Part shown: positions 1 to 64,000 of the stretch, one piece after another | Position numbering within the stretch: the first letter of the stretch is position 1 | How the letters are laid out: every line of letters starts with the position of its first letter | Sequence record: PV357171.2 | DNA length: 64,000 nt | Source of the DNA: a phage | Direction: 5' to 3' (one strand) | Translations under genes and position numbers: made by a program | Notes under the pieces: model-generated | Told to the model about the DNA's origin: nothing | Databases searched by the model: none | Seen by the model: the letters and a program-made list of their open reading frames with translations, nothing else

Positions 1-1
1 A

Positions 2-256
2 ACTGGTATTGAAAGCTCAGTATGTAAATCCTGGGGTGGTTGGGAAGGTGAGATCGAGTGGCTTTATTTCTACAATGTAGAACTTCTTCCAGAGATCAAA
101 GCTCAATGTATTGAGGCTGGTATGGCTCCTGATGCTACGGCTGATGTTGAAATCAGCATGAATAAGCTAGAGGGTCGAGTAGTCACTGTTACTGATGAAG
201 GTGAAGAGGTATTCGAACTTCCATTCACTTTGAAAGTCACTCCTTCATTTGATTAA
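2..256 (+). CDS. hypothetical protein, 3' end only (start upstream of window)
   Basis: Frame open from window start to TAA at 254-256, no internal stop. Confidence 0.45.
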   Translation, partial: TGIESSVCKSWGGWEGEIEWLYFYNVELLPEIKAQCIEAGMAPDATADVEISMNKLEGRVVTVTDEGEEVFELPFTLKVTPSFD

Positions 257-312
257 CTGATACAGCACTGAGCAAGTTCTTTAAAATTTGACTTGCTCAG
301 TACCTTAAAACT

Positions 313-321
313 TGGTATAAT
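313..321 (+). promoter_or_regulatory. extended -10 promoter element (TGGTATAAT)
   Basis: TGnTATAAT match read in the intergenic region after the first CDS. Confidence 0.3.
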
Positions 322-379
322 AGTTATCTAATTTGGAAACATATTTAAAAGTATTCAAATACTAGTTTAAACACTTTTA

Positions 380-468
380 AATGTACATCGTTGGCAGAAT
401 GGCTATTGTAGCGGTCTGTAAATCCGTGCCCTTCGGGATTGGTGGTTCGAATCTTACACGGCCCGCCA
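380..468 (+). other. degenerate tRNA-like element
   Basis: GGTTCGAATC T-loop-like motif and 3' GCCA, but T-stem and acceptor stem do not pair. Confidence 0.2.
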
Positions 469-570
469 AATTCTGTGTAGAGTTAAGTAAACCGGTAGCC
501 AACCAGCTATCATTGCTGACATCGAATTCAGCCACAGATACCATTTTCATTAATAACTGAGGAAATAGAT

Positions 571-756
571 ATGACAACTCGTGCAATTGCTCGACTAGAA
601 GCTGATCGTGATAATCTGATTAATAATATTAAGGTTCGTGGTAATATTATTAAGGCTCTGAAAGCTGAACTTCTTGAAGAACTTCAAGGTCAAGTAGAGC
701 GTCGTGAAGCTCTAAAAGAGGTTGAGGAAGCTATCGAAAAACTCAAAGCTGAGTAA
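571..756 (+). CDS. hypothetical small coiled-coil protein
   Basis: 61-aa ORF with GAGGA Shine-Dalgarno upstream of ATG. Confidence 0.5.
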   Translation: MTTRAIARLEADRDNLINNIKVRGNIIKALKAELLEELQGQVERREALKEVEEAIEKLKAE

Positions 757-759
757 ATT

Positions 760-1341
760 ATGCACGGAATATCCTTACCAATTCCAGGGTTTGAGGAGTA
801 CTTAGTAAGTTTGGATGGGTTAGTATTTAGTATCAAATCAAACAAAATACTAACCCCAATAACCAGTAATTACGGATACTTATCTATACGTCTCCATAAA
901 AATGGTCAACAGAGAAATACCGGTGTACATAGGATTTTAGCATGTGCATTTAAGAAATTACCAAGTCTAGACTCTGAACTAGAAGTTGACCATATTAACA
1001 CAGACATTACTTATTGGGGTCTTAATAACTTACAAGTGCTCACAAAAGAGCAGCATCTAGAAAAGACTTTAAAAGATAAAGGATTTAGTAAACTAAACCA
1101 TGATAATTGTTGTAAGGATTGTGGTAAAGCTATTTCTTTAAAAGCTGAAAAATGTCAGGAGTGCTCTTCACATAAACCAAAAGATATCTCTATAACTAAA
1201 GAAATAATCGAGGTTACAGTAAGAGAGCTAGGCTGGTCAGGTGCAGGGAGAAAGTTAAGTTATTCAGATAATGGGTTGCGTAAAAGATACACTTCTTTAG
1301 GAGGCAATCCTAAAGAACTTAAAAAGTTAAAGGTACTATAG
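760..1341 (+). CDS. HNH homing endonuclease
   Basis: 193 aa; ELEVDHIN HNH-type motif and C-terminal CxxC pairs; paralog of 3431..4015. Confidence 0.75.
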   Translation: MHGISLPIPGFEEYLVSLDGLVFSIKSNKILTPITSNYGYLSIRLHKNGQQRNTGVHRILACAFKKLPSLDSELEVDHINTDITYWGLNNLQVLTKEQHLEKTLKDKGFSKLNHDNCCKDCGKAISLKAEKCQECSSHKPKDISITKEIIEVTVRELGWSGAGRKLSYSDNGLRKRYTSLGGNPKELKKLKVL

Positions 1342-1406
1342 TCTAACGGTTAGGATACTCCCCTGTCACGGGAGAGGTAGGGTTTCGATTACCCTTAGTA
1401 CCGCCA
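1332..1406 (+). tRNA. tRNA-Asp (anticodon GTC)
   Basis: Acceptor GGTACTA/TAGTACC, anticodon loop CTGTCAC, T-loop TTTCGATT, 3' GCCA; overlaps the stop of the HNH CDS. Confidence 0.75.
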
Positions 1407-1412
1407 AATTAT

Positions 1413-1489
1413 ACATCCATAGCTCAATTGGTTAGAGCTACCGCCTCTTAAGCGGTAGGTTCTAGGTTCAAGTCCTAGTGGGTGTACCA
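1413..1489 (+). tRNA. tRNA-Lys (anticodon CTT)
   Basis: Acceptor ACATCCA/TGGGTGT with one G-U pair, anticodon stem ACCGC/GCGGT, loop CTCTTAA, T-loop TTCAAGT, 3' ACCA. Confidence 0.65.
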
Positions 1490-1571
1490 AACATCAGAGC
1501 AGCGTGATGTACTGCAAAGACCCAAAGTCCGGGGTGGACTTCTTGATTCAAAGGAGCAGGCACTAATTATC

Positions 1572-1693
1572 ATTCTAGCGTGGTGGAGAGGGGACACCAG
1601 CTTGCCGAGGGTAGAAGCTCGTTCGATTCGAGTGAAAGAATGGTTCTCGTAAATCCGCACAAGTGATAGCAGGTTCAAGTCCTGCCTAGATTG
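1572..1693 (+). other. tRNA-like element(s), non-canonical
   Basis: Two T-arm-like hairpins (GCTCG-TTCGATT-CGAGT and GCAGG-TTCAAGT-CCTGC) with no clean acceptor pairing or CCA. Confidence 0.2.
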
Positions 1694-1702
1694 ACTTATT
1701 AT

Positions 1703-1776
1703 GCGTTCGTAGTTAAAAGGTATAATTTTTGGTTGCCAACCAGAAGTTGAGGGTTCGATTCCCTCCGACCGCACCA
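1703..1776 (+). tRNA. tRNA-Gly (anticodon GCC)
   Basis: Acceptor GCGTTCG/CGACCGC (one mismatch), anticodon loop TTGCCAA, T-arm GAGGG-TTCGATT-CCCTC, 3' ACCA. Confidence 0.65.
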
Positions 1777-2029
1777 AATTTAGGTTTCTGCTTCCTAGAG
1801 AACGGACTCCTAGATAAACAAGGCGATGAGTTTCCGGCCGGTTCTAGTCGCTGAAAATCCTCCCGACCAGGTAGGTGTAAGTAAATGAAAGTTTACTTAT
1901 TGAGTAGGTTCCGATAGACCGGCGGGTCTATTCTGGCATTTAAGAGAGGTCTCGCAAACTTCTTTGTCAGCCGTGGGGTTGGTAGCCTCCAGGTGGCCTA
2001 CACAATAAGTAAATTTATTAAAAATTCAT

Positions 2030-2058
2030 TTGCTATTCTGCTTAATTCTCTGTATAAT
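2030..2058 (+). promoter_or_regulatory. sigma70-type promoter (TTGCTA-N17-TATAAT) with A/T-rich upstream tract
   Basis: -35/-10 hexamers with 17-bp spacer read directly; 32 nt upstream of tRNA-Pro. Confidence 0.6.
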
Positions 2059-2089
2059 ATATTTTATAAAGTGAGTTAACAAAAATTAA

Positions 2090-2165
2090 CAGTGCGTAGC
2101 GCAGTTGGTAGCGTGGGAGCCTTGGGTGCTTCGGGTCGCAGGTTCGAGTCCTGCCGCACTGACCA
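2090..2165 (+). tRNA. tRNA-Pro (anticodon TGG)
   Basis: Acceptor CAGTGCG/CGCACTG, anticodon stem GGAGC/GCTTC, loop CTTGGGT, T-arm GCAGG-TTCGAGT-CCTGC, 3' ACCA. Confidence 0.75.
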
Positions 2166-2171
2166 AACAAT

Positions 2172-2249
2172 TGCGGGTTAGATCTCTGGTAGAGATCGCT
2201 AGTCTCATAAGCTAGAAAGAGGTAGGTTCGATTCCTGCACCCGCTTCCA
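2172..2249 (+). tRNA. tRNA-Met (anticodon CAT); could be elongator, initiator or Ile2
   Basis: D-stem GATC/GATC, anticodon stem CTAGT/GCTAG, loop CTCATAA, T-loop TTCGATT, 3' TCCA; 1:72 positions T/T unpaired. Confidence 0.65.
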
Positions 2250-2269
2250 TTTTAATAGAGGATTTCGAA

Positions 2270-2434
2270 ATGAAAGTATTTCGATTAGTAGTAAGTGACA
2301 AACGGTTAGGTAAGAATACATCAAAATCCTTACTTGCTCATTATGGTAAAAATTGGGATGAAGTAATGGCAGAGTTTAATACTAATCACCCTTACTTGAA
2401 AGTTCACTCTATTAAGGAAGTTTATGCTTATTAA
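2270..2434 (+). CDS. hypothetical small protein (54 aa)
   Basis: ATG preceded by TAGAGGA Shine-Dalgarno; below the 60-aa cutoff of the ORF track. Confidence 0.3.
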   Translation: MKVFRLVVSDKRLGKNTSKSLLAHYGKNWDEVMAEFNTNHPYLKVHSIKEVYAY

Positions 2435-2897
2435 CAGGGTGCTTCAAGCTCTAGATCTTCCAGAGCTCTTTACTATTACCGACCCCTTAATACATCGGTA
2501 TATGGAAAAGTATAATGAAATCTCTGGTAAAAAAGGGAAACTAAAATCCTCAGAATTTAAGTTCTGTTATAGAATGGCAGCATTAAACCTCTTAAAGTAC
2601 AAGAGGGAGCATAAAATCCCTATAACAGAAGGATTTGTCTATGTAATAGGTAGTCCAGCATGGCCTGGACTATATAAGATAGGTATGACAGTAGATGTGA
2701 ATGAAAGACTGTCTAGTTATCAAACATATTCGCCTTATCGTGATTACAAGTTATACCATTTCAGATTCTCCTCGGACAAGAGAAGAACTGAAAAAGCATT
2801 ACATAACCTTCTGAAGGACTACAAAGTATCAGGAGAATGGTTTGAAGTACCTCTGTTAGACGCCTTCAAACTATTAGTAGAAAATTTGGATTGCTAA
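2424..2897 (+). CDS. T5orf172 / GIY-YIG-like domain protein
   Basis: 157 aa; GFVYVIGSPAWPGLYKIGMT...ERL matches the T5orf172 (MUG113) domain pattern. Confidence 0.65.
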   Translation: MLINRVLQALDLPELFTITDPLIHRYMEKYNEISGKKGKLKSSEFKFCYRMAALNLLKYKREHKIPITEGFVYVIGSPAWPGLYKIGMTVDVNERLSSYQTYSPYRDYKLYHFRFSSDKRRTEKALHNLLKDYKVSGEWFEVPLLDAFKLLVENLDC

Positions 2898-2965
2898 CTC
2901 AACTGGATAAGAGTACCGGACCTTTAATCCGTCAGTTCTGGGTTCGAATCCCAGGCAATCCACCA
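2888..2965 (+). tRNA. tRNA, anticodon probably TTT (Lys), isotype uncertain
   Basis: Acceptor GGATTGC/GCAATCC, T-arm CTGGG-TTCGAAT-CCCAG, 3' ACCA; anticodon stem has a top mismatch and C at position 33; 5' end overlaps the upstream CDS. Confidence 0.55.
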
Positions 2966-2983
2966 ATTTCAAGAAAAACTCAG

Positions 2984-3012
2984 TTGCTTGATGCTTAATT
3001 TCTTGTTATAAT
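2984..3012 (+). promoter_or_regulatory. sigma70-type promoter (TTGCTT-N17-TATAAT)
   Basis: Hexamers with 17-bp spacer; followed by palindrome TGATGAGGAGAAATCCTCATCA. Confidence 0.55.
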
Positions 3013-3250
3013 ATTTATATAAATTGATGAGGAGAAATCCTCATCATAGTTCACTAAGGTATTAGCTCGACCTAGGACTGGCTGCCAAAAAGCACGATCC
3101 CTACGATTTGGGAGAAGTTCTAGATTAGTCCACTAGATTCAGCGGCAACTGAATAGTGTATCGGTTTTGCGAGATGACGCGGTTCCTTCCGCTCGAAGCG
3201 AAGGTGCTGTAGTTACGCCGAGCTAATAGCCTTAGTAAACTAAGGAATTT

Positions 3251-3324
3251 GGGGATATAGTTTAATGGTAGAACATCTGCTTTGCACGCAGAAGACGAGG
3301 GTTCAACTCCCTCTTTCTCCACCA
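3251..3324 (+). tRNA. tRNA-Ala (anticodon TGC)
   Basis: Acceptor GGGGATA/TTTCTCC, anticodon stem TCTGC/GCAGA, loop TTTGCAC, T-arm GAGGG-TTCAACT-CCCTC, 3' ACCA. Confidence 0.7.
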
Positions 3325-3329
3325 AATTT

Positions 3330-3414
3330 GGGGCTATGCTGGAACTGGTAGACAATACGGCCTTAGATTCCGTAGCTTAAATGCGTGGGAGTTCGAGTCT
3401 CCCTAGCCCCACCA
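3330..3414 (+). tRNA. tRNA-Leu (anticodon TAG), long variable arm
   Basis: Acceptor GGGGCTA/TAGCCCC, anticodon loop CTTAGAT, 85 nt with extra arm, T-arm GGGAG-TTCGAGT-CTCCC, 3' ACCA. Confidence 0.7.
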
Positions 3415-3430
3415 ACTTATAGGGTAATGT

Positions 3431-4015
3431 ATGCAGTTTGTACCAATAAAAGATGCACCAGGGTATTTAGTAAATGAAACAGGGGATGTGTTATCTACAT
3501 TTACTAATAAAATCTTATCAAGATATATAGTTGATGGGTACCCTGCTGTAAAATTACAGATAAATGGTAAGCAAACTTCGGTACTTATACACCGAATTAT
3601 TTCTCATGTATTTGGGGACTTATATAATCTATTTGACCCTGAATTAGAAGTAGATCACAAGGATAGAGATAGGCTGAATCTATCTAAAGATAATCTTCAA
3701 GTTTTATCAAAAATAGAACATCAGAAGAAAACTAATAAAGATAATGGATGGTCTGATAGTAGAGTACCTTGCCCCTTATGTGGAAATCTAATGCTTCAGA
3801 GATCAGTAACATGTACAAATTGTAAGCCAAAACCTACAGGAAAGTTAATAAAACCAGAATTGTCCTTAGAAGACATAACTGAAAAGGTTTTATTAATGGG
3901 GTGGGTTAAGGCAGCTAAAGATCTAGAAGTATCAGAGTCCACTTTACGTAGACGATATACTAAACTAACCGGATTAAGCCCGAAAGTATTAACAGAACAA
4001 CGGAAAAGCAAATAG
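3431..4015 (+). CDS. HNH homing endonuclease
   Basis: 194 aa; ELEVDHKDRD HNH motif, C-terminal CPLCG...CTNC zinc-finger-like pairs; paralog of 760..1341. Confidence 0.75.
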   Translation: MQFVPIKDAPGYLVNETGDVLSTFTNKILSRYIVDGYPAVKLQINGKQTSVLIHRIISHVFGDLYNLFDPELEVDHKDRDRLNLSKDNLQVLSKIEHQKKTNKDNGWSDSRVPCPLCGNLMLQRSVTCTNCKPKPTGKLIKPELSLEDITEKVLLMGWVKAAKDLEVSESTLRRRYTKLTGLSPKVLTEQRKSK

Positions 4016-4095
4016 ACTGGTGACTAAACCCGATTGGAAATCGGTTGAGTGGTAGCAATACCGCCTTATGGGTTCAACTCCCATCTTTTCCGCCA
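4002..4095 (+). tRNA. tRNA-Ser (anticodon GGA), long variable arm
   Basis: Acceptor GGAAAAG/CTTTTCC, anticodon loop TTGGAAA, 94 nt, T-arm ATGGG-TTCAACT-CCCAT, 3' GCCA; overlaps the 3' end of the HNH CDS. Confidence 0.6.
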
Positions 4096-4107
4096 AACAA
4101 TTTATAT

Positions 4108-4202
4108 GGTAGGTCAATCCAATGGCTGGCGCTGGACTCCGACTTGAAATCGGTTGATCGTAGTGATACGGTGTAAGGGTTCGATCCCCTTACCTACCTC
4201 CA
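4108..4202 (+). tRNA. tRNA-Ser (anticodon TGA), long variable arm
   Basis: Acceptor GGTAGGT/ACCTACC, anticodon loop CTTGAAA, T-arm AAGGG-TTCGATC-CCCTT, 3' TCCA. Confidence 0.6.
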
Positions 4203-4253
4203 AATCTTGAAGTATGCCGGAATCGGTAGACGGGGCTGCCTAAAAGGTTTATA

Positions 4254-4340
4254 GGGAACATCCACTCCCTGCAACATACCTCATAAAGCGGCTGAGATAA
4301 ATGGTCTATCTCGTGAAGGTTCAAGTCCTTCTGCTTCTTG
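4254..4340 (+). other. tRNA-like element, no encoded CCA, poor acceptor pairing
   Basis: Clean T-arm GAAGG-TTCAAGT-CCTTC but the acceptor needs wobbles and a mismatch, and the 3' end is TGAT. Confidence 0.25.
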
Positions 4341-4568
4341 ATACATCTATGGCTCAAAGTGTAACGGTGCTATTTGATGCTCTTGGTAAGACTTCCCCGA
4401 CATGCGTTCGGGAGTAAGCTGCTAAGACTAGAGTAGAAGAGTTTCTGAGAGCCGCCACAATTGAAAATTCGTACTCGTCTTGAGCTGCGTGCAATAGGAG
4501 ATAACTTGATTAGTATTCTAGAACATGCTAATTGAGGATGGTTTCGCTAACCCTGCGAGTTTTCAATT

Positions 4569-4645
4569 GTGGCTATATCATAATTGGTTAATGATCCTGA
4601 TTGTGAATCAGGCCTATGTGGATTCGAATTCCACTAGCCACCCCA
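4569..4645 (+). tRNA. tRNA-His (anticodon GTG)
   Basis: Acceptor GTGGCTA/TAGCCAC, anticodon stem CCTGA/TCAGG, loop TTGTGAA, T-arm GTGGA-TTCGAAT-TCCAC, 3' CCCA. Confidence 0.75.
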
Positions 4646-4670
4646 AATTAACTTAAATAGGAAATAAAAT

Positions 4671-4871
4671 ATGGCTGATTTCTGCAAGCAATGCTCCCTT
4701 GATATGTGGGGCAGAGATACTGGTGACTTATCTGGTCTGATTACAGAAGCCGAAGTCAAAGAAGGTTATAGTGCAGTTGTGATTTGTGAAGGCTGCGGTG
4801 TTATCCGTGTAGACCACACCGGTAAGCGTTTGGAAGAACCAGTTCCAATTGCGCAAGTTCCTGTAGAATAA
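4671..4871 (+). CDS. hypothetical small protein with CxxC...CxxC pairs
   Basis: 66 aa; AGGAAA upstream of ATG; CKQC and CEGC pairs suggest a zinc ribbon. Confidence 0.5.
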   Translation: MADFCKQCSLDMWGRDTGDLSGLITEAEVKEGYSAVVICEGCGVIRVDHTGKRLEEPVPIAQVPVE

Positions 4872-4879
4872 AAAATTAT

Positions 4880-4955
4880 TGGAGTGTAGCTCAACTGGCA
4901 GAGCGACGGTTTCTGACACCGTAGGTTTCTAGTTCGATCCTAGACATTCCAGCCA
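4880..4955 (+). tRNA. tRNA-Gln (anticodon CTG)
   Basis: Acceptor TGGAGTG/CATTCCA (one G-U), anticodon stem ACGGT/ACCGT, loop TTCTGAC, T-arm TCTAG-TTCGATC-CTAGA, 3' GCCA. Confidence 0.65.
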
Positions 4956-4961
4956 AACAAT

Positions 4962-5039
4962 TGGGGATTAGCTTAGCTTGGCCTAAAGCTTCGGCCTTTG
5001 AAGTCGAGATCATTGGTTCAAATCCAATATCCCCTGCCA
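4962..5039 (+). tRNA. tRNA-Gln (anticodon TTG)
   Basis: Anticodon stem TCGGC/GTCGA, loop CTTTGAA, T-arm ATTGG-TTCAAAT-CCAAT, 3' GCCA; 1:72 unpaired. Confidence 0.6.
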
Positions 5040-5047
5040 AACAATAA

Positions 5048-5123
5048 GCGATTAAGCACACGGGTTGTGCCGCAGGCCTTCCAAGCCCCGCTGAGTAGGG
5101 TTCGATTCCCTCTAGCCGCTCCA
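5048..5123 (+). tRNA. tRNA, isotype uncertain (possibly Gly, anticodon TCC)
   Basis: Acceptor GCGATTA/TAGCCGC with one mismatch, T-loop TTCGATT, 3' TCCA; anticodon stem is weak. Confidence 0.5.
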
Positions 5124-5140
5124 ACTTTAAGGAAACATTT

Positions 5141-5362
5141 ATGCACGTTTTTGAGTTTCGTGATAAAAGTAACAATAAACGAGTTATTGTTATTGGAGAA
5201 ACATACCTAGCATACGAACAAACTGATGGCTCTGTTATCTTGAATGATGAGAAAGCAAATTTTAGCTTTTATCCAGAAGAACCTTATGAAGAGTTTCGTA
5301 CTAAGTTTCTTTTACCAGACTGGCTAGCAGTAGCCGAGCAACGAGAATCCGAAGATGGCTGA
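5141..5362 (+). CDS. hypothetical protein
   Basis: 73 aa; AAGGAAA Shine-Dalgarno before ATG. Confidence 0.5.
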   Translation: MHVFEFRDKSNNKRVIVIGETYLAYEQTDGSVILNDEKANFSFYPEEPYEEFRTKFLLPDWLAVAEQRESEDG

Positions 5363-5519
5363 TAACCTAAAATTAAGGGTTGACAAACAAAAGAAATACG
5401 TTGAGGTTGAATTAGGCGAAGAACGCTTAAAGCTAACTTTCGAGTTTCTTCAGCAGTTGGCTATGACAGTCATGACTGATAAGTCTCCTGTTATTGAAAA
5501 AGAAATCCCGTTGAAATAG
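5355..5519 (+). CDS. hypothetical small protein (54 aa)
   Basis: ATG overlapping the upstream stop; below ORF-track cutoff; no strong RBS. Confidence 0.3.
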   Translation: MADNLKLRVDKQKKYVEVELGEERLKLTFEFLQQLAMTVMTDKSPVIEKEIPLK

Positions 5520-5527
5520 GAAGCAAC

Positions 5528-5920
5528 ATGGAGTTTACTTGTTTAAATTGCGGAATCACAAAACCTAAAAGTAGGGGTTCCGCAGGTAAGTATTGTGGTG
5601 CTGCTTGTCAGCAGGAGTACCAGACAAAGCAAAAAGTATTAAAGTGGCTGGCAGGTGAAGAACCTGGTTATACTGGTAAAGCTGCACAATTAAAACCTTT
5701 TGTTAGGAAGTGGCTGTGGGATACTCGTGGTACTGCTTGTGAAGTATGTGGTTGGGATGGGAAACATCCAATTGACGGAGCAGTTTTAACTGAGGTAGAT
5801 CATATAGATGGAGATGCAACTAACTGTTCTCCAGAAAATCTAAAGATTCTCTGCCCTAACTGTCACTCTATGACACCTACGCATAGGGCCAGAAATAGAG
5901 TTTCAACAAGACAACGATAG
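5528..5920 (+). CDS. HNH endonuclease (classical HNH with zinc-binding cysteines)
   Basis: 130 aa; EVDHIDGDATNCSPENLKILCPNCH motif. Confidence 0.75.
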   Translation: MEFTCLNCGITKPKSRGSAGKYCGAACQQEYQTKQKVLKWLAGEEPGYTGKAAQLKPFVRKWLWDTRGTACEVCGWDGKHPIDGAVLTEVDHIDGDATNCSPENLKILCPNCHSMTPTHRARNRVSTRQR

Positions 5921-5994
5921 CTCTTAAAGCATTGCTGGCGATGCAACGGTCTTGTAAACCGTGGAACCGGGTTCGATTCCTGGTGGGAGCACCA
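5920..5994 (+). tRNA. tRNA-Thr (anticodon TGT)
   Basis: Acceptor GCTCTTA/TGGGAGC, D-stem GCAT/ATGC, anticodon stem ACGGT/ACCGT, loop CTTGTAA, T-loop TTCGATT, 3' ACCA. Confidence 0.7.
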
Positions 5995-6010
5995 AAATTA
6001 AAAAATTCAT

Positions 6011-6039
6011 TTGCCTTCTCTCTTATTTCTTGTTATAAT
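6011..6039 (+). promoter_or_regulatory. sigma70-type promoter (TTGCCT-N17-TATAAT) with conserved leader
   Basis: Same module as other early promoters: AAAAATTCATTTGC...TATAAT...ATAAATTAATGAGAGG...ATG. Confidence 0.6.
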
Positions 6040-6069
6040 ATTTATATAAATTAATGAGAGGGAAACCAA

Positions 6070-6363
6070 ATGAAACGTTATCTTTCTGTCGTGTTCCAAA
6101 CTGGTGGTCAACGCTACACTTATGAATTTCCTGAGTCCTGGAAAATTAAAGAAGGTGATCAAGTTGTTGTATTAACACCTCGTGAAGGCTTCAAAGTAGT
6201 AACGGTTAAACAAGTATTTCCAAAAGATCACGAACCATCTAAGGCTATTCAGTACAAGATGATTCATGGTCTGGTACGAAAAGTACCTAGAACAGAAGTC
6301 GAAGTAGATAAAACTGGGGAAGCTAAATACCAGTATACCTCTTACTTAGATGAAATGATGTAA
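6070..6363 (+). CDS. hypothetical protein
   Basis: 97 aa; GAGAGGGAAACC leader before ATG. Confidence 0.55.
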   Translation: MKRYLSVVFQTGGQRYTYEFPESWKIKEGDQVVVLTPREGFKVVTVKQVFPKDHEPSKAIQYKMIHGLVRKVPRTEVEVDKTGEAKYQYTSYLDEMM

Positions 6364-6364
6364 T

Positions 6365-6439
6365 GCTCTGATAGTTCAACAGGTTAGAACAGACGACCGA
6401 TAATCGTCAAATCTTGGTTCGATCCCAAGTCGGAGTACC
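6365..6439 (+). tRNA. tRNA-Ile (anticodon GAT)
   Basis: Acceptor GCTCTGA/TCGGAGT with wobbles, anticodon stem GACGA/TCGTC, loop CCGATAA, T-arm CTTGG-TTCGATC-CCAAG, 3' ACCA. Confidence 0.6.
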
Positions 6440-6446
6440 AAATTAT

Positions 6447-6522
6447 AGTTAGTTGGCAGAGTGGTTATGCACCTCCTTCATACGGAGCGACTACAGTGGT
6501 TCAAATCCACTACTAACTACCA
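6447..6522 (+). tRNA. tRNA with anticodon CAT (Met or lysidine-type Ile2)
   Basis: Acceptor AGTTAGT/ACTAACT, anticodon loop TTCATAC, T-arm AGTGG-TTCAAAT-CCACT, 3' ACCA. Confidence 0.65.
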
Positions 6523-6528
6523 AACAGA

Positions 6529-6563
6529 GGATCTGGTCATTGTACCAGATCTCTGTGTTTATT
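6529..6563 (+). terminator. rho-independent terminator
   Basis: Hairpin GGATCTGGT-cattgt-ACCAGATCT followed by a T-rich tract. Confidence 0.5.
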
Positions 6564-6705
6564 AAACTGAATGGGACTATCAATCCACAAGCCGGACTAC
6601 GAGCGATTATCGGGTATTCACTTAATAAACAGCCTGCCCCCCAGTTTTTATCTTGCTTCTGGGTTAACAAAAAGCTGAGCCAAATTCTAATATCAGGGAG
6701 ATCTA

Positions 6706-7074
6706 ATGAAAGCATATCAAAATCTTAAATCCGGCGTAATTAACCTTGTTCATGAAAATCAGATCATTCAGCTATACTCTAAAGACGGTGAACTTAAACA
6801 GAAAGTTCTAGTTGAAGATCTAGAAGGTATCACACCTCACTTTGACCCTGAAGCCTTTCGCATTGTAGATGTGGAAGTGGTTCCCCAAGTCGAGGGTGGT
6901 CAGCACCTAAATGTCAATGTGTTAAGCCGTGATCAGCTTTTAGATGCACAGAAACATCCTGAAAAATATCCTCAGTTGACCATCCGTGTCTCTGGCTATG
7001 CTGTTCGATTTAACGCATTGACGCGTGAACAACAGAACGACGTTATTAGTCGTACATTTACTCAGGCGATATAA
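6706..7074 (+). CDS. hypothetical protein
   Basis: 122 aa; AGGGAG before ATG. Confidence 0.55.
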
Positions 7075-7155
7075 TGGGGTTTGGATACGATTTCTCCCAG
7101 CTACGCAAGGTAGTCGAGCAAACTCCGTTTATCTCCCAAGTTTTAGGAGAAATGT

Positions 7156-7470
7156 GTGGATCGAGCATTAAGACGCCATCACCGGCAACGTGTGAAGAAC
7201 AACCGCAAGAAGTATTGGACAGTCTTTCCACATGAAGAAAGCCCTAAGCGATTAGGTATTATCACTACTACTCCTTGCATCTGTTCTTGCTGGATGTGTG
7301 GGAACCCTCGCAAATATTATAAGAATAGTAAAGCAGGTATGAAAACCTCGGAGATCAGGAAAATGGGAGCAATGATTATGGGCATCTCAAATGATGAATT
7401 TGATGGCTTTGTAGGATTCGGAGAAGGAACTAGCTCAGGCTGTTTCGAATATGAACTCCCCGATCTGTGA
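7156..7470 (+). CDS. hypothetical basic protein (GTG start)
   Basis: 104 aa; AGGAG 6 nt upstream of GTG; an alternative 51-aa ORF from ATG 7074 overlaps. Confidence 0.45.
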   Translation: MDRALRRHHRQRVKNNRKKYWTVFPHEESPKRLGIITTTPCICSCWMCGNPRKYYKNSKAGMKTSEIRKMGAMIMGISNDEFDGFVGFGEGTSSGCFEYELPDL

Positions 7471-7481
7471 TTAACAACAAA

Positions 7482-7515
7482 CCCCAGCTATGGAATAAGT
7501 AGTCTGGGGTTTTTC
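7482..7515 (+). terminator. rho-independent terminator
   Basis: CCCCAG...CTGGGG hairpin followed by TTTTTC. Confidence 0.5.
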
Positions 7516-7591
7516 TATATACAGGTAAATAATTTATGTATAATAAAATTCACCCACATTAGGTTAATTCAAAAGACTTAATGGAGGTAAT

Positions 7592-7939
7592 ATGAGCCGT
7601 ACTTATCGTAGACAAACTGGTGATCAGTGGTGGAAGTCTAAAGCTAATTACACCCAGGGGTATACTTTCCTCAAAGCAAGTGGCTACTGGATTCGTGTTA
7701 TTTATGCTAAATCCTGGGATGATGTAGAACAGGAAATGAAGGAAGCAACTGTTCGTAATGAGAAAAAGGATGGTTATAACTGGAATTCTATTAGTAAGAA
7801 TGTTAAGTGGCATTCTAATAAAATGGTTCGTCAAGGGAATCGTCAAGAACTCCACCGCGTGATGAAAGATCCAGAAAATTATGATTATAATCGCGATCAT
7901 GACATGCGTAAGCGTGGATTATGGTGGTGCTATGACTAA
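7592..7939 (+). CDS. hypothetical protein
   Basis: 115 aa; GGAGG Shine-Dalgarno. Confidence 0.55.
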   Translation: MSRTYRRQTGDQWWKSKANYTQGYTFLKASGYWIRVIYAKSWDDVEQEMKEATVRNEKKDGYNWNSISKNVKWHSNKMVRQGNRQELHRVMKDPENYDYNRDHDMRKRGLWWCYD

Positions 7940-7956
7940 ATTCTGAAATAATTCAT

Positions 7957-7985
7957 TTGCTAAACCTCTCTTTTCTTGCTATAAT
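7957..7985 (+). promoter_or_regulatory. sigma70-type promoter (TTGCTA-N17-TATAAT)
   Basis: Conserved early promoter-leader module upstream of ORF 8016. Confidence 0.6.
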
Positions 7986-8015
7986 ATATTTATAAATTGA
8001 TGAGAGAGGTTTGAA

Positions 8016-8297
8016 ATGAAAACTCGTCTAGACTGTGCTGTTCATGTTCTTGAACATGATGTTGTGGGAACCTGTATGTCTTACCACGAAGCAGGTCGTT
8101 TAATTAAAGAACGTGTGGCAGATGTGTGCGGATTGAAGATTACTGCTGAGGAAGCTGATGATCTTTTAGGTCAAGCACTAGAGAAAACCGAAATGTTTCT
8201 CTGCGATTCTTGTTCTTGGTGGTGTGAAGCTCACGAACGTTCTTTCAACGATTATGATGTATGTCGTGATTGTAGTGGGGAGGATGAAGATGAATAA
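8016..8297 (+). CDS. hypothetical Cys-rich protein
   Basis: 93 aa; GAGAGAGG leader; ends ...GEDEDE with stop inside GATGAATAA overlap. Confidence 0.55.
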   Translation: MKTRLDCAVHVLEHDVVGTCMSYHEAGRLIKERVADVCGLKITAEEADDLLGQALEKTEMFLCDSCSWWCEAHERSFNDYDVCRDCSGEDEDE

Positions 8298-8589
8298 GTT
8301 TATTATTGCACTGATGATCTCCGCAGTTAGTTTCGGTTCTCTGGCATCTACCAAAGTTTCTATGAAAAATGGTAATGTTAAAGTCCAACAGAACGGCATT
8401 ATTACTGAGTATGGTAAAGTTCGTGATGTTAAGGAACGTAACGGCAGAGTAGAAATATATACTAATAAAAACTTCTCTACTCCGGCTGTTACTGTTAGCA
8501 AACGTGGTGAGATAACTACTCAACGTACTAATAGCTCTAGTTCTTTTACTTGTCGTTATGATTGCGACTTTGAAGGTGAAGATGAATAA
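8290..8589 (+). CDS. putative secreted protein with N-terminal signal peptide
   Basis: Start chosen at ATG inside ATGAATAA overlap; MNKFIIALMISAVSFGSLAST signal-like N-terminus; track ORF begins at 8224. Confidence 0.45.
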   Translation: MNKFIIALMISAVSFGSLASTKVSMKNGNVKVQQNGIITEYGKVRDVKERNGRVEIYTNKNFSTPAVTVSKRGEITTQRTNSSSSFTCRYDCDFEGEDE

Positions 8590-8977
8590 TTTAGATCCTA
8601 GAATTAAATTTGCAATTACAGAAATCCAAGATCAAATTGATGAGGATTTCACTGTTTGGTCAAGGTCTGGTAATGGAGAATATTGCCAGCTTTATAGCAT
8701 GAAAATGGGTATCTCAATTGAGCTTAATATCAACTCTGAAGGTAGAGTAGAAGCCCAACCCATGTTCAGTGTTCCAGGCTTCTCTGGGTTTGTTGCGGGT
8801 ATGAAATTATGCCTACCAAATAACCATCTTCATCGAGTTATTTGTCAGCTAGAGACTATTAAGCATTTCTTGCCAGAAGATAATATTAATGACTACTATC
8901 ATGAAGTTGTAGCAGCTCATATGATGAAAGAATGCAAACGTCGGAGAGAAGAGCGTGAAAAAGCTAAACATCAATAG
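8582..8977 (+). CDS. hypothetical protein
   Basis: Start at the second ATGAATAA overlap; track ORF begins at 8558. Confidence 0.45.
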   Translation: MNNLDPRIKFAITEIQDQIDEDFTVWSRSGNGEYCQLYSMKMGISIELNINSEGRVEAQPMFSVPGFSGFVAGMKLCLPNNHLHRVICQLETIKHFLPEDNINDYYHEVVAAHMMKECKRRREEREKAKHQ

Positions 8978-9251
8978 CACAGTGCAGATTCCAGCAACTA
9001 AGGACATCTTAACATTCCTGCGTAGTGAGAATGCACAATTTTGGCATGATCATGTTACAAAGAATGGTAGCACTCCAGATGTAGTTGCCTTTGCTAAAAA
9101 ACGTATCGAGGAGTATAAAGATCCAGAGATTAAAGATGGCATGATTACTATGCAGTTGTGGGTAGCTATGCAAACTTTTGGCCCCACCATGTGTTTAGGA
9201 AATACTCCATTATTTACAAATATTTTAATTAATGAAAAGGATCTGAAATGA
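8955..9251 (+). CDS. hypothetical protein
   Basis: 98 aa ORF, GTG start overlapping the upstream gene. Confidence 0.4.
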   Translation: MKKLNINSTVQIPATKDILTFLRSENAQFWHDHVTKNGSTPDVVAFAKKRIEEYKDPEIKDGMITMQLWVAMQTFGPTMCLGNTPLFTNILINEKDLK

Positions 9252-9532
9252 TTGTTTCTCCATTTGCTCTTTGGTTCGTCATTGGATCTGTGGTTGCTAT
9301 TTACAGTCTAATAGATGATTTATTCATCTCCAAGAATAAAGATGTAATATTATACGTTATACATAAAACTCGACCGTTAGATCTGCCACCTCTTGATGAC
9401 AAAACATTACTCAGATGTGCTAGATCTGTGATATTTATTGTGGATATTCTTCTAGGCCCAACATCTGTGTTTTTCTTTTATAGAAAAACTCGTAATATGA
9501 AAAAATTTAAAGCTGAAATGCAGAATACTTAA
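9248..9532 (+). CDS. hypothetical membrane protein
   Basis: 94 aa; hydrophobic N-terminus; ATGA overlap with upstream stop. Confidence 0.5.
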   Translation: MIVSPFALWFVIGSVVAIYSLIDDLFISKNKDVILYVIHKTRPLDLPPLDDKTLLRCARSVIFIVDILLGPTSVFFFYRKTRNMKKFKAEMQNT

Positions 9533-9642
9533 AGAACTCGCGTAGGACCGAGTTGCGTCACCTGCAACTGTTACGGATAAGGGAGTCGTGCCCCTTAGTG
9601 CGGTAAGTGGTGAGGTGGCTGCTAGCCCTAACTGGAGATAAT

Positions 9643-9987
9643 ATGACTATATTACTAATTCTTGTTACAACTTGGTTTTTAATCGGTGCTGGATATGCAA
9701 TAGCTATTATTAGACATTTGGATGAACATTCTGCTGAATGGTTTGTTAAATATCTACGCATTGATGATCAAGAACAGAAGTTTAAAGATGAAAAGCAGAA
9801 AAAAGCAGTAAATAATATGACAGCCAAAGAATGCTTGTTCTACATGCGTATTGTAGGGTTCTTTGGACTATTAGTTGCTGGCCCAATTGGTTCTACCATT
9901 GCTCCATATAAAGAAACAGTTGCTGACATCAAGTTGTGGAGAAATGCAGGGGTACTACGCAAAGCTAGAGAAACTAATATTACATAA
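9643..9987 (+). CDS. hypothetical membrane protein
   Basis: Internal ATG after GGAG chosen as start; two hydrophobic segments. Confidence 0.45.
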   Translation: MTILLILVTTWFLIGAGYAIAIIRHLDEHSAEWFVKYLRIDDQEQKFKDEKQKKAVNNMTAKECLFYMRIVGFFGLLVAGPIGSTIAPYKETVADIKLWRNAGVLRKARETNIT

Positions 9988-10032
9988 GATTGACACTAAG
10001 TCAGCTTACTAGCAAAAGCAAATAATGACAAA

Positions 10033-10068
10033 GCCCAGCCTGCACTTTTGCGACTGGGCTATTTTTAT
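10033..10068 (+). terminator. rho-independent terminator
   Basis: GCCCAG...CTGGGC hairpin followed by TATTTTTA. Confidence 0.5.
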
Positions 10069-10081
10069 AATAAAATTTTAG

Positions 10082-10110
10082 TTGCTTAGATGCCCAAACT
10101 TTTGTATAAT
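10082..10110 (+). promoter_or_regulatory. sigma70-type promoter (TTGCTT-N17-TATAAT)
   Basis: Hexamers with 17-bp spacer upstream of ORF 10142. Confidence 0.6.
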
Positions 10111-10141
10111 ATGTTTATAGATTGAGGCAAGAGGATTAAAT

Positions 10142-10840
10142 ATGAGGATTATTTCTAAGTTCGCCGATGTGTATGATTTGCAGAACAGTTTGTTCGACCC
10201 AGATCGTGTGTGGGAACGTAAAACTGAGGAGTTGCTGGTTAAAGTAACCGATGATGCAGAAAAGAATATTGTGCATACTCGCCAGGTATTTCGTGATGGT
10301 TCGCTATCTTTCCGTGGTGATTTCGAATACTTCGTAAACCCCCTATTTGTTGCAGGTGAAGTTTACTGGTTACATGAGCTGTACTGCTGGCATCCAGCAT
10401 TTAGCTTCAAAACGTTCGACCTCGACACTATGTTCGATAAAATGGAAGAGATGGGATTGCATGCTCGCTCTTACTTAATGGATAAGAGTCGTGGAGATGT
10501 TCGTGAAACAATGCGTGATCTGCTCGCTGAAGCAAAACCTAAAGCAGAACGTATCTTATCCGAACTGCGTGTACCGATTGCATATGTGAAAGGTATTAAA
10601 AAGAACGATAACGATGATGTTCGTAACTTCGTAATTCAGACTAACATTCGTTTCCATCAGTCCGGTATTCCGTGGCAGGAAATTGAAAGTAACTTATACC
10701 GTTTACACCAAGTTCTCGAACAGTATATCTTCGGTGTACTAGGAACTGGTGAGCCTGATATGATTAAAGTATCAGATAAAGACAGGTTAGCAGCGCATGG
10801 ATTTGATACAAAAACTTCTTTCAGGAATATGGCACGGTAA
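10142..10840 (+). CDS. hypothetical protein
   Basis: 232 aa; AAGAGGA Shine-Dalgarno. Confidence 0.6.
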   Translation: MRIISKFADVYDLQNSLFDPDRVWERKTEELLVKVTDDAEKNIVHTRQVFRDGSLSFRGDFEYFVNPLFVAGEVYWLHELYCWHPAFSFKTFDLDTMFDKMEEMGLHARSYLMDKSRGDVRETMRDLLAEAKPKAERILSELRVPIAYVKGIKKNDNDDVRNFVIQTNIRFHQSGIPWQEIESNLYRLHQVLEQYIFGVLGTGEPDMIKVSDKDRLAAHGFDTKTSFRNMAR

Positions 10841-11246
10841 GTGGTATATCCTGGGAGCAGGTCTAGCGATAGGCATCGGGTTCGGTGCTTATCACTTAGT
10901 AGATAAAGTGGAGACTTTAGCAGGAGATCTTGCGGTAGCTACTAAAAAGATTTCTTCTCTAGAGACTTCCCTCAATAAGGTGAAAGCTGAAAGCGAACTT
11001 CGTGAGACTAGAATGAATCAGTATTTCACAATGAATAATATTTTGCAAGCAGATCTAGACAAAAAGATTAAGCAGTTAGACAAAGCTCTTAGTCGCCAAG
11101 ATATTATAGCTGCAAAGCCTGGATTGGTAACATTAATTGCTAAAAAGCAGAGTAAAGAGTTCGAGGAAAGATTAGCGTGTTTAACTGGAAACTTGGAATA
11201 CTGCTCGCAGCCGCAATCACAATCACAGGCTGTGCAGAAGAAATAA
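10797..11246 (+). CDS. hypothetical membrane / coiled-coil protein
   Basis: 149 aa; N-terminal hydrophobic segment then coiled-coil-like region; start uncertain. Confidence 0.4.
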   Translation: MDLIQKLLSGIWHGKWYILGAGLAIGIGFGAYHLVDKVETLAGDLAVATKKISSLETSLNKVKAESELRETRMNQYFTMNNILQADLDKKIKQLDKALSRQDIIAAKPGLVTLIAKKQSKEFEERLACLTGNLEYCSQPQSQSQAVQKK

Positions 11247-11530
11247 AACCAGAGCCATCTCATGAGTTAAAGCAAGCTCATGTAGACTGGCCTAAAGGAC
11301 TTCAGCCTTGTAGCTTTGATTTCAAATTCGAAAAGAAATTAGCTACAAATGGCGAAGATGGCGTAGTAGTTGTTGTACCATATAAAGATTGGAATGCAAA
11401 AGCAAAATGTGAGGAAGCAGTTTACTCTTACATTTCACGACTGACTGGTATGGTCTGCTTCTATCGTCAAGATTTACAAGAAAAACGTTGCTTAGTTTAC
11501 TATCCACCCATTACAAATAGGAAAGATTAA
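11177..11530 (+). CDS. putative lipoprotein
   Basis: GTG start; LAAAITITGC lipobox-like signal. Confidence 0.45.
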   Translation: MFNWKLGILLAAAITITGCAEEIKPEPSHELKQAHVDWPKGLQPCSFDFKFEKKLATNGEDGVVVVVPYKDWNAKAKCEEAVYSYISRLTGMVCFYRQDLQEKRCLVYYPPITNRKD

Positions 11531-12282
11531 TGTCAGTATTAGTCGGTTTACATGGTGAAGCTGGTTCGGGAAAAGATACCGTTGCAAAATTAATTATCGA
11601 TTGGTGTAATGACACGTATCCAACGTGTTTACCCCGTCGTTACAGTTTTGCTAAGCCCGTTTATGAACTTGCATCCGTAATCCTCGGTGTAACTCCAGAG
11701 TTTCTAGGAGAGCGCAGGGGAAAAGAGATTGATCAATGGTTTACGGTCACACAATCTCAATTGGAGCGAGCCAGAGATGTGTGGTTTAAGTACGGTATCG
11801 ATAAGTTTGAAGACTTCTCGTACGTTTGGCCTATTTTTGAGGAAAAATATCTTAATCCCCAACAACTTATCTCAGAGAGTAAAGAAGACGGACTTTATAG
11901 TTTATTTATTTCTCCGAGAAAAATGTTACAGCTCGTAGGAACAGAGCTAGGAAGGCAGCTGGTGCATGAACGCATTTGGCTCATAATTCTGGAGCAATCC
12001 ATCGCTAAAGACGACCCAGACGTCGCCGTAATAACAGATGTTAGATTCCCCAATGAAGGAGAGCTACTCAGAGAAACAAACCATTTAGATATGGATTCTT
12101 TGATAGTAAATGTAGTACCCGCTGAGCAGAAGTTCACTATTAAATCAGATCATCCATCTGAAAGTGGTATTCCTGCAAAATATATTACTCACGAATTAGT
12201 TAATAAATTCGATGGTATCAATAACCTTAAACTAGAAGTTTATAACTTCTGTGACTTAGAGCTAGAACCACTAGTTGGATAA
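11530..12282 (+). CDS. P-loop kinase, dNMP kinase-like
   Basis: 250 aa; GEAGSGKDT Walker A near the N-terminus. Confidence 0.55.
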   Translation: MSVLVGLHGEAGSGKDTVAKLIIDWCNDTYPTCLPRRYSFAKPVYELASVILGVTPEFLGERRGKEIDQWFTVTQSQLERARDVWFKYGIDKFEDFSYVWPIFEEKYLNPQQLISESKEDGLYSLFISPRKMLQLVGTELGRQLVHERIWLIILEQSIAKDDPDVAVITDVRFPNEGELLRETNHLDMDSLIVNVVPAEQKFTIKSDHPSESGIPAKYITHELVNKFDGINNLKLEVYNFCDLELEPLVG

Positions 12283-12294
12283 TCAAGGATCGCT

Positions 12295-12894
12295 ATGACT
12301 AATAAAAAAGAAGAAAAGACTAACCTGTTTCACTCCATTCGCCAATCTAACGAGTATACCTTTTTCTTTGATGAAGAGTTAGGCCCGCCGGATGAATACC
12401 GTGATTTATCAATGGTACTTATGCAGGCACATGAGGACGACGAAATTAATCTGATGATTAATGGCCCGGGTGGTTATGTTGATACTGCTGCACAGTTATC
12501 TAACTTAATTGCTAATTGCCGTGGAACAGTTATAGGACACCTGATTGGTCCTAGTGCTTCTGCTTACTGCACAATTTTCCTATCCTGTCATGGATGGGTA
12601 GTACATCCACATGCTACGCTAATGGGACACACGTTCTCTGGCGGATTCTGTGAGAAGGGTCAAGAAATCAAGAAAGCCTATGAATCTTACAACAAGTTCG
12701 TAGAAGATATGATGCTAGATGTCTACTATCCGTTCTTCTCAATAGACGAAATCGACGAGATGGTAAAAGACAACAAAAATATCTATCTAGATAGCAAAGA
12801 AATCCATAAGCGTATTGAAATCTTGGCAAAATATCGATCTGAGCAATATAATAAAGCCCAGTTACCTCAATCAGAGGAGCATAACGAAGAGTAA
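12295..12894 (+). CDS. ClpP-like serine peptidase (S14 family), putative
   Basis: 199 aa; GPSASAY resembles the ClpP active-site serine motif, with downstream His-rich segment. Confidence 0.45.
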   Translation: MTNKKEEKTNLFHSIRQSNEYTFFFDEELGPPDEYRDLSMVLMQAHEDDEINLMINGPGGYVDTAAQLSNLIANCRGTVIGHLIGPSASAYCTIFLSCHGWVVHPHATLMGHTFSGGFCEKGQEIKKAYESYNKFVEDMMLDVYYPFFSIDEIDEMVKDNKNIYLDSKEIHKRIEILAKYRSEQYNKAQLPQSEEHNEE

Positions 12895-12904
12895 GTAATT
12901 TTAA

Positions 12905-12935
12905 GCCAGGGTTTAACGACCCTGGCTTTTCTTTT
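12905..12935 (+). terminator. rho-independent terminator
   Basis: GCCAGGGT-ttaac-GACCCTGGC hairpin followed by TTTTCTTTT. Confidence 0.55.
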
Positions 12936-13050
12936 ATCTAAAATTCTTCTTGACAACGACAAAATTTTATGCTCCAGAAGTGATCTTTAAAAACACATTG
13001 TAATTTTCCTCCAAAATTAGTATAATGGTACTGGTTAGAGGAGGTTACAA

Positions 13051-13707
13051 TTGGAAAAGTTCTTACAATTATTAACGGTACTGCTCCAAGAAGCGAAAGA
13101 TCCAGCATCGCTTCTTAAACGTCTGCTAACTATCTTAGTTGCTGTCATTATTTTCTTATTTGTTAGTAATACTAGCGAGGTGATGTCATTCTTAAAGACT
13201 TTCTCCACGTCTGCGGTTCTACAGGATGTTCAAACTCAAAGGATAGATAACTTTCCTAATGTAGCTAGAGAAAAGAGCATGGTACTTTTTTCTCAAACGG
13301 GTGCGGATGCTGTTTTTGTCGTCAAGTATAAACCAGATGCTATTAATGATTATTCTAACATTATTGCATGGGAAAGCAATGCGCAATTAGATAGGGCTGA
13401 CTTGGCCGATAAAGCGGTAAATAAAACGTCTGAGCTATATAGACGTCACTTGGAGGGCTTTAACTACGCATCGGATTTAAGTGTAAAAGTAAATAAATAC
13501 ATGGGGTTAAATATACCTGCGTTTAAGAACGTTACTTTTAATTACATATACACTTGTCCGTATTTCAATCTAAACAATATCTATGCTGGATATATTGGTA
13601 TTGCTTGGAAAGATAACCCTGTAGATGCAGCCGATTCTGAGAAATTTAAGGAATATTTAACAAAGCTCTGTTCACCACAACAGAGATCTTTAGGTAGATC
13701 AATATGA
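13051..13707 (+). CDS. putative holin (TTG start)
   Basis: 218 aa with one N-terminal transmembrane helix, GAGGAGG before TTG, immediately upstream of and overlapping the endolysin gene. Confidence 0.45.
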   Translation: MEKFLQLLTVLLQEAKDPASLLKRLLTILVAVIIFLFVSNTSEVMSFLKTFSTSAVLQDVQTQRIDNFPNVAREKSMVLFSQTGADAVFVVKYKPDAINDYSNIIAWESNAQLDRADLADKAVNKTSELYRRHLEGFNYASDLSVKVNKYMGLNIPAFKNVTFNYIYTCPYFNLNNIYAGYIGIAWKDNPVDAADSEKFKEYLTKLCSPQQRSLGRSI

Positions 13708-14117
13708 GTTTTAAATTTGGTAAAAATAGCGAAAAACAATTAGCTACCGTTAAGCCAGAGCTACAAAAAGTAGCTCGTAGAGCTTTAGAATTATCTCCAT
13801 ATGATTTCACGATCGTACAAGGTATTCGTACAGTAGCACAAAGTGCCCAGAATATTGCTAATGGTACTTCATTTTTAAAAGATCCTAGTAAAAGTAAGCA
13901 TATTACTGGGGATGCCCTTGATTTTGCTCCATACATTAATGGCAAAATTGATTGGAATGACTTAGAAGCATTTTGGGCAGTTAAAAAGGCTTTTGAACAG
14001 GCCGGTAAAGAACTAGGCGTTAAACTTCGTTTTGGTGCTGATTGGAATGCTTCGGGAGATTATCACGATGAAATAAAACGTGGTACCTATGATGGCGGTC
14101 ATGTCGAACTAGTTTAA
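13704..14117 (+). CDS. endolysin, L-alanyl-D-glutamate peptidase-type
   Basis: 137 aa; size and position match the T5 endolysin as recalled; conserved H/D residues consistent with a zinc peptidase. Confidence 0.65.
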   Translation: MSFKFGKNSEKQLATVKPELQKVARRALELSPYDFTIVQGIRTVAQSAQNIANGTSFLKDPSKSKHITGDALDFAPYINGKIDWNDLEAFWAVKKAFEQAGKELGVKLRFGADWNASGDYHDEIKRGTYDGGHVELV

Positions 14118-14128
14118 TTAATAACTGA

Positions 14129-14151
14129 GGCGGGAATACTCCCGCCTTTTT
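14129..14151 (+). terminator. rho-independent terminator
   Basis: GGCGGGA-atac-TCCCGCC hairpin followed by TTTTT. Confidence 0.6.
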
Positions 14152-14194
14152 AGGCAAAGGGGGCTTTAATAATTTTTAAAGATAGGAGAAAGCC

Positions 14195-14611
14195 ATGTTT
14201 GCAGAACTATTCACTATGATGCTGCTAGGTATCTGGAAAATAAGTCTAGTAGTATTCGTTTTAATGATAGTCTTTACTATCCTTGCATTAACTACCCGAA
14301 ATAGCTTATTAATAAAGGTTATTCACGGACTAGAGTATATAATTATGGGTTCATTCGGCGTTTGTAAATGCAATTGCCATAGAGATACGAAATATTGTTG
14401 GTTATGGATGGAACTAGAGAATCCTATATCCATAGCTTTGGCTGTTTCATTCGGTATGATTCTTATGGCCCTTACTCTAGCATTAATACCTTTGATGTTA
14501 GCTGGGGGAGTTACAGCGTATTTCACCCTTTTCTCCCCGATACTTATGTACTCAATTTACCCAATAACTATGTATCTAGTTAGGAAAAGATTTATACATG
14601 CAGTAGATTAA
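14195..14611 (+). CDS. hypothetical multi-pass membrane protein
   Basis: 138 aa; several hydrophobic helices; AGGAGAAAG before ATG. Confidence 0.5.
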   Translation: MFAELFTMMLLGIWKISLVVFVLMIVFTILALTTRNSLLIKVIHGLEYIIMGSFGVCKCNCHRDTKYCWLWMELENPISIALAVSFGMILMALTLALIPLMLAGGVTAYFTLFSPILMYSIYPITMYLVRKRFIHAVD

Positions 14612-14624
14612 GATAAAAAAGTAG

Positions 14625-14653
14625 TTGACTTTTAGCCCTAGTTATTATATAAT
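14625..14653 (+). promoter_or_regulatory. sigma70-type promoter (TTGACT-N17-TATAAT)
   Basis: Hexamers with 17-bp spacer upstream of ORF 14687. Confidence 0.6.
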
Positions 14654-14686
14654 ATATACATAAATTAGTTAAGAGAGGTATATATT

Positions 14687-15118
14687 ATGTCTGATCGTTT
14701 CTATACTCAAATGGCGGAACATTTTCGTATACCACATTACGAGCTAAACATTGCACTCCGTGATCATGACTCTCCTGAGTACAAAAAGCTCGAAAAGAAA
14801 GCGGAAAAATCTATTGATACAAAGGTAGGTGCATCTATGTCTAAGGGCAAAAAGTTAACTCGTCTTGATCTTAATAAAATTTTAACTGAACTTTTGGGTA
14901 CTGATATTGAAGGTGCTAAATTACCGCTTCTTGTACTAGAGACTATGATTAAAAAGGTCAAAAATAAAGAGTATAAAAAGGTAGAAGTCCCAGAAGGCAG
15001 ATTGAAAGCTCCTTATCAGGAGGCATTAACCGAGTGTTTGGGTGTAAATCTTGATCTAAGCACCGCAACCGTAAAAACTATGAGAAACTTCTTAGAGGCC
15101 ATTAATAACTATGAGTAA
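14687..15118 (+). CDS. hypothetical protein
   Basis: 143 aa; AGAGAGG leader. Confidence 0.55.
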   Translation: MSDRFYTQMAEHFRIPHYELNIALRDHDSPEYKKLEKKAEKSIDTKVGASMSKGKKLTRLDLNKILTELLGTDIEGAKLPLLVLETMIKKVKNKEYKKVEVPEGRLKAPYQEALTECLGVNLDLSTATVKTMRNFLEAINNYE

Positions 15119-15401
15119 ATTAGTATATCTATTAAAAGGTTCCACCTGTAACCCGTGTAAACTTTTCGAGCCAGTATTTGATAAAGTAGTCAATGAATAT
15201 AATTTGGAAGTCCATAAAGAGACTGATAATACAGAATTAATGCAGAAATTTGGCGTACGCCAAGTTCCTGTAGTAGTTCTGGCGGATCGCTTACCTAATG
15301 GTCGAGTAGAAGCTAATCATATTTTGATTGGACGTCAGCTTCGTAAAGAAACTATGCACGAAGCTATTAAAAATTTCCTGGATGATAATCCAGAGGATTA
15401 A
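15111..15401 (+). CDS. thioredoxin/glutaredoxin-fold protein, putative
   Basis: 96 aa; CNPC dithiol motif near the N-terminus. Confidence 0.45.
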   Translation: MSKLVYLLKGSTCNPCKLFEPVFDKVVNEYNLEVHKETDNTELMQKFGVRQVPVVVLADRLPNGRVEANHILIGRQLRKETMHEAIKNFLDDNPED

Positions 15402-15409
15402 TAAACCAA

Positions 15410-15440
15410 GCCTGATCTTAGCGGATCAGGCTTTTATTTT
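15410..15440 (+). terminator. rho-independent terminator
   Basis: GCCTGATC-ttagcg-GATCAGGC hairpin followed by TTTTATTTT. Confidence 0.6.
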
Positions 15441-15442
15441 AC

Positions 15443-15471
15443 TTGCTTTCAGCTAAAAATTTTGGTATAAT
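15443..15471 (+). promoter_or_regulatory. sigma70-type promoter (TTGCTT-N17-TATAAT, extended -10 TGG)
   Basis: Hexamers plus TGn directly upstream of -10. Confidence 0.6.
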
Positions 15472-15498
15472 ACTTATATAAATTGATAGGAGGATTAA

Positions 15499-15744
15499 AT
15501 GTTAGCGGAACAAGCAAAACGTTTAGCTAGGATAAATAGAGCCGCGTCCCTCAAGAGCCGAAAGAAAACGTATAGATGGGTTAAGCGGAGGATAGTATCT
15601 TCTGTCGAGATTGGAGGTTCTTTTGTACAGCTTAATCGTGACGAAATTAGTTATGAAGCTATAAAAGCCCTCAATAAAGAGGGTTATACTCTCAAACTAT
15701 CAAATAATTATGGTACAACTATTTTAAATGTTATTTGGGAATAA
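15499..15744 (+). CDS. hypothetical protein
   Basis: 81 aa; TAGGAGG Shine-Dalgarno. Confidence 0.5.
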   Translation: MLAEQAKRLARINRAASLKSRKKTYRWVKRRIVSSVEIGGSFVQLNRDEISYEAIKALNKEGYTLKLSNNYGTTILNVIWE

Positions 15745-15746
15745 TT

Positions 15747-16610
15747 ATGAAAAAAGAATTTAATGTGCATAAAACACTAGTAGTACCTGATGATGTTAAC
15801 TTATTCTTTGTTGGTGATATTCATGGATGCAACGATTTACTAGAAGATGCACTACAATTAGCTGGCTATAACGGCAAGAAAGATTGCGTTGTATGCGTGG
15901 GAGATTTAATTGATCGAGGCACGCAGAACCTACAAGTTTTAGCCAAATTCCTGTATAATCCACGCTTTATCAGTGTACGTGGTAATCATGACCAATTTAT
16001 GATTGTGGGAGATTGGGCTAACTGGATGTATAACGGTGGTATGTGGGCCATGAATGAACTAGATGCAGATACCATTAAAAATATTGCTGAAGACATGGCT
16101 GAAAAAATGCCAGTATTTCTGACTGTATTGCATCGTGGTAAAAAGTATGGTGTTGTTCATGGTGGTGTACCTTTTACGTACAAAGAATGCGGTAACGAAG
16201 TAGAAACCCCAGTATGGGATAGCCTTATTGCACAAGTAGAAGCAGCTAAGGAAGACCCACATGACCATCCTGGATACCATGTTGAGCCATACTTATGGGA
16301 TCGAGATGTAATCCAAGAAATAGGTTTTCACTTAGCTAAAAATGGTGAAGAACACTCACATTTCCAGCGTTATGCAGGGTTTAAAGAGAAATACATGGTA
16401 GAAGTACCTCCGGTTAATGGAGTAGACTTTGTATTTCATGGGCATACCGGAGTACCTTACCCGATTTTATACCAGAACCGTGTTTACCTAGATACTGGCG
16501 GTGTTTTCAACGGGCAGTTGACGGTTGCGCAGGTTAACGATGAAACTGGCAAAATCACCACATTTACCACAGACAAAAATGATAGCTGCGGTGTACAGAG
16601 GATCCTTTAA
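15747..16610 (+). CDS. Ser/Thr protein phosphatase (calcineurin-like metallophosphoesterase)
   Basis: GDIHGC, GDLIDRG and RGNHD motifs; start set at ATG after the upstream stop (track start 15735). Confidence 0.8.
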   Translation: MKKEFNVHKTLVVPDDVNLFFVGDIHGCNDLLEDALQLAGYNGKKDCVVCVGDLIDRGTQNLQVLAKFLYNPRFISVRGNHDQFMIVGDWANWMYNGGMWAMNELDADTIKNIAEDMAEKMPVFLTVLHRGKKYGVVHGGVPFTYKECGNEVETPVWDSLIAQVEAAKEDPHDHPGYHVEPYLWDRDVIQEIGFHLAKNGEEHSHFQRYAGFKEKYMVEVPPVNGVDFVFHGHTGVPYPILYQNRVYLDTGGVFNGQLTVAQVNDETGKITTFTTDKNDSCGVQRIL

Positions 16611-16897
16611 TGAATGATAGAATGAAAGAAGTACAAGAAGAATTACGAGCAATGCGTATTGATGCCCTTCGTTGGAGGGCATTAGTTAATGCTTTCGTCA
16701 AAGGAGATACCGGAGTAATATATTCTGGAATAGCAGTCAATTTTTGTTTTAATTCTCCTGCTGAAATAGAGATAGAAACAAGGCTTACTACCTACCTTAA
16801 TGAGGTAGACCTTAAGGAAGGAGAGACTCCCGAGGAGTTTAAAACTAGAGTATTAACTACCTGGGTTGATAATTTAATACAAAAAAGGAGTAAGTGA
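16610..16897 (+). CDS. hypothetical protein
   Basis: 95 aa; TAATG overlap with upstream stop. Confidence 0.5.
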   Translation: MNDRMKEVQEELRAMRIDALRWRALVNAFVKGDTGVIYSGIAVNFCFNSPAEIEIETRLTTYLNEVDLKEGETPEEFKTRVLTTWVDNLIQKRSK

Positions 16898-17487
16898 TGA
16901 AGGTTAAATTCTGGTCAGACTTGCACTTAGACCACCCTGGAGCACTACGTTTCCGTCCGTGGTTTAAGAACATGAAAGAGCACGATGAGTATATTCTAGA
17001 TACTTTGTCCAAGCATATTGGTAAACGAACAAAACTTATTTTGCTAGGAGATATTGCAGTAGGTCGTGAAGGTCTGGCCAAATTAAAGTCGGTTATCCAC
17101 AATGTCCCTAATCAACTCATTATGGGTAATCATGATGCGGAGCGTCAAGGACTGAGTATTAGGGACTTAGCGGAAGTTTATGATGATATTCAGGCTCTAG
17201 GTAAACAGACTGGAGGTGGCAAAAAGTTTTGGCTATCTCACTGCCCTTTGCATCCCAATGAACTTCGTGGCAAACTAAATATTCATGGACACGTACATAC
17301 TACTTCTCTACGTGATCCACGTTATATCAATGTTTCATTTGAAATGAGTAAAACTCCAATTCCTCTAGAGGATATTGTGTCTGGTAAGTTTACTAGCTAT
17401 GATAAAGTAGTTAATTGTACTACCGGCGAGGTATTACAAATAGGGGAAGACGTAGCTGCTGTATTACGTGGGGATATAAATGTCTGA
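16897..17487 (+). CDS. metallophosphoesterase
   Basis: LGDIAVGREG, GNHD and GHVH motifs; AAGGAG before ATG. Confidence 0.6.
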   Translation: MKVKFWSDLHLDHPGALRFRPWFKNMKEHDEYILDTLSKHIGKRTKLILLGDIAVGREGLAKLKSVIHNVPNQLIMGNHDAERQGLSIRDLAEVYDDIQALGKQTGGGKKFWLSHCPLHPNELRGKLNIHGHVHTTSLRDPRYINVSFEMSKTPIPLEDIVSGKFTSYDKVVNCTTGEVLQIGEDVAAVLRGDINV

Positions 17488-17602
17488 GTATATAGCTGAG
17501 GCTATTATTAAACGAATCATACAAGCGATAGCAATACTTATAATCATTTGTATTGCTATTGGTACAGGATTAGGCATTTTAATTAAAAGTTTTATTTGCT
17601 AA
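17480..17602 (+). CDS. hypothetical small membrane peptide (40 aa)
   Basis: ATG overlapping the upstream stop; hydrophobic; below track cutoff and overlaps the next promoter. Confidence 0.25.
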   Translation: MSEYIAEAIIKRIIQAIAILIIICIAIGTGLGILIKSFIC

Positions 17603-17624
17603 AATGCTTAAGTTTCTGTATAAT
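17596..17624 (+). promoter_or_regulatory. sigma70-type promoter (TTGCTA-N17-TATAAT)
   Basis: Hexamers with 17-bp spacer upstream of ORF 17655. Confidence 0.6.
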
Positions 17625-17654
17625 TACTTTATAAATTGATGAGAAGGAATCAAA

Positions 17655-18086
17655 ATGAACAAAGTTGATAAAGCTCTAGTTTTCGCAGCAGCAGATAAGT
17701 TTGAACAAGTTAAGGCAACTTTCCGAACCTTGTTCCAGTCTTACGTTCAGGATAAGTCTAATCCTATCTCTGAACGTTTGATGGTCTGGGAATGTCATGC
17801 TTGCAATGCCCTATTAATTGCGGATTATCGTAGCGATATAGATAAAGATCTGTGCGAAATTCTTATCGCTGAGGAGGCAGAACGTTATCAGTTAATCTCT
17901 TTCCAAGATTTGGCGGAGCATATCATTCCTGATGATCTTTGGGATAAATACTACGGTGATCCTGAGGACGAAGGATTGACTCCAGAAGCCTGTATTGAGC
18001 TAATCTGCAAAGATCATCCTGAAATTGCAGAGAAATTTGAAAAAGTTTTTGCTTCTGAGTTCTCCGGCGTTGTTAACGATTGGTAA
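17655..18086 (+). CDS. hypothetical acidic protein
   Basis: 143 aa; GAAGGAA Shine-Dalgarno. Confidence 0.55.
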   Translation: MNKVDKALVFAAADKFEQVKATFRTLFQSYVQDKSNPISERLMVWECHACNALLIADYRSDIDKDLCEILIAEEAERYQLISFQDLAEHIIPDDLWDKYYGDPEDEGLTPEACIELICKDHPEIAEKFEKVFASEFSGVVNDW

Positions 18087-18103
18087 GTAATTAAAAAATT
18101 CAG

Positions 18104-18132
18104 TTGCTTTAAGCCTTAAAATTCTGTATAAT
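18104..18132 (+). promoter_or_regulatory. sigma70-type promoter (TTGCTT-N17-TATAAT)
   Basis: Hexamers with 17-bp spacer; conserved ATAAATTAATGAGAGAGG leader. Confidence 0.6.
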
Positions 18133-18164
18133 AAGTTCATAAATTAATGAGAGAGGAAATTCTA

Positions 18165-18443
18165 ATGGAAAACATGACTAAAGACTTCGACGCCTCTAAC
18201 CTTACCAAGACTGAAATGGCCAATGTATTAGCAATTCTCCTCGACATGCAAGGATTTGAGGGGCAACTGATGAAAATGTCTATTCCGGCGATGAAGAAGA
18301 TGTATGATTCTCTTAACAAGAACGCTATGGCCTTTAACTTAGCAAAACAAGAGGCACGCTTTGCTAAGGAGCATCAAGCAGTGGCAGAACGCCGAGCAGC
18401 TAGCTTTGAGCGTGAAGTCAAGCAATTAAAGAAAAAATGCTAA
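18165..18443 (+). CDS. hypothetical protein
   Basis: Start set at ATG after the GAGAGG leader (track start 18147 lies inside the leader). Confidence 0.5.
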   Translation: MENMTKDFDASNLTKTEMANVLAILLDMQGFEGQLMKMSIPAMKKMYDSLNKNAMAFNLAKQEARFAKEHQAVAERRAASFEREVKQLKKKC

Positions 18444-18967
18444 CACAAGAAAGATTAAAAGAGTTATTTGAATACCGCCCGGAAACGGGCGAGTTTATAA
18501 GGAAAGTCAGTAGAGGACGAGGTAAAGCAGGTAGTATTGCTGGTAGTCCTGATAGGGATGGTTATATATTTATTGGGATAAATAGAAAAAGATATGCAGC
18601 CCATAGGTTAGCCTTTTTGTACATGGAGGGGTATATTCCAAATCTAGTACACCACTTAAATAATATAAGAAAAGATAATAGATGGTGTAATTTAAAAGAT
18701 TGTACGTCCCAAGAAAATAATCGTAGCAAAATCGCTCAATCTAATTCGGGGTACTTAGGAGTTACCTGGAAAAAGATCGACAACAATGGAGAGTCCAGGC
18801 CAGAAGCGCCGAAAGCATTACAGTACACGGAGGCTATTTTAGGTATCTAGATTTAGAGTTGGCAGTTCAAAGAGCTAATGAACTACGTTTAGAACTACAT
18901 GGGCCTAATGCTGTTATAGAAACTTTTGATCATACAAAACCCTTACCTACTTTAGAGGACTTAAATA
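18437..18967 (+). pseudogene. HNH endonuclease with AP2-like domain, apparent -1 frameshift in an A5 run near 18771-18775
   Basis: N-terminal part in the frame of ORF 18437..18850; the expected continuation (…QQWRVQAR…LELHGPNAV) reads in another frame to TGA at about 18965; aligns to the intact paralog 34018..34557. Confidence 0.5.
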
Positions 18968-18968
18968 A

Positions 18969-19250
18969 ATGATTACAGAAATTCTCATTGGATTGCTAGT
19001 TCTTACTACACTAGTAGCGATTGGCGGAGTTATTGGGATTGTGAATGCACGAAAAAGCATGGAAAATATGCTTATTACTAATGATGGACTACACCACCGT
19101 TTGCTAGAGCAAGAGCAGGATATTGAATTAGCACAAAGACGCTCGGATATTCTTAAGGAAAAATTAAATAATATAGAAGCAATAGTTGGGAATAATAAAT
19201 TACCTGCTAAAGTAATGCGTACCCAGATAATCACGGAGATTAAAAAATGA
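18969..19250 (+). CDS. hypothetical membrane protein
   Basis: 93 aa; N-terminal transmembrane helix; AGAGGA Shine-Dalgarno. Confidence 0.5.
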   Translation: MITEILIGLLVLTTLVAIGGVIGIVNARKSMENMLITNDGLHHRLLEQEQDIELAQRRSDILKEKLNNIEAIVGNNKLPAKVMRTQIITEIKK

Positions 19251-19492
19251 TGATGTTTATTCTAGCACTTTACCTAATCGTGGTGGGAGTTCTAGTTACT
19301 AAGTATCACACATGGACACCAAAGAATATAGCTAAGGTAGCATTATTTGTTATTCCAGTACCACTTATTATCTTTTCTATGTTACTGGTGATGTTAATTG
19401 GTAGAGTAACAAAGACCGATGTTAAGCGCATTGCTGACGAATTGCAACAGTCCTGTGATATGATTGAGGATATTATTAAAGATGAAACTTAA
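19247..19492 (+). CDS. hypothetical membrane protein
   Basis: 81 aa; two hydrophobic helices; ATGA overlap. Confidence 0.5.
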   Translation: MMMFILALYLIVVGVLVTKYHTWTPKNIAKVALFVIPVPLIIFSMLLVMLIGRVTKTDVKRIADELQQSCDMIEDIIKDET

Positions 19493-19808
19493 TTTCAATG
19501 AGTTAAATACTTTGCATGAGCTGTTACAGTTTGTAAATAATAATATTAGTATTCCAGATGATACACTAGAAGTTCTCATGTTAATCGAGAAAAAGGTAGG
19601 GGTTGAAATTGAGGATTCTTGGAAACCACTTTCTACATTAACACCTCTTAATATGAAAGTGATTGTTAAAAATATTCATACTGGTGAAGAGTATGAAATG
19701 ACTCGTAAAGAATTAGCTAACAGCTATTCACCAGAGTCTGTAGTGATGCACCATAGTGATACCCCTACGGTTCTACAGACAGCTAATTACGTATGGCGTC
19801 TCCCATGA
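19482..19808 (+). CDS. hypothetical protein
   Basis: Internal ATG chosen (track TTG start at 19464). Confidence 0.4.
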   Translation: MKLNFNELNTLHELLQFVNNNISIPDDTLEVLMLIEKKVGVEIEDSWKPLSTLTPLNMKVIVKNIHTGEEYEMTRKELANSYSPESVVMHHSDTPTVLQTANYVWRLP

Positions 19809-19907
19809 TTGATTTAGTACCAATTACTGCGGGGCTAATAGCACTATTAGTGCTCACAGTTTTCATTATTGTGGAGCAGGCCAAAGTAATAAGGAGACTT
19901 AAAAACA

Positions 19908-20108
19908 ATGATAAAACGTCTTGTTTATCAGGCACCAAAGATTGTAACTGAGTATTTTGTATTACTGCCTCAGATTGTATTTCTAACAGCGTTATTTAAC
20001 ATACTTTTTCGACATCTAGGAATAACGGAAAATATATTCTATACTTCTGGGTTACTTCCTTTTATGTATGAAGGCATTATCATGGCAATTAACGGGGTTC
20101 GTAAATGA
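19908..20108 (+). CDS. hypothetical membrane protein
   Basis: 66 aa; AAGGAG Shine-Dalgarno. Confidence 0.45.
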   Translation: MIKRLVYQAPKIVTEYFVLLPQIVFLTALFNILFRHLGITENIFYTSGLLPFMYEGIIMAINGVRK

Positions 20109-20566
20109 CAGCACTACAACAACTACAGAATTACTGGTTTGATAACCAATTTAACGATCTTTTCATCCAGTTGTTTGTCGAAACGAACGGACGCTTCAAC
20201 TACCGATTCTTTAATAAGTTTCATGAAACAAAATTCTCACATACGGAAATTAACGCAGCGATCCAAGACCTAACTGGTTCTAAAGTAGTTCAATATCGCG
20301 AAGTAGACTTTACTCCAGATTGTTTTGGATTTGAATTGTTTAAGAAAGCATATAAATTTGGTAAGTTTGAAGATGCTCGTCAATGGGTTCACGATTTTTG
20401 GTATAACACCGATATTGTTCCTAGTCGCGTGCTGATTCTTAACTGGATTGCTAAGCAACATCCACCTAAAACGCAATCATCCTTCTTACCGACTGACACA
20501 GGAAACCTCTACCATGACAGAAAAGAAAAATCCATTATTGGAGCAGATGAAGGAGTGGGAGAGTAA
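20105..20566 (+). CDS. hypothetical protein
   Basis: 153 aa; ATGA overlap with upstream stop. Confidence 0.5.
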   Translation: MTALQQLQNYWFDNQFNDLFIQLFVETNGRFNYRFFNKFHETKFSHTEINAAIQDLTGSKVVQYREVDFTPDCFGFELFKKAYKFGKFEDARQWVHDFWYNTDIVPSRVLILNWIAKQHPPKTQSSFLPTDTGNLYHDRKEKSIIGADEGVGE

Positions 20567-20885
20567 TATTGAAACTGGTCTAATAGACGGTGAAGATATT
20601 GTCAACTCCATGCTAGAAGTAACAGTAGATAATATTAATCCTATTTTGGCCGGAGAAACCTCAGATCTTATAGGACTCTCTAGCACATTTGATTCTTTGG
20701 CTAAATTAGCTTTAGACGATGAAGAGATAACCAAAGAAGATCTCGCTACAGCTATGAATATGGCTATTAATGCTTACATCAGTAAACGTACTGATGAACT
20801 TGGTAAACAGATCAATAAGCGTGATGCTACGCTAGGTCTTATGGAAACGGCCACTATGTTAAGAAGTGGTAAACAACTTCATTAA
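20514..20885 (+). CDS. hypothetical protein
   Basis: Internal ATG chosen to limit overlap (track start 20448). Confidence 0.4.
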   Translation: MTEKKNPLLEQMKEWESNIETGLIDGEDIVNSMLEVTVDNINPILAGETSDLIGLSSTFDSLAKLALDDEEITKEDLATAMNMAINAYISKRTDELGKQINKRDATLGLMETATMLRSGKQLH

Positions 20886-20893
20886 TTTTAGGA

Positions 20894-20929
20894 GGCCAGG
20901 ACTTATTTGTTCTGGCCTTTTATGTTTTC
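20894..20929 (+). terminator. rho-independent terminator
   Basis: GGCCAGGA...CTGGCC hairpin followed by TTTTATGTTTT. Confidence 0.55.
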
Positions 20930-20941
20930 AAGGAACTTCAA

Positions 20942-21145
20942 ATGCAAGTATATGTCCTTACCAGAGATATAAATGAGTATAATCAGGATGGTGAGTATTT
21001 TGTAAAAGTATTCGCTGAAAAGCCAAGTAAACAACAGTTATTAGATGCTGGAGTACCGGAAGACCAAGCTAAGTGTTTACTACAAGATAAAGAGTTTACT
21101 GGAGATGCTTACGAATGCTTCTACCTTAACTGTGAGACTATTTAA
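20942..21145 (+). CDS. hypothetical protein
   Basis: 67 aa ORF after terminator. Confidence 0.45.
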   Translation: MQVYVLTRDINEYNQDGEYFVKVFAEKPSKQQLLDAGVPEDQAKCLLQDKEFTGDAYECFYLNCETI

Positions 21146-21146
21146 T

Positions 21147-21593
21147 ATGAGAGAGAAAGTAAATGAATTATTAATCGAGGAAGCTAACAACTTTCCAATA
21201 AATAGGTTCATTAAATCGGATGGTTCTATTAATAGAACTAAGATTAAGCAGCTACATCCCGACTTTCAACAAGAAGCGCTAAACCTTATATTTATCAAGA
21301 AAGCTGTTGCAGCTCATGGGGCTTTCTTCGGGTATGAGCGTGTAAATTATAAGACAATGCAACAGCAAGTCGAGATCTATTGTCCAGACCATGATGGCTA
21401 TTACTGGCAAACTGCTAGATCTCATTTAGAAGGGCATGGTTGTCGACTGTGTGCACACAAGGTTGTGCAGCGTGTCACGGATTATGGAACTTATACCGTA
21501 CCAGCATGTTACCATAAATTTGTAATTGACGATAATCACATAGTTTGGTATAATAAGTTTTCAAAGCTAAGAATGGAGATAAGTAGTGAGTAG
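21147..21593 (+). CDS. hypothetical protein with Cys/His-rich C-terminal half
   Basis: Start set at ATG directly after the upstream stop (track start 21045). Confidence 0.45.
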   Translation: MREKVNELLIEEANNFPINRFIKSDGSINRTKIKQLHPDFQQEALNLIFIKKAVAAHGAFFGYERVNYKTMQQQVEIYCPDHDGYYWQTARSHLEGHGCRLCAHKVVQRVTDYGTYTVPACYHKFVIDDNHIVWYNKFSKLRMEISSE

Positions 21594-21876
21594 CTATATT
21601 ATATGGTCAAATCCATTAGCAGCACTTAGTAACAAACTATTTAAAACAACGTGGGGGTATAATGAAATAGACTTAGGTAGTCGCCCAATACCAAACAAAC
21701 ACCCCTTAGTTCCAGAGCTGTATAGGGTAGTAATAAATGACACAGAGTATTTGGTTGATAAATTTGACAGAAAACGTTTACTAGAGGGTATCTACGATAA
21801 TTCTATATCGATAAATGAATTAGTAGAACATGCCCAAATATACGATAAGAGCTGGATGTTAATATGGAGATCATAG
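21586..21876 (+). CDS. hypothetical protein
   Basis: 96 aa; GTG start overlapping upstream stop. Confidence 0.4.
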   Translation: MSSYIIWSNPLAALSNKLFKTTWGYNEIDLGSRPIPNKHPLVPELYRVVINDTEYLVDKFDRKRLLEGIYDNSISINELVEHAQIYDKSWMLIWRS

Positions 21877-22097
21877 TAATTATTTTAGCAGTTATGTTAT
21901 TTATTGTAACATTAGTATCGTTTGCTATTATGCGCAGAGCTAAAGAACTAGCGGAAGATCTAACAAAATTACGCGGTGAGTTAGCTGCTCTTAAATTACA
22001 GCGTGAGGCTTTAAAGTTGTTTGTGGTTCAGGGTAGCGTAGAACATACAACGGAAGACTTCATCACGTATCTCAAACGTTACATGGGAATTAAATAA
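21864..22097 (+). CDS. hypothetical membrane protein
   Basis: 77 aa; N-terminal transmembrane helix then coiled-coil-like region. Confidence 0.45.
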   Translation: MEIIVIILAVMLFIVTLVSFAIMRRAKELAEDLTKLRGELAALKLQREALKLFVVQGSVEHTTEDFITYLKRYMGIK

Positions 22098-22282
22098 TGG
22101 AAACTCTTTTTCTTTTAATGCTAGTAGGTTCCTTGCTAGTTATATTAGCACTTCTACTGATCTGCAATATTCTTAATAATAAGAATCTAGAGCTAAAGTG
22201 TGAAAACCAAATCCTTAATCGTGAACTTAAACAATATAACATAGCAGCGCACAAGCTACTAGACAAATTGGAGAATAAGTAA
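22097..22282 (+). CDS. hypothetical membrane protein
   Basis: 61 aa; TAATG overlap; hydrophobic N-terminus. Confidence 0.4.
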   Translation: METLFLLMLVGSLLVILALLLICNILNNKNLELKCENQILNRELKQYNIAAHKLLDKLENK

Positions 22283-22887
22283 TGACTTTATATGCACAAC
22301 AACCTGTTCAAGTAGTACCAGACCATGAATTAAATACATGGGATTATGATTTTAAAGACTTAACTGCCACTGTACAGTTCAAATCTATGAAATTAACCTT
22401 TGCGCACACTGATATTAAAGCCTGTAAAGATCTTGAGCATAAATTAAAAGAAGCTCGTAAGATCTTTGGCAAGGCTCGGATTCCAGCTGATAACCTTATT
22501 AACGCATTAATAGATGCTGGTTATAAACTCGTAAAGACTGAGGTGAACCGCCCTAGTACTCCTGTGACTGTTGGAGGTTCCTGGACCAAAAGTGGTATCG
22601 CATTTAATCCTAAAATAACGTCGGATTTGCACAATGTTCCATGTGGTGGCGTTATAGAAAATAATTCCTCATATCGAGTTGGTGAAGATTACGGCCCTTC
22701 TGTACAGTTGCAACATACTCAAGAAGCTTTTGAATCTGATATGCGAAGCGTAGCACCTGTGGATACTGAAGGTTTTAGAAGTCCCAGCTATGTTACTCAC
22801 TTTAATAATCTTAGGCCTGGGAGTATAAATGATACTATCCTTGAGGCGTTGGGAGCTGCTCTTAACGAAGATAAGAGAGGTAGTTAA
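22282..22887 (+). CDS. hypothetical protein
   Basis: 201 aa; TAATG overlap. Confidence 0.55.
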   Translation: MTLYAQQPVQVVPDHELNTWDYDFKDLTATVQFKSMKLTFAHTDIKACKDLEHKLKEARKIFGKARIPADNLINALIDAGYKLVKTEVNRPSTPVTVGGSWTKSGIAFNPKITSDLHNVPCGGVIENNSSYRVGEDYGPSVQLQHTQEAFESDMRSVAPVDTEGFRSPSYVTHFNNLRPGSINDTILEALGAALNEDKRGS

Positions 22888-22964
22888 TCCTCTAATACAT
22901 GAGCCTCTACAGAGGCTCTAAAATAAAAAGAAGGTCGTCCAGACCTTAAAAACGGGAGATAATA

Positions 22965-23849
22965 ATGTATAACTTTAAAGATAAACTAAGACAAAATGCT
23001 GGTAAAACAAAACCTAAAGAGAACAATAATGTTCCTAATGCCAAAGTATTACCATTTCCAGAACTATCCCAAGAAGAAAAAGATAAGTTAGCATTTATGT
23101 TTGATGCACTTATAGGGCTAAATGGACGTTTATATTCCTCTCTCAATATTAATGAGAAACGTTTAGTAGAGATGTTTTGTAAACGTTACCAAGTTACTTC
23201 AAAGGGCAATTCTTATAAAGAAGGTGAGAAAGCATTTACAGTCTTAAAGATTAGCGCATATGCACATCGTTTCTTAGTTTATGGGTTGCAAATGGAATAC
23301 TTTACTATCCCATCATTTAGCTCTTTCCATATCTTTGAAGATGAACGAATGAATATTGATGATCTCTACGGGGATACATACAAATACTCAGGAAGTCCAT
23401 TCCACGATGCATTAAGGAGTTACCCATCTAACTATTTACCCATTAGAGCATCTCAAGGTAAAGCTAGCATCTTTGCTGTATACTCAGGATCTAAAGCATC
23501 GGATCTAGAAACTTATATATTTAAAGAGCGTAAATCTGTGCTTCCAGATGAAGCATTGTATAACAATCCATTGCTTCCAGAAAAAGAACCAGAAAAAATT
23601 GATGTAACCCCACCAATACCGTCTGACTCTCAGTATTTAATTTATGAGAAACAAGTTAAGTTATCCCTAGAAATTGGATTAGTTACACCGCTTGCTGCAG
23701 CATTCATAAATAGATATCTAGAAATTCCTGATGAGTTCCACACACGTTATAATACGAATATTCAGATAACGGATGAACTAATTGCGTTAGCAAAAGATAC
23801 ACCTACAGATACTGAGGCGTATCAAAAAGCATACCAAGAGTTACTATAA
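22965..23849 (+). CDS. hypothetical protein
   Basis: 294 aa; GGGAGA before ATG; last + strand gene before the repeat-rich block. Confidence 0.55.
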   Translation: MYNFKDKLRQNAGKTKPKENNNVPNAKVLPFPELSQEEKDKLAFMFDALIGLNGRLYSSLNINEKRLVEMFCKRYQVTSKGNSYKEGEKAFTVLKISAYAHRFLVYGLQMEYFTIPSFSSFHIFEDERMNIDDLYGDTYKYSGSPFHDALRSYPSNYLPIRASQGKASIFAVYSGSKASDLETYIFKERKSVLPDEALYNNPLLPEKEPEKIDVTPPIPSDSQYLIYEKQVKLSLEIGLVTPLAAAFINRYLEIPDEFHTRYNTNIQITDELIALAKDTPTDTEAYQKAYQELL

Positions 23850-23905
23850 TACTCTGCATGTCTCGGTGCACAATACCTGTACCGAGACTCAAATACAAAC
23901 TCTCG

Positions 23906-23934
23906 TTGACAGATAGCTAAATGTATGTTATCAT
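23906..23934 (+). promoter_or_regulatory. candidate sigma70 promoter (TTGACA-N17-TATCAT)
   Basis: Consensus -35 with 17-bp spacer; no ORF follows, it reads into the repeat region. Confidence 0.3.
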
Positions 23935-24243
23935 AACTCTATGAGTTAATAGAATTAACCATTTAGAGTTGCCACACAGAAGGTGTGGTGGTTCAGTAAT
24001 TTAAAATTACTAACTTGTAGCGGAGGATACGGAGCGACAGGACAAGTTAATAAGTAATTTAATATAAATTACTAGAAACATCACGAGACCTTCTGGCGGG
24101 GGGCAAAGCTCTATATGAGAACCCTGGGGGATCTTATATTTAAAATAAAAGTAAAACTTTTGACCACATAATTTACATTCAAGATGATACACCTGTTGCC
24201 GCTCATCTGCTAGGATGGCACAACACTTTCTTCTAGACTCCTA

Positions 24244-24572
24244 AGTTTCTAGGAAATTGATAAGCACAAATTCTAGAGATCACACAAAAATATTCATCGG
24301 ATTTGCACATATTCTAGGGCAGTTTTCACTGTTCCTAGAAACTCCAGCAATAGGCGGTTAATACAGGGCGGTTATAGGGAGGGCGGTTATTTCTAGGAGA
24401 CATTTTTTGAAAACACATTTCCAGAAATTACTGTCGGATTTGCACATTGTGTTTCTAGAAATTTATGGTCGGATTTGCACAAACGCCTAAGTTTTTAGGA
24501 ACTCTTACTCTCCTGAAAATAGCAGCATTATTTCGGGCCGAAGGCCCATGATTGCCTGAGTTTTTAGAGCCA
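24244..24572 (+). repeat. about six dispersed copies of GTTT(C/T)TAG(A/G)AA motif
   Basis: Copies read near 24244, 24321, 24380, 24450, 24487 and 24559. Confidence 0.5.
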
Positions 24573-25034
24573 CAAGAATTTTCACTTGTCAAGCTATTTT
24601 GCCCCATTTTGCTAATAAAATTTTACTTTTTCTGCACCTATCTCAAATTTCCCCAAATTATCTCAACTCTTCCCCAAAATCCCCGCAAATCAGGTGCTCC
24701 GCACCAATCCTGCGCCTACTTCCTTCTAGTCCCAAAATTTCTCTCACTCTCTCATCCTCTCCTCAAACCTATACAATCACACACCCTCTCATCGAAGTCA
24801 TAAAAATCTTGTCGGATTCGCACATCTCAACACATGTCGGATTTGCACATACTCTAGCTAATCCCACAGGATTCGAACGCAGTTCGTGATTGCTGGAGTT
24901 TTTGGGAAAATTCATTGTCGGATTTGCACACTATAAAAATTTTTCGGGTCGGATTTGCACACTACCAAAAATTGTCGGATTCGCACATACACGCCCACGC
25001 GTAATCCATGGGGGCAAATGTCGGTTTTGCACAA
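24297..25034 (+). repeat. nine direct copies of 15-bp motif GTCGGAT(T/C)TGCACA (iteron-like array)
   Basis: Copies at about 24297, 24433, 24468, 24811, 24836, 24917, 24948, 24974 and 25020, all same orientation. Confidence 0.7.
24595..24795 (+). repeat. about 200-bp polypyrimidine (C/T-rich, G-poor) tract on the + strand
   Basis: Strong strand asymmetry with repeated CCCCAAA(A)T units. Confidence 0.6.
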
Positions 25035-25059
25035 AAGCGCAGGGCAATTGCCCTGCTCG

Positions 25060-25255
25060 CCTGAATGCGAATAAAAATAAGAATCATTCTCATTTAAAAA
25101 GTGGAATGCGAATGAGAATCATTATCATTTAGAAAACGGAATGAGAACTATTCAAGAAGTGAAATGATTCTCATTTAAAAAGTGGAGTGATTATCGATTA
25201 GCTAGTGAAATGCGAATGATAATGATTCGCATTTAAAAACGGAAGTGAGAAACAC
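25060..25255 (+). repeat. four degenerate tandem units sharing (C/T)CATTTA(A/G)AAA(GT/C)GGA(A/G)TG and GAATGCGAATGA cores
   Basis: Units read at about 25089, 25124, 25168 and 25228. Confidence 0.5.
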
Positions 25256-25266
25256 TGCTATTTAAG

Positions 25267-25275
25267 TTATCCACA
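25267..25275 (+). promoter_or_regulatory. DnaA-box consensus 9-mer TTATCCACA
   Basis: Perfect match to the high-affinity DnaA box consensus. Confidence 0.5.
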
Positions 25276-25327
25276 GACTTATTAACAGCACGATTTGACT
25301 TGACAGAATCCTAGCCATTTTGAGGCG

Positions 25328-25336
25328 TTATCCACA
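25328..25336 (+). promoter_or_regulatory. DnaA-box consensus 9-mer TTATCCACA (inside left inverted repeat)
   Basis: Perfect 9-mer. Confidence 0.5.
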
Positions 25337-25491
25337 GACTTATCCCCAGGTTATTCTACTGTATAAATATACAGTATTCCTATGCAGTGAATAATTCTAA
25401 TATAGGCTTAAAACGTCCTGAGTGGTGGTACTAAAACAAAGGGGTATTTATCTGAAGGACTGAAAAACTGGGATCTGCTCCCCGCTTGTTA

Positions 25492-25686
25492 TCAGTCCGG
25501 TAATTGATGCGTGATCTTCTCCTCCTCCCCGTAGGAATCCACCAAATGCTGATAATACCCATCGTTATCATAAATCACTTTATCATAATCGCCACGCTCG
25601 ACCGCTTGCCGATTTTCCAGCGTATCAGGCACAAAGAAAGTATCAACGGTAACAGTAGTTTTAGTTACAACAATTTTATCACTCAT
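25492..25686 (-). CDS. hypothetical protein
   Basis: 64-aa ORF inside the inverted-repeat cassette. Confidence 0.35.
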   Translation of the reverse strand: MSDKIVVTKTTVTVDTFFVPDTLENRQAVERGDYDKVIYDNDGYYQHLVDSYGEEEKITHQLPD

Positions 25687-25812
25687 AACGCCATCGCCCC
25701 TAGAATGAGAATGATTATTATTACCATTACAAGCCCGTTACTAAATCGTAAACGCTGGGAATGTTTACCAGCGGTATTATTAGATTTATGGGATTGCGTT
25801 TTACGCCACCAG

Positions 25813-26013
25813 CTATTCACGGTAGACACGCCAGCCGTCTAGCTTCCATTCTTCCCCCTTGCGAATATTGAAAAACCAATCATTAAAATTGTAACCATCT
25901 TCTGACATGATCACGCCGTTTTCTTTCATGTACAAAAATTCATTGCTAGTAAAATATTGATTACTAACTTTAAAACCTTGTTTCATTTTTTCTAGTGCTT
26001 CATCTTTAGTCAT
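25813..26013 (-). CDS. hypothetical small protein (resembles a small phage-associated family with conserved Trp residues)
   Basis: 66 aa; EALEKMKQGFKV...DGW pattern; family assignment is by recollection only. Confidence 0.4.
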   Translation of the reverse strand: MTKDEALEKMKQGFKVSNQYFTSNEFLYMKENGVIMSEDGYNFNDWFFNIRKGEEWKLDGWRVYRE

Positions 26014-26354
26014 TGCGCCACCTTTCGAAACGCTGTTTCAATACTATCCGCAGTGGATTGAATATACGCGCCTTTCATTATCAGGCGCTCGGTACATACC
26101 TTGCGGAAAATATTAATAAAATCATCTTCGTTTTCTGCAATTAATGCTTCACCCATAACCTGAACGTCACAAGATGCAAAGGTCAAAAATTGAAACGCTA
26201 GTTCACGGGCAACGACCGCATTAATTTTATAGTGCGCCTTGCCCTCATAAATATTAATAACGCCCTTATATTCAGGGGAAAGCTGATTTAAATAGTTTGC
26301 TAATAATGCCGGACGGCAATTAGCAACAAAACGATTGCCCTCATAAATTACCAT
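26010..26354 (-). CDS. hypothetical protein
   Basis: Start set at an internal ATG next to the upstream stop (track extends to 26393). Confidence 0.4.
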   Translation of the reverse strand: MVIYEGNRFVANCRPALLANYLNQLSPEYKGVINIYEGKAHYKINAVVARELAFQFLTFASCDVQVMGEALIAENEDDFINIFRKVCTERLIMKGAYIQSTADSIETAFRKVAQ

Positions 26355-26355
26355 T

Positions 26356-26568
26356 TTATAACACTCCACGAAAGGCCGCGTAAAAGGTGGCAAAATGTTT
26401 AACCGTCTCAGCGATCACGTTGCCCCGTTTATCGAATTTCTTTTCTGTAACACGAAAGGCGTTTTTGTTGCGTGCTACATATTCGATTTTACAATCTGGA
26501 CGCTCGAACGTGTTAACGTCCACCAGCTTAAAGCCTTTCGAACGTGTAAGGGAAACGTTACGGATCAT
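26356..26568 (-). CDS. hypothetical basic protein
   Basis: 70-aa ORF in a back-to-back array. Confidence 0.4.
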   Translation of the reverse strand: MIRNVSLTRSKGFKLVDVNTFERPDCKIEYVARNKNAFRVTEKKFDKRGNVIAETVKHFATFYAAFRGVL

Positions 26569-26570
26569 TT

Positions 26571-26759
26571 TTATTCTCCTTTACTAGTCATGCAGCCCAG
26601 CAGATAAGAAAAAACGGCGATACCCGCGCCAATAATAACCATTGGTTTTGTATTTACTAAACCACAATAGGAATCCTGAATACCATAAGCGGTGGCGAAA
26701 AGAGTCAGAATAGCGCCCAAGATACCTGCTAGAATAGCTCGAAAAATAACCATTTTCAT
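26571..26759 (-). CDS. hypothetical membrane protein (two transmembrane helices)
   Basis: Internal start MKMVIFRAILAG... chosen (track extends to 26840). Confidence 0.4.
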   Translation of the reverse strand: MKMVIFRAILAGILGAILTLFATAYGIQDSYCGLVNTKPMVIIGAGIAVFSYLLGCMTSKGE

Positions 26760-26800
26760 TCTCCTAGAAATTAGAGGCGAAAGTAACGCCCAGTTATTGG

Positions 26801-27028
26801 TTACATTAAAACGATTTTGGCGGCTTGTTTTTTGGTGCAATGTTCCGCTTTCAATTCATCCAGCAAAAATCCAGCTGTTTGCTGATCAATCTTGTCATTA
26901 TTGTAAAGCTCCTGAATGGTAACATAAGTTTTAGCAATCCCAAATTCAGAAACCATAACGCTTACAATAGCGGGAACGGATACCCATTCCATACCATTAA
27001 AAATTGCAGAAGATGATGAATGTACCAT
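26801..27028 (-). CDS. hypothetical protein
   Basis: 75-aa ORF, first gene of the - strand array. Confidence 0.35.
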   Translation of the reverse strand: MVHSSSSAIFNGMEWVSVPAIVSVMVSEFGIAKTYVTIQELYNNDKIDQQTAGFLLDELKAEHCTKKQAAKIVLM

Positions 27029-27357
27029 TTTAACGCCTCCTAGAAATCAGGGAAAATTTTCAATCCACCGTTTTGGTGTAAAGGCATTATAACAAAAAAG
27101 GCCACCATAAAAGGCGACCTTTACAAAACTTTACATTAGGTTAATTATTACTCGCTTTCGGTGCTAACGGTAAAAGTAGAAATATCAATACCTTTCACCA
27201 TTTCCAGCATTGCCGCCACCTGGCCGCCGCGTTGGGTCTTTACTTTAATATTACCCCACAGCGTTTAGCTCGTTAGAAAGCGATTTAGGCCGCTTATTTT
27301 GGGCATCATTATAGTATGCTTCCCATTTACCCTGTATATTTATACAGTGGAATAACC

Positions 27358-27366
27358 TGTGGATAA
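27358..27366 (-). promoter_or_regulatory. DnaA-box consensus 9-mer (TGTGGATAA on + strand; inside right inverted repeat)
   Basis: Perfect reverse-complement 9-mer. Confidence 0.5.
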
Positions 27367-27430
27367 GTCTGTGTAAAAGTGCTGTAAAGCCTTCCTATTG
27401 TGTCAATCAAATTTACAAAATGTATAAACC

Positions 27431-27439
27431 TGTGGATAA
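27431..27439 (-). promoter_or_regulatory. DnaA-box consensus 9-mer (TGTGGATAA on + strand)
   Basis: Perfect reverse-complement 9-mer. Confidence 0.5.
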
Positions 27440-27581
27440 CTTAAATGATAGTGGTTCTCACTAACTAATTTATACAGTTATTATATAACAAAATATAGTT
27501 AGTTGGCTAATAGGATTTTAAAGTGATTATGAGTCTGCTAAGTAAACCTGAAAAACTCATTAGGTAGTCTGCTAATGATTT

Positions 27582-27590
27582 TGATATAAT
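27582..27590 (+). promoter_or_regulatory. extended -10 promoter element (TGATATAAT)
   Basis: TGnTATAAT followed by AAACTAATA...AAGGAAACA leader before the HNH gene. Confidence 0.4.
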
Positions 27591-27630
27591 ATAATAGAGA
27601 TTAAACTAATAACATAAGGAAACAATAACA

Positions 27631-28149
27631 ATGGGTCTATTTAAAGATATAGATTATTCGCTTGCTAATGATAACTTTTATTATGATGAAACATCCCCAT
27701 CATTTCTAAGATGGAAAGTACAGAAAGGTAATAGTAAGGTGGGGGATATTGCAGGGCATTATAGTAACACAGGTTACTATCGAGTAAAGTTAGCAGGCGA
27801 ACAATACGCAGTGCATAGAATAATATGGGTATTATTTAATGGTGAGATTGATAGCAATCTAACAATCGATCATAATGATCGTAACCGTGCTAATAATAAC
27901 ATTAATAATCTTCGCTTAGTAGATCATAAGCAGAATACGAATAACAAGAAAGATTATAAGCGTGCTAATAAGTTGCCTAAGCATATCTATTATAATGGTT
28001 CTAGAGTTGATAATAACGGAAGAAACTATTTGCGCGCTATAGTTAAAGATCCTACTAGTAACAAAAGTGTTAGTAAATCAGGTTATGATTTACAAGAGTT
28101 ATTATTATGGGTAGAAACTAAAAAAGCTGAATTTGGGATTGTCAATTAA
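27631..28149 (+). CDS. HNH homing endonuclease
   Basis: 172 aa; YYDETSPSFLRWKV N-terminal motif and DHNDRNRANNNINNLRLV HNH-like core. Confidence 0.7.
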   Translation: MGLFKDIDYSLANDNFYYDETSPSFLRWKVQKGNSKVGDIAGHYSNTGYYRVKLAGEQYAVHRIIWVLFNGEIDSNLTIDHNDRNRANNNINNLRLVDHKQNTNNKKDYKRANKLPKHIYYNGSRVDNNGRNYLRAIVKDPTSNKSVSKSGYDLQELLLWVETKKAEFGIVN

Positions 28150-28494
28150 TTTATTTTATAAATTAACGCAATGCCACTTGATTTTAAAAAGTCAATACCT
28201 TTTCCAACTATTTTTCAATTTTGCTTTTGTTAAATATTTGTTAAATCGAAAATGGGCCGCCTAAAACGCCCTAGAAAGCGGTAAAATTTTCAGGTATGCC
28301 ATTGCATTGCCTACCCTCGTTTATCGCTACCACGAGCTTTCTAGATTTTGTCAATATCCCCAAAGCAAATATAAATGAAAAAATTACTTGCCTATCTGCT
28401 TGGTTTTATGGTATTCACGCGCCCGTTCCTTTTAATTTAGGTGAGCGCCGCACGCCGTCCGGTGAAACTGTATTAGCCATATTGCTAATAATTT

Positions 28495-28503
28495 TGGTAT
28501 AAT
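28495..28503 (+). promoter_or_regulatory. extended -10 promoter element (TGGTATAAT)
   Basis: Near-duplicate of the 27582 promoter-leader. Confidence 0.4.
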
Positions 28504-28537
28504 ATAATAACCAAATGAAACTAATAGGAGAATATTA

Positions 28538-28879
28538 ATGATTGAGCTAACAAAAGATATTGATTTAGAAACTGTGCTAGATAATCTTTACTATGATGAA
28601 ACTAGTCCCAGTTGCCTACGGTGGAAAGTATCCCGCCCCGGTTGCGCCCTTCATGGGGTAGCAGGTACTAAAAGAAAGGATGGTTACTGGTCTGTACAGC
28701 TCAATAAAGAGCGTTACCTAGCGCATCGTATCGTGTGGTTATTATTTAATTATAAAATAGATAGCAAACTAGTAATTGATCATATTGATCGTAACCCTAG
28801 TAATAATTTTATTGATAACTTACGGTTAGTAACTCAAGCCGAAAACAACCAAAATAAGGGAGGCTATAGAAAGGCGTAA
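28538..28879 (+). CDS. HNH homing endonuclease paralog, C-terminally shorter (possibly degenerate)
   Basis: 113 aa; same N-terminal and HNH motifs as 27631..28149 but ends about 60 aa earlier. Confidence 0.5.
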   Translation: MIELTKDIDLETVLDNLYYDETSPSCLRWKVSRPGCALHGVAGTKRKDGYWSVQLNKERYLAHRIVWLLFNYKIDSKLVIDHIDRNPSNNFIDNLRLVTQAENNQNKGGYRKA

Positions 28880-28966
28880 AACTTACGTTTCTTTACAAAA
28901 ATAAGGTTGCGCCCTTTTCGGGAATCTCCTATTATTTATCACGTAGGGCGGCAATGACGAACTACA

Positions 28967-28995
28967 CGGCGGGAAGTTTACCGCCGCGCTCTTTA
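28967..28995 (+). terminator. candidate terminator hairpin
   Basis: CGGCGGG-aagttta-CCGCCG followed by a moderately T/A-rich tract. Confidence 0.35.
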
Positions 28996-29308
28996 AAAAT
29001 TGGGTACATCTTAAAGCCTATCGGCGGTAAACTTATTCATTATAAGGAATCGACGATATGAAACAAACTTTATTGATCACTGGCAAGCCTAGCAAGGCAC
29101 TAGATAGCAAAACAAAAAATTTGTTGACAGTAGCGCAAAATTCTGTAAAATGGCGATTCAAGCAATATTTGCAAGGTCGCCAGCAAGGTTTAGAAATGAT
29201 CTGGCGAAACATTATGATTGACCTGAAGGAAAATCATAAAAAATCTCAAAAAATTGTTTGACAGCCTAGCCGATAGGTTTTAAGATGTACCCAGTTCGAA
29301 AAGAGCGA
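28987..29308. other. small ORF flanked by about 39-bp imperfect inverted repeats (28987-29025 and 29270-29308)
   Basis: Left CGCTCTTTAAAAATTGGGTACATCTTAAAGCCTATCGGC versus reverse complement of right CGCTCTTTTCGAACTGGGTACATCTTAAAACCTATCGGC. Confidence 0.5.
29058..29261 (+). CDS. hypothetical basic protein
   Basis: 67-aa ORF between the inverted repeats; internal TTGACA-N16-TAAAAT promoter-like site. Confidence 0.4.
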   Translation: MKQTLLITGKPSKALDSKTKNLLTVAQNSVKWRFKQYLQGRQQGLEMIWRNIMIDLKENHKKSQKIV

Positions 29309-29490
29309 TAACTTGATAAAATTTGACGGTCGGCACTTACCATAATGTGCCCCGCCCCCTAACGGGATATAGCGGCCTACGTGGAGTTCTTTAAATTGAT
29401 TATATTGGCGAGCGGATTGTTACTTATTACCTGCTGTTACTTTCTAGCAGGTAATGCGGAACAATCCCCAAATAACTAGGAGTTTATATT

Positions 29491-29742
29491 ATGAAAAACG
29501 TTATTACCGCGCCTAAAATTGGTCAATCCGTTTTCATCCCTTTCGTTACTAAAACGGATGAATTAACCGGAAAAGCCGAGCGCATCAAAGGCGCAGCGCT
29601 TATGCCATTTGATACAATCGACGCGGTATACGCTGAAACGGAACGAAGTAACAACGGAAAAACTATTTACAGCGTTCGGGTTAAATCCGGCGACGTTGTA
29701 AAGGTTGTTCAACGCAACGAAAAATGGGAAGCTGTATTGTAA
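29491..29742 (+). CDS. hypothetical protein
   Basis: 83 aa; TAGGAG Shine-Dalgarno. Confidence 0.5.
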   Translation: MKNVITAPKIGQSVFIPFVTKTDELTGKAERIKGAALMPFDTIDAVYAETERSNNGKTIYSVRVKSGDVVKVVQRNEKWEAVL

Positions 29743-29840
29743 TTTAGTGTTAACTTTATATCCCCCAGTAGTTCGGGGGATATAACGATTAACATTATGT
29801 TAATCTAATCCCTTAAATTAAACTAATAGGAGTTTTTACC

Positions 29841-30248
29841 ATGACTAACGCAAAAACCGCAAAATTCGCATGGAATGAAGAAAACACTCAGAAAGCTGTT
29901 ACCATGTACCAGCAGTTAATCAACGAAAACGGTTTAGATTTTGCAAATAGCGACGGCCTGAAAGAGATTGCAAAAGCAGTAGGCGCGGCTTCTCCTGTGT
30001 CTGTTCGCTCAAAATTGACCAGTGCAAAAGCCTATCAAAAAAGCGATAAGCCGCGTAAAGTTGGCGGCGGTAGTTCAATCCGTAAAGCGCATTATGTGCG
30101 AGTAATTGCAAAACACGCTATCGATTCCGGCATTATCAAAGACGCCGATGATCTGGCAAGCCTTGAAAGTGCTAAACTGGAAACGCTGGACGCAGTAGCG
30201 CAACTGTTAGGCGTTGCCGATGAAGTAAAACAGGCCGCAGGTGAATAA
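29841..30248 (+). CDS. hypothetical pre-early-type protein (possibly A2-like)
   Basis: 135 aa; TAGGAG Shine-Dalgarno; sits upstream of the A1-like gene; A2 identity is a guess from size and position. Confidence 0.45.
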   Translation: MTNAKTAKFAWNEENTQKAVTMYQQLINENGLDFANSDGLKEIAKAVGAASPVSVRSKLTSAKAYQKSDKPRKVGGGSSIRKAHYVRVIAKHAIDSGIIKDADDLASLESAKLETLDAVAQLLGVADEVKQAAGE

Positions 30249-30303
30249 TTATATACCTTGCCCCCTTTAGTGAGGGGGCAATAATATAACTGTTTAGCGA
30301 TAG

Positions 30304-30534
30304 TTGTTATCTTCCCTTAAATCAGGAGTTTTAAAAATGATTTTCTTTCCTACTGAGTCATTAATTTTAGGCTTGTTTATTATGGCGGCCTCGTTATTGT
30401 TCGCTTATTTTCAAAATGATTTAGATTCATATTATTTTAAACGTAAATCTAAATTAGCAAAACGTTTAGGTCTGCTTTGTTTTATCGCTGCCGTTGCTTG
30501 TGGTGTTAGTTCTAGCCTAGTGCCTTTAAATTAA
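30304..30534 (+). CDS. hypothetical membrane protein
   Basis: 76 aa with two hydrophobic helices. Confidence 0.45.
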   Translation: MLSSLKSGVLKMIFFPTESLILGLFIMAASLLFAYFQNDLDSYYFKRKSKLAKRLGLLCFIAAVACGVSSSLVPLN

Positions 30535-30624
30535 TGTTGCAAATTATAACGCCTATTGTTCGAGGCGTTATATTTGGCAATATTGCCGTTATTAACCTAA
30601 TCCCTTTAATGGAGCTTTATTACT

Positions 30625-32295
30625 ATGATTATTTCCGCAGAAAAACAAACCGTTATCCTGAAAATGGCCGCTGACTTTAATTTCTATGGTAAACGTCTGC
30701 GCGCTACTAAACTGGAGGTCTGCGACGATATATCAAAAGCAGTCTACGATACAACGAAACATTCCACCGCCATTTGTGATTGGCTGGAAGCAAACAAACC
30801 AGCGAAACCAAAAGCGGCAAAAGTAGCAAAAGCCATTAAAAACGATGAGCGCCCCGAAGCGGCGGGGATTGTTTCTAGCACGGTTGAACAGTGGGAAGTA
30901 AAACAGGGTAAACGCTTTATTATTACGTCGATTCAGAATAATACTTTCCCGCATAAAAACTTTTTAGCCTCGCTTGAACAATTTGCTAAATATATCGGCG
31001 CTGATTTGCTTGTTTCTAAGTATATTTATAATAAAAACGGTTTTCAAAATGGCGAGGGCGCGGATGGAATAAAGTATGATTCCGCGTTCGATAAATATAT
31101 TTGCAGCAAAAACGTGTTTTTACATAACCGCCGTTTTGCTTTCATGGCTGAAATTAATGTTTTGCCAACCGCAGATTATCCGCTTTCTGGATTCGCAGAA
31201 ACTGCTACCGCGCTCAATATTGAAGGGCTGGCAATTGGTCACGCTAAAATTACCGCCGAAAGCGTGCCAGCTTTAAAAGGTGAAGTAGTGCGCCGTATGT
31301 ATTCAACCGGAACGGCAACGCTCAAAAACTACATTCAGCAGAAAGCAGGACAAAAGGCCGAGGCGCTGCATAACTTCGGTGCGCTTATTGTTGAGTTCGA
31401 TGATGATGGGGAATTTTTTGTTCGCCAGCTTGAAACAATGGACGAAAGCGGGGTGTTTTATGATCTGAATGTTTGCGCTACTCCTGCCGGATGCTATGAA
31501 ACATCGGGGCATGTTTTAGGCTTGCAGTATGGCGATATTCACGCCGAAAAATTAGATGAGGAGTGCGCCGCCGCATCTTGGGGGCATGGTGATACCTATG
31601 GGCTAGTAGATATTCTTAAACCAAAATATCAGTTTGTGCATGACGTGCATGATTTTACATCGCGCAATCATCATAACCGCGCATCCGGTGTATTCCTAGC
31701 GAAACAGTATGCCGCCGGACGTGATAAAGTTCTGGATGATCTTATCGATACCGGTCGCGTGCTGGAATCAATGGAACGTGATTTTAGTCAAACAATCATT
31801 GTTGAATCGAATCACGATTTGGCGCTATCCCGTTGGCTTGATGATCGTAATGCTAACATTAAGGACGATCCCGCCAACGCCGAACTATATCACCGCCTGA
31901 ATGCTGCGATTTACGGAGCTATTGCAGAAAAAGACGACACCTTCAACGTGCTAGATTATGCGCTGCGCAAGGTTGCAGGTTGTGAATTTAACGCCATTTT
32001 CCTAACGACTGACCAATCTTTCAAGATTGCAGGTATTGAATGCGGCGTACACGGTCACAATGGCATTAACGGGAGCCGTGGCAATCCGAAACAATTTAAG
32101 AAATTGGGCAAATTAAACACCGGACACACTCATACCGCCAGCATTTACGGCGGCGTTTATACCGCTGGCGTGGCTGGTAGTCTGGATATGGGTTACAACG
32201 TTGGCGCGTCAAGCTGGACACAAACGCATTTAATTACCTATGCAAACGGTCAACGCACTTTGATTGACTTTAAAAACGGTAAATTCTTTGCGTAA
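30625..32295 (+). CDS. A1: A1-like pre-early protein, calcineurin-like metallophosphoesterase fold
   Basis: 556 aa; GDIH, NHD, GHNG and GHTH metallophosphoesterase motifs in order; length matches T5 A1 as recalled. Confidence 0.65.
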   Translation: MIISAEKQTVILKMAADFNFYGKRLRATKLEVCDDISKAVYDTTKHSTAICDWLEANKPAKPKAAKVAKAIKNDERPEAAGIVSSTVEQWEVKQGKRFIITSIQNNTFPHKNFLASLEQFAKYIGADLLVSKYIYNKNGFQNGEGADGIKYDSAFDKYICSKNVFLHNRRFAFMAEINVLPTADYPLSGFAETATALNIEGLAIGHAKITAESVPALKGEVVRRMYSTGTATLKNYIQQKAGQKAEALHNFGALIVEFDDDGEFFVRQLETMDESGVFYDLNVCATPAGCYETSGHVLGLQYGDIHAEKLDEECAAASWGHGDTYGLVDILKPKYQFVHDVHDFTSRNHHNRASGVFLAKQYAAGRDKVLDDLIDTGRVLESMERDFSQTIIVESNHDLALSRWLDDRNANIKDDPANAELYHRLNAAIYGAIAEKDDTFNVLDYALRKVAGCEFNAIFLTTDQSFKIAGIECGVHGHNGINGSRGNPKQFKKLGKLNTGHTHTASIYGGVYTAGVAGSLDMGYNVGASSWTQTHLITYANGQRTLIDFKNGKFFA

Positions 32296-32351
32296 TTAAA
32301 TTATTCCCCTAGCGGCTTGAAATATAGCCGCTATTATAGGAGCTAAATTAA

Positions 32352-32609
32352 ATGAAAGTTACATTACCCAAAACATTGGACGAAAAAGTATTTATTTCAC
32401 CGGATGAAATGGAATCTGATAAAGTTTACAGCTTCGGGCCTATCCTAGCCGCCAAAACTAATACGGATGGTATTATTTCCGTCGATTCCCGTGATAACGA
32501 TATTGTTCCTTTTGATGATGATGGCGCTTTTTATGAGTGGCTAAGCGATAATAATTTACCCGTAAACGGTGAATTAACGCCATACCAGATGCAGATTATT
32601 ATCAAATAA
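32352..32609 (+). CDS. hypothetical acidic protein
   Basis: 85 aa; TAGGAG Shine-Dalgarno. Confidence 0.5.
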   Translation: MKVTLPKTLDEKVFISPDEMESDKVYSFGPILAAKTNTDGIISVDSRDNDIVPFDDDGAFYEWLSDNNLPVNGELTPYQMQIIIK

Positions 32610-32647
32610 ATTAAATCCATTATTAAACTAATTGGAGTTTTATAAAT

Positions 32648-33040
32648 ATGAAAAAGCAAAATATTCCCTTCGATCGCGCTCAGTCCTCAATTGTTCTGGT
32701 TTATTCCAACGGCGAACGTTACCACGTCGAGGCTGGACACGTTATTGATGACCTATTAGATTTCAATGACGCTTTGCAGGTTACTACCTTTGCATATACG
32801 CAGGGCAAACTAACCAGCCATATTAAAGCAAAAGGCGTTTATGTTGACACGGTGAAACAAGAAACGATTATCATCGACGCCGTAAAATCCGGCCTAGCCT
32901 TTGCAGTTGTCGCGCCTTGCCTCGCTTGCCTTGATGATCAATTGATTAGTGCAAAGGTCTACACATGTGCGGGGATTCGTTCTAGCGTATCCGGTGAGGA
33001 TGTTAGTTTTATCGCTGATGCGTTGGCTTATGGTCTTTAA
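32648..33040 (+). CDS. hypothetical protein
   Basis: 130 aa; GGAG Shine-Dalgarno. Confidence 0.5.
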   Translation: MKKQNIPFDRAQSSIVLVYSNGERYHVEAGHVIDDLLDFNDALQVTTFAYTQGKLTSHIKAKGVYVDTVKQETIIIDAVKSGLAFAVVAPCLACLDDQLISAKVYTCAGIRSSVSGEDVSFIADALAYGL

Positions 33041-33120
33041 TAGTTGATTTATTATTGCCCGCTTATAAATAGCGGGTAATGCTGAATTAATCTAATCCCT
33101 TAAATGGAGAACGTAACAAA

Positions 33121-33855
33121 ATGAATCAAGTTAAAACGAATATTACCCGTAATTTCCCGCATATTTCCCGCGTCATGATTTGGGATCTTGATGGCACTAT
33201 CGTTAATTCATTCCATCGTGTCGCGCCTTGCTTTGATAGCGACGGGAATTTAAATTTAAATAAGTATAAAAATGAGGCTTGCAAACATGATTTAATAATG
33301 CAAGATACTTTATTGCCTTTGGTGGAATATATGCGCCAATGCATGAATGACGCAAATACTTTAAACATTATTTGCACCGCTCGACTGATGAGCAAATCAG
33401 ACTATTATTATTTGCGTAAACAAGGATTGCGCGGGCGTGGTGATAGTAATATCCGTGTATTTTCCCGCGATACACTGCATAAATATTTTGAGGCTGATAA
33501 GGTTAGCGAAATATACCACAGCAAAGACGCAGTTTATAAATCGTATTATTTTGAGCTATTCAAACAACTATATCCGAACGCTGATTTTACAATGATTGAT
33601 GATCATAAAGGTGTATTATCAGCGGCAGCGTCATACGGATTTAAAACGCTGGACGCGCAAGCCGTTAATGATATTCTATCAATCGGCGTGGCATTGATAG
33701 GCGGAACCTTTATTGATGAATCTCTCGATGATGATAATGATTATCAGTTCCTAGCGGACCGATTGAAATTATGTTGGGAAAGTATGACCGAGGAAGAACG
33801 CGCAGAATATAGTTGCAGCCCGCAACAATATATTGAGAAATTAAAAGTTGCGTAA
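33121..33855 (+). CDS. dmp: HAD-superfamily phosphatase, 5'-deoxyribonucleotidase (dmp-like)
   Basis: 244 aa; DLDGT HAD motif I near the N-terminus; location in the pre-early block. Confidence 0.6.
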   Translation: MNQVKTNITRNFPHISRVMIWDLDGTIVNSFHRVAPCFDSDGNLNLNKYKNEACKHDLIMQDTLLPLVEYMRQCMNDANTLNIICTARLMSKSDYYYLRKQGLRGRGDSNIRVFSRDTLHKYFEADKVSEIYHSKDAVYKSYYFELFKQLYPNADFTMIDDHKGVLSAAASYGFKTLDAQAVNDILSIGVALIGGTFIDESLDDDNDYQFLADRLKLCWESMTEEERAEYSCSPQQYIEKLKVA

Positions 33856-34017
33856 TAATTAAAGTTGAAATAGTCACGGTGTGTAATGATAACATGCCGT
33901 GACTATTAGCTTGCTAAGTACCGGGCGGTAATGAGACTCATTCTCATCTGGGGGGCCACTGCACCCACCCACGCGTACGTAATCCAAAGAATTTGGCAAA
34001 AGTCATTTTAGTGCTAA

Positions 34018-34557
34018 TTAACTGTTTAATTGGGCAACGTCTGGTATACTTCCTTTGAACATCTCCTGTATTGCAAAGTCACCATGAAATGTCCTTCTTA
34101 GTAAATTTGCATAATTTACGGCATCTTCTAATCCGCTATAGGGAAAGTACTTAGTAGTACCCCTTATCAGCCCCTGTTTATCATGTAATCTTACCATCCA
34201 CTTCTGAAGTTCTTTATGCCATGTAACATTTAGATAGCCTGATGATGCTCTTGAGATTCTGCCATTATGATTATTCTCTGTAATTGAAGCCTCTCTTAAA
34301 TTTGACCATCTATTATTTAGTTTATTCCTATCTATGTGGTCTACACATTCCTCTGGCCATCTATTCTCCATAATAACAAAAGCTACTTGATGTGCATAAG
34401 CTTTAAACCCTCGATACTTAAGCTGCCTATATCCCCTATTTAAAGTACCTGCTTCTTTACCCTTACGATTGCCTCTTTTCCAGGTAAAAACTCCGGTTTC
34501 GGGATCATAAGCAAATACTTCTTGTATTTCCTGTATGTTTAAATTATTCTTCATCAC
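34018..34557 (-). CDS. HNH endonuclease with AP2-like DNA-binding domain
   Basis: 179 aa; CVDHIDRNKLNNRWSNL HNH core; intact paralog of the frameshifted 18437 gene. Confidence 0.7.
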   Translation of the reverse strand: MMKNNLNIQEIQEVFAYDPETGVFTWKRGNRKGKEAGTLNRGYRQLKYRGFKAYAHQVAFVIMENRWPEECVDHIDRNKLNNRWSNLREASITENNHNGRISRASSGYLNVTWHKELQKWMVRLHDKQGLIRGTTKYFPYSGLEDAVNYANLLRRTFHGDFAIQEMFKGSIPDVAQLNS

Positions 34558-34789
34558 TCACCTTTGCCCGAAATCTCTTCCGCGACGCCCGAGATCCATC
34601 CGACCACTCCCGCTCAAACTCCGCACGTTTCTCGTCAAACTTCCGCTCCCTTTCCGCAATCTTCCGCTCCCTTTCCGCAATCTCCCGCGATACTTCCGCA
34701 GTATACTTACGATGCTTGTTAATAGCCGCAGTCATTCCGAAAACTCCCGCAAGTACCCCGATAATAAAAGCAATTATAATACTAAACAT
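34544..34789 (-). CDS. hypothetical membrane protein with charged repeat tail
   Basis: 81 aa; N-terminal transmembrane helix; REIAERERKIAERERK repeat. Confidence 0.45.
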   Translation of the reverse strand: MFSIIIAFIIGVLAGVFGMTAAINKHRKYTAEVSREIAERERKIAERERKFDEKRAEFEREWSDGSRASRKRFRAKVSDEE

Positions 34790-34976
34790 CTAATTCCCTC
34801 TCAATTTGCAGAATACGGGTACTATCACAACGTTGGAGTTCTACTAATTTTTCTAGAGCAAATTGTTGTTGTTTTACCTGAGCTTCTAGAGTTTTTAGGC
34901 GAACATACGCGTTATAAGAAACAATGAAAGTTGCCCAGACTAGTATTACTATTAGTGTAGCTACTACTTCCATCAT
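34782..34976 (-). CDS. small membrane / coiled-coil protein
   Basis: 64 aa; N-terminal transmembrane helix; ATGA-coupled to neighbours. Confidence 0.4.
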   Translation of the reverse strand: MMEVVATLIVILVWATFIVSYNAYVRLKTLEAQVKQQQFALEKLVELQRCDSTRILQIERELDV

Positions 34977-35080
34977 TTACGTTTCTCCGTTAGTAAAGTT
35001 TCAATTCTAGCTAAGTGATTATCTAAAATACATTGCCCAATAATCATAATTCCCAGTAATGAAATAATTACCCATTCCAT
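34975..35080 (-). CDS. small membrane protein (35 aa), paralog of 35080..35235
   Basis: Begins MEWVII and ends RIETLLTEKRK; GAGGAG Shine-Dalgarno; below track cutoff. Confidence 0.3.
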
Positions 35081-35235
35081 TATTTACGCTCCTCTAATAA
35101 AGTTTCAATTCTAGATAACCTATTACTCAACTGCATTAATTTAACCTCTACTTGGGTTACAGAGGTATCTATTACACGTAAGCCTACAAAGAGAAGTATC
35201 AGTAGGATGAATATGCCAATAATTACCCATTCCAT
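35080..35235 (-). CDS. small membrane protein (51 aa)
   Basis: Begins MEWVII and ends RIETLLEERK; GGTGGA Shine-Dalgarno; track ORF extends to 35265. Confidence 0.35.
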   Translation of the reverse strand: MEWVIIGIFILLILLFVGLRVIDTSVTQVEVKLMQLSNRLSRIETLLEERK

Positions 35236-35363
35236 TAAATCCACCCCGCCATAGCTGCTAACCAAAAACCTACGAAGATTAGGAATAATACAAAACCAAA
35301 TCCGTAAATATTAATCCACGCTTCGTACACTTCTCCGCGTCTGTTCTTTCTTTTGTTTGACAT
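35235..35363 (-). CDS. small membrane protein (42 aa)
   Basis: Internal ATG after AGGAG chosen (track extends to 35426). Confidence 0.3.
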   Translation of the reverse strand: MSNKRKNRRGEVYEAWINIYGFGFVLFLIFVGFWLAAMAGWI

Positions 35364-35539
35364 ATCTTTCCTGCTCCTATAAATATAGTATTTGGAATAT
35401 TTTATAATTTGCGCATAGCCAACCATGCTCGTGATTTCCTAGAAGGGCTTTTCACTTTCTTGCATAGTGTTTTCTGCTAGTACACCATCCAAGAAATAAA
35501 AAATTTAGTTTACTTGGATGTCTTTTTGCTTTATACTAA

Positions 35540-35806
35540 TTACAAGTAATTAGATTGCTCTAGTTTAAATTTACAATCACCATATTTAAGGTCAAACTGA
35601 CTGAGATCCCACCATCCAAACTTAGTACGGAGCTGTACTACTGGAAAGCGATCTCCCTTAATACGAACTTTTTGAACCTTGAGACCGTAATGTTCTTCTC
35701 CCTCACCACCAAAAGATTTTACAAATCCAGTACAAAATGGTTTGGGAGCAGGTGCACAACCAGATAACATAACTGCGGCAACTAGTGTAATCACAAACTT
35801 TTTCAT
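35540..35806 (-). CDS. llp: lipoprotein, Llp-like (candidate receptor-blocking superinfection-exclusion protein)
   Basis: 88 aa; signal peptide with LSGC lipobox; divergently placed next to the receptor-binding protein gene as in T5. Confidence 0.6.
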   Translation of the reverse strand: MKKFVITLVAAVMLSGCAPAPKPFCTGFVKSFGGEGEEHYGLKVQKVRIKGDRFPVVQLRTKFGWWDLSQFDLKYGDCKFKLEQSNYL

Positions 35807-35891
35807 ATTTATCTCTCCATTTCTAATTTATGAATATATTATAGCAAAATAGAGAGATGAAAGCAAATACATTTTTATAATAGGAGATTAT

Positions 35892-37649
35892 ATGGGTTTT
35901 TTCGCTGGAAAATATAGCGATGGTAAGACCGTACTATCTTTAAATACTGAATCTGGTGGTGACATTAATCGTCACTATAGTCCAAATACCAATAGTATTT
36001 TTCATAGTGATATGCCATTTGTCCTAGTTGATGGTACTTATGAGTCTGGGTTAGGTGATGCCGGTAATGGGTTTTTTGTATGTCAGATGCCCTCTGACAT
36101 AATAAATATTAAATCCAATGACCCCGGTAGAGTTATATTAACTGCTATTGAGATTAATGGTACTCACAGAGCTTTTCTTAATGGTACTCAGAGTAAGGTG
36201 GGTCAAACTATAGTTGCCACTCAAGCAGATCCTTTTAGATCTTTTGCTAGTGTTTCCCAGACTAGTGGATTTGCATTTGGTAATAGCCTGGCATCTGGTA
36301 CATATAACTATAATCCATCTATAGGGCATGAAGAATCTATTTCTAGGAATGGTACAGGGGGTACTACCTTACATAGTACGTATCATGGTATAGTTAGGCC
36401 GGGTGCAGGAGCTCCAGTAGGTATTACTGTTGCAGAAGCTTTTGCACAGTTAGGATTCCCTACTAATAGTAGTACAGTACCTATAGATGGTAATAACCAA
36501 TATTACTGGGACCCAGGATGGATGTCTCCTTTAGGATCAGCACACAGAGGGCACGATTGGTTTTATGTTTGTAACTCTAACATACGTGGGTATGGTGGGG
36601 TAAGACAAGGTCTTCCTGGTAATGTAAATACTATGTATCATGATGGAGGTAACAGATTTGTTTGTAGGGGGTCTACAACTAATTTAGCTAACCAATCTGG
36701 TAACGCTACAATATTACAGGATTGGTATAACATAACCCCTACTAAAGTTATTTGGTATGTTCTGAATTTAAGATACTCAAATGGTGGTATGAGTATCTCT
36801 GGTAATCCTTTTACTGGTTCAGATATTCTTATATCTCCTTCTAATTTCATAATTAAAGGGGTTAGTCTTCCCAATACTGGATACAAGTTTATTAACCAGA
36901 ACGCTTTTGGTAACTTAGGTTATAGACCAGATATGGAGTATATAGGAAATAACGCAGCGTATACCGGGGTTTTTGGGGATACCACGGCAAGGTGTGAACT
37001 TGTAGGATCTAGTAATGGGGGTTTGTGGTCTCCTGTAGATTATGGAGGGGCTAAATCTCAAATTAGTATTTATAAATTCGGAGCTGGTAAGCAATGGTAT
37101 GTAAACTCTAGGGATAATACTATCGGTAATGAACACGGGGTTGTTTGGGGACCATCAGCAGTTCCATTACGACTTTTTGGTGGAAATGTAGGTAGCTCTT
37201 ACATGGGGGATGATATTACTCCCAGCTACCCGGGAACAGGGGATAGATACGTTGGTTTATCAACTATTGGGCTAGGTATACCGGGTGGCAATGCTACAGT
37301 AATTCTTACCACTGAAGTTATATCAGGTAACCTTAACTGTGCAGGTGTTCCTGCTAATACATGGAATAACGGTGTGTTTCAAGTGCAAGGAAGAAGAGCA
37401 TATAGCTATAGTAATGGAGATGCAATATTCCACCAGATTTTAACATTACCAGTAGGGTATTTAGTACCTTTTCATACTACATCTGCTTTTAGATACACAC
37501 CTAACAATGCCCTAAGTAGAAATAGTTTTATATACACTGCTAAAAATCTGGGGAATGGAAATGTAGAGTTAGGGGTAGTTATGCACGTAAGTTTAGGTAG
37601 TGCAGTTTTCCTACCGAGATTAAGAGTAACAGTTCAACGCCTTACCTAA
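35892..37649 (+). CDS. receptor-binding tail protein (pb5-like)
   Basis: 585 aa; N-terminus MGFFAGKY...SGGD...IFHSDM and C-terminal ...QRLT resemble T5 pb5 as recalled; paired with llp. Confidence 0.6.
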
Positions 37650-37659
37650 AGGAGGAAAT

Positions 37660-38142
37660 ATGGCAAATGATGTATTAGTACCAGATCTTATGTCCCCTGA
37701 AGGGATGGATGTAATTGAAGCATATTTACAGTGTGGGAGTGATGTGCCTTCTGCCGCACGTAGTCTTGGAATGTCCGAAATTGCTTTTAGAGATATTATG
37801 AATCGTAGTGAAGTTAAGAACTACTTAAATGATATTTTTATGGAGAGTGGTTTCCGTAACAGAGATCGTTTATTTGGTGTTCTGGATGAAGTTATCAAGC
37901 GTAAACTAGAGGAACTAGAAGAAACTGGCATGGGTTCTGACCAAGATATTATGGATATTCTCTGGAAAGCACATAAAATGAAAATGGAAGAAATGAAAAT
38001 GATGGTAGAACTGGAGAAAGTTAAGGCAGCAGCCCGTACTCCAGCTAACCAGACCAACATCCAGAATAATATTATTGCTGGAGCTGGGGATCAAAACTAC
38101 ATGGACTTAATTACTTCCCTAGCTACTGGAGGTAAGAAGTAA
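37660..38142 (+). CDS. putative terminase small subunit
   Basis: 160 aa immediately upstream of and overlapping the large terminase gene; call is by position only. Confidence 0.4.
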
Positions 38143-39458
38143 TGGAAGTATCAAGACCTTACGTTAATACAGTAGATGTTATTGATTTCGGAATAGATAA
38201 ACGTTTCTTTCGTCTACCTGTTTCGGGAATACTAGCACAAGAAGGTATTACACCTAATGGTCCTCAAATAGCGATTATTAATGCTCTAGAGGATCCTAGA
38301 CATCGTTTTGTAACGGCGTGTGTATCACGCCGTGTAGGTAAATCCTTCATCGCATATACTCTTGGGTTCCTAAAATTGCTGGAACCTAATGTGAAGGTGT
38401 TAGTAGTTGCTCCTAACTATTCACTGGCCAACATCGGATGGTCTCAGATTCGTGGTCTTATTAAAAAATATGGCCTACAAACTGAACGTGAGAACGCTAA
38501 AGATAAGGAAATTGAGTTAGCTAATGGTTCTCTGTTTAAACTAGCTTCCGCTGCTCAGGCTGACTCCGCAGTTGGACGTTCATATGATTTTATCATCTTT
38601 GACGAGGCGGCAATTTCCGATGTGGGTGGTGATGCCTTCAGGGTTCAGCTGCGTCCTACCCTAGATAAACCTAATTCTAAGGCTCTATTTATTTCCACCC
38701 CTCGTGGAGGTAACTGGTTTAAAGAGTTTTACGCCTACGGATTTGATGATACGTTGCCTAACTGGGTATCTATTCATGGTACATATCGTGATAACCCTCG
38801 TGCTGACCTGAATGATATAGAAGAAGCACGTCGTACGGTTAGTAAAAACTACTTCCGCCAGGAATATGAAGCTGACTTCTCTGTATTTGAAGGTCAGATT
38901 TTTGATACTTTCAATGCTATTGACCATGTTAAAGACCTTAAGGGTATGCGTCATTTCTTTAAAGATGATGAAGCATTCGAAACGTTGCTTGGTATCGACG
39001 TTGGTTATCGTGATCCTACAGCAGTTCTTACTATTAAGTATCATTACGATACGGATACTTACTATGTATTAGAAGAGTACCAGCAGGCGGAGAAAACTAC
39101 AGCTCAGCATGCTGCTTACATTCAGCACTGTATAGATCGTTATAAAGTTGATCGTATTTTTGTTGACTCCGCGGCAGCTCAGTTCCGTCAAGACTTAGCT
39201 TATGAGCATGAAATTGCATCAGCTCCAGCTAAAAAATCTGTCCTAGATGGCCTAGCATGCCTGCAAGCACTGTTCCAACAGGGTAAGATTATTGTAGATG
39301 CCTCATGCTCCTCCTTAATTCATGCACTGCAGAACTATAAGTGGGATTTCCAAGAAGGTGAAGAAAAATTATCCCGTGAAAAACCACGTCATGATGCTAA
39401 CTCTCACCTTTGTGATGCGCTGCGCTACGGAATTTACTCTATTTCCCGTGGTAAATAA
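38142..39458 (+). CDS. terminase large subunit
   Basis: 438 aa; Walker A SRRVGKS and Walker B DFIIFDEAA, C-terminal nuclease-like region. Confidence 0.8.
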   Translation: MEVSRPYVNTVDVIDFGIDKRFFRLPVSGILAQEGITPNGPQIAIINALEDPRHRFVTACVSRRVGKSFIAYTLGFLKLLEPNVKVLVVAPNYSLANIGWSQIRGLIKKYGLQTERENAKDKEIELANGSLFKLASAAQADSAVGRSYDFIIFDEAAISDVGGDAFRVQLRPTLDKPNSKALFISTPRGGNWFKEFYAYGFDDTLPNWVSIHGTYRDNPRADLNDIEEARRTVSKNYFRQEYEADFSVFEGQIFDTFNAIDHVKDLKGMRHFFKDDEAFETLLGIDVGYRDPTAVLTIKYHYDTDTYYVLEEYQQAEKTTAQHAAYIQHCIDRYKVDRIFVDSAAAQFRQDLAYEHEIASAPAKKSVLDGLACLQALFQQGKIIVDASCSSLIHALQNYKWDFQEGEEKLSREKPRHDANSHLCDALRYGIYSISRGK

Positions 39459-39467
39459 ATAAGTATA

Positions 39468-39501
39468 GGATGGGATACTACTCAGTTGGTATCCCATTCC
39501 T
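39468..39501 (+). terminator. candidate terminator hairpin
   Basis: GGATGGGATAC...GTATCCCATTCC inverted repeat followed by A/T-rich sequence. Confidence 0.35.
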
Positions 39502-39629
39502 GCATTTTAAAATCCCCTTTACAAATTCGATATGATTATGTATACTATATTCATTGATCGGGAGAACTTCTCCCATAATAGAACGTAAACAAGAAAAATT
39601 AATGCTCTACATGAGGTGTAGGAGATTCT

Positions 39630-40268
39630 ATGGGTCGACAAAAGCTAACAATAAAAGATATAAATACTAGATTAGCTGATCGTGGAATCCAAATTGTCGG
39701 TGAATATGTAAACCAGCGTACAAAAACAGTATTTAGATGCCAGAGAGCACACGTTTGGGAAGCAACACCACATTCTGTACTTCATATGAGGAGAGGTTGT
39801 CCACACTGCTCCAATAATACAATATCGTTAGATGAAGTTAGTAACAGAATATCTAATATAGGGTATACTCTGTTAAGCAGCTATACTAATGCTAAAACAA
39901 AACTACATCTACGTTGCAATAATGGGCATGACTGTTTCATTACCCTAGATGGATTGACTCAAGGTAAAAGATGTCCTTATTGTTCTCTTAAATGGGAAAA
40001 TGGCGGATTCCTCTATATCATGTCCTCCTGCAGAGGTACTAAAGTAGGCATAAGCTTATACCCTGAGAAGCGGCTGAACGAGGTTAAAAGAGAATCTGGA
40101 TTTTCTGACATATACTTGTTCACCGTGTATTATCTGCCGGATAGAGAGACTGCTTTAGATTTAGAGAAGGAAGTTCACAGAAAATATTATAATAAAAACT
40201 GTGGGTTTTCTAATTTTACAGGAAGTACGGAATTTTTTAATGTTGCTCCTGAAGATGCTTTCAAATAG
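39630..40268 (+). CDS. putative homing endonuclease with zinc-ribbon N-terminus and T5orf172/GIY-YIG-like C-terminus
   Basis: 212 aa; CPHCS and CPYCS pairs, then GGFLYIMSS...GTKVGIS...EKRL resembling the T5orf172 pattern. Confidence 0.45.
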   Translation: MGRQKLTIKDINTRLADRGIQIVGEYVNQRTKTVFRCQRAHVWEATPHSVLHMRRGCPHCSNNTISLDEVSNRISNIGYTLLSSYTNAKTKLHLRCNNGHDCFITLDGLTQGKRCPYCSLKWENGGFLYIMSSCRGTKVGISLYPEKRLNEVKRESGFSDIYLFTVYYLPDRETALDLEKEVHRKYYNKNCGFSNFTGSTEFFNVAPEDAFK

Positions 40269-40494
40269 GGAAGCATTCTACAAGAAATATGAGCATGAGT
40301 TAGTTAGGGACGTGGTAACATTGTGCCAGCACCATCACCAATTATTACATAAGGTTTACACAAAAGAACCTCCTTTATTTTCTGCTAATAAGCAAAAAGT
40401 GTGGGTTCAAAAGCAGAAAGACAAATTACAGAATCCTCAAGAAAAGACACAAGTCAAGACTGAAACAAAATCAGGATTCGCAAGGTTCTTATAA
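40201..40494 (+). CDS. hypothetical protein (uncertain; overlaps neighbours)
   Basis: 97-aa track ORF overlapping the 3' end of 39630..40268 and abutting the portal start. Confidence 0.25.
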   Translation: MGFLILQEVRNFLMLLLKMLSNREAFYKKYEHELVRDVVTLCQHHHQLLHKVYTKEPPLFSANKQKVWVQKQKDKLQNPQEKTQVKTETKSGFARFL

Positions 40495-41594
40495 TGGGTT
40501 TTAAAAGCTGGATTACTGAAAAGCTAAATCCGGGTCAACGTATTATAAGAGACATGGAACCAGTTAGTCATCGCACTAACCGTAAGCCTTTTACCACTGG
40601 ACAAGCCTACAGTAAAATTGAGATTCTCAATAGAACTGCTAATATGGTTATAGATAGTGCGGCGGAGTGTTCTTATACTACTCTCTTAAATGTACGACCT
40701 AATCCATTCATGGATATAAGCACATTCCGTAGACTTGTAGTCACTGACCTACTTTTTGAAGGTTGTGCATACATCTATTGGGATGGCACATCGCTTTACC
40801 ATGTCCCTGCTGCACTGATGCAAGTAGAGGCAGATGCCAATAAGTTTATCAAAAAATTTATATTTAATAACCAGATAGACTATCGCGTAGATGAGATTAT
40901 CTTTATAAAAGATAACAGTTACGTGTGTGGCACAAATTCTCAAATTTCTGGACAATCTCGCGTTGCTACTGTTATTGACTCTCTTGAGAAGCGTTCTAAG
41001 ATGCTTAACTTTAAAGAGAAATTCCTCGATAACGGAACTGTGATTGGTCTTATTCTTGAGACGGATGAAATCCTGAACAAGAAATTGCGTGAGCGTAAAC
41101 AAGAAGAATTACAACTAGATTATAATCCTAGTACTGGTCAGTCCTCTGTCCTGATAGACTTTAAGGAAGACATCGAAGGATTTAATAAATCCATCTGTCT
41201 AGCCTTTGGTGTTCCGCAAGTGCTACTTGATGGCGGTAATAATGCGAACATTCGACCAAACATCGAATTGTTCTACTATATGACTATCATTCCTATGCTG
41301 AACAAGCTGACTAGTTCTCTTACTTTCTTTTTTGGTTATAAGATTACTCCTAATACTAAGGAAGTAGCTGCATTAACACCAGATAAAGAAGCTGAGGCTA
41401 AACATTTAACCTCATTGGTTAATAATGGTATTATGACTGGTAACGAGGCTCGTTTAGAGCTGAACCTTGAACCTTTAGATGATGAGCAGATGAATAAGAT
41501 TCGTATTCCTGCTAACGTTGCTGGTTCTGCAACAGGTGTATCTGGTCAAGAAGGTGGTAGACCTCAAGGTTCCACCGAGGGAGATAAAGAATGA
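40494..41594 (+). CDS. portal protein
   Basis: 366 aa between terminase and protease/capsid genes; true start may lie upstream. Confidence 0.6.
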   Translation: MGFKSWITEKLNPGQRIIRDMEPVSHRTNRKPFTTGQAYSKIEILNRTANMVIDSAAECSYTTLLNVRPNPFMDISTFRRLVVTDLLFEGCAYIYWDGTSLYHVPAALMQVEADANKFIKKFIFNNQIDYRVDEIIFIKDNSYVCGTNSQISGQSRVATVIDSLEKRSKMLNFKEKFLDNGTVIGLILETDEILNKKLRERKQEELQLDYNPSTGQSSVLIDFKEDIEGFNKSICLAFGVPQVLLDGGNNANIRPNIELFYYMTIIPMLNKLTSSLTFFFGYKITPNTKEVAALTPDKEAEAKHLTSLVNNGIMTGNEARLELNLEPLDDEQMNKIRIPANVAGSATGVSGQEGGRPQGSTEGDKE

Positions 41595-42085
41595 TTGATT
41601 ATAATGGTCTAAAGACCATTTTTGGTGAAAAACTGCCAGAATCTCATATCTTCTTTGCTACGGTTGCTGCGCATAAATATGTTCCTAGCTATGCTTTTCT
41701 GCGTAGAGAACTAGGGCTTTCATCTGCGCATACTAACCGTAAAGTATGGAAGAAATTTGTAGAGGCTTATGGTGAAGCAGTTCCTCCGGCCCCACCGGCC
41801 CCACCATTAACTCTTTCTAAAGATTTAACTGCTAGCATGTCAGTTGAAGAGGGAGCAGCATTAACACTTTCTGTTACTGCAACTGGTGGTACTGGTCCAT
41901 ATACTTATGCATGGACTAAAGATGGTTCTCCTATTCCGGATGCTTCAGGAGCTACCTATACTAAACCTACAGCAGCAGCTGAGGATGCCGGCTCTTATAA
42001 AGTAACTGTAACAGATAGTAAGCAAGTAAGTAAGGATTCTACTGCATGTGCTGTGACAGTTAATCCTACTGTTCCTGGAGGCTAA
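41591..42085 (+). CDS. head decoration protein with Ig-like domain (pb10-like)
   Basis: 164 aa; Pro-rich linker then Ig-like C-terminal domain; position as for T5 pb10. Confidence 0.5.
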   Translation: MIDYNGLKTIFGEKLPESHIFFATVAAHKYVPSYAFLRRELGLSSAHTNRKVWKKFVEAYGEAVPPAPPAPPLTLSKDLTASMSVEEGAALTLSVTATGGTGPYTYAWTKDGSPIPDASGATYTKPTAAAEDAGSYKVTVTDSKQVSKDSTACAVTVNPTVPGG

Positions 42086-42088
42086 TAA

Positions 42089-42721
42089 ATGACACAAGCT
42101 GCTATTGACTATAACAAGTTAAAATCAGCACCCGTTCATTTAGATGCTTATATTAAATCTATTGATAGCGAATCCAAAGAGGGCGTTGTAAAAATCCGTG
42201 GATTCGCTAATACAATTAGTAAAGATCGCGCTGGTGATGTAATTCCTGCTTCTGCGTGGAAAACATCTAATGCACTTGCTAACTATATGAAAAACCCGAT
42301 TATTCTTTTCGGACACGATCATCGTCGTCCAATCGGCAAGTGTATTGATCTTAACCCTACTGAAATGGGTCTCGAAATCGAATGCGAGATCTATGAAAGT
42401 TCTGACCCGGCTATCTTTTCTCTAATTAAAAACGGTGTACTGAAAACTTTTAGTATCGGATTCCGCTGCCTAGATGCAGAGTGGGATGAAGCTACTGATA
42501 TATTTATTATTAAAGATTTAGAACTATACGAAGTTTCGGTAGTTTCTGTACCTTGTAATCAGGACTCAACGTTCAATCTCGCTAAGAGTATGAATGGTCA
42601 TGATTATACTGAATGGCGTAAATCTTTTACTGCAATAAGTTCTAAAGCTGTCCCAGCTCAAGAACGTAATCTTTCTGAACTAGAAAAACTTGCGATAGCT
42701 TTAGGCTACGTTAAAGAATAA
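42089..42721 (+). CDS. prohead maturation protease (HK97 family)
   Basis: 210 aa directly upstream of the capsid gene; conserved His/Ser-containing segments. Confidence 0.65.
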   Translation: MTQAAIDYNKLKSAPVHLDAYIKSIDSESKEGVVKIRGFANTISKDRAGDVIPASAWKTSNALANYMKNPIILFGHDHRRPIGKCIDLNPTEMGLEIECEIYESSDPAIFSLIKNGVLKTFSIGFRCLDAEWDEATDIFIIKDLELYEVSVVSVPCNQDSTFNLAKSMNGHDYTEWRKSFTAISSKAVPAQERNLSELEKLAIALGYVKE

Positions 42722-42738
42722 CGGAGAATTATTTAAAA

Positions 42739-43296
42739 ATGACTATTGATATTAATAAGCTGAAAGAAGAACTTGGTCTGGGTGATCTGGCTAAATCTCT
42801 GGAAGGTCTGACCGCTGCTCAGAAAGCTCAGGAAGCTGAACGTATGCGTAAAGAGCAGGAAGAAAAAGAACTGGCTCGTATGAATGACTTGGTTTCTAAA
42901 GCAGTTGGCGAAGATCGTCAGAAACTGGAACAAGCTCTGGAACTGGTTAAGTCCCTGGATGAAAAATCTAAGAAGAGCGCAGAACTGTTTGCACAGACTG
43001 TAGAAAAGCAGCAGGAAACTATTGTTGGTCTCCAGGACGAAATCAAATCTCTGCTGGCAGCTCGTGAAGGGCGTTCCTTCGTCGGTGATAGTGTGGCTAA
43101 AGCACTGTACGGTACTCAAGAAAACTTTGAAGACGAAGTGGAGAAACTGGTTCTTCTGTCCTACGTGATGGAAAAAGGTGTATTTGATACCGAACATGGT
43201 CAGAGACACTTGAAAGCTGTAAACCAGTCTTCTTCTGTAGAAGTTTCTAGTGAAAGCTATGAAACTATTTTCTCCCAGCGTATCATCCGTGACTGA
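42739..43296 (+). CDS. major capsid protein precursor, N-terminal part (scaffolding delta domain and start of N-arm)
   Basis: 185 aa coiled-coil-rich segment ending ...FSQRIIRD then stop; the frame continues in 43250..43972. Confidence 0.6.
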   Translation: MTIDINKLKEELGLGDLAKSLEGLTAAQKAQEAERMRKEQEEKELARMNDLVSKAVGEDRQKLEQALELVKSLDEKSKKSAELFAQTVEKQQETIVGLQDEIKSLLAAREGRSFVGDSVAKALYGTQENFEDEVEKLVLLSYVMEKGVFDTEHGQRHLKAVNQSSSVEVSSESYETIFSQRIIRD

Positions 43297-43972
43297 GGTT
43301 AAAGGTGCTCTGACTGAAATCCACTTCAGTACTTACAAACTGGCTGCTAAGTCCTTCATTACTGATGAAACTGAAGAAGATGCAATCTTCTCCCTGCTGC
43401 CGCTGCTGCGTAAACGTCTGATTGAAGCACACGCTGTTTCTATCGAAGAAGCGTTTATGACTGGTGATGGTACTGGTAAACCTAAAGGTCTATTGACTCT
43501 TGCTAGCGAAGATGGTGCTAAAGTTACTACTGAAGCTAAAGCTGATGGTTCTGTTCTGGTAACTGCTAAGACTATCTCTAAACTGCGTCGTAAACTGGGC
43601 CGTCATGGTTTGAAACTGTCCAAACTGGTACTGATTGTATCTATGGATGCTTACTACGATCTGCTGGAAGATGAAGAATGGCAGGATGTTGCTCAAGTTG
43701 GTAATGATGCTGTTAAACTGCAGGGTCAGGTTGGTCGTATTTATGGTCTGCCGGTTGTAGTTTCTGAATACTTCCCAGCTAAAGCGGTTGATAAAGAGTT
43801 CGCAGTTATTGTTTATAAAGATAACTTCGTAATGCCACGTCAGCGTGCTGTTACTGTTGAACGTGAGCGTCAAGCTGGTAAACAGCGTGATGCATACTAC
43901 GTTACTCAGCGTGTTAACCTGCAACGTTACTTTAGTAATGGCGTTGTATCTGGTGCTTACGCTGCATCTTAA
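43250..43972 (+). CDS. major capsid protein, HK97-fold C-terminal part (other frame)
   Basis: 240 aa; ...EEDAIFSLL...IEEAFMTGDG... pattern typical of HK97-fold capsid proteins. Confidence 0.65.
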   Translation: MKAMKLFSPSVSSVTEVKGALTEIHFSTYKLAAKSFITDETEEDAIFSLLPLLRKRLIEAHAVSIEEAFMTGDGTGKPKGLLTLASEDGAKVTTEAKADGSVLVTAKTISKLRRKLGRHGLKLSKLVLIVSMDAYYDLLEDEEWQDVAQVGNDAVKLQGQVGRIYGLPVVVSEYFPAKAVDKEFAVIVYKDNFVMPRQRAVTVERERQAGKQRDAYYVTQRVNLQRYFSNGVVSGAYAAS

Positions 43973-43993
43973 TACAGGCTTTTCAGCCGATAA

Positions 43994-44017
43994 GGAGAGC
44001 TTCGGCTCTCCTTTTTT
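43994..44017 (+). terminator. rho-independent terminator
   Basis: GGAGAGC-ttcg-GCTCTCC hairpin followed by TTTTTT. Confidence 0.6.
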
Positions 44018-44031
44018 ATTGGGAAAAATAA
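44017..44031 (+). promoter_or_regulatory. conserved late-gene leader motif TATTGGGAAAAATAAA
   Basis: Same motif recurs at 49025-49042 and a variant at 52737-52751, each between a terminator hairpin and a start codon. Confidence 0.4.
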
Positions 44032-44544
44032 ATGCAAATAATCACAGCTGAAGACTATAGATTATATGGCGGGTTAAAACGACCTGAACTAGAATCTGGA
44101 GTAGAGATGATGATTACTGCTGCCAATGCGCTGATTACTAGCCTTTTAGGTATGGATGATGCTGATGCGGTAGACCAGTTAATCAATACAAAACCTACTC
44201 GTAAAAAATACTTTTTAAGTTCTCCCTCGGCTACTTCAGTAACCAAAATGACTATTAACGACAAGGAGATAGATCCTGAACAGTATAAGTTGTATTCTGA
44301 TGGGGTTATACTTCTTAAATTTAACCCTCCAGAAGGTTATATGGACGTAGAATATACACAAGGTGGATTTAATCCAATTCCTGAAGATCTCAAACTTGCA
44401 GCATGTATGTTAGTAGATCATTGGCACAAACAGGATTATCGCCAAGCTAAAACAATTGGCGGAGAAACAGTTACTTTTAATAATACTAAGTCTGGTATTC
44501 CAGAGCATATTCGTACTATTATTGAAGTTTACAGGAGAGTATAA
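44032..44544 (+). CDS. head completion / head-tail connector protein, putative
   Basis: 170 aa; first gene after capsid; call by position. Confidence 0.4.
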   Translation: MQIITAEDYRLYGGLKRPELESGVEMMITAANALITSLLGMDDADAVDQLINTKPTRKKYFLSSPSATSVTKMTINDKEIDPEQYKLYSDGVILLKFNPPEGYMDVEYTQGGFNPIPEDLKLAACMLVDHWHKQDYRQAKTIGGETVTFNNTKSGIPEHIRTIIEVYRRV

Positions 44545-45311
44545 TGTCTCTTTCTGATTTAGCTACACAAATTATTAAGGAGCAGCTAGATAATGTTGGG
44601 CGTTCCGAGAACAATAAGAATACTGTTGTATATTCTGTTGAAACAGGACTGAAAGATCCTACTAGAGATGGTACTGTTGCTCAGGTATCTTTTAAATTCT
44701 CAAAACCTGTATCCCAAGACCTCCTTAATGTTAGGACCGCTTCTATTCTAAAAGCAGTTTCTTCTAGCTTAGATCTAACAGGAGACTTAGGTGCTTTAGA
44801 AAGTCTTATTCAAGCAACCGCCGGTAAAAAATCCTCTGTAGGTAAAAAACGTTCTACTGGTAGAGTTCAAGTAAACTTTGGGGATCCTAGAGATGTAGAA
44901 GATGGATATTCTGGTGCAGTAACAGGTGCTTCTGGTCGTTTTGTATCTAATAGCAATATGAAGGTTATTCTGGAGTTGGTTGCTAAAGAATACTTAATAA
45001 AGGATATGAAAAAAGCAGGAGCTCCACTTAAATTTAGAACAGGTCGTTTTGCAAATTCTCTGAAAATTAAGGATGTTATGCTTAGAGATGCAGAGACTAG
45101 TAAAGGTGCTCCTGAACTAAACGTGACATATAAGTATATGGTACGTCCATATTCTGTATTTAATCCAGCAGTATCTACATATCGAAGATTATCTCTACGA
45201 CCTTACCCAGGCGCTAGAAACCCCCAAAAACTTATTGGTGAGGCTATAGCAAAAGCTGCAAGAGACCTGATTCACTCTAGATATAAAATCAAGGTTAATC
45301 AAGGAACCTAA
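44544..45311 (+). CDS. tail completion / neck protein, putative
   Basis: 255 aa; TAATG coupling; call by position. Confidence 0.4.
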   Translation: MSLSDLATQIIKEQLDNVGRSENNKNTVVYSVETGLKDPTRDGTVAQVSFKFSKPVSQDLLNVRTASILKAVSSSLDLTGDLGALESLIQATAGKKSSVGKKRSTGRVQVNFGDPRDVEDGYSGAVTGASGRFVSNSNMKVILELVAKEYLIKDMKKAGAPLKFRTGRFANSLKIKDVMLRDAETSKGAPELNVTYKYMVRPYSVFNPAVSTYRRLSLRPYPGARNPQKLIGEAIAKAARDLIHSRYKIKVNQGT

Positions 45312-45314
45312 TAA

Positions 45315-45800
45315 ATGGATCATAGAACAAGTATTGCACAAGCTCTGGTTGACCGTATATCTAAACAGTTGGACGGTTCTCAACCCGACGAATATTTTAA
45401 TAACCTATATGGAAACGTTTCTCGTCAAACTTATAAATTTGAGGAAATACGAGAGTTTCCTTATGTGGCAGTTCATATCGGAACTGAAACTGGGCAGTAT
45501 CTTCCTTCGGGCCAACAGTGGATGTTTTTAGAACTTCCAATCCTGGTGTACGATAAAGAGAAAACAGACATTCAAGAGCAACTTGAAAAACTCGTAGCGG
45601 ATATAAAAACCGTTATTGACACAGGTGGAAATTTAGAATATACTGTTAGTAAACCTAATGGATCGACCTTCCCATGTGAGGCAACTGATATGATCATTAC
45701 ATCAGTTAGTACAGATGAGGGTCTACTGGCCCCATATGGTTTAGCAGAAATAAATGTAACAGTGAGGTATCAGCCTCCACGTAGGTCACTTCGCAGATAA
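45315..45800 (+). CDS. tail terminator protein, putative
   Basis: 161 aa directly upstream of the tail tube gene. Confidence 0.45.
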   Translation: MDHRTSIAQALVDRISKQLDGSQPDEYFNNLYGNVSRQTYKFEEIREFPYVAVHIGTETGQYLPSGQQWMFLELPILVYDKEKTDIQEQLEKLVADIKTVIDTGGNLEYTVSKPNGSTFPCEATDMIITSVSTDEGLLAPYGLAEINVTVRYQPPRRSLRR

Positions 45801-45826
45801 GTTACAGATTAGGAGAAAATAATTAA

Positions 45827-47224
45827 ATGTCTTTACAACTATTACGTAATACTCGAATCTTCGTGTCTACGGTTAAGACTGGTCATAATAAGACCAACAC
45901 GCAAGAGATTCTAGTTCAGGATGATATTTCTTGGGGTCAGGACAGTAACTCAACAGATATTACTGTTAATGAAGCTGGTCCGCGTCCAACTCGTGGTTCT
46001 AAACGTTTTAACGACTCTTTAAACGCGGCTGAGTGGAGTTTCTCTACTTATATCCTGCCATATAAAGATAAAACTACTAACAAACAGATTGTCCCTGACT
46101 ATATGTTATGGCATGCTCTTTCTAGTGGTAAAGCTCTTAACCTAGAAGGTGCTACAGGAGCACATAATAACGAAACCAATTTTATGGTTAACTTTAAAGA
46201 TAACGCGTACCACGAACTGGCAATGCTGCATATCTACATCCTGACTGACAAAGCATGGAGTTACATCGACTCTTGCCAGATCAACCAGGCAGAAGTTAAC
46301 GTTGATATTGAGGATATTGGTCGTGTAACTTGGTCAGGTAATGGTAACCAGCTTATTCCTTTGGATGAGCAACCATTTGACCCTGATACTGTAGGTATTG
46401 ATGATGAAACTTATATGACTATTCAGAGTTCTTATATCAAGAACAAGTTGACTATCCTGAAAATTAAGGATATGGATTCTGATAAGGCATATGATATCCC
46501 TATTACTGGGGGTACTTTCACCATTAATAACAATATTACGTACCTAACCCCGAATATTATGTCTCGTGTTAATATTCCAATTGGTTCTTTTACTGGTGCT
46601 TTTGAATTAACGGGTTCATTAACTGCTTATCTGAATGATAAATCTCTTGGTTCTATGGAGCTGTACAAAGATCTTATCAAGACTCTGAAGGTAGTTAACC
46701 GCTTCGAAATTGCTCTAGTACTTGGTGGTGAATACGATGAAGAACGTCCTGCTGCTATTCTGGTAGCTAAACAAGCACACGTTAATATTCCTACTATTGA
46801 AACTGATGATGTACTTGGTACTTCAGTAGAGTTTAAAGCTATTCCATCTGATCTGGATGCTGGTGATGAAGGTTACTTAGGCTTCTCTAGTAAATATACC
46901 AAAACAACTATTAATAACTTGATTGTTAATGGTGATGGTGCTACTAATGCTGTAACCGCAATTACTGTTAAATCTGCTGGTGATGCTACTACAGTAAACA
47001 ACTCGGCTACTCTTCAAATGAGTGTTGAAGTTACTCCTCCTTCCGCAAAGAATAAGGAAGTTACTTGGGCTATCACCGCCGGTGATGCAGCCACAATTGA
47101 TCCAGAATCTGGCCTATTAACTGCGGACACCACTAAAACTGGTGAAGTAACTGTAGAAGCTACTGCTAAAGATGGTTCTGGAGTTAAAGGTACTAAACAG
47201 ATTACTGTAGCAGCAGGTGGCTAA
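45827..47224 (+). CDS. major tail tube protein (pb6-like) with C-terminal Ig-like domain
   Basis: 465 aa; Thr/Gly-rich Ig-like C-terminus; size matches T5 pb6 as recalled. Confidence 0.65.
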   Translation: MSLQLLRNTRIFVSTVKTGHNKTNTQEILVQDDISWGQDSNSTDITVNEAGPRPTRGSKRFNDSLNAAEWSFSTYILPYKDKTTNKQIVPDYMLWHALSSGKALNLEGATGAHNNETNFMVNFKDNAYHELAMLHIYILTDKAWSYIDSCQINQAEVNVDIEDIGRVTWSGNGNQLIPLDEQPFDPDTVGIDDETYMTIQSSYIKNKLTILKIKDMDSDKAYDIPITGGTFTINNNITYLTPNIMSRVNIPIGSFTGAFELTGSLTAYLNDKSLGSMELYKDLIKTLKVVNRFEIALVLGGEYDEERPAAILVAKQAHVNIPTIETDDVLGTSVEFKAIPSDLDAGDEGYLGFSSKYTKTTINNLIVNGDGATNAVTAITVKSAGDATTVNNSATLQMSVEVTPPSAKNKEVTWAITAGDAATIDPESGLLTADTTKTGEVTVEATAKDGSGVKGTKQITVAAGG

Positions 47225-47228
47225 TTAA

Positions 47229-48128
47229 ATGTACTACTCTCTAATGAGAGAGTCAAAAGTTATAGTTGAGTATGATGGTAGGGCATTTCATTTTGATGCC
47301 CTATCAAACTATGATATACAGACTTCCTACGAGGAATTCAAGACTCTTCGTAGGACTGTTCATCGTAGAACTAACTATGCAGACTCTATTATAAATGCTC
47401 AAACCCCCTCTTCTATCTCTCTAGCAGTAAATTTCAGTAATACTCTTACTGAGGCTAACTTCTTTGAATGGTTAGGTTTTGATAGAAAAGGTAATACTTT
47501 CTTACTCCCGCTATATAGTAGTAATATTGAACCTATTATGTTCAATATCTATATAGTAAATAAAGATAATAACTGTGTATATTTTGAAAACTGTTATGTA
47601 TCTACAGTAGATTTTTCTTTAGATAAGAACATACCAATTCTTAATGTTGGTATTGAGTCTGGGAAATTCTCAGAAGTATCTACGTATAGAGAAGCAGCTT
47701 CTATTATACAGGGTGAAGTAATGTCTTACAGCCCAGTAATAGCTTCTACTAATGGCAGCATCTTACCCGGTCTTATTTCTGCCTCTTTATCTTTCCAGCA
47801 GCAGTGCTCCTGGAGAGAGGATAAGAGTGTTTTTGATATAAATAAAATTTATAATAATAAAAGAGCCTATGTAACTGAAATGAATGCTTCGGCAACCATT
47901 TCTCTGTACTACTTAAAACGTTTTGCAGGAGATATGGTTTATAATATAGAACCGGAGACAGATGTACCTTTAATGATAAGAAATAATAATATTTCTATAG
48001 ATTTTCCTTCAGCACGTATTACAAAACGCCTAGAGTTCTCAGATGTGTATAGAGTTGAGTGGGATATTATACCTATTGCTTCTTCAGACCCAGTGAGAAT
48101 AGATTTCTTTGGAGAAATTAAAAAATGA
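47229..48128 (+). CDS. tail protein (p140-like baseplate tube protein), putative
   Basis: 299 aa between tail tube and chaperone genes. Confidence 0.4.
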   Translation: MYYSLMRESKVIVEYDGRAFHFDALSNYDIQTSYEEFKTLRRTVHRRTNYADSIINAQTPSSISLAVNFSNTLTEANFFEWLGFDRKGNTFLLPLYSSNIEPIMFNIYIVNKDNNCVYFENCYVSTVDFSLDKNIPILNVGIESGKFSEVSTYREAASIIQGEVMSYSPVIASTNGSILPGLISASLSFQQQCSWREDKSVFDINKIYNNKRAYVTEMNASATISLYYLKRFAGDMVYNIEPETDVPLMIRNNNISIDFPSARITKRLEFSDVYRVEWDIIPIASSDPVRIDFFGEIKK

Positions 48129-48529
48129 TTAATTTAAAAGATATTACTCTTGATACTCGTACTATTACTCTTTCCTACCCAGGTATGCCGAACTTTAAAC
48201 TAGAACTTAACTATATGTCTCGTGCTACCTCTAAACGTGTTATTTCTTCTGCTAAACGCGATGAATGGGTTAATGGTACTTTGGTTCAGGTACAGGATGA
48301 TGATAAGTTCATTGAAGCCTTTGTTGACGCAGCTATTAAAGGTTGGACTGGTTTGACTGTAGGTGACGTTGAAAAACTGATGCTGATTGAAACAGACGCT
48401 GATCCTGCTACTGAAGTTCCATTTAGTCGTGATAATGCTGTAATGCTTATGCAGAACTCTGCTGCGTTTGATTCTTGGATCAACCAGACAGTGTTCCATT
48501 TAGACACTTTTCGTAGCTCAAAAGCGTAA
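48125..48529 (+). CDS. tail assembly chaperone, putative
   Basis: 134 aa immediately upstream of the tape measure region. Confidence 0.4.
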   Translation: MINLKDITLDTRTITLSYPGMPNFKLELNYMSRATSKRVISSAKRDEWVNGTLVQVQDDDKFIEAFVDAAIKGWTGLTVGDVEKLMLIETDADPATEVPFSRDNAVMLMQNSAAFDSWINQTVFHLDTFRSSKA

Positions 48530-48590
48530 AGAATTACTAGATGCTGTTGCTGACTTTGCTGATAAATGTATTAAAAGCTCAGCATCTAAA

Positions 48591-48959
48591 ATGACTAAAC
48601 AACAATATTTAATACTTTGTGAATCAATGGGTATAGAACCTGATCCTAAGGCTATGCCTGTTGAACTTGAAGACTTTCCACCTATTGTAGCTATTAGTAT
48701 GAATATTTATAATAGTCTAGTTGACTGTTTCATACCTGGCGACTTTCCTATATTTATAGGTAAAGACAAGGCTGCTTTAGGTGTTTTATTCGATATTTAT
48801 GGGATTACTGATCCCATAGAAAAAGAATTTGTTCTACACATTATCAATATATTTGATTCTAAAGCTGTAGACGCTGCACGTAAACGTGCTGAGAAGCATA
48901 AGCCGCAAAACGGTAGAATACCTAACGTTAAGCCACATGCTAAATCTCGAGCACGGTAA
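48591..48959 (+). CDS. tail assembly chaperone, putative
   Basis: 122 aa, basic C-terminus. Confidence 0.4.
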   Translation: MTKQQYLILCESMGIEPDPKAMPVELEDFPPIVAISMNIYNSLVDCFIPGDFPIFIGKDKAALGVLFDIYGITDPIEKEFVLHIINIFDSKAVDAARKRAEKHKPQNGRIPNVKPHAKSRAR

Positions 48960-48994
48960 AAGTTTCCTCCAATGGGCGTTCCACGATGAGGCTT

Positions 48995-49028
48995 GGCTCT
49001 GGGTGATTTGCCCAGAGCCTTTTTTATT
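48995..49028 (+). terminator. terminator-like hairpin
   Basis: GGCTCTGGG-tgatttg-CCCAGAGCC followed by TTTTTTATT. Confidence 0.55.
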
Positions 49029-49042
49029 GGGAAAAATAAAAT

Positions 49043-52000
49043 ATGACTGATAAGCTAATACGAGAATTACTAATAGACGTTAAACAGAAGGGGGCAACCC
49101 GTACTGCAAAGTCTATTGAAAACGTATCTGATGCATTAGAGAACGCTGCTGCTGCTTCTGAACTAACAAATGAACAGTTAGGTAAAATGCCCAAAACTCT
49201 ATACTCCATTGAGAGGGCAGCAGATAGAGCAGCGAAAAGTCTTACTAAAATGCAAGCTAGCAGAGGTATGCTTAGTATTACTAAATCTATTAATGATATA
49301 GGAGCTAAGTTAGATGATCTCGCTATTACAATGATTGAAGTAGCAGATAAATTAGAAATCGGATTTGATGGAGTTTCTAGATCTGTTAAAACAATGGGCA
49401 ATGATGTTGCAGCTGCAACAGAGAAAGTTCAAGATAGGCTGTATGATACTAATAGAGCCTTAGGTGGTACAGCTAGAGGTTTTAATGATACTACTGGTGC
49501 CGCTGGTAGAGCTTCTAGAGCTATCGGTAATACCTCTGGCTCAGCACGCGGTGCAACTCGTGATTTCGCGGCAATGGCTAAGATAGGGGGTGGTTTACCT
49601 ATCCTGTATGCTGCAATTGCATCTAATATATTTGTTCTTCAGTCCGCTTTTGAGGGCCTAAAAGTAGGTGATCAATTAAACAGACTGGAACATTTTGGCA
49701 CTATCGTTGGGACTATAACGGGTACACCAGTACAGACGTTAGCTCTGGCACTACAAAACGCTACTAACGGTGCTGTATCCTTTGAAGAAGCTATGAGACA
49801 AGCGTCTTCTGCTTCAGCTTATGGATTTGATAGTAAACAATTAGAACAGTTCGGACTAGTAGCCCGTCGTGCTGCTGCTGTTCTTGGTGTTGACATGACC
49901 GACGCACTTAACCGTGTAATTAAAGGCGTATCTAAGCAAGAAATAGAACTTCTAGACGAACTTGGTGTTACTATTCGCCTTAACGATGCGTATGCAAATT
50001 ATGTTAAACAGCTAAATGCTACCAGTACAGGCATTAAATATACTGTAGATAGCCTGACTACCTACCAGAGACAACAAGCATATGCAAATGAAGTTATAGC
50101 AGAATCTACTAGACGTTTCGGATACCTAGATGATGCTCTTAAGTCAACTTCTTGGGAGCTATTTGCTGCTAATGCTAACTCTGCCCTAAGAAGCCTACAA
50201 CAAAGCGCAGCAACATACTTAACCCCTGTTGTAGACACCATCAATGCTTTCTTATATCAAACTAAATCTTCTCAGATGAGGATTTCCGCAATGGCACGCA
50301 GTGCCTCTGCTAAAACCACTCCTACTGAAAATGTTACGGCTCTCATAGAAAACGCTGTAGGTGCACAAGAAGATCTAGATACTTACCTTAAAGAAAGTGA
50401 TGCTCGTGTTAAGAAAGCTCAAGAGATTAAACAGCAGTTAGATGATCTCAAGGCAAAACAAGCTGTTACTGCTCCAGTAGCTAACGCACTTACTGCTGTG
50501 GGCATTGGAGGCGATGAAAGTAATAAATTAGTAGTACAACTTACTAATGAACTGGCTCGTCAAAACCAAGAAATAGCAGAACGCGCTAAAACCGAAAAAG
50601 TTCTCAAACAAGCAGTGGAAGATACTGGGCAAGCCTTACTGCGTAATAGTAATCTAGCTAAGCAATTAGGAGCCAATATGCAGTATGCTGCCACTGCTAT
50701 TCCTGGAGAGACCGGGGTATTTAAGATTGATCCTAATAATCTTAAAGCGGCTGCAGAGGTACAGAAGAACTATGACCAGCTAAAGAAAAGCTCTAGTGAT
50801 ACTGCAAATAATATAAAAATGGCAGCTACTAACATTACCACTGCCAAAAAAGCATCAGGTGACTTAGTTAGCATTATAAAAGCAGTAGGAGATACTGCTA
50901 AGGTAACAGGGCAAAATACAGATACTCTAGTTAAAAATCTGAATCTAGGCTTTGAAAATCTAGATCAAATGAAGGCTGCGCAGAAAGGTCTATCAGAATA
51001 TGTAACTGCTATGGATAAGAATGAGCAGAATGCACTGGAAGTAGCTAAACGTAAAGACGAGGTTTATAACCAGACTAAAGACAAAGCTAAAGCGGAGGCA
51101 GCAGCTAGAGAGGTGCTACTACGTCAGCAACAGGAACAGCTCACAGCAGCAAAAGCACTACTGGCTGTTAATCCAAACGATCCAGAGGCTCTAAAGCAGG
51201 TAGCTAAGATAGAAACAGAGATTCTTAATACTAAAGCTCAGGGATTTGAGAACGCTAAGAAAACTAAAGATCTGACAGATAAAATTCTTGGTGTAGATCG
51301 TGAGATAGCTCTCCTGAATGACCGCACTATGACGAGTACTCAGTATCGTCTAGCACAATTAAGGCTAGAGCTACAATTAGAGCAGGAAAAAACGGAATTA
51401 TATTCTAAACAAGCGGATGGCCAAGCTAAAGCAGAACAGTCTAGACGTGCCCAAGCACAAATAAGTAGAGAACTGTGGGAAGCAGAGAAACAAGCTACTG
51501 CCTCGCATGTGTCAGCTCTCATGGATGCCTTAGAAGTTAACCAAACTCAGAGAAATGTCACTGGTCAATCCCAGATTCTTACTGAAAGGTTATCCATTCT
51601 GCAACAACAGCTGGAGTTGTCTAAAGGTAATACTGAAGAAGAAATTAAATATCGTAATGAGATTTATAAAACTTCAGCAGCCTTAGAACAGCTTAAAAAG
51701 CAAAGAGAGAGTCAGATGCAGCAACAGGTAGGATCTTCATTAGGTGCTGTGTACACTCCTACAACTGGTCTATCTGGGGCAGATAAAGATTTTGCTGATA
51801 TGCAGAATAAGATGGCTTCTTATGACCAGGCTATTTCTAAGCTGTCTGAGTTAAATTCCGAAGCAACAGCTGTAGGTCAAAGCCTTGGTAATTTAACTAA
51901 TGCTATGATTCATTTCTCACGGGGATCTCTAGATACTACGTCTATGATTGCGGCAGGTATGCAAGCTGTATCTTCCGTAATTCAGTATAGTACTAGCCAG

Positions 52001-52702
52001 CAGGTAAGTGCTATTGATGCAGCTATTGCAGCAGAGCAAAAACGTGATGGTAAATCCGAGGAGTCTAAAGCTAAACTCAAGAAACTGGAAGCGGAAAAGG
52101 TTAAGATCCAGCAGGATGCAGCTAAGAAGCAAATCATTATTCAGACGGCAGTAGCAGTAATGCAAGCGGCAACAGCTGTACCATACCCGTTCTCTATTCC
52201 TTTGATGGTGGCGGCAGGTTTGGCAGGTGCGTTGTCTCTTGCTCAAGCATCTTCTGCATCGAGTATGTCAAGTATTGCTGATTCTGGAGCGGATACAACA
52301 AGTTATTTAACCTTAGGAGAGCGTCAAAAGAATATAGATGTGTCCATGTCTGCTAATGCAGGTGAACTATCTTATATCCGAGGCGATAAAGGAATAGGCG
52401 GTGCTAACTCTTTCGTTCCTCGTGCTGAGGGTGGTAATATGTACCCAGGGGTTAGTTACCAAATGGGTGAACATGGTACAGAAGTAGTTACCCCTATGGT
52501 TCCTATGAAAGCTACACCTAATGATGAGCTAAAAACCTCATCTAACTCAACTTCAGGAAGACCTATCATCTTGAATATTAGTGCTATGGATGCTGCAAGT
52601 TTCAGAGAGTTTGCTTCTAGTAATAGTAGTGCTCTAAGAGACGCAGTAGAATTAGCTCTGAATGAGAACGGTGCTAGTCTGAAAACATTAGGAAATTCTT
52701 AA
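49043..52702 (+). CDS. tail tape measure protein (pb2-like)
   Basis: 1219 aa, long coiled-coil Ala/Gln-rich protein; length equals T5 pb2 as recalled. Confidence 0.85.
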   Translation: MTDKLIRELLIDVKQKGATRTAKSIENVSDALENAAAASELTNEQLGKMPKTLYSIERAADRAAKSLTKMQASRGMLSITKSINDIGAKLDDLAITMIEVADKLEIGFDGVSRSVKTMGNDVAAATEKVQDRLYDTNRALGGTARGFNDTTGAAGRASRAIGNTSGSARGATRDFAAMAKIGGGLPILYAAIASNIFVLQSAFEGLKVGDQLNRLEHFGTIVGTITGTPVQTLALALQNATNGAVSFEEAMRQASSASAYGFDSKQLEQFGLVARRAAAVLGVDMTDALNRVIKGVSKQEIELLDELGVTIRLNDAYANYVKQLNATSTGIKYTVDSLTTYQRQQAYANEVIAESTRRFGYLDDALKSTSWELFAANANSALRSLQQSAATYLTPVVDTINAFLYQTKSSQMRISAMARSASAKTTPTENVTALIENAVGAQEDLDTYLKESDARVKKAQEIKQQLDDLKAKQAVTAPVANALTAVGIGGDESNKLVVQLTNELARQNQEIAERAKTEKVLKQAVEDTGQALLRNSNLAKQLGANMQYAATAIPGETGVFKIDPNNLKAAAEVQKNYDQLKKSSSDTANNIKMAATNITTAKKASGDLVSIIKAVGDTAKVTGQNTDTLVKNLNLGFENLDQMKAAQKGLSEYVTAMDKNEQNALEVAKRKDEVYNQTKDKAKAEAAAREVLLRQQQEQLTAAKALLAVNPNDPEALKQVAKIETEILNTKAQGFENAKKTKDLTDKILGVDREIALLNDRTMTSTQYRLAQLRLELQLEQEKTELYSKQADGQAKAEQSRRAQAQISRELWEAEKQATASHVSALMDALEVNQTQRNVTGQSQILTERLSILQQQLELSKGNTEEEIKYRNEIYKTSAALEQLKKQRESQMQQQVGSSLGAVYTPTTGLSGADKDFADMQNKMASYDQAISKLSELNSEATAVGQSLGNLTNAMIHFSRGSLDTTSMIAAGMQAVSSVIQYSTSQQVSAIDAAIAAEQKRDGKSEESKAKLKKLEAEKVKIQQDAAKKQIIIQTAVAVMQAATAVPYPFSIPLMVAAGLAGALSLAQASSASSMSSIADSGADTTSYLTLGERQKNIDVSMSANAGELSYIRGDKGIGGANSFVPRAEGGNMYPGVSYQMGEHGTEVVTPMVPMKATPNDELKTSSNSTSGRPIILNISAMDAASFREFASSNSSALRDAVELALNENGASLKTLGNS

Positions 52703-52707
52703 AACTG

Positions 52708-52735
52708 GAGGAGGACTTTGAGTCCTCCTTTTCTT
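52708..52735 (+). terminator. terminator-like hairpin
   Basis: GGAGGACT-ttg-AGTCCTCC followed by TTTTCTTTAT. Confidence 0.5.
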
Positions 52736-52755
52736 TATGGAAAAATAAAAATTTC

Positions 52756-52784
52756 TTGATAAAATTTTCTAATACTATTATAAT
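52756..52784 (+). promoter_or_regulatory. sigma70-type promoter (TTGATA-N17-TATAAT)
   Basis: Hexamers with 17-bp spacer; followed by ATTAAAGAGGAGAAATTAACTATG leader. Confidence 0.5.
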
Positions 52785-52811
52785 ATTGTTATTAAAGAGG
52801 AGAAATTAACT

Positions 52812-53426
52812 ATGAGATTACCAGACCCATACACGAATCCAGAACTTTCAGGCTTAGGATTCGAAAGTGTTAACCTGATTGATAATGACCCAGTAATTCG
52901 TGATGAGTTACCAAATGGTAAAGTTAACGAAGTTAAGGTATCTGCTCAATACTGGGGTATAAATATTTCTTATCCAGAATTATTTCCAGATGAATATAGT
53001 GTTCTAGATGCTTTTATTCTAGAATACAAAAGGACTGGTGGTTATATAGATGTTATATTACCCCAATACGAAGCTTTTAGAGTTAGAGGTAATACTAGTC
53101 TAGTAAATATACCTGCTGGACAGAAGGGTTCTAATATAACTATGGATACAAAAGGGCTTCTTACAGGTACTCCAAAACCGGGGGATCTATTTAAGCTGTC
53201 TAGCCACCCAAAAGTATATAAAATAACATCATTTAACAAATCAGGTAATACATGGTCTATAAACTTATACCCTGATTTATTTATAACTACTACTGGAGCG
53301 GAGAAGCCAGTATTCAATGGAATACTATTTAGAACAAAACTCATGAATGGTGATGCTTTTGGATCTACACTAAATAATAACGGAACATACTCCAACATCT
53401 CATTAAATTTACGGGAAAGTCTATGA
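52812..53426 (+). CDS. distal tail protein (pb9-like)
   Basis: 204 aa directly after the tape measure gene; strong AAAGAGGAG Shine-Dalgarno. Confidence 0.6.
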   Translation: MRLPDPYTNPELSGLGFESVNLIDNDPVIRDELPNGKVNEVKVSAQYWGINISYPELFPDEYSVLDAFILEYKRTGGYIDVILPQYEAFRVRGNTSLVNIPAGQKGSNITMDTKGLLTGTPKPGDLFKLSSHPKVYKITSFNKSGNTWSINLYPDLFITTTGAEKPVFNGILFRTKLMNGDAFGSTLNNNGTYSNISLNLRESL

Positions 53427-56272
53427 AAAAAATATTAGATAGTGCTAGAAACTACTTAAAAAATAATAGCAGAATAAAAACTGCTAGTCTAATTTCTCTA
53501 GAATTACCCGGCTCTACTGGTACTAGTACTGCTTTTATTTACTTAACTGACTATTTTAGAGATGTACTATATAATGGTATTTTGTACCAGGCCGGTAAAG
53601 TTAAGTCTATTAGCACACATAAACAAAATAGAGATTTATCTATTGGCAGCCTATCTTTTACTATTACAGGTACAGCGCAGGATGAAGTACTGAAATTAGT
53701 GCAGAATGGTGTGTCTTTTTTAGATAGATTAGTATCAATTCACCAAGCAATTATTACAGAAGATGGTTCTATTTTACCTGTAGACCCAGACACAAATGGG
53801 CCTTTATTATACTTTAGAGGTAGAATTACTGGTGGAGGTATTAAGGATAATATTAGCACTTCGGGAGTTGGAACCTCCACAATTACTTGGAATTGTTCTA
53901 ACCAATTCTATGATTTTGATAGGGTTAATGGTAGATTTACTGATGATGCTTCTCATAGAGGGCTTGAAGTTGTAGCAGGGCAATTAGTTCCATCTAACGG
54001 GGCTAAAAGACTTGAGTATCAAGAAGATTATGGGTTCTTTCATGCCAATAAAAGTATCTCTATTCTAGCAAAATATCAGGTACAGGAAGAAAGATACAAG
54101 CTAAAGTCTAAGAAAAAGCTATTTGGCCTATCTAGAAGTTATAGTCTTAAAAAGTATTATGAGACTGTTACTAAAGAAGTAGATATAGATTTTAACCTTG
54201 CTGCTAAGTATCTACCAGTAGTTTATGGTGTACAGAAAATACCGGGAATACCTATTTTTGCGGATACGGAATTACACAATCCTAATATAGTTTACGTAGT
54301 ATATGCTTTTGCTGAAGGAGAGATAGACGGTTTTCTTGACTTTTCCTTTGGGGATAACCCTATGATTTGTATGGACTCTAATGATAGCTCTGCTAGAACC
54401 TGTTTCGGTGTTAAAAAAGTAGCCGGAGACACCATGCAAAGAATAGCATCAGGAACACCTTCTAGTAGTCCTTCCGTGCATGGGCAGGAGTATAAGTATA
54501 ATGATGGGAATGGTGACATAAGAATTTGGACGTATCATGGAAAACCTGACCAAACGGCTTCTGAAGTACTAGTAGATATAGCTAAAGAACGTGGGTTCTA
54601 CCTTCAGAATATGAATGGCAATGGACCGGAGTACTGGGATGCTAGGTATAAACTACTAGATACTGCATACGCAGTGGTGCGCTTCACTATTAATGAAAAT
54701 AGGACTGAGATTCCTGAAGTTAGTGCTGAAATTCAAGGTAAAAAAGTAAAAGTCTATCATTCTGATGGTAGAGTAACTGCTAATAGTACTAGTTTAAATG
54801 GTATTTGGCAAACACTTGATTACTTAACCTCTGATAGATATGGCGCTAATATTACCATTGATCAGTTCCCCCTTCAGCAATTAATACAGGAAGCAGATAT
54901 TTTAGATATTATAGATGAATCCTATCAGGTATCTTGGCAGCCATATTGGAGATACGTTGGGTGGACTGATCCACTAGCAGAAAATAGACAAATAGTACAA
55001 ATGAATACTATTCTGGATACATCTGAATCAGTATTTAAAAATGTGCAAGGTTTGTTAGAGTCCTATGGTGGGGCTATTAACAATTTATCTGGCCAGTATA
55101 GGGTTACTGTAGAAAAATACTCTAATACTCCATTAGAGATTAATTTTCTAGACACTTACGGTGATTTGGAGCTATCTGATACTACCGGTAGAAATAAATT
55201 CAACTCAGTTCAAGCATCTATTGTGGATCCCGCCCTTAGCTGGAAAACTAATTCCATTACCTTCTATAATTCCAAGTATAAGGAACAGGACAAAAACCTG
55301 GATAAAAAACTACAATTATCTTTTGCAAATATAACTAACTACTATACTGCTAGAAGTTTTGCAGACAGAGAACTTAAGAAATCTAGGTATTCTAGAACCC
55401 TCTCATTCTCTTTACCATATCAATTCATTGGTATTGAGCCTAACGATGCTATTGCATTTACATACGACCGTTACGGATGGGATAAGAAGTACTTTTTAGT
55501 AGATGAAGTAGAAAACTCTAGAGAAGGAAAGATAAATGTTACTCTACAGGAATATGGTGAAGATGTATTTATCAACTCTGATCAAGTAGATAATAGTGGT
55601 AATGATATACCAGATATTAGTAACAACGTTCTTCCTCCTAGGGATTTTAAATATACTCCTACACCCGGTGGTTTAGTTGGTTCTATAGGAAAAAATGGTG
55701 AGTTATCTTGGCTTCCAAGCTTAACTAATAACGTAGTTTATTATTCTATCGTACATTCCGGTCATGCTGAGCCTTATACTGTGCAGCAACTAGAAACAAA
55801 TCCCAATGAACGCATGATCCAAGAGATAATTGGAGAGCCTGCAGGCTTAGCGATATTTGAAATAAGAGCTGTGGATATAAACGGTAGAAGAAGTTCTCCA
55901 GTAACATTATCTATAGAACTTAACTCTGCTAAAAACCTAAGTGTAGTATCTAATTTTAGGGTAACTAATACGGCTTCCGGGGATGTAACTGAATTTGTAG
56001 GCCCAGATGTAAAACTAGCTTGGGATAGGATACCGGAAGAAGATATAATAGAAAGTATATTCTATACTCTGGAAATCTATGATTCCCAGAATAGAATGCT
56101 AAGAAGTGTACGTATTGAAAATCAGTATACTTATGACTATTTATTAATGTATAATAAGGCAGATTTTGCTCTTCATAACAGTGATGCTCTAGGAATCAAT
56201 AGAAAACTATATTTTCGTATTAGAGCAGAAGGAGATGATGGGGAACAGTCTGTGGAGTGGGCATCCATTTAA
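53423..56272 (+). CDS. baseplate hub / tail tip protein (pb3-like)
   Basis: 949 aa; size and position match T5 pb3 as recalled. Confidence 0.65.
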   Translation: MKKILDSARNYLKNNSRIKTASLISLELPGSTGTSTAFIYLTDYFRDVLYNGILYQAGKVKSISTHKQNRDLSIGSLSFTITGTAQDEVLKLVQNGVSFLDRLVSIHQAIITEDGSILPVDPDTNGPLLYFRGRITGGGIKDNISTSGVGTSTITWNCSNQFYDFDRVNGRFTDDASHRGLEVVAGQLVPSNGAKRLEYQEDYGFFHANKSISILAKYQVQEERYKLKSKKKLFGLSRSYSLKKYYETVTKEVDIDFNLAAKYLPVVYGVQKIPGIPIFADTELHNPNIVYVVYAFAEGEIDGFLDFSFGDNPMICMDSNDSSARTCFGVKKVAGDTMQRIASGTPSSSPSVHGQEYKYNDGNGDIRIWTYHGKPDQTASEVLVDIAKERGFYLQNMNGNGPEYWDARYKLLDTAYAVVRFTINENRTEIPEVSAEIQGKKVKVYHSDGRVTANSTSLNGIWQTLDYLTSDRYGANITIDQFPLQQLIQEADILDIIDESYQVSWQPYWRYVGWTDPLAENRQIVQMNTILDTSESVFKNVQGLLESYGGAINNLSGQYRVTVEKYSNTPLEINFLDTYGDLELSDTTGRNKFNSVQASIVDPALSWKTNSITFYNSKYKEQDKNLDKKLQLSFANITNYYTARSFADRELKKSRYSRTLSFSLPYQFIGIEPNDAIAFTYDRYGWDKKYFLVDEVENSREGKINVTLQEYGEDVFINSDQVDNSGNDIPDISNNVLPPRDFKYTPTPGGLVGSIGKNGELSWLPSLTNNVVYYSIVHSGHAEPYTVQQLETNPNERMIQEIIGEPAGLAIFEIRAVDINGRRSSPVTLSIELNSAKNLSVVSNFRVTNTASGDVTEFVGPDVKLAWDRIPEEDIIESIFYTLEIYDSQNRMLRSVRIENQYTYDYLLMYNKADFALHNSDALGINRKLYFRIRAEGDDGEQSVEWASI

Positions 56273-58329
56273 TGATTTCGAATAATGCACCAGCCAAAAT
56301 GGTCTTAAATAGTATAATGACTGGATATACAATGGCATATGTCCAGCACTCTATATATACTGACTATGACGTTATTGGTAGATCTTTTTGGTTAAAAACA
56401 GGGGAAAGTATAGATAGACGTGATTATACTGGTATAGATACTTTCTTCGTAATGATTAATAACCTGACCCCTTCAACCTCTTACGAGATTCAAGGGGCTT
56501 TTTATGATTCTATTATAGACTCTGAGCTATTAGAGGCTAAGATCGGTATAAATTTATCTAATAAAACTACCTTTAGTACTAAGAGAAAACCTACTATTAC
56601 TGCTGCTCGATCAGAAGCAGATCCAGTAGATGTGGGTGTTGGTGCTCCAATAGTAGTTATAGAAACTACGGGAGAAGCTAGTTATTGTACTATTGAGCTA
56701 AAGAGTACTCAACCTTCAAATAGCCCGTGGGTAAAGCATTATATAGGTCCACTATCCCCCACTATTAGATTTGGTGGTGTTCCTGTTGGGGATTACAAAG
56801 TACGCATATCAGGGCAAGTTACTATGCCTGATGGTGTAACGGTAGACTCCTCTGGGTACTTTGAATTTTCCAAAGTTCTTACTGTAGAATATAACTTTGT
56901 ACCTCCTACTGCTCCTAATAACATTACCTTCAAAGCTGCAAGAATAGCGGATGGTAAAGAGAGATATGACCTTCGTGTACAGTGGGAGTGGAATAGGGGA
57001 TCTGGAGCCAATGTTCGAGAATTTGTCGTTTCTTATATAGATTCCACAGAATTTGCAAGAACTGGATGGACTAAAGCTCAAAAAATTAACGTAGGTGCTG
57101 CACAAGCGGCAACTATTATATCGTTCCCGTGGAAAATTGAGCATAAATTTAAAGTCTCCTCTATAGCGTGGGGGCCAGATGCTCAAGATGTAACAGATTC
57201 TGTAGTACAGACTTTTATACTAAATGAGGATACCCCTCTTGATAATAGTTTTGTTAATGAAACTGGTATAGAAGTAAACTATGCGTATATTAAAGGTAAG
57301 ATTAAAGATGGCTCCACGTGGAAGCAAACATTTTTAATCGATGCTACTACTGGTGCTATTAATATAGGTCTTCTAGATGCTGAAGGAAAAGCACCAATAT
57401 CTTTTGATCCGATTAAAAAGATAGTTAACGTTGATGGTAGTGTTATAACTAAAACTATCAATGCTGCTAACTTTGTAATGACCAATCTAACTGGCCAAGA
57501 TAACCCTGCAATCTATACTCAAGGTAAAACTTGGGGGGATACAAAATCTGGTATCTGGATGGGAATGGATAACACTTCTGCTAAGCCAAAGCTAGATATA
57601 GGTAATGCTACTCAGTGGATACGCTATGATGGCGATGTGCTACGTATTTCTAGTGGAGTTGTTATTGGAACTCCTAATGGTGATGTAGATATTGGTACTG
57701 GGATGCAGGGTAAGCAAACAGTATTTGTTTATAAGTTAGCAACATCTCTACCCGCTAAACCACTAGAACAAGATTATCCGCCTCCTGGTTGGTCAAAAAC
57801 TCCACCTAATCGTACAGATATGACACAAAATATCTATGCGACTACTGGTACACTTGATCCAGTTACTAACAAACTTCTTGAAGGTACTAGCTGGTCTGAT
57901 GTAGTTCAATGGAGCGGTACTGAAGGTACTATTGGTGCAGATGGTCAAAGGGGTCCTGGCATGTATTCCTTAGGTATTCCAGGTCTTGGTGGTTGGGATG
58001 ATGGGCAAGCTAATACCTTCTTCCAGAATAACTTTGGTAGTCCACCCGTTAGATATGATGTATTGACTGAGTTTAATAGTAATGCTCCGCAATCTGCATT
58101 TACTCGTCAATGGAATGGTTCCGGTTGGGTTAATCCAGCAATGGTACTGCATGGCGATATGATAGTTAACGGTACGGTAACCGCCAGTAAGATTGTAGCA
58201 AATAATGCCTTCTTATCTCAGATCGGTGTTAACGTTATTTATGATAGAAACGCTGCATTATCTGATAATCCGGAAGCCTATTACAGAATGAAGATAGACC
58301 TGCAAAACGGGTACATCCATATAAGGTAA
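56272..58329 (+). CDS. tail tip / central fiber protein (pb4-like)
   Basis: Start set at ATG overlapping the pb3 stop (track start 56257). Confidence 0.55.
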   Translation: MISNNAPAKMVLNSIMTGYTMAYVQHSIYTDYDVIGRSFWLKTGESIDRRDYTGIDTFFVMINNLTPSTSYEIQGAFYDSIIDSELLEAKIGINLSNKTTFSTKRKPTITAARSEADPVDVGVGAPIVVIETTGEASYCTIELKSTQPSNSPWVKHYIGPLSPTIRFGGVPVGDYKVRISGQVTMPDGVTVDSSGYFEFSKVLTVEYNFVPPTAPNNITFKAARIADGKERYDLRVQWEWNRGSGANVREFVVSYIDSTEFARTGWTKAQKINVGAAQAATIISFPWKIEHKFKVSSIAWGPDAQDVTDSVVQTFILNEDTPLDNSFVNETGIEVNYAYIKGKIKDGSTWKQTFLIDATTGAINIGLLDAEGKAPISFDPIKKIVNVDGSVITKTINAANFVMTNLTGQDNPAIYTQGKTWGDTKSGIWMGMDNTSAKPKLDIGNATQWIRYDGDVLRISSGVVIGTPNGDVDIGTGMQGKQTVFVYKLATSLPAKPLEQDYPPPGWSKTPPNRTDMTQNIYATTGTLDPVTNKLLEGTSWSDVVQWSGTEGTIGADGQRGPGMYSLGIPGLGGWDDGQANTFFQNNFGSPPVRYDVLTEFNSNAPQSAFTRQWNGSGWVNPAMVLHGDMIVNGTVTASKIVANNAFLSQIGVNVIYDRNAALSDNPEAYYRMKIDLQNGYIHIR

Positions 58330-58332
58330 ATA

Positions 58333-58755
58333 ATGAGTACTGAAAATAGAGTTATAGACTTAGTAATAGATGAGAAAGTACCATATGGTTTAATGATGCA
58401 GTTCTTAGATGTTGATGATAGTACTTATCCACCTACAAGTACCCCTGTTAACTTAACTGGGTATTCTCTAAGGGGTACTATAAAAAATAGCCTAGATGAG
58501 AATGCGGAGATATTGGCATCCTTTACTACTAATATTATTGATGCTGCTCAAGGGGCTGTAGCTATAAGTTTACCAGTAGAATCTGTGGAGAATATAGGAG
58601 CTAAAGCATCTAAAGATAGAGATAAATATAATCCTCGTCAGCGATTCGCAGGATACTATGATATAATTATGACTAGAGATGTTATAGGATCTGCAATTAG
58701 CTCCTTTCGTATAATGGAGGGTAAAGTATTTATCAGTGATGGGGTAACTAAATAA
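58333..58755 (+). CDS. collar protein (p132-like)
   Basis: 140 aa immediately upstream of the fiber gene. Confidence 0.5.
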
Positions 58756-61103
58756 TGGCAGTAACTACTAAGATTATTGTACAACAGATACTAAATATTG
58801 ATGATACTAAAGCTACTGCTAGTAAATTTCCTAGATATACAGTAACTCTTGGTAACTCTATTAGCTCTATTACTGCAAGTGAGTTAGTATCATCTATTGA
58901 GGCCGCAGCTAAGTCTGCTGCAGCTGCAAAAGACTCTGAAATAGCTGCTAAGACTTCAGAGCTTAATGCTAAGAACTCTGAACAGGAAGCTGCTATTTCT
59001 GCTGGAGCTTCTGAAGCCTCTGCCACTCAGTCCGCTACATCTGCTACTCAATCTGCAGAATCAGCGGATAGATCTGCAGAATCAGCCGCAGCAGCTAAAG
59101 TATCAGAGACTAATGCGAAAGCTAGTGAAACTAAAGCTAAAACATCCGAGACTAATGCAAAAGCCTCAGAAACTAATGCAAAGTCTAGTGAAACCAAAGC
59201 TAAAACCTCGGAAACTAATGCTAAAACTAGTGAAACCAACGCTGCTGCTTCCGCTGCTGCTGCAAAAATTAGTGAGACTAATGCTAAGACTAGTGAGACT
59301 AATGCTGCTGAGTCTGCTGCGTCTGCTGCCGATTCTAAAGGTTTTAGGGATGAAGCAGAAACATTTGCTGCACAAGCGGCTGCCTCTGCTGCGGCTGCTA
59401 AAGTATCCGAGACTAAGGCAAAAACATCAGAAACTAATGCAAAGTCTAGCGAAACTAAAGCTAAGGCTAGTGAAACAAATGCTGCTAGTTCTGCAACTTC
59501 AGCTAGTCAATCAGTAACCACTATTCAAGGTCTAAAATCTGACGTTGAGGAATTAAAATCTGATACTCAAACCATAAAGAATAGTGCTGTAACTGAGACA
59601 ACAGCTTTAAAAAATCAAGCGGCTACTTCTGCAACTAATGCTGCTGCATCTGCTACTGAAGCGGGAAAACAAGCTACTAATGCTGCTAATAGTGCTAATA
59701 GTGCTAAAACTGAGGCTGACCGTTCAAAAACTGAAGCTGATCGTGCTAAAGCTGAGGCAGATAGATCTGAAGCCGCTATTAATGATACTCCTGAGCTGCA
59801 GCCGTTACCTGATGTATGGATACCTTTTAATGACTCCTTAGATATGATTACCGGCTTCTCACCTAGCTATAAAAAGATTATAATTGGTGACGATGAAATT
59901 ACAATGCCTGGTGACAAGATTGTTAAGTTTAAACGTGCATCAACTGCGACATATATTAATAAATCCGGCGTTTTCACTGTTGCGGGAATTGATGAACCAC
60001 GTTTTGAACGTGATGGTCTGCTTATTGAGGGGCAAAGAACAAACTATATTCTTAACTCCCTTACTGTTTCTAAATGGGGTGCATCTTCGTGGTTGACAAT
60101 CTCATCAAGCGGAGTTGATAGCTTTGGTTTTACATATGGCCGATTTGATGTTCAGTCTAGTAATGTTGGAAGCACAACATCCGGTAATATTGCTGTGGCT
60201 CCTTCACCAAGAGCTTTTGACGTTACTGGTGATGAGAAGTATTGCACTATATCTTGCCGATGCAAATGTGAATCAGACATAGATATTCGATGCAGACTCC
60301 GATTTGAGAACTACGACGGGACTGCCACATCCTTCATTGGCGATGCGTACATGAATATGCAGACTTTAGATATAACAACTACAGGTGGAGCAGCAGGTAG
60401 AATTACAGCTAAAGCGGTCAAGGATAATGCTACAGGATGGATATTTTTTGAAGCGACAATAAAAGCACTAGATACCGAAAATATGATTGGTGGCCAAGTT
60501 CAGATAGCACCATCTCAAAGAGTTGGATCTTTTGCAGATGGCGATCATATTATTGTTGCAACGCCGCAATTTGAAGGTGGGGCGACTGCATCGTCATTCA
60601 TCATATCTGATACAGTTGCAGCGACAAGGGCTAGCGATATGGTGACAGTGCCAATTAAAAACAATCTTTATAGCTTACCTTTTACGGTTCTTTGTGAGGT
60701 ACATAAGAATTGGTACAAAACACCGAATGCAGCACCGCGAGTTTTTGATACTGCAGGTCATCAAACTGGAGCAGCAATCATTCTTGGATTTGGTTCTTCA
60801 ACAAATTACGATGGGTTTCCATATTGCGATATTGGTGGGTCTAACCGACGTGTTAACGAAAACGCATCGCTTGAAAAAATGGTTATGGGGATGCGTGTGA
60901 AAGAAGATCAGATGACATGTGCGATAAGTAATGGGCGTATATCTAGTGAGACAAAGACAACTTGGACTTATATTCAAAGCTCTGCAACCATTCGTATAGG
61001 TGGTCAGACAACAACAGGGCAGCGTCATTTATTCGGGCATGTCAGAAATTTTCGAGTATGGCATAAAGCATTGACTGACCGTGAATTGAAGGAGTCGGTA
61101 TGA
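58755..61103 (+). CDS. L-shaped tail fiber protein (LtfA-like) with Ala/Ser/Thr-rich repeat stalk
   Basis: 782 aa; N-terminus [14 protein letters not shown]...SISSITAS; tandem SETNAK-type repeats. Confidence 0.6.
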   Translation: MAVTTKIIVQQILNIDDTKATASKFPRYTVTLGNSISSITASELVSSIEAAAKSAAAAKDSEIAAKTSELNAKNSEQEAAISAGASEASATQSATSATQSAESADRSAESAAAAKVSETNAKASETKAKTSETNAKASETNAKSSETKAKTSETNAKTSETNAAASAAAAKISETNAKTSETNAAESAASAADSKGFRDEAETFAAQAAASAAAAKVSETKAKTSETNAKSSETKAKASETNAASSATSASQSVTTIQGLKSDVEELKSDTQTIKNSAVTETTALKNQAATSATNAAASATEAGKQATNAANSANSAKTEADRSKTEADRAKAEADRSEAAINDTPELQPLPDVWIPFNDSLDMITGFSPSYKKIIIGDDEITMPGDKIVKFKRASTATYINKSGVFTVAGIDEPRFERDGLLIEGQRTNYILNSLTVSKWGASSWLTISSSGVDSFGFTYGRFDVQSSNVGSTTSGNIAVAPSPRAFDVTGDEKYCTISCRCKCESDIDIRCRLRFENYDGTATSFIGDAYMNMQTLDITTTGGAAGRITAKAVKDNATGWIFFEATIKALDTENMIGGQVQIAPSQRVGSFADGDHIIVATPQFEGGATASSFIISDTVAATRASDMVTVPIKNNLYSLPFTVLCEVHKNWYKTPNAAPRVFDTAGHQTGAAIILGFGSSTNYDGFPYCDIGGSNRRVNENASLEKMVMGMRVKEDQMTCAISNGRISSETKTTWTYIQSSATIRIGGQTTTGQRHLFGHVRNFRVWHKALTDRELKESV
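59097..59505 (+). repeat. tandem about 18-nt repeats inside the fiber gene (encode ~6-aa SETNAK/SETKAK units)
   Basis: Repeated AGTGAAACTAA(A/T)GC(T/A)AAA-type units read in the sequence. Confidence 0.5.
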
Positions 61104-61375
61104 AAGACTTAACTATGAAATTTAAGGACAAGAAAGCATTTGAGGATTTTCTTGTGGTTATTGATTGGGAAGGTAATGAAACTTTGCAAAATCAAATAAT
61201 ACTTGATGTTATCGGATATACTTATACACAAACTGGTGGCTCAGAGGAAGAGCCCATATATACCCAGAATGGGGGATATTATGTGAACGTAAGGGTTATT
61301 GATGATTCAATTGACTTCACTCAATACAGTGATCATAGTGTTATTCTTGAACAGTCTCTTAGAGAGTGGGCATAA
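61100..61375 (+). CDS. hypothetical protein
   Basis: 91 aa; ATGA overlap with the fiber gene stop. Confidence 0.45.
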   Translation: MKDLTMKFKDKKAFEDFLVVIDWEGNETLQNQIILDVIGYTYTQTGGSEEEPIYTQNGGYYVNVRVIDDSIDFTQYSDHSVILEQSLREWA

Positions 61376-61384
61376 GGTTTTATA

Positions 61385-63128
61385 ATGGTAACTAAAACAG
61401 TAATTCCTACGGATATTACAAAACTTAAAAATGAGTCACTTAATAAAAATAATAACCTGAGTGACTTAGCAGACCGTGCAGCAGCCTGGCTAAATGTGCG
61501 TCCTATTGGGTCCACCCCTCTTGCGGGGGATCCTGTTGGGGGACTATGATGCCGCAACTAAACGTTGGGTAGAGAATAAGATTAACACTGGTACAGTTGG
61601 ACCCACTATGAATGGTGTTATGAACTACGGTGTTGGTGATTTCCACCTTCGAGATAGCCGTGCATACATTCAACCATACGAGGTGGTTTCTGATGGGCAG
61701 CTCCTTAATAGGGCTGACTGGCCGGAGCTTTGGTCTTACGCTCAAATGGTGGGGGCAATTAGTGATGCAAAATGGTTAGCAGATCCACATGAGAGAGGCA
61801 AATACTCAGTTGGTGATGGTCGAACAACCTTCCGTGTTCCTGATCGAAATGGTGTTCAATCTGGCTCCTTTAAAGGTCTTTTTGGACGTGGTGATAGTGG
61901 GGTAACTTCTAACCTCGGTAGAACGAATGAGTCTTCTGCTCCTAACTTAACTGCCTACTTCAGAACCGTAACTGATACGTCAATTATTGAAAATGATGCT
62001 GCAAGTGGTGCTGGATACCCATCCGAGGCATACCAAAAATATGCTCGGCTAAGCGCTATTAAAGAAGAGGCTGCACTAGAAATATACCCACGTAGATGGA
62101 ACTTTGATGCTTCTCGCCAATCTAGTGTATATGGGCGTTATGGTAATACAGATGAGATTACACCTAATAACTTCACCGGTGTATGGGTAATCCGGGCGTC
62201 TGGTGGTTTCGTTGCAGCAAATACATCTTGGAGTGTTATTAACGGCGATGCGACCAGACCAACAGACAGCACAAGAGTTGAATCAGGGAAAGTAAGCGTA
62301 GAATATAAGATTGGAACGGCTATTGAGGCGCAGGGTAAAGTCTATACTGCTGCAACAATGGGCGGGACATATTCTACCCAGCTCTCTGTTAAAAATGCCA
62401 CTACGGGTAAAGAGAAAGATATCAGCGTCACAGAAGATGGTGATCTGTGGTCTGACCGCTTTAAGGGTAGATTTGGCACCCGTATGGCTTGGAGTCAGAC
62501 CGGCTGGGTCTATGGCACATTTTCCCAAGCCAACCAAGCCATCGGTAACGACTACAGTTTCTACAGTATTCTTAGCGGCTCCCAAAGTTCAAGCTCGGGC
62601 TATAAAACTCATACCCATATTGGTCAAATCCATAATGACAATGGTTCATTTGCTGATAGCTGCTGGCATGTTGCAGGTGATGATGATAATAAATATGGTG
62701 TACGTTTAAAAATTCAGCCTAATAATAATAGTATTTATTTCTATTCTTGGTGGCCTAATGGTGCAGCAACCTATACTTTGCAATTAAATGCTATATCTGA
62801 TTCTCGCTTAAAGCATGATATTAAGGCTATAGATGCAACTAAATCCATCGAAATATTAAAAGGATTGGAATTCCAATCCTTTGTATATAATAACGATGAA
62901 AAATCTCGTATCCGACGTGGGGTTATTGCTCAGCAAGTAGAGACTATAGAACCACTTTATGTAAAAACTAGAAGATTTTATAATAATGATGGGGTAGAGC
63001 AAGAACAGAAGGAATTAGATACGACTCCAATGCTTCTTGACACTATGCATGTCGTGCAAGAACTTATAAAACGGATTGAATCTTTGGAAGAAGAACTCAA
63101 GCAATTAAGAGCAAACCTAGTGCAATAA
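61385..63128 (+). CDS. tail fiber protein (LtfB-like) with C-terminal intramolecular-chaperone (peptidase S74-like) domain; apparent frameshift in a G-run near 61520-61545
   Basis: Fiber-like N-terminal 54 codons from ATG 61385 end at TGA 61547-61549; body 61494..63128 is in another frame; C-terminus has SDSRLKHDI...coiled-coil typical of self-cleaving chaperone domains. Confidence 0.5.
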
Positions 63129-63136
63129 TGTAAGAA

Positions 63137-63177
63137 AACCCCAGTGGATTTTGTCCACTGGGGTTTATTATTTATTT
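63137..63177. terminator. bidirectional rho-independent terminator between convergent genes
   Basis: AACCCCAGTGGA-ttttg-TCCACTGGGGTTT hairpin flanked by T-rich tracts on both strands. Confidence 0.6.
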
Positions 63178-63187
63178 GATATGTAGA

Positions 63188-63634
63188 TTATTTATTTCCC
63201 GAACTTCCAAACCCGCCTTCACCACGATCAGTTTCCCCTAGTTCATCAACAATTTCAAAATTATGTGTTGAGTAGTGTGGTACTACTACCAACTGACAAA
63301 GTCTTTCAAAATTCTCCAGAGTTTGCATTTCAGAACCGTAATTATAGAGGTTCATCTTAATAGTACCACGATAGTCTGAGTCGATCACCCCTGCGGTGTT
63401 TGCGATCATCAGATGACGCTTACCTAAAGAGCTGCGAGGAACTACCAAACCGAACCAACCTCGCGGAATTTCTACCGCGACACCGGTGTCAATCATTAAG
63501 GATTTGCCTGGTGCAATAGCACGTAAATCTGCAGCAGGGTTAGTACCAAAGAATGCTCGCAGATCCATACCTGCGGCATCTTCGGAACCAATCTTAGGCA
63601 TACAATCTGGATGAGTTAATTTAATTTTAATCAT
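63188..63634 (-). CDS. dut: dUTP diphosphatase (dUTPase)
   Basis: 148 aa; AGMDLRA, GVIDSDYRG and RGEGGFGSSG dUTPase motifs. Confidence 0.9.
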   Translation of the reverse strand: MIKIKLTHPDCMPKIGSEDAAGMDLRAFFGTNPAADLRAIAPGKSLMIDTGVAVEIPRGWFGLVVPRSSLGKRHLMIANTAGVIDSDYRGTIKMNLYNYGSEMQTLENFERLCQLVVVPHYSTHNFEIVDELGETDRGEGGFGSSGNK

Positions 63635-64000
63635 TGTTCTGCAATCTCCAAAATATCTTTTGTAAACTTATCTAATACATCTTGACCTACAGCAGCAATA
63701 GCGTCCACACAGTAGGTAGGTAAATCAACTAAAATTAGGTTTCGATAAAGCAATTCTTCCGAAGCATTTAAATTCTGTATATATTTCTGTTTTCCAGGTA
63801 GTGGAAGCTGATCAATAATATCCAGAACGTTACCAAATTCACGAATAATATTATATCCGCGTTTTGCCCCAATACCTTCAACACCTCGGATATTATCCCC
63901 TAAATCACCCATAATTGCTTTCAGAGAGATAAACTGCTCTACATCGTCAACATTATGATGCTCGTACATATCACGAAGATGATATTCACGATGTGTTGTG
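63631..64000 (-). CDS. 5'-3' flap exonuclease (D15-like), C-terminal part; start beyond window end
   Basis: H3TH motif GDLGDNIRGVEGIGAKRG; reading frame continues past position 64000. Confidence 0.8.
   Translation of the reverse strand, partial: TTHREYHLRDMYEHHNVDDVEQFISLKAIMGDLGDNIRGVEGIGAKRGYNIIREFGNVLDIIDQLPLPGKQKYIQNLNASEELLYRNLILVDLPTYCVDAIAAVGQDVLDKFTKDILEIAEQ

Follow-up and report, generated by a model that had tools for sequence, protein, structure and literature searches.

The open reading frame (ORF) at positions 39,630–40,268 of the window (i.e., the whole analysed stretch of 64,000 nucleotides of phage DNA, record PV357171.2) is very probably a free-standing homing endonuclease gene of the T5orf172 class, orthologous to gene T5.154 of phage T5. 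This ORF is a variable insertion in T5-like phages. The earlier note, made from the letters alone, had proposed a homing-endonuclease-type insertion, and this is supported by presence or absence of the gene behind a common left edge, by decayed remnants and by a linked block downstream. The gene itself is already known: T5 and dozens of its relatives have it annotated, and a description of its class and of the preference of that class for terminase neighbourhoods appeared in 2023. Its discovery value is small, and it is real and ordinary apart from odd deletions. What the locus offers is a clean set of sites that in nature are occupied, empty or decayed, together with a sharply bounded linked block of about 300 nt in the gene for a nicking enzyme of solved structure.

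The endonuclease gene and its domains

The window comes from a T5-like phage (Tequintavirus), with 97.9% identity to its best match, Escherichia phage KS_S14, and 95.6% to T5; over the 4 kb around the endonuclease ORF, about 190 T5-like phages are 95–98% identical to it. Its gene order is that of T5, in which the small terminase gene is followed by those for the large terminase (T5.155), an 'endonuclease' (T5.154), T5.153, the portal (T5.152), the decoration protein, the protease and the major head protein. All genes and other stranded features described here lie on the plus strand. The upstream neighbour of the insertion site is the large terminase subunit gene terL (38,142–39,458; 438 aa; Pfam Terminase_6N and Terminase_6C, PHROG 2), whose product is 100% identical to many T5-like counterparts. 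Just 3' of terL lies a terminator-like hairpin (39,468–39,499; a stem of 13 pairs, then the T-run CTGCATTTTA), within 96 bp that the alignment found common to T5-like relatives (441 records). A sigma-70-like promoter match (TTTACA-17 nt-TATACT at 39,518–39,546, agreeing at 10 of 12 positions) stands immediately 5' of the insertion point. This element is common to occupied and empty sites in the alignment, and it would drive sciA (T5.153) in phages with an empty site and the endonuclease gene in carriers.

The ORF runs from an ATG at 39,630 to a TAG at 40,266–40,268 and encodes 212 aa. A canonical Shine-Dalgarno sequence (AGGAG, 39,620–39,624) is found 5 nt 5' of the start codon. The leader showed no folding significantly better than that of shuffled sequences (z = -0.83), which gave no support to the idea of a hairpin masking this ribosome-binding site.

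The two CxxC pairs of the protein (CPHC, residues 57–60, and CPYC, residues 115–118) are each preceded by a C-x3-H (C37/H41 and C96/H100), and each falls within one copy of an internally repeated module of about 55 residues. Pfam matches were judged against the curated gathering cut-offs. The first module (residues 8–62; 39,651–39,815) matches the treble-clef zinc finger DUF4379 over residues 29–62 (31.5 bits; cut-off, 24.5) and the second (residues 66–120; 39,825–39,989) matches CapR over residues 78–119 (33.4 bits; cut-off, 24.2). Each has four predicted zinc ligands (C37, H41, C57 and C60 in the first; C96, H100, C115 and C118 in the second), and all eight are invariant in aligned homologs down to 38% identity.

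These fingers are followed by a nuclease domain (residues 126–210; 40,005–40,259) that matches T5orf172 (Pfam PF10544, GIY-YIG clan) at 29.7 bits against a cut-off of 20, and the sister model MUG113 at 36.4 bits against 22.3; the intact ortholog scores 34.4 and 35.9 bits, respectively. The profile search for GIY-YIG and T5orf172 that the earlier note had called for thus bore out its reading of a zinc-finger protein with a putative T5orf172 endonuclease domain. The protein also matches PHROG 681, 'endonuclease' (E = 2.4e-54). Residues G126, Y129, K138, G140, R148, E179, H183 and E201 are invariant in homologs down to 38% identity and are all present in the window copy. Among them are the residues of a GIY-YIG-like motif, with Y129 in strand 1, the K-x-G of K138 and G140 in strand 2, R148 in helix 1 and E201 (within TEFF) as the distal glutamate. 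By analogy with the description of the T5orf172 family (PMC10448857), these residues would have a catalytic role.

An AlphaFold model of residues 121–212 has a beta-beta-alpha-beta-alpha core (pLDDT 85.5, pTM 0.77). When this model was compared with the PDB by Foldseek, the sole probable match was 1zg2, at a probability of 0.92 but weak by its other scores (E = 0.09, TM 0.45). This entry (UPF0213) we take to be a small GIY-YIG-type protein. The full-length model had no significant match in the PDB, and sequence comparison of the ORF with the PDB returned spurious ankyrin-like matches to the stretch 'LHLRCNNGH' only. The NCBIfam profiles likewise gave a sub-threshold zinc-ribbon match only.

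Over residues 1–209 the window protein is 93–96% identical to orthologs of 224 aa in T5, KS_S14, IrisVonRoten, AKFV33, 3sent1 and others, which are annotated in T5-like phages as 'endonuclease', 'putative homing endonuclease' or 'T5orf172 domain-containing protein'. Searches of phage records with tblastn showed that other T5-like phages have paralogs of 34–38% identity elsewhere in their genomes, and identified homologs in phages of Klebsiella, Vibrio, Campylobacter and Staphylococcus; no paralog was found within the window. In the literature collection searched, no paper on T5.154 or T5p150 was found.

Deletions between positions 40,256 and 43,295

A stretch of 238 bp that every compared relative has is missing from the window at 40,256/40,258; position 40,257 holds a single unmatched G, which makes the net loss 237 nt. 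The deletion removes the last 15 codons and the stop codon of the endonuclease gene together with codons 1–67 of sciA. As a result the last 15 residues of the endonuclease are replaced by three: the window copy ends in ...APED-AFK, the AFK codons and the stop being made by the junction, and relatives end in ...APEDIVIFLSSFGLEDYGH. Because the lost C-terminal part includes an 'FL..FG.E' element that is conserved in homologs down to 49% identity, this copy of the endonuclease may be impaired, if the sequence is correct.

The second gene affected, T5.153, encodes the T5 nicking endonuclease; the name sciA is taken from the annotation of phage DT57C. The SciA protein of KS_S14 aligns nearly residue for residue with PDB chains 9qgv and 9qgx ('Nicking endonuclease'; E about 1e-95). 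The literature collection searched held nothing relevant on the structure of the T5 nicking enzyme. In the window only a 3' remnant of sciA is left (40,258–40,494; codons 68–145 and the stop codon, by alignment and PHROG 3497), and a full-length HNH nicking endonuclease is not encoded. The remnant is without the N-terminal CxxC and the ELHHYH segment, whose HH belongs to the active site and which carries the histidine replaced by Q or A in the crystallised chains. As sequenced, it cannot be an active nickase.

The same junction explains the ORF of 97 aa (40,201–40,494) that the earlier note saw overlapping the endonuclease gene. The ORF exists as described; codons 1–19 read the endonuclease gene in another frame, and residues 20–97 match residues 68–145 of SciA at 97% identity. 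With a GTG start and no Shine-Dalgarno sequence, it was rejected as a gene and is an out-of-frame fusion created by the 238-bp deletion, not a companion gene. No record in the phage collection spans the deletion junction in one piece, and the 30-mer across it is absent from IMG/VR.

The start of the portal gene (40,494–41,594; assigned by Pfam and PHROG) was also said to lack a clear Shine-Dalgarno sequence and perhaps to have been disturbed by the insertion. The first part holds, with only a weak AAGG 9–12 nt upstream of the ATG, and the second does not. Aligned carriers, non-carriers and remnants hardly differ in the 60 nt surrounding the portal ATG, and in all compared relatives the ATG overlaps the sciA stop codon (TAATG). 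Since the start is the same in all compared groups, with and without the insert, the weak Shine-Dalgarno sequence is the normal state. The overlapping stop and start suggest that translation of the portal gene is coupled to that of sciA. If the 238-bp deletion is real, the upstream translation needed for such coupling would be lost, and this would be due to the deletion and not to the endonuclease insertion. To read a companion gene and a disturbed portal start into this sequence is thus mistaken, and both misreadings go back to a deletion unique among the compared records.

What is abnormal in the portal gene itself is a pair of internal in-frame deletions unrelated to the insertion, of 60 bp at 40,679/40,680 and 57 bp at 41,154/41,155. 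The portal protein has 366 aa in the window and 403–405 aa in relatives (405 aa in KS_S14). A further deletion of 143 bp at 43,294/43,295 shifts the frame of the major capsid gene and splits it into ORFs at 42,739–43,296 and 43,250–43,972. The genes broken relative to KS_S14 all lie within 40,256–43,295.

We consider it somewhat more probable than otherwise that errors of assembly or sequence in the source record, and not biology, produced the odd 3' end of the endonuclease ORF, the 97-aa ORF and the shortened portal gene. All four deletions (238, 60, 57 and 143 bp) are clean, fall within this region and are absent from about 440 relatives. The junctions have no microhomology longer than 3 nt, and a search for a shared motif or hairpin found none. 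The exact truncated proteins of 212 and 366 aa are absent from an index of 153 billion genes. One deletion frameshifts the essential major capsid gene, and a phage with such a gene should be non-viable. A role of the CTAG or TCTAGA present in the deleted segments was rejected as a cause, CTAG being common genome-wide (4.5 per kb).

The observations that fit this explanation less well center on Salmonella phage SP3 (MG387042), which is the only phage record to span the two portal junctions in one piece; no phage record spans the capsid junction in this way. SP3 has deletions at the same four places, of slightly different lengths, with the portal pair agreeing within 1 nt on alignment coordinates. 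SP3 is without the endonuclease gene, its identity to the window in this region is only about 97%, and the same four places in two independent sequences are odd for random error. On the other hand, the SP3 record is labelled 'partial genome', and its own sciA, portal and capsid ORFs are broken by its deletions. Against error there is also the fact that the portal deletions of the window are in frame, and the loss of sciA would be tolerable if nick-less T5 mutants are viable. A sequencing or assembly artefact is probably the cause of the deletions, although it does not account for the coincidence of positions with SP3, the one loose end of this analysis. The deletions break essential head genes, and the ORF oddities at 40,256–43,295 should not be taken as biology without a check of the reads.

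Occupied, empty and decayed sites

We searched phage records by blastn with positions 39,459–40,256 as query, the endonuclease ORF included, and counted as carriers those records that hold at least 80% of it. The 96 bp after terL are shared by 441 T5-like records, 74 of which are carriers, so that the gene is present in about one T5-like phage in six. In a spread sample of the remainder, most records match only these first 96 bp. The insert has a sharp left edge after ...TATACTATATTCAT at 39,554, with 39,554/39,555 as the point of divergence, and this junction is identical among the compared carriers. In Lindwurm and oselot the site is empty, and ...TATACTATATTCAT is followed directly by ACAGTTGAGGAGAACACT and the ATG of sciA; the layout is terL, 114 nt, sciA and portal. 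Alignment with these two empty sites and the spacing from terL to portal delimit the part of the insert retained in the window to 39,555–40,256. The insert of intact carriers has about 770 nt and reaches the sciA start codon. There the endonuclease gene overlaps the start of sciA by 11 nt, and as the sciA stop overlaps the portal start, the three genes probably form one coupled unit. At its 5' edge lies a perfect palindrome of 15 bp, GGGAGAACTTCTCCC (39,560–39,574), which in the alignment is also retained in Kenya-K42, where the rest of the cassette is lost. The earlier note had placed the insertion between terminase and portal genes. It does lie within that interval, but the actual junction is that of terL and sciA, not directly beside the portal gene.

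Among 42 IMG/VR loci recovered with terL, the distance from terL to portal fell into classes of 1275–1276 nt (occupied), 555 nt (empty) and 958–959 nt (remnants). Thirty of these loci have a terL 89–100% identical to that of the window, and comprise 8 occupied sites, 18 empty sites, 2 remnants, one site holding a homolog of 53% identity and one with a spacing of 677 nt (L039). All 17 intact empty loci have a spacing of 555–556 nt. The class of 958–959 nt consists of decayed remnants (DT57C and the IMG/VR loci L015 and L024), in which only residues 1–48 of the endonuclease are recognisable. In DT57C the start codon has changed from ATG to ACG and residues 2–48 only can be recognised. Homologs of 53–54% identity occupy the same site in the more distant relatives L031, P0002 and Klebsiella phage pKMKP103; the homolog of 53% identity belongs to a lineage with 89% terL identity. 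In relatives with a terL of 59–71% identity, terL is followed by sciA and portal and the endonuclease gene is absent. The synteny comparison thus recovered relatives with and without the insert. The genomes are collinear and differ by presence or absence at one defined site, as is characteristic of homing endonuclease genes. The opposite outcome, an ORF conserved at this site in all relatives and having no endonuclease domain match, was not observed.

Carriage of the gene is linked to its downstream flank. We aligned 10 carriers, 19 non-carriers and 3 remnants and observed that the first 300 nt or so of sciA are only 63–82% identical between carriers and non-carriers and 91–99% identical within each group. 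No such difference exists in terL or the 96-bp spacer, where members of the two groups are as similar to each other as to members of their own group, and from about codon 100 of sciA through the portal gene carriers and non-carriers are again undifferentiated. This indicates that carriage is uncoupled from backbone relatedness. The remnants have the carrier-type sciA allele, and the CxxC and His motifs are retained in both alleles. What survives of the block in the window spans 40,258–40,354, as delimited by identity in 60-nt windows, which makes its right edge approximate. Such co-inheritance of a flanking marker is what co-conversion or target-site immunity would be expected to produce; the block is compatible with co-conversion and no proof of it, and could instead be an old recombination module. 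Within the endonuclease gene, identity among carriers (92–97%) does not exceed that of their terL and thus gives no sign of a very recent sweep.

These patterns would be explained by homing. A long DNA target is presumably recognised by the tandem pair of treble-clef zinc-finger modules and presumably cut by the T5orf172 domain. During mixed infection, the enzyme would cut T5-like genomes that have no endonuclease gene, either at the empty site or close to it; the likeliest place is the first 300 nt or so of the non-carrier sciA allele. Recombinational repair from the carrier genome would then copy the cassette along with the carrier sciA 5' allele. The carrier allele perhaps escapes cutting and, if so, this would be why the two alleles stay distinct. 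With time, copies would decay and vanish. Against homing stand the weak GIY-YIG fold match, the missing 'FL..FG.E' of the window copy, the lack of a recent-sweep signature and the alternative reading of the linked block as an old recombination module.

Quite unlikely, in our assessment, is that the gene is a domesticated derivative that no longer homes and acts either as a regulator of the packaging and head operon, like CapR, or as a nuclease against competitors or satellites, like ICP1 Odn. Its zinc-finger modules do match the homology domain of CapR, a repressor derived from the same endonuclease family, and the gene stands directly behind the promoter-like element and the 15-bp palindrome. 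In intact carriers it overlaps sciA, as the sciA stop overlaps the portal start. Carriers also retain the protein at 87–99% identity. However, all the nuclease motif residues are conserved, which a pure regulator would be free to lose, the gene is absent from about five in six relatives, pseudogenised copies exist, and the asymmetric linked block is what co-conversion would yield.

We judge very unlikely a further pair of readings. In the stronger of them, the four deletions (at 40,256, 40,679, 41,154 and 43,294) are real and recurrent and not artefacts, as the places shared with SP3 would suggest and the frameshifted capsid gene would not. If recurrent, they could point to a site-specific process acting on the sciA-portal-capsid module (e.g., imprecise repair of nuclease-induced breaks, or defective genomes that persist with the aid of helpers). 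The milder version, included in the same assessment, holds that the endonuclease gene drives the spread of a distinct nicking-enzyme allele, so that carriage of the gene would decide which allele a T5-like phage has.

Also very unlikely is an immobile gene ancestral to T5-like phages and deleted in most lineages. The remnants do show that loss occurs, and the homolog of 53–54% identity at the same site in distant relatives implies an old site association. But terL and portal do not set carriers apart from non-carriers, so that recombination has altered carriage repeatedly. The two empty sites compared at single-base level have one clean junction and no varied deletion scars, the intact empty IMG/VR loci are uniform in spacing, and in the still more distant relatives terL is followed by sciA and portal without the gene.

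Comparison with known systems

The closest counterparts of the window gene are T5.154 itself (YP_006982, 'endonuclease'), bas32_0003 of IrisVonRoten ('putative homing endonuclease') and orf155 of AKFV33, which share its locus, domains and start context. The RefSeq version of T5.154 is longer (277 aa) by use of an upstream in-frame start; in the window a stop codon closes that extension. The T5 nicking endonuclease is the identity of the 97-aa ORF, with the N-terminal 67 residues missing, and not that of the main ORF.

Homing endonuclease genes with a T5orf172 domain and repeated zinc fingers of the CapR, DUF723 or DUF4397 type were described by Barth, Dunham and Seed in 2023 (PMC10448857). According to that study, they are abundant in T5-like phages, their commonest neighbourhood is the terminase (35% of neighbourhoods), they sit at boundaries of genetic exchange, and frameshifts or deletions in them are frequent. 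Members of this class (including gp165 and gp174 of phage ICP1) share the repeated zinc fingers and the C-terminal T5orf172 domain with the window protein, and the window gene is likewise adjacent to the terminase gene, at the edge of a recombination block and represented by decayed alleles. Its homologs in Vibrio phages are distant, at less than 30% identity. Judging from its sequence, the window gene fits the description of Barth et al. in every tested respect.

The satellite-encoded capsid repressor CapR of PLE, the Vibrio cholerae phage satellite, has a CapR-type zinc-finger domain in common with the window protein. CapR is a transcriptional repressor derived from the T5orf172 endonuclease family (PMC10448857), whereas the window protein retains the whole T5orf172 motif set.

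The free-standing GIY-YIG endonucleases SegA-G of phage T4 (e.g., SegG, with co-conversion of gene 32 markers) resemble the window gene as intergenic, free-standing genes beside an essential or conserved gene whose flanking markers are co-inherited, and the two would work in a similar way. SegA-G are classical GIY-YIG enzymes with a C-terminal DNA-binding domain, whereas the window protein belongs to a different subfamily, with a T5orf172 domain and N-terminal zinc fingers. Homing of the T5orf172 genes of ICP1 lacks experimental verification according to the authors of the 2023 study (PMC10448857), and T5.154 is a convenient candidate with which to demonstrate by experiment, for the first time, that a T5orf172 enzyme homes.

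Deletions in the portal and major capsid genes

The portal gene of the window carries two in-frame deletions, one of 60 bp at 40679/40680 and one of 57 bp at 41154/41155, and its protein has 366 aa, as compared with 405 aa in the best-matching phage, KS_S14, and 403-405 aa in relatives. These two deletions were absent from approximately 440 relatives, and both were found in Salmonella phage SP3, at positions that differ from those in the window by at most 1 nt in alignment coordinates. In SP3, they break the reading frame. The major capsid gene, which encodes a protein of 458 aa in relatives, has lost 143 bp at 43294/43295, and the resulting frameshift splits it into two ORFs (42739-43296 and 43250-43972). 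The same stretch of this gene is affected by a shorter deletion of about 71 nt in SP3. Capsids should not be produced by the genome of the window as given. We also observed an additional gene annotated as endonuclease in SP3 (NC_048001, 8069-8641), located between the major capsid and head-tail adaptor genes. The head module of this T5-like phage thus provides a further example of a variable nuclease insertion.

Variable content of the terL-sciA gap

A third state of the insertion site between terL and the nicking endonuclease gene sciA was observed in Salmonella phage Kenya-K42 (3001-3262). In this phage, the cassette is retained over its initial ~47 nt, a segment that contains the palindrome GGGAGAACTTCTCCC. 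The next ~100 nt are either unrelated to the cassette or decayed, and the site is accompanied by a third allele of the sciA 5' end (83% protein identity). Among distant relatives, represented by an IMG/VR contig with a 60% identical terL (L040, 3829-5236), three ORFs of 92, 283, and 97 aa occupy the gap when ORFs of at least 70 aa are counted. Their presence suggests that the gap may be a general insertion hotspot of which endonuclease genes are not the sole occupants.

In the T5 RefSeq genome (NC_005859, 2971-3804), T5.154 is annotated as a protein of 277 aa that starts 12 nt past terL, with the note "single transmembrane domain". The upstream frame is opened in T5 by a 1-nt difference in the leader. 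Since the window and most other records have a 224-aa version of the gene with an AGGAG-ATG start, the longer annotation is probably over-extended.

A cassette difference in the early region

KS_S14 has a clean 411-bp cassette that is missing from the window at 15493/15494. It consists of one small gene with a ribosome-binding site on either side. Its absence looks like ordinary gene-cassette mosaicism of the early region and, as such, appears unlike the deletions at 40-43 kb, which are intragenic.

Follow-up and report, generated by a model that had tools for sequence, protein, structure and literature searches.

The major capsid (pb8) gene of the phage DNA analysed here, a window of 64,000 nucleotides from sequence record PV357171.2, is split over two reading frames by the loss of 143 nt. 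In what is otherwise an ordinary T5-like (Markadamsvirinae) phage genome, this lesion belongs to a group of four linked gaps that affect the nickase, portal and capsid genes. The four gaps probably correspond to segments which were flagged by a vector-type similarity screen and then deleted from the record, that is, to a data artefact, and the living phage very probably does not have the capsid gap. The pattern of the losses points to a screen of the NCBI VecScreen type (+1/-5), with T5-like fragments in a synthetic construct as the probable trigger. An earlier note, made from the sequence alone, had described the capsid lesion; its linkage to the gaps in the nickase and portal genes goes beyond that description. 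The coordinates of the features are collected in Table 1.

Table 1. Features of the window, of the plasmid insert and of the other records with gaps at the same sites (reference coordinates are those of KS_S14)
Feature	Position in window	Strand	Position in KS_S14	Remarks
Gap J1	40256..40258	+	40290-40527	about 237 nt missing
Portal (pb7) gene	40494..41594	+		366 codons vs 405; gaps J2 and J3
Gap J2	40679/40680	+	40950-41009	60 nt missing, in frame; portal residues 63-82
Gap J3	41154/41155	+		57 nt missing, in frame; portal residues 242-260
Capsid pb8 gene, 5' part, codons 1-185	42739..43296	+		ATG ORF; TGA stop 43294-43296, out of context
Gap J4	43293..43294	+	43681-43823	143 nt absent; codons 186-232 plus 2 nt
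Capsid gene, 3' part, ~residue 234 to 458 plus stop	43297..43972	+		+1 frame relative to the 5' ORF
Insert pieces for J1			40283-40345 and 40467-40527	left and right ends of gap J1 in the window
Insert piece for J2			40950-40968, 82-nt foreign payload, 40968-41009	whole of J2
Insert piece for J4			43686-43840	preceded by a 15-nt linker
J1 in nine carriers			40477-40514	37 or 38 nt
J2 in seven carriers			40950-41008	58-59 nt
J2 in STWB21 and CPphiVTCCBPA_418			40957-41006	50 nt
J3 in nine carriers			41485/6-41541	56-57 nt
J4 in SP1a, SP3 and Stp1				70 nt, 71 nt and 88 nt, respectively
J4 in GSP001, MET_P1-88, MET_P1-197_46 and STWB21				68 nt each

The 5' capsid ORF encodes 185 aa, ends in ...ETIFSQRIIRD and comprises the delta domain (scaffolding, residues 1-159) together with N-arm residues 160-185. 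The 3' frame, which carries ...VKGALTEIHFSTYKLAAKSFITDETEEDAIF... and, in the remainder of the protein, ...VKGALTEIHFSTYKLAAKSF..., is open from 43241 to its end at 43972 and is closed upstream by the TAG at 43238-43240. Both frames, as well as the TGA and TAG codons that delimit them, had been recognised in the earlier note and were confirmed by ORF reading; their two-frame look results from the cut itself, which takes out 47 codons and two further nucleotides. The same note had estimated that 90-140 nt had been lost along with a frame change, that about 411 codons remained and that no simple single-base error was involved. Alignment to T5-like relatives gives a slightly larger loss (143 nt), about 410 codons were counted (185 plus about 225, in different frames, instead of an uninterrupted ORF of about 458 codons), and a single-base correction is indeed unable to restore the gene.

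In alignments to DT57C and KS_S14, the loss appears as a single clean gap immediately after 43293. In the T5-like records that match best, a query of 1301 nt (42700-44000) aligns in two pieces and stretches over 1444 nt; 435 of the 451 records matching this query cover at least 80% of it, and the 143 nt are missing relative to more than 430 T5-like genomes. The annotations fetched for the reference relatives each contain one capsid ORF of 458 codons. A comparable two-frame capsid gene was found only in the damaged records SP3, SP1a, Stp1, GSP001, STWB21, MET_P1-88 and MET_P1-197_46, and since these relatives are themselves damaged, they leave the earlier reading of the lesion unrefuted.

The gene has the sequence and the neighbourhood of pb8 genes: its nucleotide sequence is 94-97% identical to many Tequintavirus capsid genes, and the order of its neighbourhood (portal, decoration protein, protease, capsid, head completion) is that of T5. 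The 5' half aligns with residues 1-185 of the KS_S14 capsid protein with 94.6% identity (tblastn). With respect to the T5 pb8 precursor (HK97 fold, N-terminal delta domain; PDB 5TJT, 6OKB, 8ZVI), the two ORFs of the window are ~95% identical over residues 1-185 and ~234-458, but residues 186-232/233 are lacking and the frame is shifted, whereas the intact relatives have one ORF. Similarly, the PF05065 profile is matched by the 3' part of the window's capsid gene at positions 61-274 only, compared with 9-276 for the intact KS_S14 protein.

The chains of mature pb8 in the PDB begin at residue 160, so the first 159 residues correspond to the cleaved scaffolding domain. In the published map of the T5 capsid, the N-arm covers residues 164-191, the P domain residues 192-205, 245-306 and 407-451, and the E-loop residues 206-244 (PMC11313276). 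On the basis of this map, the J4 loss takes away the end of the N-arm, the P-domain strand 192-205 and 27 of the 39 residues of the E-loop (206-232); LQKELVVGALFEELPMSSK is an example of a peptide from residues 186-233 of the repaired capsid sequence. What is left of the gene shows no sign of decay, since dN/dS against the intact relatives is 0.03-0.14 in the 5' part and 0.08-0.22 in the 3' part (0.08-0.13 among the intact capsid references) and no extra stops or frameshifts of the kind expected in a pseudogene under relaxed selection were found in either half.

For the comparison of the whole window and for the gap coordinates, KS_S14 (LC788706), the closest overall relative, was used as the reference, and four clean offset jumps (J1-J4) were found within 3 kb. 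With J1, a homing-endonuclease-like gene (39630-40268) has lost its last 15 codons and an HNH nicking-endonuclease gene its first 66, a nickase remnant being left at 40255-40494, and J2 and J3 both fall in the portal gene. Among 731 homologues from a collection of ~15 billion proteins, the full-length portals other than those of gap carriers are all of 404-405 aa. The junctions are blunt, with a microhomology of 0-2 nt. Across the 64-kb window, all 35 of the other conserved KS_S14 proteins tested by tblastn are undisrupted. A frameshift-like region at 61385-61961 with respect to KS_S14 was discarded as a further lesion, being merely a different tail-fibre module, 99.9% identical to that of Salmonella phage SIA3lw.

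The gap sites are shared by nine other Salmonella T5-like records, which come from about five laboratories and three de novo assemblers and have their origin in India, China and Turkey: SP3 (MG387042/NC_048001), SP1a, Stp1, STWB21 (MW567727/NC_103643), GSP044 (OP394141/NC_108329), GSP001, MET_P1-88, MET_P1-197_46 and CPphiVTCCBPA_418. Three of these carriers (SP3, STWB21 and GSP044) have RefSeq entries too. GSP044 and GSP001 were found by means of a portal protein search, and Stp1, MET_P1-88, MET_P1-197_46, STWB21 and CPphiVTCCBPA_418 by a junction-centred search. The record of CPphiVTCCBPA_418 is labelled as a Corynebacterium phage.

These damaged records resemble the window in the four sites, in their blunt junctions and in the split portal, and most of them also in the split capsid, no J4 gap being present in GSP044 and CPphiVTCCBPA_418. 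They differ from it in the extent of the losses, as the window's gaps are larger at J1 (237 vs 38 nt) and J4 (143 vs 68-88 nt), and in the portal gaps, which are in frame in the window by chance (60 and 57 nt) and measure 58-59 and 56-57 nt in the carriers. The larger J1 and J4 gaps are explained by the closer resemblance of the window's sequence to the sequence type of the synthetic construct described below.

Neither common descent nor copying from an earlier record accounts for the shared sites. Shared ancestry is ruled out because in each inter-junction stretch every carrier is closest to an intact genome, and the carriers do not form a clade; between J1 and J2, for instance, the window shares 99.8% identity with T5_ev212 (LR597659), SP1a 99.8% with BB1 (MT843274) and GSP044 99.5% with KPP2018. 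Inheritance from SP3 as a mapping reference was also rejected, given that the window is ~30% divergent locally beside J1 and has a gene absent from SP3, and that the J4 gaps vary among the records. In the larger collections, 32 of 33 loci in IMG/VR are intact, the sole exception being SP3 itself; in the JGI metagenomes, eight contigs have an intact J3 sequence and none the junction; and the J3 gap occurs among the 731 portal homologues in GSP044 and GSP001 only. The exact junctions were searched for in IMG/VR, GTDB genomes and JGI metagenomes, with SP3 as the only hit.

Several properties of the carriers are those of functional phages. SP3, whose genome was assembled with IVA, has been described as a normal siphovirus on imaging (PMC6812015), and STWB21 was obtained after three rounds of plaque purification and assembled de novo with CLC; its burst size is 161 PFU per cell, and its virions give a major band of ~36 kDa (PMC9441917). 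This band has the size of normal mature pb8, the capsid fragments predicted from the record being of 23 and 19 kDa, and the complete STWB21 genome does not contain the missing segments or genes in a second copy. Portal and capsid genes are essential. The genomes of the functional phages can therefore not be those given in the records.

When the 3.7-kb reference region was compared with plasmids, one match was obtained: pCfFELIX689.1 (NZ_CP137704.1), a 6.3-kb plasmid of the Citrobacter freundii isolate FELIX_MS689. It is a synthetic patchwork of sacB, IS1, bla fragments, cat, ermC and polylinkers, in which a T5-like composite sits between polylinker sites. With VecScreen scoring, the 75 kb of KS_S14 give only five matches to this plasmid, located at J1, J2 and J4, and the window gives none; the plasmid holds pieces that are absent from the window, so that window and insert are complementary. 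The J3 segment (57 nt) is absent from pCfFELIX689.1. In the literature, no account was found of a known VecScreen/T5 problem or of the origin of this plasmid.

The extent of the gaps is also related to this insert. The intact parent genomes of each lineage were compared with it by BLAST under VecScreen parameters (reward 1, penalty -5, gap costs 3/3). For the BB1 type, the J1 match predicted in this way is 40477-40514 (38 nt), and eight carriers show 37 or 38 nt. At J4, the prediction is 43714-43784 (71 nt) for the BB1/T5_ev212 type, compared with 71 nt in SP3 and 70 nt in SP1a; 43696-43784 (89 nt) for the L019 type, compared with 88 nt in Stp1; and 43693-43760 (68 nt) for the Epseptimavirus type, exactly the gap of GSP001, MET_P1-88, MET_P1-197_46 and STWB21. 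Megablast and default blastn give extents that differ from the gaps (e.g. 51 nt at J1 and ~150 nt at J4). Edges that track the break-off of a +1/-5 alignment to a foreign sequence are a computational, not a biological, signature.

The correspondence has its exceptions. Similarity of the missing segments to the synthetic sequence was found at J1, J2 and J4, J3 being uncovered, and the edges follow the screen-scoring extents except at J2 in the BB1-type carriers and at J4 in GSP044. The former lack 59 nt at J2, where merely 19 nt match the insert under +1/-5, and the latter keeps its capsid segment although the score against the insert would be 47. In the window, the J1 loss includes 121 nt between the two plasmid-matching pieces, and J4 begins 5 nt before the homologous stretch of the insert. 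To the right of J4, the window reads TGAGGTT and the insert GGTGAGGAAGTT; judging from this comparison, the right edge would fit a mismatch to the insert.

The removal of the segments in silico may be envisaged in three steps. The genomes would have been assembled correctly in the first place; a vector or contaminant screen, using an entry that contains T5-like fragments, would then have flagged short internal spans; and the flagged spans would have been taken out, with their ends closed up, ahead of annotation. Because the window is of almost the same sequence type as the construct, longer spans would have been flagged in it (the ends of J1, 60 nt and 143 nt), and at J1 the 121 nt between the two matches would have been deleted as well. 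Since the first carriers, of 2017, are probably older than the record of the plasmid, the entry actually used for screening must be an earlier relative of the pCfFELIX689.1 insert; the agent of the removal and the database entry behind it are inferred rather than observed. The absence of J3 from the plasmid, the date of the 2017 carriers, the capsid segment of GSP044, the BB1-type J2 and the left edge of J4 are the reasons for which this explanation is taken as probable and not firmer than that. As to the cause, the earlier note had proposed either an assembly artefact or a defective genome; this alternative is supported, a data artefact being preferred, although the cause is probably not an assembler error and looks like a deliberate removal of matches to a vector-like construct.

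Among the other explanations, it is unlikely that de novo assembly broke at, or skipped, the four places and that the contigs were then joined, with no similarity screen involved. Such a failure would be in keeping with the blunt junctions, with the draft or multi-contig state of the SP3, SP1a and Stp1 records, and with the mixed phage assemblies of 25-200x coverage in the Turkish study. However, IVA (SP3), CLC (STWB21) and probably SPAdes (GSP and MET_P1) would have had to go wrong at the same nucleotide positions, in lineages that share just 85-93% identity; a SPAdes workflow is described in the paper of the MET_P1 laboratory, and the laboratory that isolated the GSP phages used SPAdes according to its paper on a different phage. 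Furthermore, the window contains no tandem duplications as from end-to-end joining of contigs, and the failure of an assembler leaves unexplained both the presence of the missing pieces together on an engineered plasmid and the prediction of the edges by +1/-5 scoring.

More specific technical causes were also considered and rejected. The loss of a hypervariable "bubble" in mixed-strain assemblies does not agree with segments that are no more variable than their flanks, J3 being almost invariant, nor does polymerase jumping over hairpins agree with the ordinary folds of the segment DNA (z-scores of -1.3 to +0.8). The segments are not adapter-like, the J sites lying outside the 60 best of 135 Illumina/Nextera adapter-like sites in 75 kb, and, for E. 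coli as the host, the filtering of host-like reads was discarded, since none of 5,426 complete genomes of this species matches the 3.7-kb region. Relocation of the missing segments was not found in the window or anywhere in the STWB21 genome, and a 14-mer scan of the genome contigs gave chance matches only.

Real deletions in the packaged DNA, with defective genomes dominating the stocks as a result of hot spots or of recombination among co-infecting T5-like phages, are very unlikely. De novo assembly from Illumina reads has been reported by several laboratories, all ten carriers are Salmonella-type phages, and four of the six J1-J3 edges are at most 2 nt from a CTAG, a proximity only marginally significant once corrected for the post hoc choice of the motif. 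Nevertheless, the deletions would affect the essential portal and capsid genes in phages such as STWB21, plaque-purified, with 161 PFU per cell and with a capsid band of normal size, and the junctions are devoid of the microhomology expected of in vivo deletions in enterobacteria. In addition, the edges follow BLAST scoring against a foreign sequence, which no biological process would mimic, and neither metagenomes nor IMG/VR (SP3 excepted) nor run-level assemblies contain the junctions. Loss of restriction fragments is excluded, as the window retains 42 XbaI, 21 SpeI and 12 PstI sites intact.

An engineered T5-like phage, from which the four segments were removed in the laboratory and partly moved to a plasmid (e.g. 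as a test article for the detection of engineering), is highly improbable, even though it would account for the complementarity of the window's J1, J2 and J4 with the insert, both J1 ends included, for the fit between the window's flanks and the insert's sequence type, and for a plasmid that is plainly synthetic. J3 is not on the plasmid, yet the edges of J3 in the window equal those of the carriers deposited in GenBank in 2017-2025; nine unrelated published field isolates have nested gaps with edges predicted by similarity scoring; and the resulting phage would be left without a working portal and capsid gene. That the gaps are physical, whether in an engineered phage or, less likely, through sequence-guided deletion of the homologous phage DNA in cells carrying such a plasmid, is given a very small chance.

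Programmed recoding is known in phage structural genes, as in the -1 frameshift of T7 gene 10A/10B, the tail chaperone G/GT and the bypass of T4 gene 60, and the likeness of the window to these systems is one of appearance only (a structural gene in two frames), conservation in relatives and a shift signal being absent and a segment of an essential protein missing. That a programmed +1 frameshift of the ribosome, or translational bypassing, joins the two capsid frames has a practically negligible probability: their overlap over 43241-43293 makes a shift geometrically possible, but in more than 430 relatives the protein is encoded by an unbroken ORF of 458 codons, the fused product would still be short of 47 residues, most of the E-loop among them, ...CGT GAC TGA GGT... 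holds no recognisable shift site and no slippery motif is present in 43241-43296.

From the biological point of view nothing new is implied: the phage would have a normal T5-type capsid gene, a piece of which is missing from the record. In at least ten public T5-like records the nickase and portal genes are mutilated in the same way, as is the capsid gene in the majority of these records, with the result that capsid and portal phylogenies, gene counts, protein clusters and the assessment of therapeutic phage genomes are distorted by them. The analysis provides, as a by-product, a reproducible explanation for this set of damaged public T5-like genomes and, if false matches in a vector screen are confirmed as the cause, the screening entry could be fixed and the records of these phages corrected.

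The homing-endonuclease-like gene adjoining J1, the gap at the homing-endonuclease-like and nickase genes, has Pfam matches to T5orf172, MUG113, CapR and a zinc-finger domain. KS_S14, SP01 and T5_ev212 have the gene, and BB1, slur09, APCEc03, KPP2018, SP3 and the GSP phages lack it; its distribution is a natural presence/absence polymorphism.

Portal residues 15-20, at the N-terminus, and capsid residues 180-185, in the N-arm, share the hexapeptide QRIIRD; the capsid copy directly abuts the junction of J4, the gap in the major capsid gene. In the reference KS_S14 the two copies show no similarity at the DNA level.

As regards the engineered plasmid pCfFELIX689.1, an 82-nt payload (ATTCCACGGACTATAGAC...TTTAACGAGG) sits within the portal-derived piece of its insert, which also contains a 97-nt piece (CTGGATACTTCCCG...CGCCTGTTT); a 35-nt stretch of the latter had no exact match in IMG/VR.

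Positions of features in the window and in the plasmid
Feature	Record	Position	Remarks
Engineered insert	NZ_CP137704.1	2500-2933	minus strand
Imperfect tandem repeat	window	24639-24678	period 20 nt
Imperfect tandem repeat	window	25069-25147	period 35 nt
Imperfect tandem repeat	window	34636-34700	period 21 nt
Homing-endonuclease-like gene	window	39630-40268	between terminase and nickase genes
QRIIRD, portal	window	40536-40553	
QRIIRD, capsid N-arm	window	43276-43293	

Among the other records with gaps, SP3 (MG387042.1) has an additional 650-nt stretch 3' of the capsid gene (locus 9491-10142) and a divergent decoration-protein segment (locus 7228-7512). Neither is matched in the window or in KS_S14, and they appear to be natural differences between modules rather than damage. 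Gaps J1-J3 are present in the 41-kb PQ773600.1, named 'Corynebacterium phage CPphiVTCCBPA_418', whose sequence is Epseptimavirus-like and of T5 type; either its host label or its completeness claim is probably wrong.

The three short imperfect repeats lie in intergenic or early regions of the window. Further tandem repeats, of 21, 42 and 63 nt, occur at 59093-59758, in a stretch of about 590 nt (59075-59664) which is extra relative to KS_S14. Identity to Salmonella phage vB_SalS-SIA3lw (PP094244) is 99.9% in the tail-fibre module (58700-62300), whereas for the head module no record exceeds about 96-97%, a disparity which shows that the genome is a mosaic and suggests that the host of this phage is Salmonella.

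Follow-up and report, generated by a model that had tools for sequence, protein, structure and literature searches.

The repeat before the adaptor and tape measure genes of a T5-like phage is probably a terminator tail joined to a weak ribosome-binding site

A 21-base element, TTTTTTATTGGGAAAAATAAA, is present in two exact copies (44012-44032 and 49020-49040) in the 64,000-nucleotide stretch of phage DNA analyzed here (PV357171.2, the window), with a GC-rich hairpin directly 5' and an ATG directly 3' of each copy. Very probably, this element consists of the U-tract of a terminator and the weak ribosome-binding region of the next gene, placed end to end; it would work as part of a leaky attenuator. 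The repeat would then not be a new late-gene signal, and the question of what it is would be mostly closed. All coordinates are those of the window, and the features described are on the + strand.

The sequence at 44012-44031 is TTTTTTATTGGGAAAAATAA, followed at 44032 by the ATG of a 170-aa ORF, and the sequence at 49020-49042 is TTTTTTATTGGGAAAAATAAAAT, followed at 49043 by the ATG of a 1219-aa ORF. Scanning the window with the 21-mer returns two exact matches, and still two when three mismatches are allowed, against an expectation of 0.01. The near-identical element that a preliminary description had reported 3' of a hairpin before these two genes is confirmed by direct reading of the DNA. 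The same description had placed a variant after the hairpin ahead of the promoter of the pb9 gene; the sequence at 52729-52751 is TTTTCTTTATGGAAAAATAAAAA, and a third copy of the 10-mer GGAAAAATAA is indeed found there, 3' of the hairpin at 52707-52731. This 10-mer has only three copies in the 64 kb (both strands), each just 3' of the hairpin of terminator T1, T2 or T3, and all three within the late region. A comparison of the third site with the second one reveals a 12-base match, GGAAAAATAAAA, improbable by chance according to a rough estimate from composition. A genome-wide motif scan had been proposed as a check, and among complete T5-like genomes from IMG/VR none has more than two copies of the 17-mer TTTATTGGGAAAAATAA, all of them at the T1/T2 junctions.

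Judging from the sequence, the first nine bases of the element, UUUUUUAUU, would be the U-tract of a rho-independent terminator, with its hairpin directly 5' of them. The T-run had been regarded before as part of a new element; actually, it is the U-tract of a terminator whose hairpin had already been seen. At the first junction, the stop codon of the capsid gene (43970-43972) is separated from T1 by a small hairpin (GGCU-UUUC-AGCC by folding, 43977-43988), and a GGC...GCC hairpin occupies the same place in Sugarland, Stubb, PSTCR5, L030, and L067. The T1 hairpin, AA-GGAGAGC-UUCG-GCUCUCC-UU (43992-44013, with a fold of about -14.5 kcal/mol), is followed directly by its U-tract, TTTTTTATT (44012-44020), which forms the 5' half of the element. 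At the second junction, the stop codon of the chaperone gene (48957-48959) is followed by a conserved non-coding block (48963-48994), by the T2 hairpin GGCUCUGGG-UGAUUUG-CCCAGAGCC (48995-49019, fold of -19.1 kcal/mol), and by the U-tract of T2, again TTTTTTATT (49020-49028). Thus, the hairpins of T1 and T2 lie within 60-85 nt of the stop codon and have T6ATT immediately after them, and at all three sites, including T3, a GC-rich stem-loop with a U-rich tract is found 3' of a stop codon on the + strand.

Comparison with relatives across Demerecviridae, whose junctions were reached by a profile search with the capsid alignment, suggests by compensatory changes that the hairpins are structures under selection. 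The T1 hairpin is identical in the relatives from Escherichia coli, Salmonella, Klebsiella, Proteus, and Providencia, and the stems of Vibrio and metagenomic relatives have different bases with the pairing kept; in L018, a G-C pair at the stem base is replaced by A-U. For the T1 junctions, the MAFFT alignment was out of structural register and RNAalifold returned nothing, so the stems were judged by per-lineage folds, which show 12 lineages with differing yet fully paired stems. The per-lineage folds of T2 likewise show 12 such lineages, and RNAalifold gives compensatory changes in five of the nine consensus pairs of the stem. The T-rich tail is present in 18 of the 18 lineages compared. For the Aeromonas record AhP_Mru1, which has a fragmented annotation, the junction sequence alone was used.

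The two halves of the element can be separated. In T5 proper, the homology to the window ends after the T-tract of T2, TTTTTTATT, and a 753-nt ORF (T5.141) comes directly next; the pb2 gene of T5 has its own AGGAAAACATTAG-ATG 3' of the inserted ORF. Because the insertion falls exactly between TTTTTTATT and the GGG, the T-tract and the G-run with its A-rich continuation behave as separable parts. The T1/T2 junctions are also preferred landing sites for homing-endonuclease-like genes.

The remainder of the element would correspond to a translation-initiation region, with GGGAAA as a weak Shine-Dalgarno sequence, AAUAA(A) as an A-rich, unstructured spacer, and the AUG. For the adaptor gene, this region comprises the weak slot GGGAAA and the spacer AATAA (44021-44031), and for the tape measure gene, it comprises GGGAAA and the spacer AATAAAAT (49029-49042). 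In both, GGGA is purine-rich, complementary to the 16S rRNA, and within the 5-12 nt expected before a start codon, being 8 and 11 nt away. The preliminary description gave about 11 nt for this distance, which holds for the second site but not for the first one; the spacing between element and start is therefore not fixed. The start codons are supported by N-termini conserved across genera, by a p144 whose 170 residues are all resolved in the cryo-EM structure (PMC11313276), and by a pb2 of 1219 aa as annotated in T5. The predicted duplex with the 3' end of the 16S rRNA is -4.2 kcal/mol for both genes, compared with -5.4 to -9.3 kcal/mol for most late genes. At the second site, the 11-nt spacing of GGGA is marginal, and the AU-rich context and protein S1 may contribute more to initiation than pairing does.

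The assignment of GGGAAA as a weak Shine-Dalgarno sequence follows from relatives that carry GGAGGT, GGAG, or AGGAGG in that slot. The orthologous slots at T1 are GGAGGT (JSF12), AGAGG (L030), GGAG (L067), GGGAG (L083), and AGGAGG (234P1), and those at T2 are AGGAG, GAGG, GGAG, and GGAGG. For example, the T1 junction of JSF12 reads TTTTTTATT-GGAGGT-AATAAA-ATG and the T2 junction of L067 reads TTTTTTATT-TGAGGT-AATAAA-ATG, where the window has TTTTTTATT-GGGAAA-AATAA-ATG. Close relatives differ in the length of the G-run (2-3 bases), the A-run (4-6), and the T-run (5-13), with a variation of 3 nt in the spacer; as far as it can be read from these sequences, this is the kind of variation that a ribosome-binding site would tolerate. 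The unusual translation-initiation leader suggested before comes near to this, with the G-run in Shine-Dalgarno position and GGAGG-type sequences replacing it in other genera; the U-tract half belongs to the terminator. The tail has practically no structure, and shuffling the spacer does not make its predicted fold any less stable. A weak AU hairpin (UUUUAUU/AAUAAAA) with the G-run in the loop was rejected, as the predicted energies are just -1.5 and -2.4 kcal/mol, a shuffled spacer equals or surpasses the native one in 76% and 33% of trials, and no fold is obtained for half of the lineages. Two alternative-frame ORFs (43845-44051 and 48886-49050) run through the terminators; in both, the element is translated as FLLGKI, and the stop codon comes shortly past the next ATG. 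They were considered as a frameshift or coupling device and discarded, their frames being broken by the indels of relatives and by the T5 insertion.

Pieces of the repeat are already known, since terminators are annotated in the public records of T5, BF23, and Sugarland (T1 as a putative rho-independent one), and in Sugarland a ribosome-binding site is annotated after each, GGGT at the adaptor site and GGA at the tape measure site. The same three records annotate the head-completion or adaptor protein gene (T5 p144, 170 aa, 44032-44544) and the tape measure protein gene (pb2, 1219 aa, 49043-52702). Rfam, with its curated families including antitermination RNAs, gives no match at the three junctions at the gathering threshold, nor over 43900-52900 at E <= 5. 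The literature search returned no usable transcript-end or transcriptome data for T5 and no Term-seq or RNA-seq for T5-like phages.

The third copy differs in its context. After the stop codon of the tape measure gene (52700-52702), the T3 hairpin (52707-52731, -13.8 kcal/mol), an annotated terminator in T5 and BF23, is followed by a T-rich tail, TTTTCTTTAT, up to 52738. Then, the variant copy GGAAAAATAAAAATTTC (52739-52755) forms an A/T-rich block abutting the -35 hexamer of the late promoter PG25 (core TTGATA-17-TATAAT, 52756-52784, 11/12 matches), which is a σ70 promoter conserved in all genera compared and precedes the distal tail protein gene pb9 (start at 52812, annotated in the BF23, T5, and Sugarland records). 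This block is inside the 'promoter P-G 25' feature of T5 (AY543070, 92013-92087, equivalent to 52736-52810 of the window). T5-like promoters have an AT-rich -43 block, AAAAATT (PMC3326045), and 52739-52755 matches it, the third copy being the only one with such an upstream block. Other terminator-to-promoter junctions of the window look similar to the one between T3 and PG25. In this context, the third copy is best read as the upstream A-rich (-43/UP-like) block of PG25, with a role other than that of the two identical copies. Being part of the annotated promoter, it would not be the same functional element as those at 44012 and 49020, which are not promoter upstream blocks because no core promoter lies downstream.

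That the element would be a late promoter or a late-transcription activator site, as had been proposed, is very improbable. The confinement of all three 10-mers to the late region, the location of the third copy inside an annotated late promoter, and a machine-predicted 'hypothetical late promoter' window of BF23 over the first intergenic region could suggest it. However, the scan detects no -35/-10 pair at 44012-44031 or 49020-49042, nor is there room for one with the ATG within 0-3 nt. Also, the late transcripts of T5 come from the σ70-type promoters PJ5 and PG25, with starts mapped by primer extension (PMC7472727). PJ5 (TTGACA-17-TATACT, 45616-45644, 11/12 matches, annotated as P-J5 in T5), inside the ORF 45315-45800 and 5' of the tail tube gene at 45827, was searched for the motif, which is absent from it. 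Moreover, canonical ribosome sites replace the G-run and A-run in relatives, and in T5 an inserted gene interrupts the element. The proposal is then abandoned for the two identical copies, the third one being in PG25.

The degree of conservation deserves a separate consideration. Across genera, identity amounts to 71-85% in the intergenic regions and to about 64-72% in the flanking coding DNA, and E. coli phages share an identical T1 and tail with the Providencia phage PSTCR5, the adaptor proteins having only ~30% identity. This exceeds what is usual for terminators and ribosome sites and could mean that there is an additional sequence-specific reader. In such a case, the tail would be an operator for a trans-acting RNA-binding factor that tunes read-through or translation of both low-copy genes, with the host proteins Hfq (U-tract and A-R-N run), CsrA (GGA), or S1, or else a phage translational repressor or antiterminator, as candidates. 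The unusually high conservation of the tail across genera, the identity of both sites within the genome, the overlap of GGA with the Shine-Dalgarno slot as read from the sequence, and a layout resembling that of the T4 gene 32 operator agree with this idea, and AAAAAUAAA fits an A-R-N repeat, GGA and A-R-N being presumably sites for such factors. Nonetheless, in other lineages only the T-tract is kept and GGGAAAAATAA gives way to canonical ribosome sites of unrelated sequence, the element is split at the second site in T5, homopolymer lengths drift among close relatives, no candidate factor was found, and unrelated genomes have acquired the same sequence on their own 3' of terminators. Regarding this last point, a 19-mer scan of bacterial genomes gave, among the 120 matches listed, 24 that follow a hairpin, three of these 24 with an ATG at once; the matches listed are scattered over AT-rich genomes of many phyla, with none being enterobacterial. 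Also, an unrelated phage contig (L106/L153) has the element before a tape-measure-like gene whose protein shows no homology to pb2, a case treated as convergence or a one-off. An operator is thus considered unlikely.

A similar judgment applies to the hairpin and AU-rich tail as mainly an RNA processing or stability module, in which RNase E would cut in the tail. The upstream mRNA would then end in a hairpin that protects it, and the new 5' end would allow expression of the downstream cistron or lead to its inactivation. RNase E sites are usually found in single-stranded, AU-rich stretches beside a stem-loop, and the tail is predicted to be single-stranded and adjoins a stable stem-loop, which would also be compatible with the terminator reading. 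Yet a cut in the tail would remove or damage the downstream ribosome site, and conservation of the full T6 run fits termination better than cleavage, making a processing module quite unlikely; none of the results points toward the antitermination or processing signal suggested before. The block at 48963-48994, TTTCCTCCAATGGGCGTTCCACGATGAGGCTT, occurs once in the window and is kept from the T5-likes to Vibrio phages with 1-nt indels between genera; these indels change the frame, so that coding potential was dismissed and the block is considered non-coding. RNAalifold finds no consensus helix in it, which also speaks against a CCUC/GAGG helix; nor, by inspection, can UUUCC or CCAAU pair with GGGAAA or AUUGG further 3' in Stubb, L070, or L083. 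The near-invariant hairpin and tail, together with the anti-Shine-Dalgarno-like UUUCCUCCA...UUCCACGAG of this block, could be cis-regulatory RNAs for a factor conserved throughout Demerecviridae, or a small RNA, although we regard this as rather improbable. If it were true, the factor would be a late antiterminator or a translational regulator coupling the synthesis of tape measure and adaptor to assembly; alternatively, the terminated 3' UTR would be a small RNA with a CCUCC seed targeting ribosome-binding sites. The remaining question is the likeness of the two copies, as a terminator tail followed by a weak ribosome site does not demand 21/21 identity of both sites in one genome, and it accounts for the third-site match GGAAAAATAAAA only as A-richness that fits both a ribosome-site spacer and a promoter upstream block. 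This identity could have no further function and derive from descent from an ancestral T6ATT-GGAGGT-AATAAA-ATG, or from occasional gene conversion between junctions 5 kb apart, an explanation that is possible but somewhat doubtful. The T1 tail of JSF12, TTTTTTATTGGAGGTAATAAAATG, and the T2 tail of L067, TTTTTTATTTGAGGTAATAAAATG, are nearly the same despite the different junction and lineage, and the two tails are alike within several lineages (e.g., L067 and L070). However, the two tails follow unrelated hairpins, and therefore any duplication would be old or limited to ~20 nt, a small length for homologous exchange; nor is there proof of concerted evolution, as orthologous similarity is as high as paralogous similarity.

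Based on the terminator and weak ribosome site, a mechanism can be proposed in which host RNA polymerase, transcribing the late operon, would stop in most passes after the capsid gene (T1) and after the tail-tube and chaperone genes (T2), and only a minority of polymerases would read through. Since neither the adaptor nor the tape measure gene has its own promoter, their cistrons would be present only on the read-through transcripts. On this RNA, ribosomes would have to load afresh on a weak, AU-rich site ~20 nt past the hairpin, and leaky termination combined with a weak ribosome site would give a low output suited to low-copy virion proteins. After T3, PG25 would restart transcription, with the A-rich run of the third copy as its upstream block. 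The virion contains 775 capsid subunits, 12 copies of p144, modelled by cryo-EM in all its 170 residues, and a tail tube of 40 trimeric rings that encloses the tape measure (PMC11313276). T1 and T2 coincide with the two steepest drops in virion copy number, from capsid (775) to adaptor (12) and from tail tube (120) to a few tape measure proteins. From this, we infer that T1 and T2 are leaky attenuators, including their partial termination, its efficiency, the requirement for read-through, and the setting of stoichiometry; the arrangement probably yields far less adaptor and tape measure protein than capsid and tail-tube protein.

The junction of a terminator with a weak ribosome site lies at the same two places throughout Demerecviridae, 3' of the capsid gene and 5' of the tape measure gene. 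These junctions would illustrate, as a clear case from nature, the way in which a phage that lacks a dedicated late polymerase could set large copy-number differences in one transcription unit, and they could serve phage engineering as compact, portable attenuator parts.

Finally, terminators acting as attenuators inside operons include T7 Tφ, which lies 3' of gene 10 (major capsid), and that of f1/M13 located 3' of gene VIII. As in these phages, a hairpin and U-tract directly follow the most abundant structural gene, and the downstream low-copy genes lack promoters. In the T5-type arrangement, this occurs twice, after the capsid gene and after the tail-tube and chaperone genes, with read-through here deduced from the layout; unlike T7 Tφ and f1/M13, the sequence is unusually conserved, and the U-tract abuts the ribosome site, making the junction unusually compact, as the next start codon is only 20-23 nt past the hairpin. 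The rpsU-dnaG-rpoD operon of E. coli has an internal terminator before dnaG and a poor dnaG ribosome site. The logic is alike, a partial terminator and a weak ribosome-binding site keeping one cistron low, although this is a host operon with unrelated sequences, and no homology is implied. In the translational operator of T4 gene 32, a pseudoknot bound cooperatively by gp32 is followed by an unstructured, AU-rich ribosome site. The form is similar, with a stable structure, a U/A-rich unstructured leader, and a weak GGA-type Shine-Dalgarno sequence; nonetheless, T5-type junctions have a terminator hairpin as their structure, with no sign of a binding protein. For the variant copy at 52739-52755, the closest counterpart is PG25 of T5 with its AT-rich -43 block (AY543070), to whose upstream region this copy belongs.

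The late (structural) genes of a T5-like phage (Tequintavirus) lie on the + strand of the window, in an order that agrees with the annotated BF23, T5 and Sugarland records, and the sequence is 96-98% identical to phage FFH_1 and BF23 over ~43700-44400. The element claimed between a hairpin and the ATG of the adaptor and tape measure genes is present exactly as described, being TTTTTTATTGGGAAAAATAA at 44012-44031 (+), followed by the ATG (44032) of the 170-aa head-completion/adaptor protein p144, and TTTTTTATTGGGAAAAATAAAAT at 49020-49042 (+), followed by the ATG (49043) of the 1219-aa tape measure protein pb2. Also, the variant placed behind the hairpin before the pb9 promoter is found, as TTTTCTTTATGGAAAAATAAAAA at 52729-52751 (+), with the core promoter at 52756 and the gene of the distal tail protein pb9 at 52812. 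The 21-mer has two exact matches in the window, and still two with up to three mismatches, for a chance expectation of 0.01, and three copies of the 10-mer GGAAAAATAA are present in the 64 kb, each directly behind a hairpin. Moreover, a motif scan of T5-like genomes in IMG/VR confines the 17-mer core to the same two late junctions, with at most two copies per complete genome. These match counts demonstrate that the repeat is real and not due to chance.

Each copy sits behind a strong hairpin, itself shortly 3' of a stop codon. The core of T1 (43994-44011, +; GGAGAGC-UUCG-GCUCUCC) follows the capsid stop codon at 43970-43972, T2 (48995-49019, +; GGCUCUGGG-UGAUUUG-CCCAGAGCC) that of the tail assembly chaperone at 48957-48959, and the hairpin T3 (52707-52731, +) that of the tape measure gene at 52700-52702. 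Given the strong hairpin immediately upstream, the element opens with the U-tract of a typical intrinsic terminator, the nine bases TTTTTTATT. Between this tract and the ATG lie GGGAAA plus AATAA(A), a space that fits a ribosome-binding site only. For both an intrinsic terminator and a Shine-Dalgarno site, every defining feature open to an in silico check is present. The reading as a translation leader proposed in the preliminary description holds for the part where GGGA occupies the Shine-Dalgarno slot, but not for the first nine bases, which are terminator. The predicted pairing with the 16S 3' end, over the 22 nt before the start codon, is weak for the adaptor and tape measure genes (-4.2 kcal/mol each) compared with most other late genes (-5.4 to -9.3 kcal/mol), and comparably weak for the low-copy baseplate hub gene at 53423 (CGGGAAAGTCT-ATG). 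By predicted folding, the tail of the element is essentially unstructured; the weak AU hairpin drawn there by folding programs was discarded, a shuffled spacer doing as well and half of the lineages missing it. Two conserved, covarying terminator hairpins with U-tracts are present, each joined to the weak, unstructured ribosome site of a promoterless gene.

Other structures at these junctions were considered. Alternative-frame ORFs run through T1 (43845..44051) and T2 (48886..49050), read the element as FLLGKI and end 5-17 nt past the next gene's ATG; they are regarded as coincidental because indels break these frames in relatives. A small hairpin, GGCU-UUUC-AGCC followed by GAUAA, is located at 43977-43988 between the capsid stop codon and T1, and among relatives, including those from Klebsiella, Proteus and Providencia, a GGC...GCC hairpin is retained at this position; in Stubb it overlaps the capsid stop codon.

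A comparison of the three junctions was made over ~60 related loci, including E. coli and Salmonella T5-likes, phages of Klebsiella (Sugarland), Proteus (Stubb) and Providencia (PSTCR5), several Vibrio groups, Aeromonas, and metagenomic contigs with a capsid protein 41-50% identical. The layout of hairpin, T-tract, G-rich block, short spacer and ATG is shared by all 18 distinct lineages at the capsid-to-adaptor junction and by 13 of 14 at the chaperone-to-tape-measure junction, the sole exception being phage 234P1, where a scripted search gave no qualifying hairpin at the latter. The distance from the extended hairpin end (flanking A-U pairs counted) to the ATG is mostly 16-26 nt. Stem sequences vary by lineage, with pairing retained in per-lineage folds; in the T2 of Sugarland three consecutive pairs are altered on both sides, and in the RNAalifold consensus the T2 stem is recovered, 5 of its 9 pairs carrying compensatory changes. 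In these sequences the G-run lies in the Shine-Dalgarno slot; the junction reads TTTTTTATT-GGAGGT-AATAAA-ATG at T1 of phage JSF12, TTTTTTATT-TGAGGT-AATAAA-ATG at T2 of locus L067, TTTTTTATT-AGAGGT-ATATA-ATG and TTTTTTATT-GGGAG-CAAAT-ATG at T1 of loci L030 and L083, and ...TTTT-AGGAGG-TAAGAA-ATG at T1 of 234P1. The T5-type element, TTTTTTATT-GGGAAA-AATAA-ATG at T1 of the window, is built in the same way, its Shine-Dalgarno sequence being degenerate. Close relatives differ mostly by homopolymer drift (T-run 5-13, G-run 2-3, A-run 4-6) and by 3 nt in the spacer, a change that is tolerable in a ribosome site.

In phage T5, homology to the window ends just past TTTTTTATT of T2 and picks up again at the pb2 ATG, and the gap holds a 753-nt ORF, T5.141, that has a ribosome site of its own; pb2 starts 4 nt before the end of T5.141 behind AGGAAAACATTAG. 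An indivisible signal would be destroyed by such an insertion, so the two halves of the element are separable. Extra ORFs are seen at both terminator junctions: T5.141 itself (T5 proper, L015 14996-15768) between the T2 U-tract and pb2, and others between the capsid stop codon and T1 in loci L018, L020 and L025 ~9284-9940 and in PQ002169, where the ORF is annotated as an endonuclease. The terminator is kept in every case. These ORFs may be putative homing-endonuclease genes, and the conserved terminator junctions seem to be preferred insertion sites.

Regarding a late promoter, also raised in the preliminary description, the promoter scan detected no σ70-like site between T1 or T2 and its ATG, and the late transcript origins of T5 mapped by primer extension are two σ70 promoters, PJ5 and PG25 (PMC7472727), so this reading of the two identical copies was abandoned. 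In the window, PJ5 (TTGACA-17-TATACT; 45616-45644, +) lies within ORF 45315..45800, upstream of the tail tube gene, and PG25 (TTGATA-17-TATAAT) at 52756-52784 (+). The variant copy (GGAAAAATAAAAATTTC; 52739-52755, +) adjoins the -35 hexamer of PG25 within the T5 feature 'promoter P-G 25', its position matches the AT-rich -43 block AAAAATT of T5-like promoters (PMC3326045), and similar terminator-to-promoter junctions exist in the window at 10062, 12927 and 15432; hence the third copy only resembles the other two and has a different role. Its sequence is not conserved in other genera, where the promoter alone is kept. One early-gene junction, at 20918, is of the terminator-to-ribosome-site type. 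The pb9 leader, ATTAAAGAGGAGAAATTAACTATGAGA, is found at 52790-52817 and appears to be the same sequence as 'RBSII', the ribosome site used in pDS/pQE expression vectors; if so, the PG25 transcription unit would be the source of this widely used part.

A terminator joined to a ribosome site requires neither the 21/21 identity between the two tails of a genome nor the 12-base match at the third site. Shared ancestry of the tails or occasional conversion possibly accounts for both, and an additional sequence-specific reader would be an improbable cause. The junctions are conserved above their neighbours, the intergenic DNA being 71-85% identical across genera versus 64-72% for coding DNA. T1 and its tail are identical in E. 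coli phages and PSTCR5, being the sole query stretch matched by megablast in the PSTCR5 genome, and the adaptor proteins are ~30% identical. Also, a block between the chaperone stop codon and T2 (TTTCCTCCAATGGGCGTTCCACGATGAGGCTT, 48963-48994), single-copy in the window, is conserved from T5-likes to Vibrio phages and includes CCUCC, which resembles an anti-Shine-Dalgarno sequence, and a nearly invariant UUCCACGAG; the block is non-coding, given the 1-nt indels among relatives, and gave no consensus helix in RNAalifold and no Rfam match. This block and the unusual junction conservation are a residual curiosity. An unrelated 42.6-kb phage contig of IMG/VR, 3300032254_000181 (L153 3095-3150) / 3300032255_000005 (L106 9500-9560), has a different hairpin, AAAGCCGCTTTTAAGCGGCTTT, then TTTTTTATTGGGAAAAATAAATGAC, directly before a tape-measure-like gene (639 aa); over 25 bases this sequence matches exactly the T2 tail found in some T5-likes. 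The 639-aa protein shows no homology to pb2, and the match represents either convergence or short-segment transfer.

The window has further features of its own. Against every relative compared (BF23, T5, phiAPCEc03, FFH_1 and others) it lacks ~60 nt at 40679/40680, ~57 nt at 41155 and ~143 nt at 43293/43294, the last splitting the major capsid gene into out-of-frame ORFs 42739..43296 and 43250..43972; the missing stretches reflect either a flaw in the assembly or sequence or a genome that is itself defective. The 14 tRNA genes clustered at 1332-6519 (+), ~40 kb upstream of the late genes, imply by this distance an assembly with the T5-type terminal repeat collapsed or permuted. The second chaperone ORF (48591..48959) has no Shine-Dalgarno sequence (-0.1 kcal/mol), and its frame, open from 48504, is shifted by +1 from that of ORF 48125..48529, which suggests a programmed frameshift of +1 or -2 near TCA AAA GCG TAA (48518-48529), whereas siphophage chaperone genes usually use a -1 shift.

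Termination at T1 and T2 would most likely be partial, and pb2, as well as p144 with the two genes after it, would be expressed from read-through transcripts only. Together, the leaky terminators and the weak ribosome sites would then keep the output of these proteins low, and PJ5 and PG25 would restore transcription for the tail tube and tip proteins, respectively. The U-tract may also help ribosomes to load by way of protein S1. The tape measure protein forms a trimer. In the virion, it is surrounded by 40 trimeric tail-tube rings (120 subunits), and there are 775 capsid subunits versus 12 of p144 (PMC11313276); the terminator positions fit these copy numbers.

Finally, the repeat is real and its explanation is ordinary, essentially already in public annotation: the T5 record AY543070 gives the T1, T2 and T3 hairpins as putative rho-independent terminators, together with P-J5 and P-G25, the BF23 record annotates the same hairpins as terminators, and that of Sugarland has at both junctions a terminator with a ribosome-binding site directly after. 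Terminators are located after gene 10 of T7 and after gene VIII of f1, and a terminator plus a poor ribosome site precedes dnaG in E. coli. By analogy, the terminators of the window would functionally resemble those of T7 and f1, and their combination with a weak ribosome site would resemble the arrangement before dnaG.

Follow-up and report, generated by a model that had tools for sequence, protein, structure and literature searches.

The RBSII leader of pQE expression vectors is most likely a copy of the natural P-G25 leader of the distal tail gene pb9 in T5-like phages

We analyzed a stretch of 64,000 nucleotides (hereafter the window) from a T5-like phage that is different from T5 itself, focusing on the short region between two of its tail genes. 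As listed in Table 1, the gene for pb2, the tape measure or pore-forming tail tip protein, is followed on the same strand by a hairpin terminator, a sigma-70 promoter and a short leader, downstream of which lie the genes for the distal tail protein pb9 and the baseplate hub protein pb3. This order of ORFs and terminator is that of the features in the T5 reference genome (NC_005859), in which promoter P-G25 sits between the pb2 (D18-19) terminator and the distal tail gene, and a putative rho-independent terminator is annotated at the equivalent place in both NC_005859 and AY303686, a second T5 record. The initial annotation had spoken of a pb9-like gene, an assignment that is borne out by both domain and structure searches. 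The 204-residue ORF opening at the ATG at 52812 contains the Pfam pb9 domains PF21425, PF21430, and PF21424, all far above their cut-offs (the three E-values being 8.5e-46, 1.1e-39, and 1.3e-18), and matches the PDB chains of T5 pb9 (4jmq and 7qg9, E 4e-114 to 5e-114), its best PDB match being distal tail protein chain 8hqz_H (E 5e-132). The start codon of pb3 overlaps the stop codon of pb9 as ATGA (53423..53426, + strand), an arrangement suggesting that translation of the hub protein is coupled to that of the pb9 cistron. A scan of 52400..53200 against Rfam returned a sole match, to a ctRNA family across terminator and promoter, which we rejected as a chance hit (E 0.47, its 24 bits falling short of the gathering score of 45).

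Table 1. Features at the pb2-pb9 junction and in the adjoining genes (positions are those of the window)
Feature	Position	Strand	Basis or detail
Tape measure / pore-forming tail tip protein pb2, 1219 aa, upstream	49043..52702	+	ORF; annotation in T5 and related phages
Intrinsic terminator hairpin, 11 pairs, loop of 3, then T-run	52707..52731	+	Terminator scan
A/T-rich block AAAAATAAAAATTT, directly upstream of -35	52741..52754	+	Direct reading; invariant in 29 related sequences
Sigma-70 promoter P-G25 core	52756..52784	+	-35 TTGATA 52756..52761, 17-bp spacer, -10 TATAAT 52779..52784
Predicted 21-nt 5' untranslated leader ATTAAAGAGGAGAAATTAACT, equal to RBSII of pDS/pQE	52791..52811	+	Exact match to two pQE vector contigs (L018, L019) and to T5
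Shine-Dalgarno GAGGAG (core AGGAG), 9 nt before ATG	52797..52802	+	Duplex energy; conservation
Distal tail protein pb9 (Dit), 204 aa	52812..53426	+	ORF; Pfam pb9 domains; PDB pb9 chains
Baseplate hub protein pb3, 949 aa, downstream	53423..56272	+	ORF; T5 annotation D16 / tail protein Pb3

The promoter core found by our promoter scan, TTGATA-17-TATAAT, agrees with the sigma-70 consensus at 11 of 12 positions and has the hexamers and 17-bp spacing of that class, while the A/T-rich block that precedes it may act like an UP element. In NC_005859, the feature labeled "promoter P-G 25" consists of 75 bases that end one base before the ATG of pb9, with a terminator just upstream, and over this entire feature the window departs from T5 at a single spacer base, having a T where T5 has C, the hexamers and the leader being identical. 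The promoter of T5 thus has the same position between pb2 terminator and pb9, the same -35, the same spacer length, and the same -10 as that of the window, although the two pb9 proteins are only 82% identical and the terminator loop differs by two bases. From its spacing, 7 nt after the -10 hexamer, we infer that A52791 would be the transcription start. This base is position 56 of the 75-nt feature, which Gentz and Bujard reportedly numbered from -55 to +20 in 1985, and on that numbering A52791 would indeed be +1. P-G25 has been identified by primer extension as a late promoter in T5 infection (PMC7472727).

The initial annotation held that the leader of pb9, including the first two codons, is identical to RBSII, the ribosome-binding site of the pDS/pQE expression vectors, and it proposed an exact comparison with vector and T5 sequences; it had placed the leader at 52756..52814, a range whose first position is the start of the -35 TTGATA and whose last is the G of the ATG, its quoted string extending three bases further. 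We took the vector sequence from public collections, which were searched with the first 24 bases of the 27-mer ATTAAAGAGGAGAAATTAACTATGAGA. Bacterial genome assemblies contain this 24-base string three times, in two contigs of Cuspidothrix and one of Bradyrhizobium. The two Cuspidothrix contigs, from the C. issatschenkoi CHARLIE-1 assembly, are pQE vector sequence encoding MRGS-His6 (NZ_PGEM01000173, here L018, bases 96-252; NZ_PGEM01000014, here L019, bases 2930-3160), the second continuing into a reading frame that we take to be DHFR, and they look like laboratory vector contamination of a cyanobacterial assembly. Both read ...CACACAGAATTC ATTAAAGAGGAGAAATTAACT ATG AGA GGA TCG CAT CAC..., in a layout that consists of a T5/lac operator promoter, GAATTC, ATTAAAGAGGAGAAATTAACT, ATG AGA GGA TCG, six His codons, and GGATCC. 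In the Bradyrhizobium sp. SSBR45G contig (NZ_BSCT01000004, 360 kb, bases 2900-3020), GAATTC-RBSII-ATG is fused to a GFP-type gene (GTGAGCAAGGGCGAGGAG...), which is an engineered tag in the sequenced strain. The only match in PLSDB was the pQE-derived Lpp-OmpA plasmid NZ_CP097216, which confirms the order GAATTC-RBSII-ATG but has AAA as codon 2, and complete genomes of E. coli returned only this plasmid and partial matches to the promoter and operators.

The 27-mer, present in the window as a single copy at 52791..52817 (+ strand), is identical at 27 of 27 positions to bases 196-222 of L018 and 3031-3057 of L019, so that no mismatch separates phage leader, Shine-Dalgarno sequence, spacer, start codon, and codon 2 from their vector counterparts; the RBSII sequence ATTAAAGAGGAGAAATTAACTATG(AGA) agrees equally well with published pQE30 sequences, and pQE30 derivatives have the same upstream primer sequence, MRGS being ATGAGAGGATCG in pQE30 (PMC11880969). 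The same 27-mer stands at the start of pb9 in NC_005859, so both comparisons came out as the initial annotation had anticipated. Twenty-seven nucleotides is also the maximal exact match, since the preceding base is T in the phage versus C, the end of GAATTC, in the vector, and the following base is T versus G. Its last six bases (52812..52817) are codons 1 and 2 of pb9, ATG AGA, and Met-Arg is thus common to pb9 (MRLPDP...) and vector, with divergence at codon 3 (TTA in the phage, GGA in the vector). The identity is therefore bounded on its left by an EcoRI site and on its right by a GGATC(G/C) cloning site. Elsewhere in the window no further copy of the leader motif was found, a lone match with three mismatches being at chance level.

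A 27-nt identity with a widely used plasmid could in principle mean that the window is contaminated or chimeric, its 27-mer coming from a pQE-type plasmid and not from a phage, and vector contigs carrying RBSII do occur in public assemblies, as the Cuspidothrix case illustrates. However, in the vector RBSII lies between EcoRI and GGATC(G/C), follows a promoter built from PN25 and lac operators, and drives MRGS-His6 fusions, and the window has neither the EcoRI site nor GGATCG-His6, lac operators, or PN25; in the phage the 27-mer instead follows P-G25, its native promoter, and serves pb9, its flanks being contiguous phage sequence. A search of the window for PN25, the promoter part of the vector, gave no match, which fits the origin of PN25 in the pre-early region of T5. 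With this vector context absent, the window contains a natural counterpart of RBSII and not a vector fragment. Moreover, T5 shares the arrangement, as do over 100 independent phage genomes with identities of at least 99%, and this continuity of homology across both boundaries refutes contamination, to which we assign a vanishingly small probability.

RBSII is today described as synthetic (PMC8666340), as the initial annotation had remarked, and this routine label, together with generic features such as a good Shine-Dalgarno sequence, an A-rich spacer, and an ATG, would be in keeping with a site designed from consensus rules that came to equal a phage leader by accident. Four observations make such a coincidence extremely improbable. 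By our own arithmetic, the chance expectation for a 27-nt identity in the window is about 128000/4^27, or 7e-12, and none of 100 dinucleotide-preserving shuffles contained the 27-mer even when up to two mismatches were tolerated. The identity extends over the non-consensus spacer AAATTAACT and over codon 2, AGA. The promoter of the vector is likewise derived from T5. Finally, the first base of the match is the predicted +1 of a promoter published by two authors of the RBSII paper: in AY303686, promoter G25 is attributed to Gentz and Bujard 1985 (accession M11609), and for RBSII PMC3333853 refers to Bujard, Gentz et al. 1987 (Methods Enzymol 155:416; its reference 52). This shared authorship supports a T5 origin of RBSII, as does the span of the identity, from the predicted +1 to the restriction sites of the vector, which supports the copying of a natural leader. 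RBSII is hence most likely a copy of the predicted 21-nt P-G25 leader plus codons 1 and 2 of pb9, and the natural T5-family origin proposed in the initial annotation is upheld by the T5 27-mer, the P-G 25 annotation, the shared authors, and the limits of the identity.

We infer that the copying ran from phage to vector. A literature search for a text naming both RBSII and PG25 found none. Roche patents on the pDS/pQE vectors, which would give the explicit statement of derivation, are said to state that the RBSII sites stem from the PG25 ribosomal binding site of E. coli phage T5 and were made via DNA synthesis, reportedly naming the Heidelberg thesis of R. Gentz (1984) as the source of PG25. 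RBSII would then be a chemically synthesized copy, from the predicted +1 through codon 2, set between EcoRI and BamHI-type sites. The natural T5 origin is accordingly not new, as it was, by these patents, already known to the makers of RBSII, and the T5 reference carries an annotation of the promoter. As a whole, a natural P-G25 control region of which RBSII is a synthesized copy is the explanation that we favor with high confidence.

How strongly the region is conserved was determined in a set of 29 distinct sequences, consisting of the window and 28 IMG/VR loci whose pb9 is 80-100% identical. Nucleotide diversity in this set is 0.30-0.33 at third and 0.04-0.05 at second codon positions, 0.035 in the terminator, 0.016 in the upstream block through the -10 (the promoter), and 0.000 over the 20 bases from the Shine-Dalgarno region to the ATG (52795..52814). 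The -35 and -10 hexamers are invariant, and variable bases are confined to the six that follow the -10 and the first bases of the leader, which occur in three forms: ATTGTTATTAAAG, AATTGTATCTAAG, and a deletion of one A. Epseptimavirus phages have the leader without one A. On a broader scale, a 901-base query (52600..53500) matched 444 phage records, the best at 99.4% identity. About 442 GenBank phage records match the 131-nt control region (52700..52830) at 90% identity or more, and in 278 of them the flanking 901 nt fall to 60-80% identity. The unit formed by terminator, promoter, and leader is thus conserved far better across T5-like phages than the genes that flank it. The exact RBSII 24-mer also occurs in 14 IMG/VR contigs, each of 108-121 kb. 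In T5-like phages of Klebsiella, the layout of terminator, promoter, GAGGAG, and ATG AGA is kept with a different spacer (AAAACAAAAC). In one of these, vB_KpnS_Boggle_ER46 (L051, 699-794), a 31-codon "hypothetical protein" is annotated over the homologous terminator and promoter and ends within the start of pb9; the annotation pipeline most likely called it in error.

An invariant leader of 20-23 nt might do more than bind ribosomes, serving as the site of a phage or host factor or as a translational enhancer for late tail genes. The zero diversity between Shine-Dalgarno and ATG, against about 0.30 at synonymous sites, speaks for such a role, as may a resemblance of the spacer UUAACU to the first bases of UUAACUUUA, the "epsilon" enhancer of T7 gene 10. 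However, the intergenic region as a whole is about as conserved as the leader, which is therefore not special within it; the Klebsiella phages have changed the spacer while keeping Shine-Dalgarno, ATG AGA, and promoter layout; and in vectors RBSII functions ahead of unrelated genes, with no phage factor present. Nothing requires an extra regulatory role of the leader, and we regard it as very unlikely.

The initial annotation also took the leader to mark an exceptionally well translated gene. The site has what canonical Shine-Dalgarno-led initiation calls for, namely complementarity to 16S rRNA, a 9-nt distance to the ATG, and an accessible context. Its duplex with the 3' end of 16S rRNA (-9.1 kcal/mol) ranks 11th among 99 crudely called ORFs of the window. 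Folded together with 49 coding nucleotides, the leader has a minimum free energy of -1.4 kcal/mol versus -6.4 +/- 2.2 kcal/mol in shuffles (z = +2.3), the region being less structured than 198 of 200 of them. When Shine-Dalgarno energy minus local folding energy is used as the score, each of the other ORFs being given its best-Shine-Dalgarno start, the pb9 start comes first of the 99, both the ORF set and the score being crude. This rough proxy supports an efficient pb9 initiation region, from which a high translation rate of pb9 during infection would follow. The stronger wording of the initial annotation is an extrapolation from this crude in-silico score. When five ribosome-binding sites were compared directly in a cell-free system (PMC3333853), RBSII was not one of the two strongest, and pb9 is present at six chains per solved PDB entry (30 chains in five entries), so that very high translation is not obviously required. 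The benefit of high output may instead lie in loading ribosomes onto a long late transcript and in coupling to pb3, rather than in the copy number of pb9.

Two independent T5-like genomes in the databases are anomalous at this very place. In Salmonella phage SP3 (MG387042 / NC_048001; IMG/VR copy L024, 592-606), exactly ATTAAAGAGGAGAAATTAACTATG (24 nt) is missing, and in Escherichia phage BUCT632 (PQ488502) the same stretch and one further base are absent (25 nt). The gap lies near 1570-1575 of the corresponding loci (L049 and L048), is homologous to 52791..52815 of the window, and has its left edge at the first base of RBSII, that is, of the vector identity; the pb9 annotation of either record begins only at an internal Met and covers 94 aa (285 nt). 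Since the tail gene is presumably essential, losing both its Shine-Dalgarno sequence and its start codon should be non-viable; this, together with a left edge placed exactly where the vector match opens, is why the gap is probably a vector-trimming artefact of read cleaning or submission and not biology. Two bolder readings can be added. In one, the stretch from Shine-Dalgarno to ATG, which is invariant across Tequintavirus and Epseptimavirus, would be kept so by more than ribosome binding, for instance by a phage-encoded late translational regulator or an rRNA-pairing enhancer in the spacer UUAACU; in the other, more practical one, the 27-mer would trigger vector screening that leads to its excision and to a broken annotation of the distal tail gene. 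As a set, these bolder readings are unlikely.

The reuse of a T5-like late promoter region in biotechnology has parallels, within T5 as well as outside it. P-J5 is a second late promoter of T5 that became a biotechnological part, differing from P-G25 in its sequence and downstream gene, and its leader is not in pQE. Its core, which we take to be TTGACACAGGTGGAAATTTAGAATATACT, occurs exactly in the window at 45616..45644 (+ strand); the 465-aa ORF of the major tail protein opens at 45827, about 180 bases further downstream, and P-J 5 is annotated at the homologous place in NC_005859. It has been reused as a strong constitutive promoter, for instance in Cupriavidus necator (PMC8570001). The leader of T7 gene 10, known as the g10 site of pET, is likewise the leader of a phage late structural gene adopted for high expression, A/U-rich and with a strong Shine-Dalgarno sequence, but it is unrelated in sequence, longer, and stronger than RBSII when the two are compared side by side in cell-free reactions (PMC3333853).

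The stretch 52707..52817 is an intergenic control region between pb2 and pb9, composed of terminator, P-G25, and leader and closing with the pb9 codons ATG AGA. The terminator is expected to end the pb2 transcript just before the promoter, at which host RNA polymerase would initiate, most likely at about A52791. Ribosomes would load on the A/U-rich, essentially unstructured leader of 21 nt and translate pb9, and some would probably continue from pb9 to pb3 through the ATGA overlap.

These findings tidy up a piece of vector history, as the "synthetic" RBSII is most likely the natural, predicted leader of T5 P-G25 together with two codons of pb9. If RBSII was copied from the T5 leader, the Arg of the MRGS-His6 tag of the vectors would come from codon 2 of pb9, and hence from a phage tail protein. 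For sequence databases, a genuine 27-nt vector match in T5-like genomes means that vector screening can flag this match or strip it out; the SP3 and BUCT632 records appear to have lost exactly this stretch, along with the beginning of an essential gene, and this probable artefact is the only mildly new item. For the phages themselves, the region is a compact and strongly conserved unit of terminator, promoter, and leader, whose predicted initiation ranks, on a crude score, first among 99 ORFs in 64 kb.
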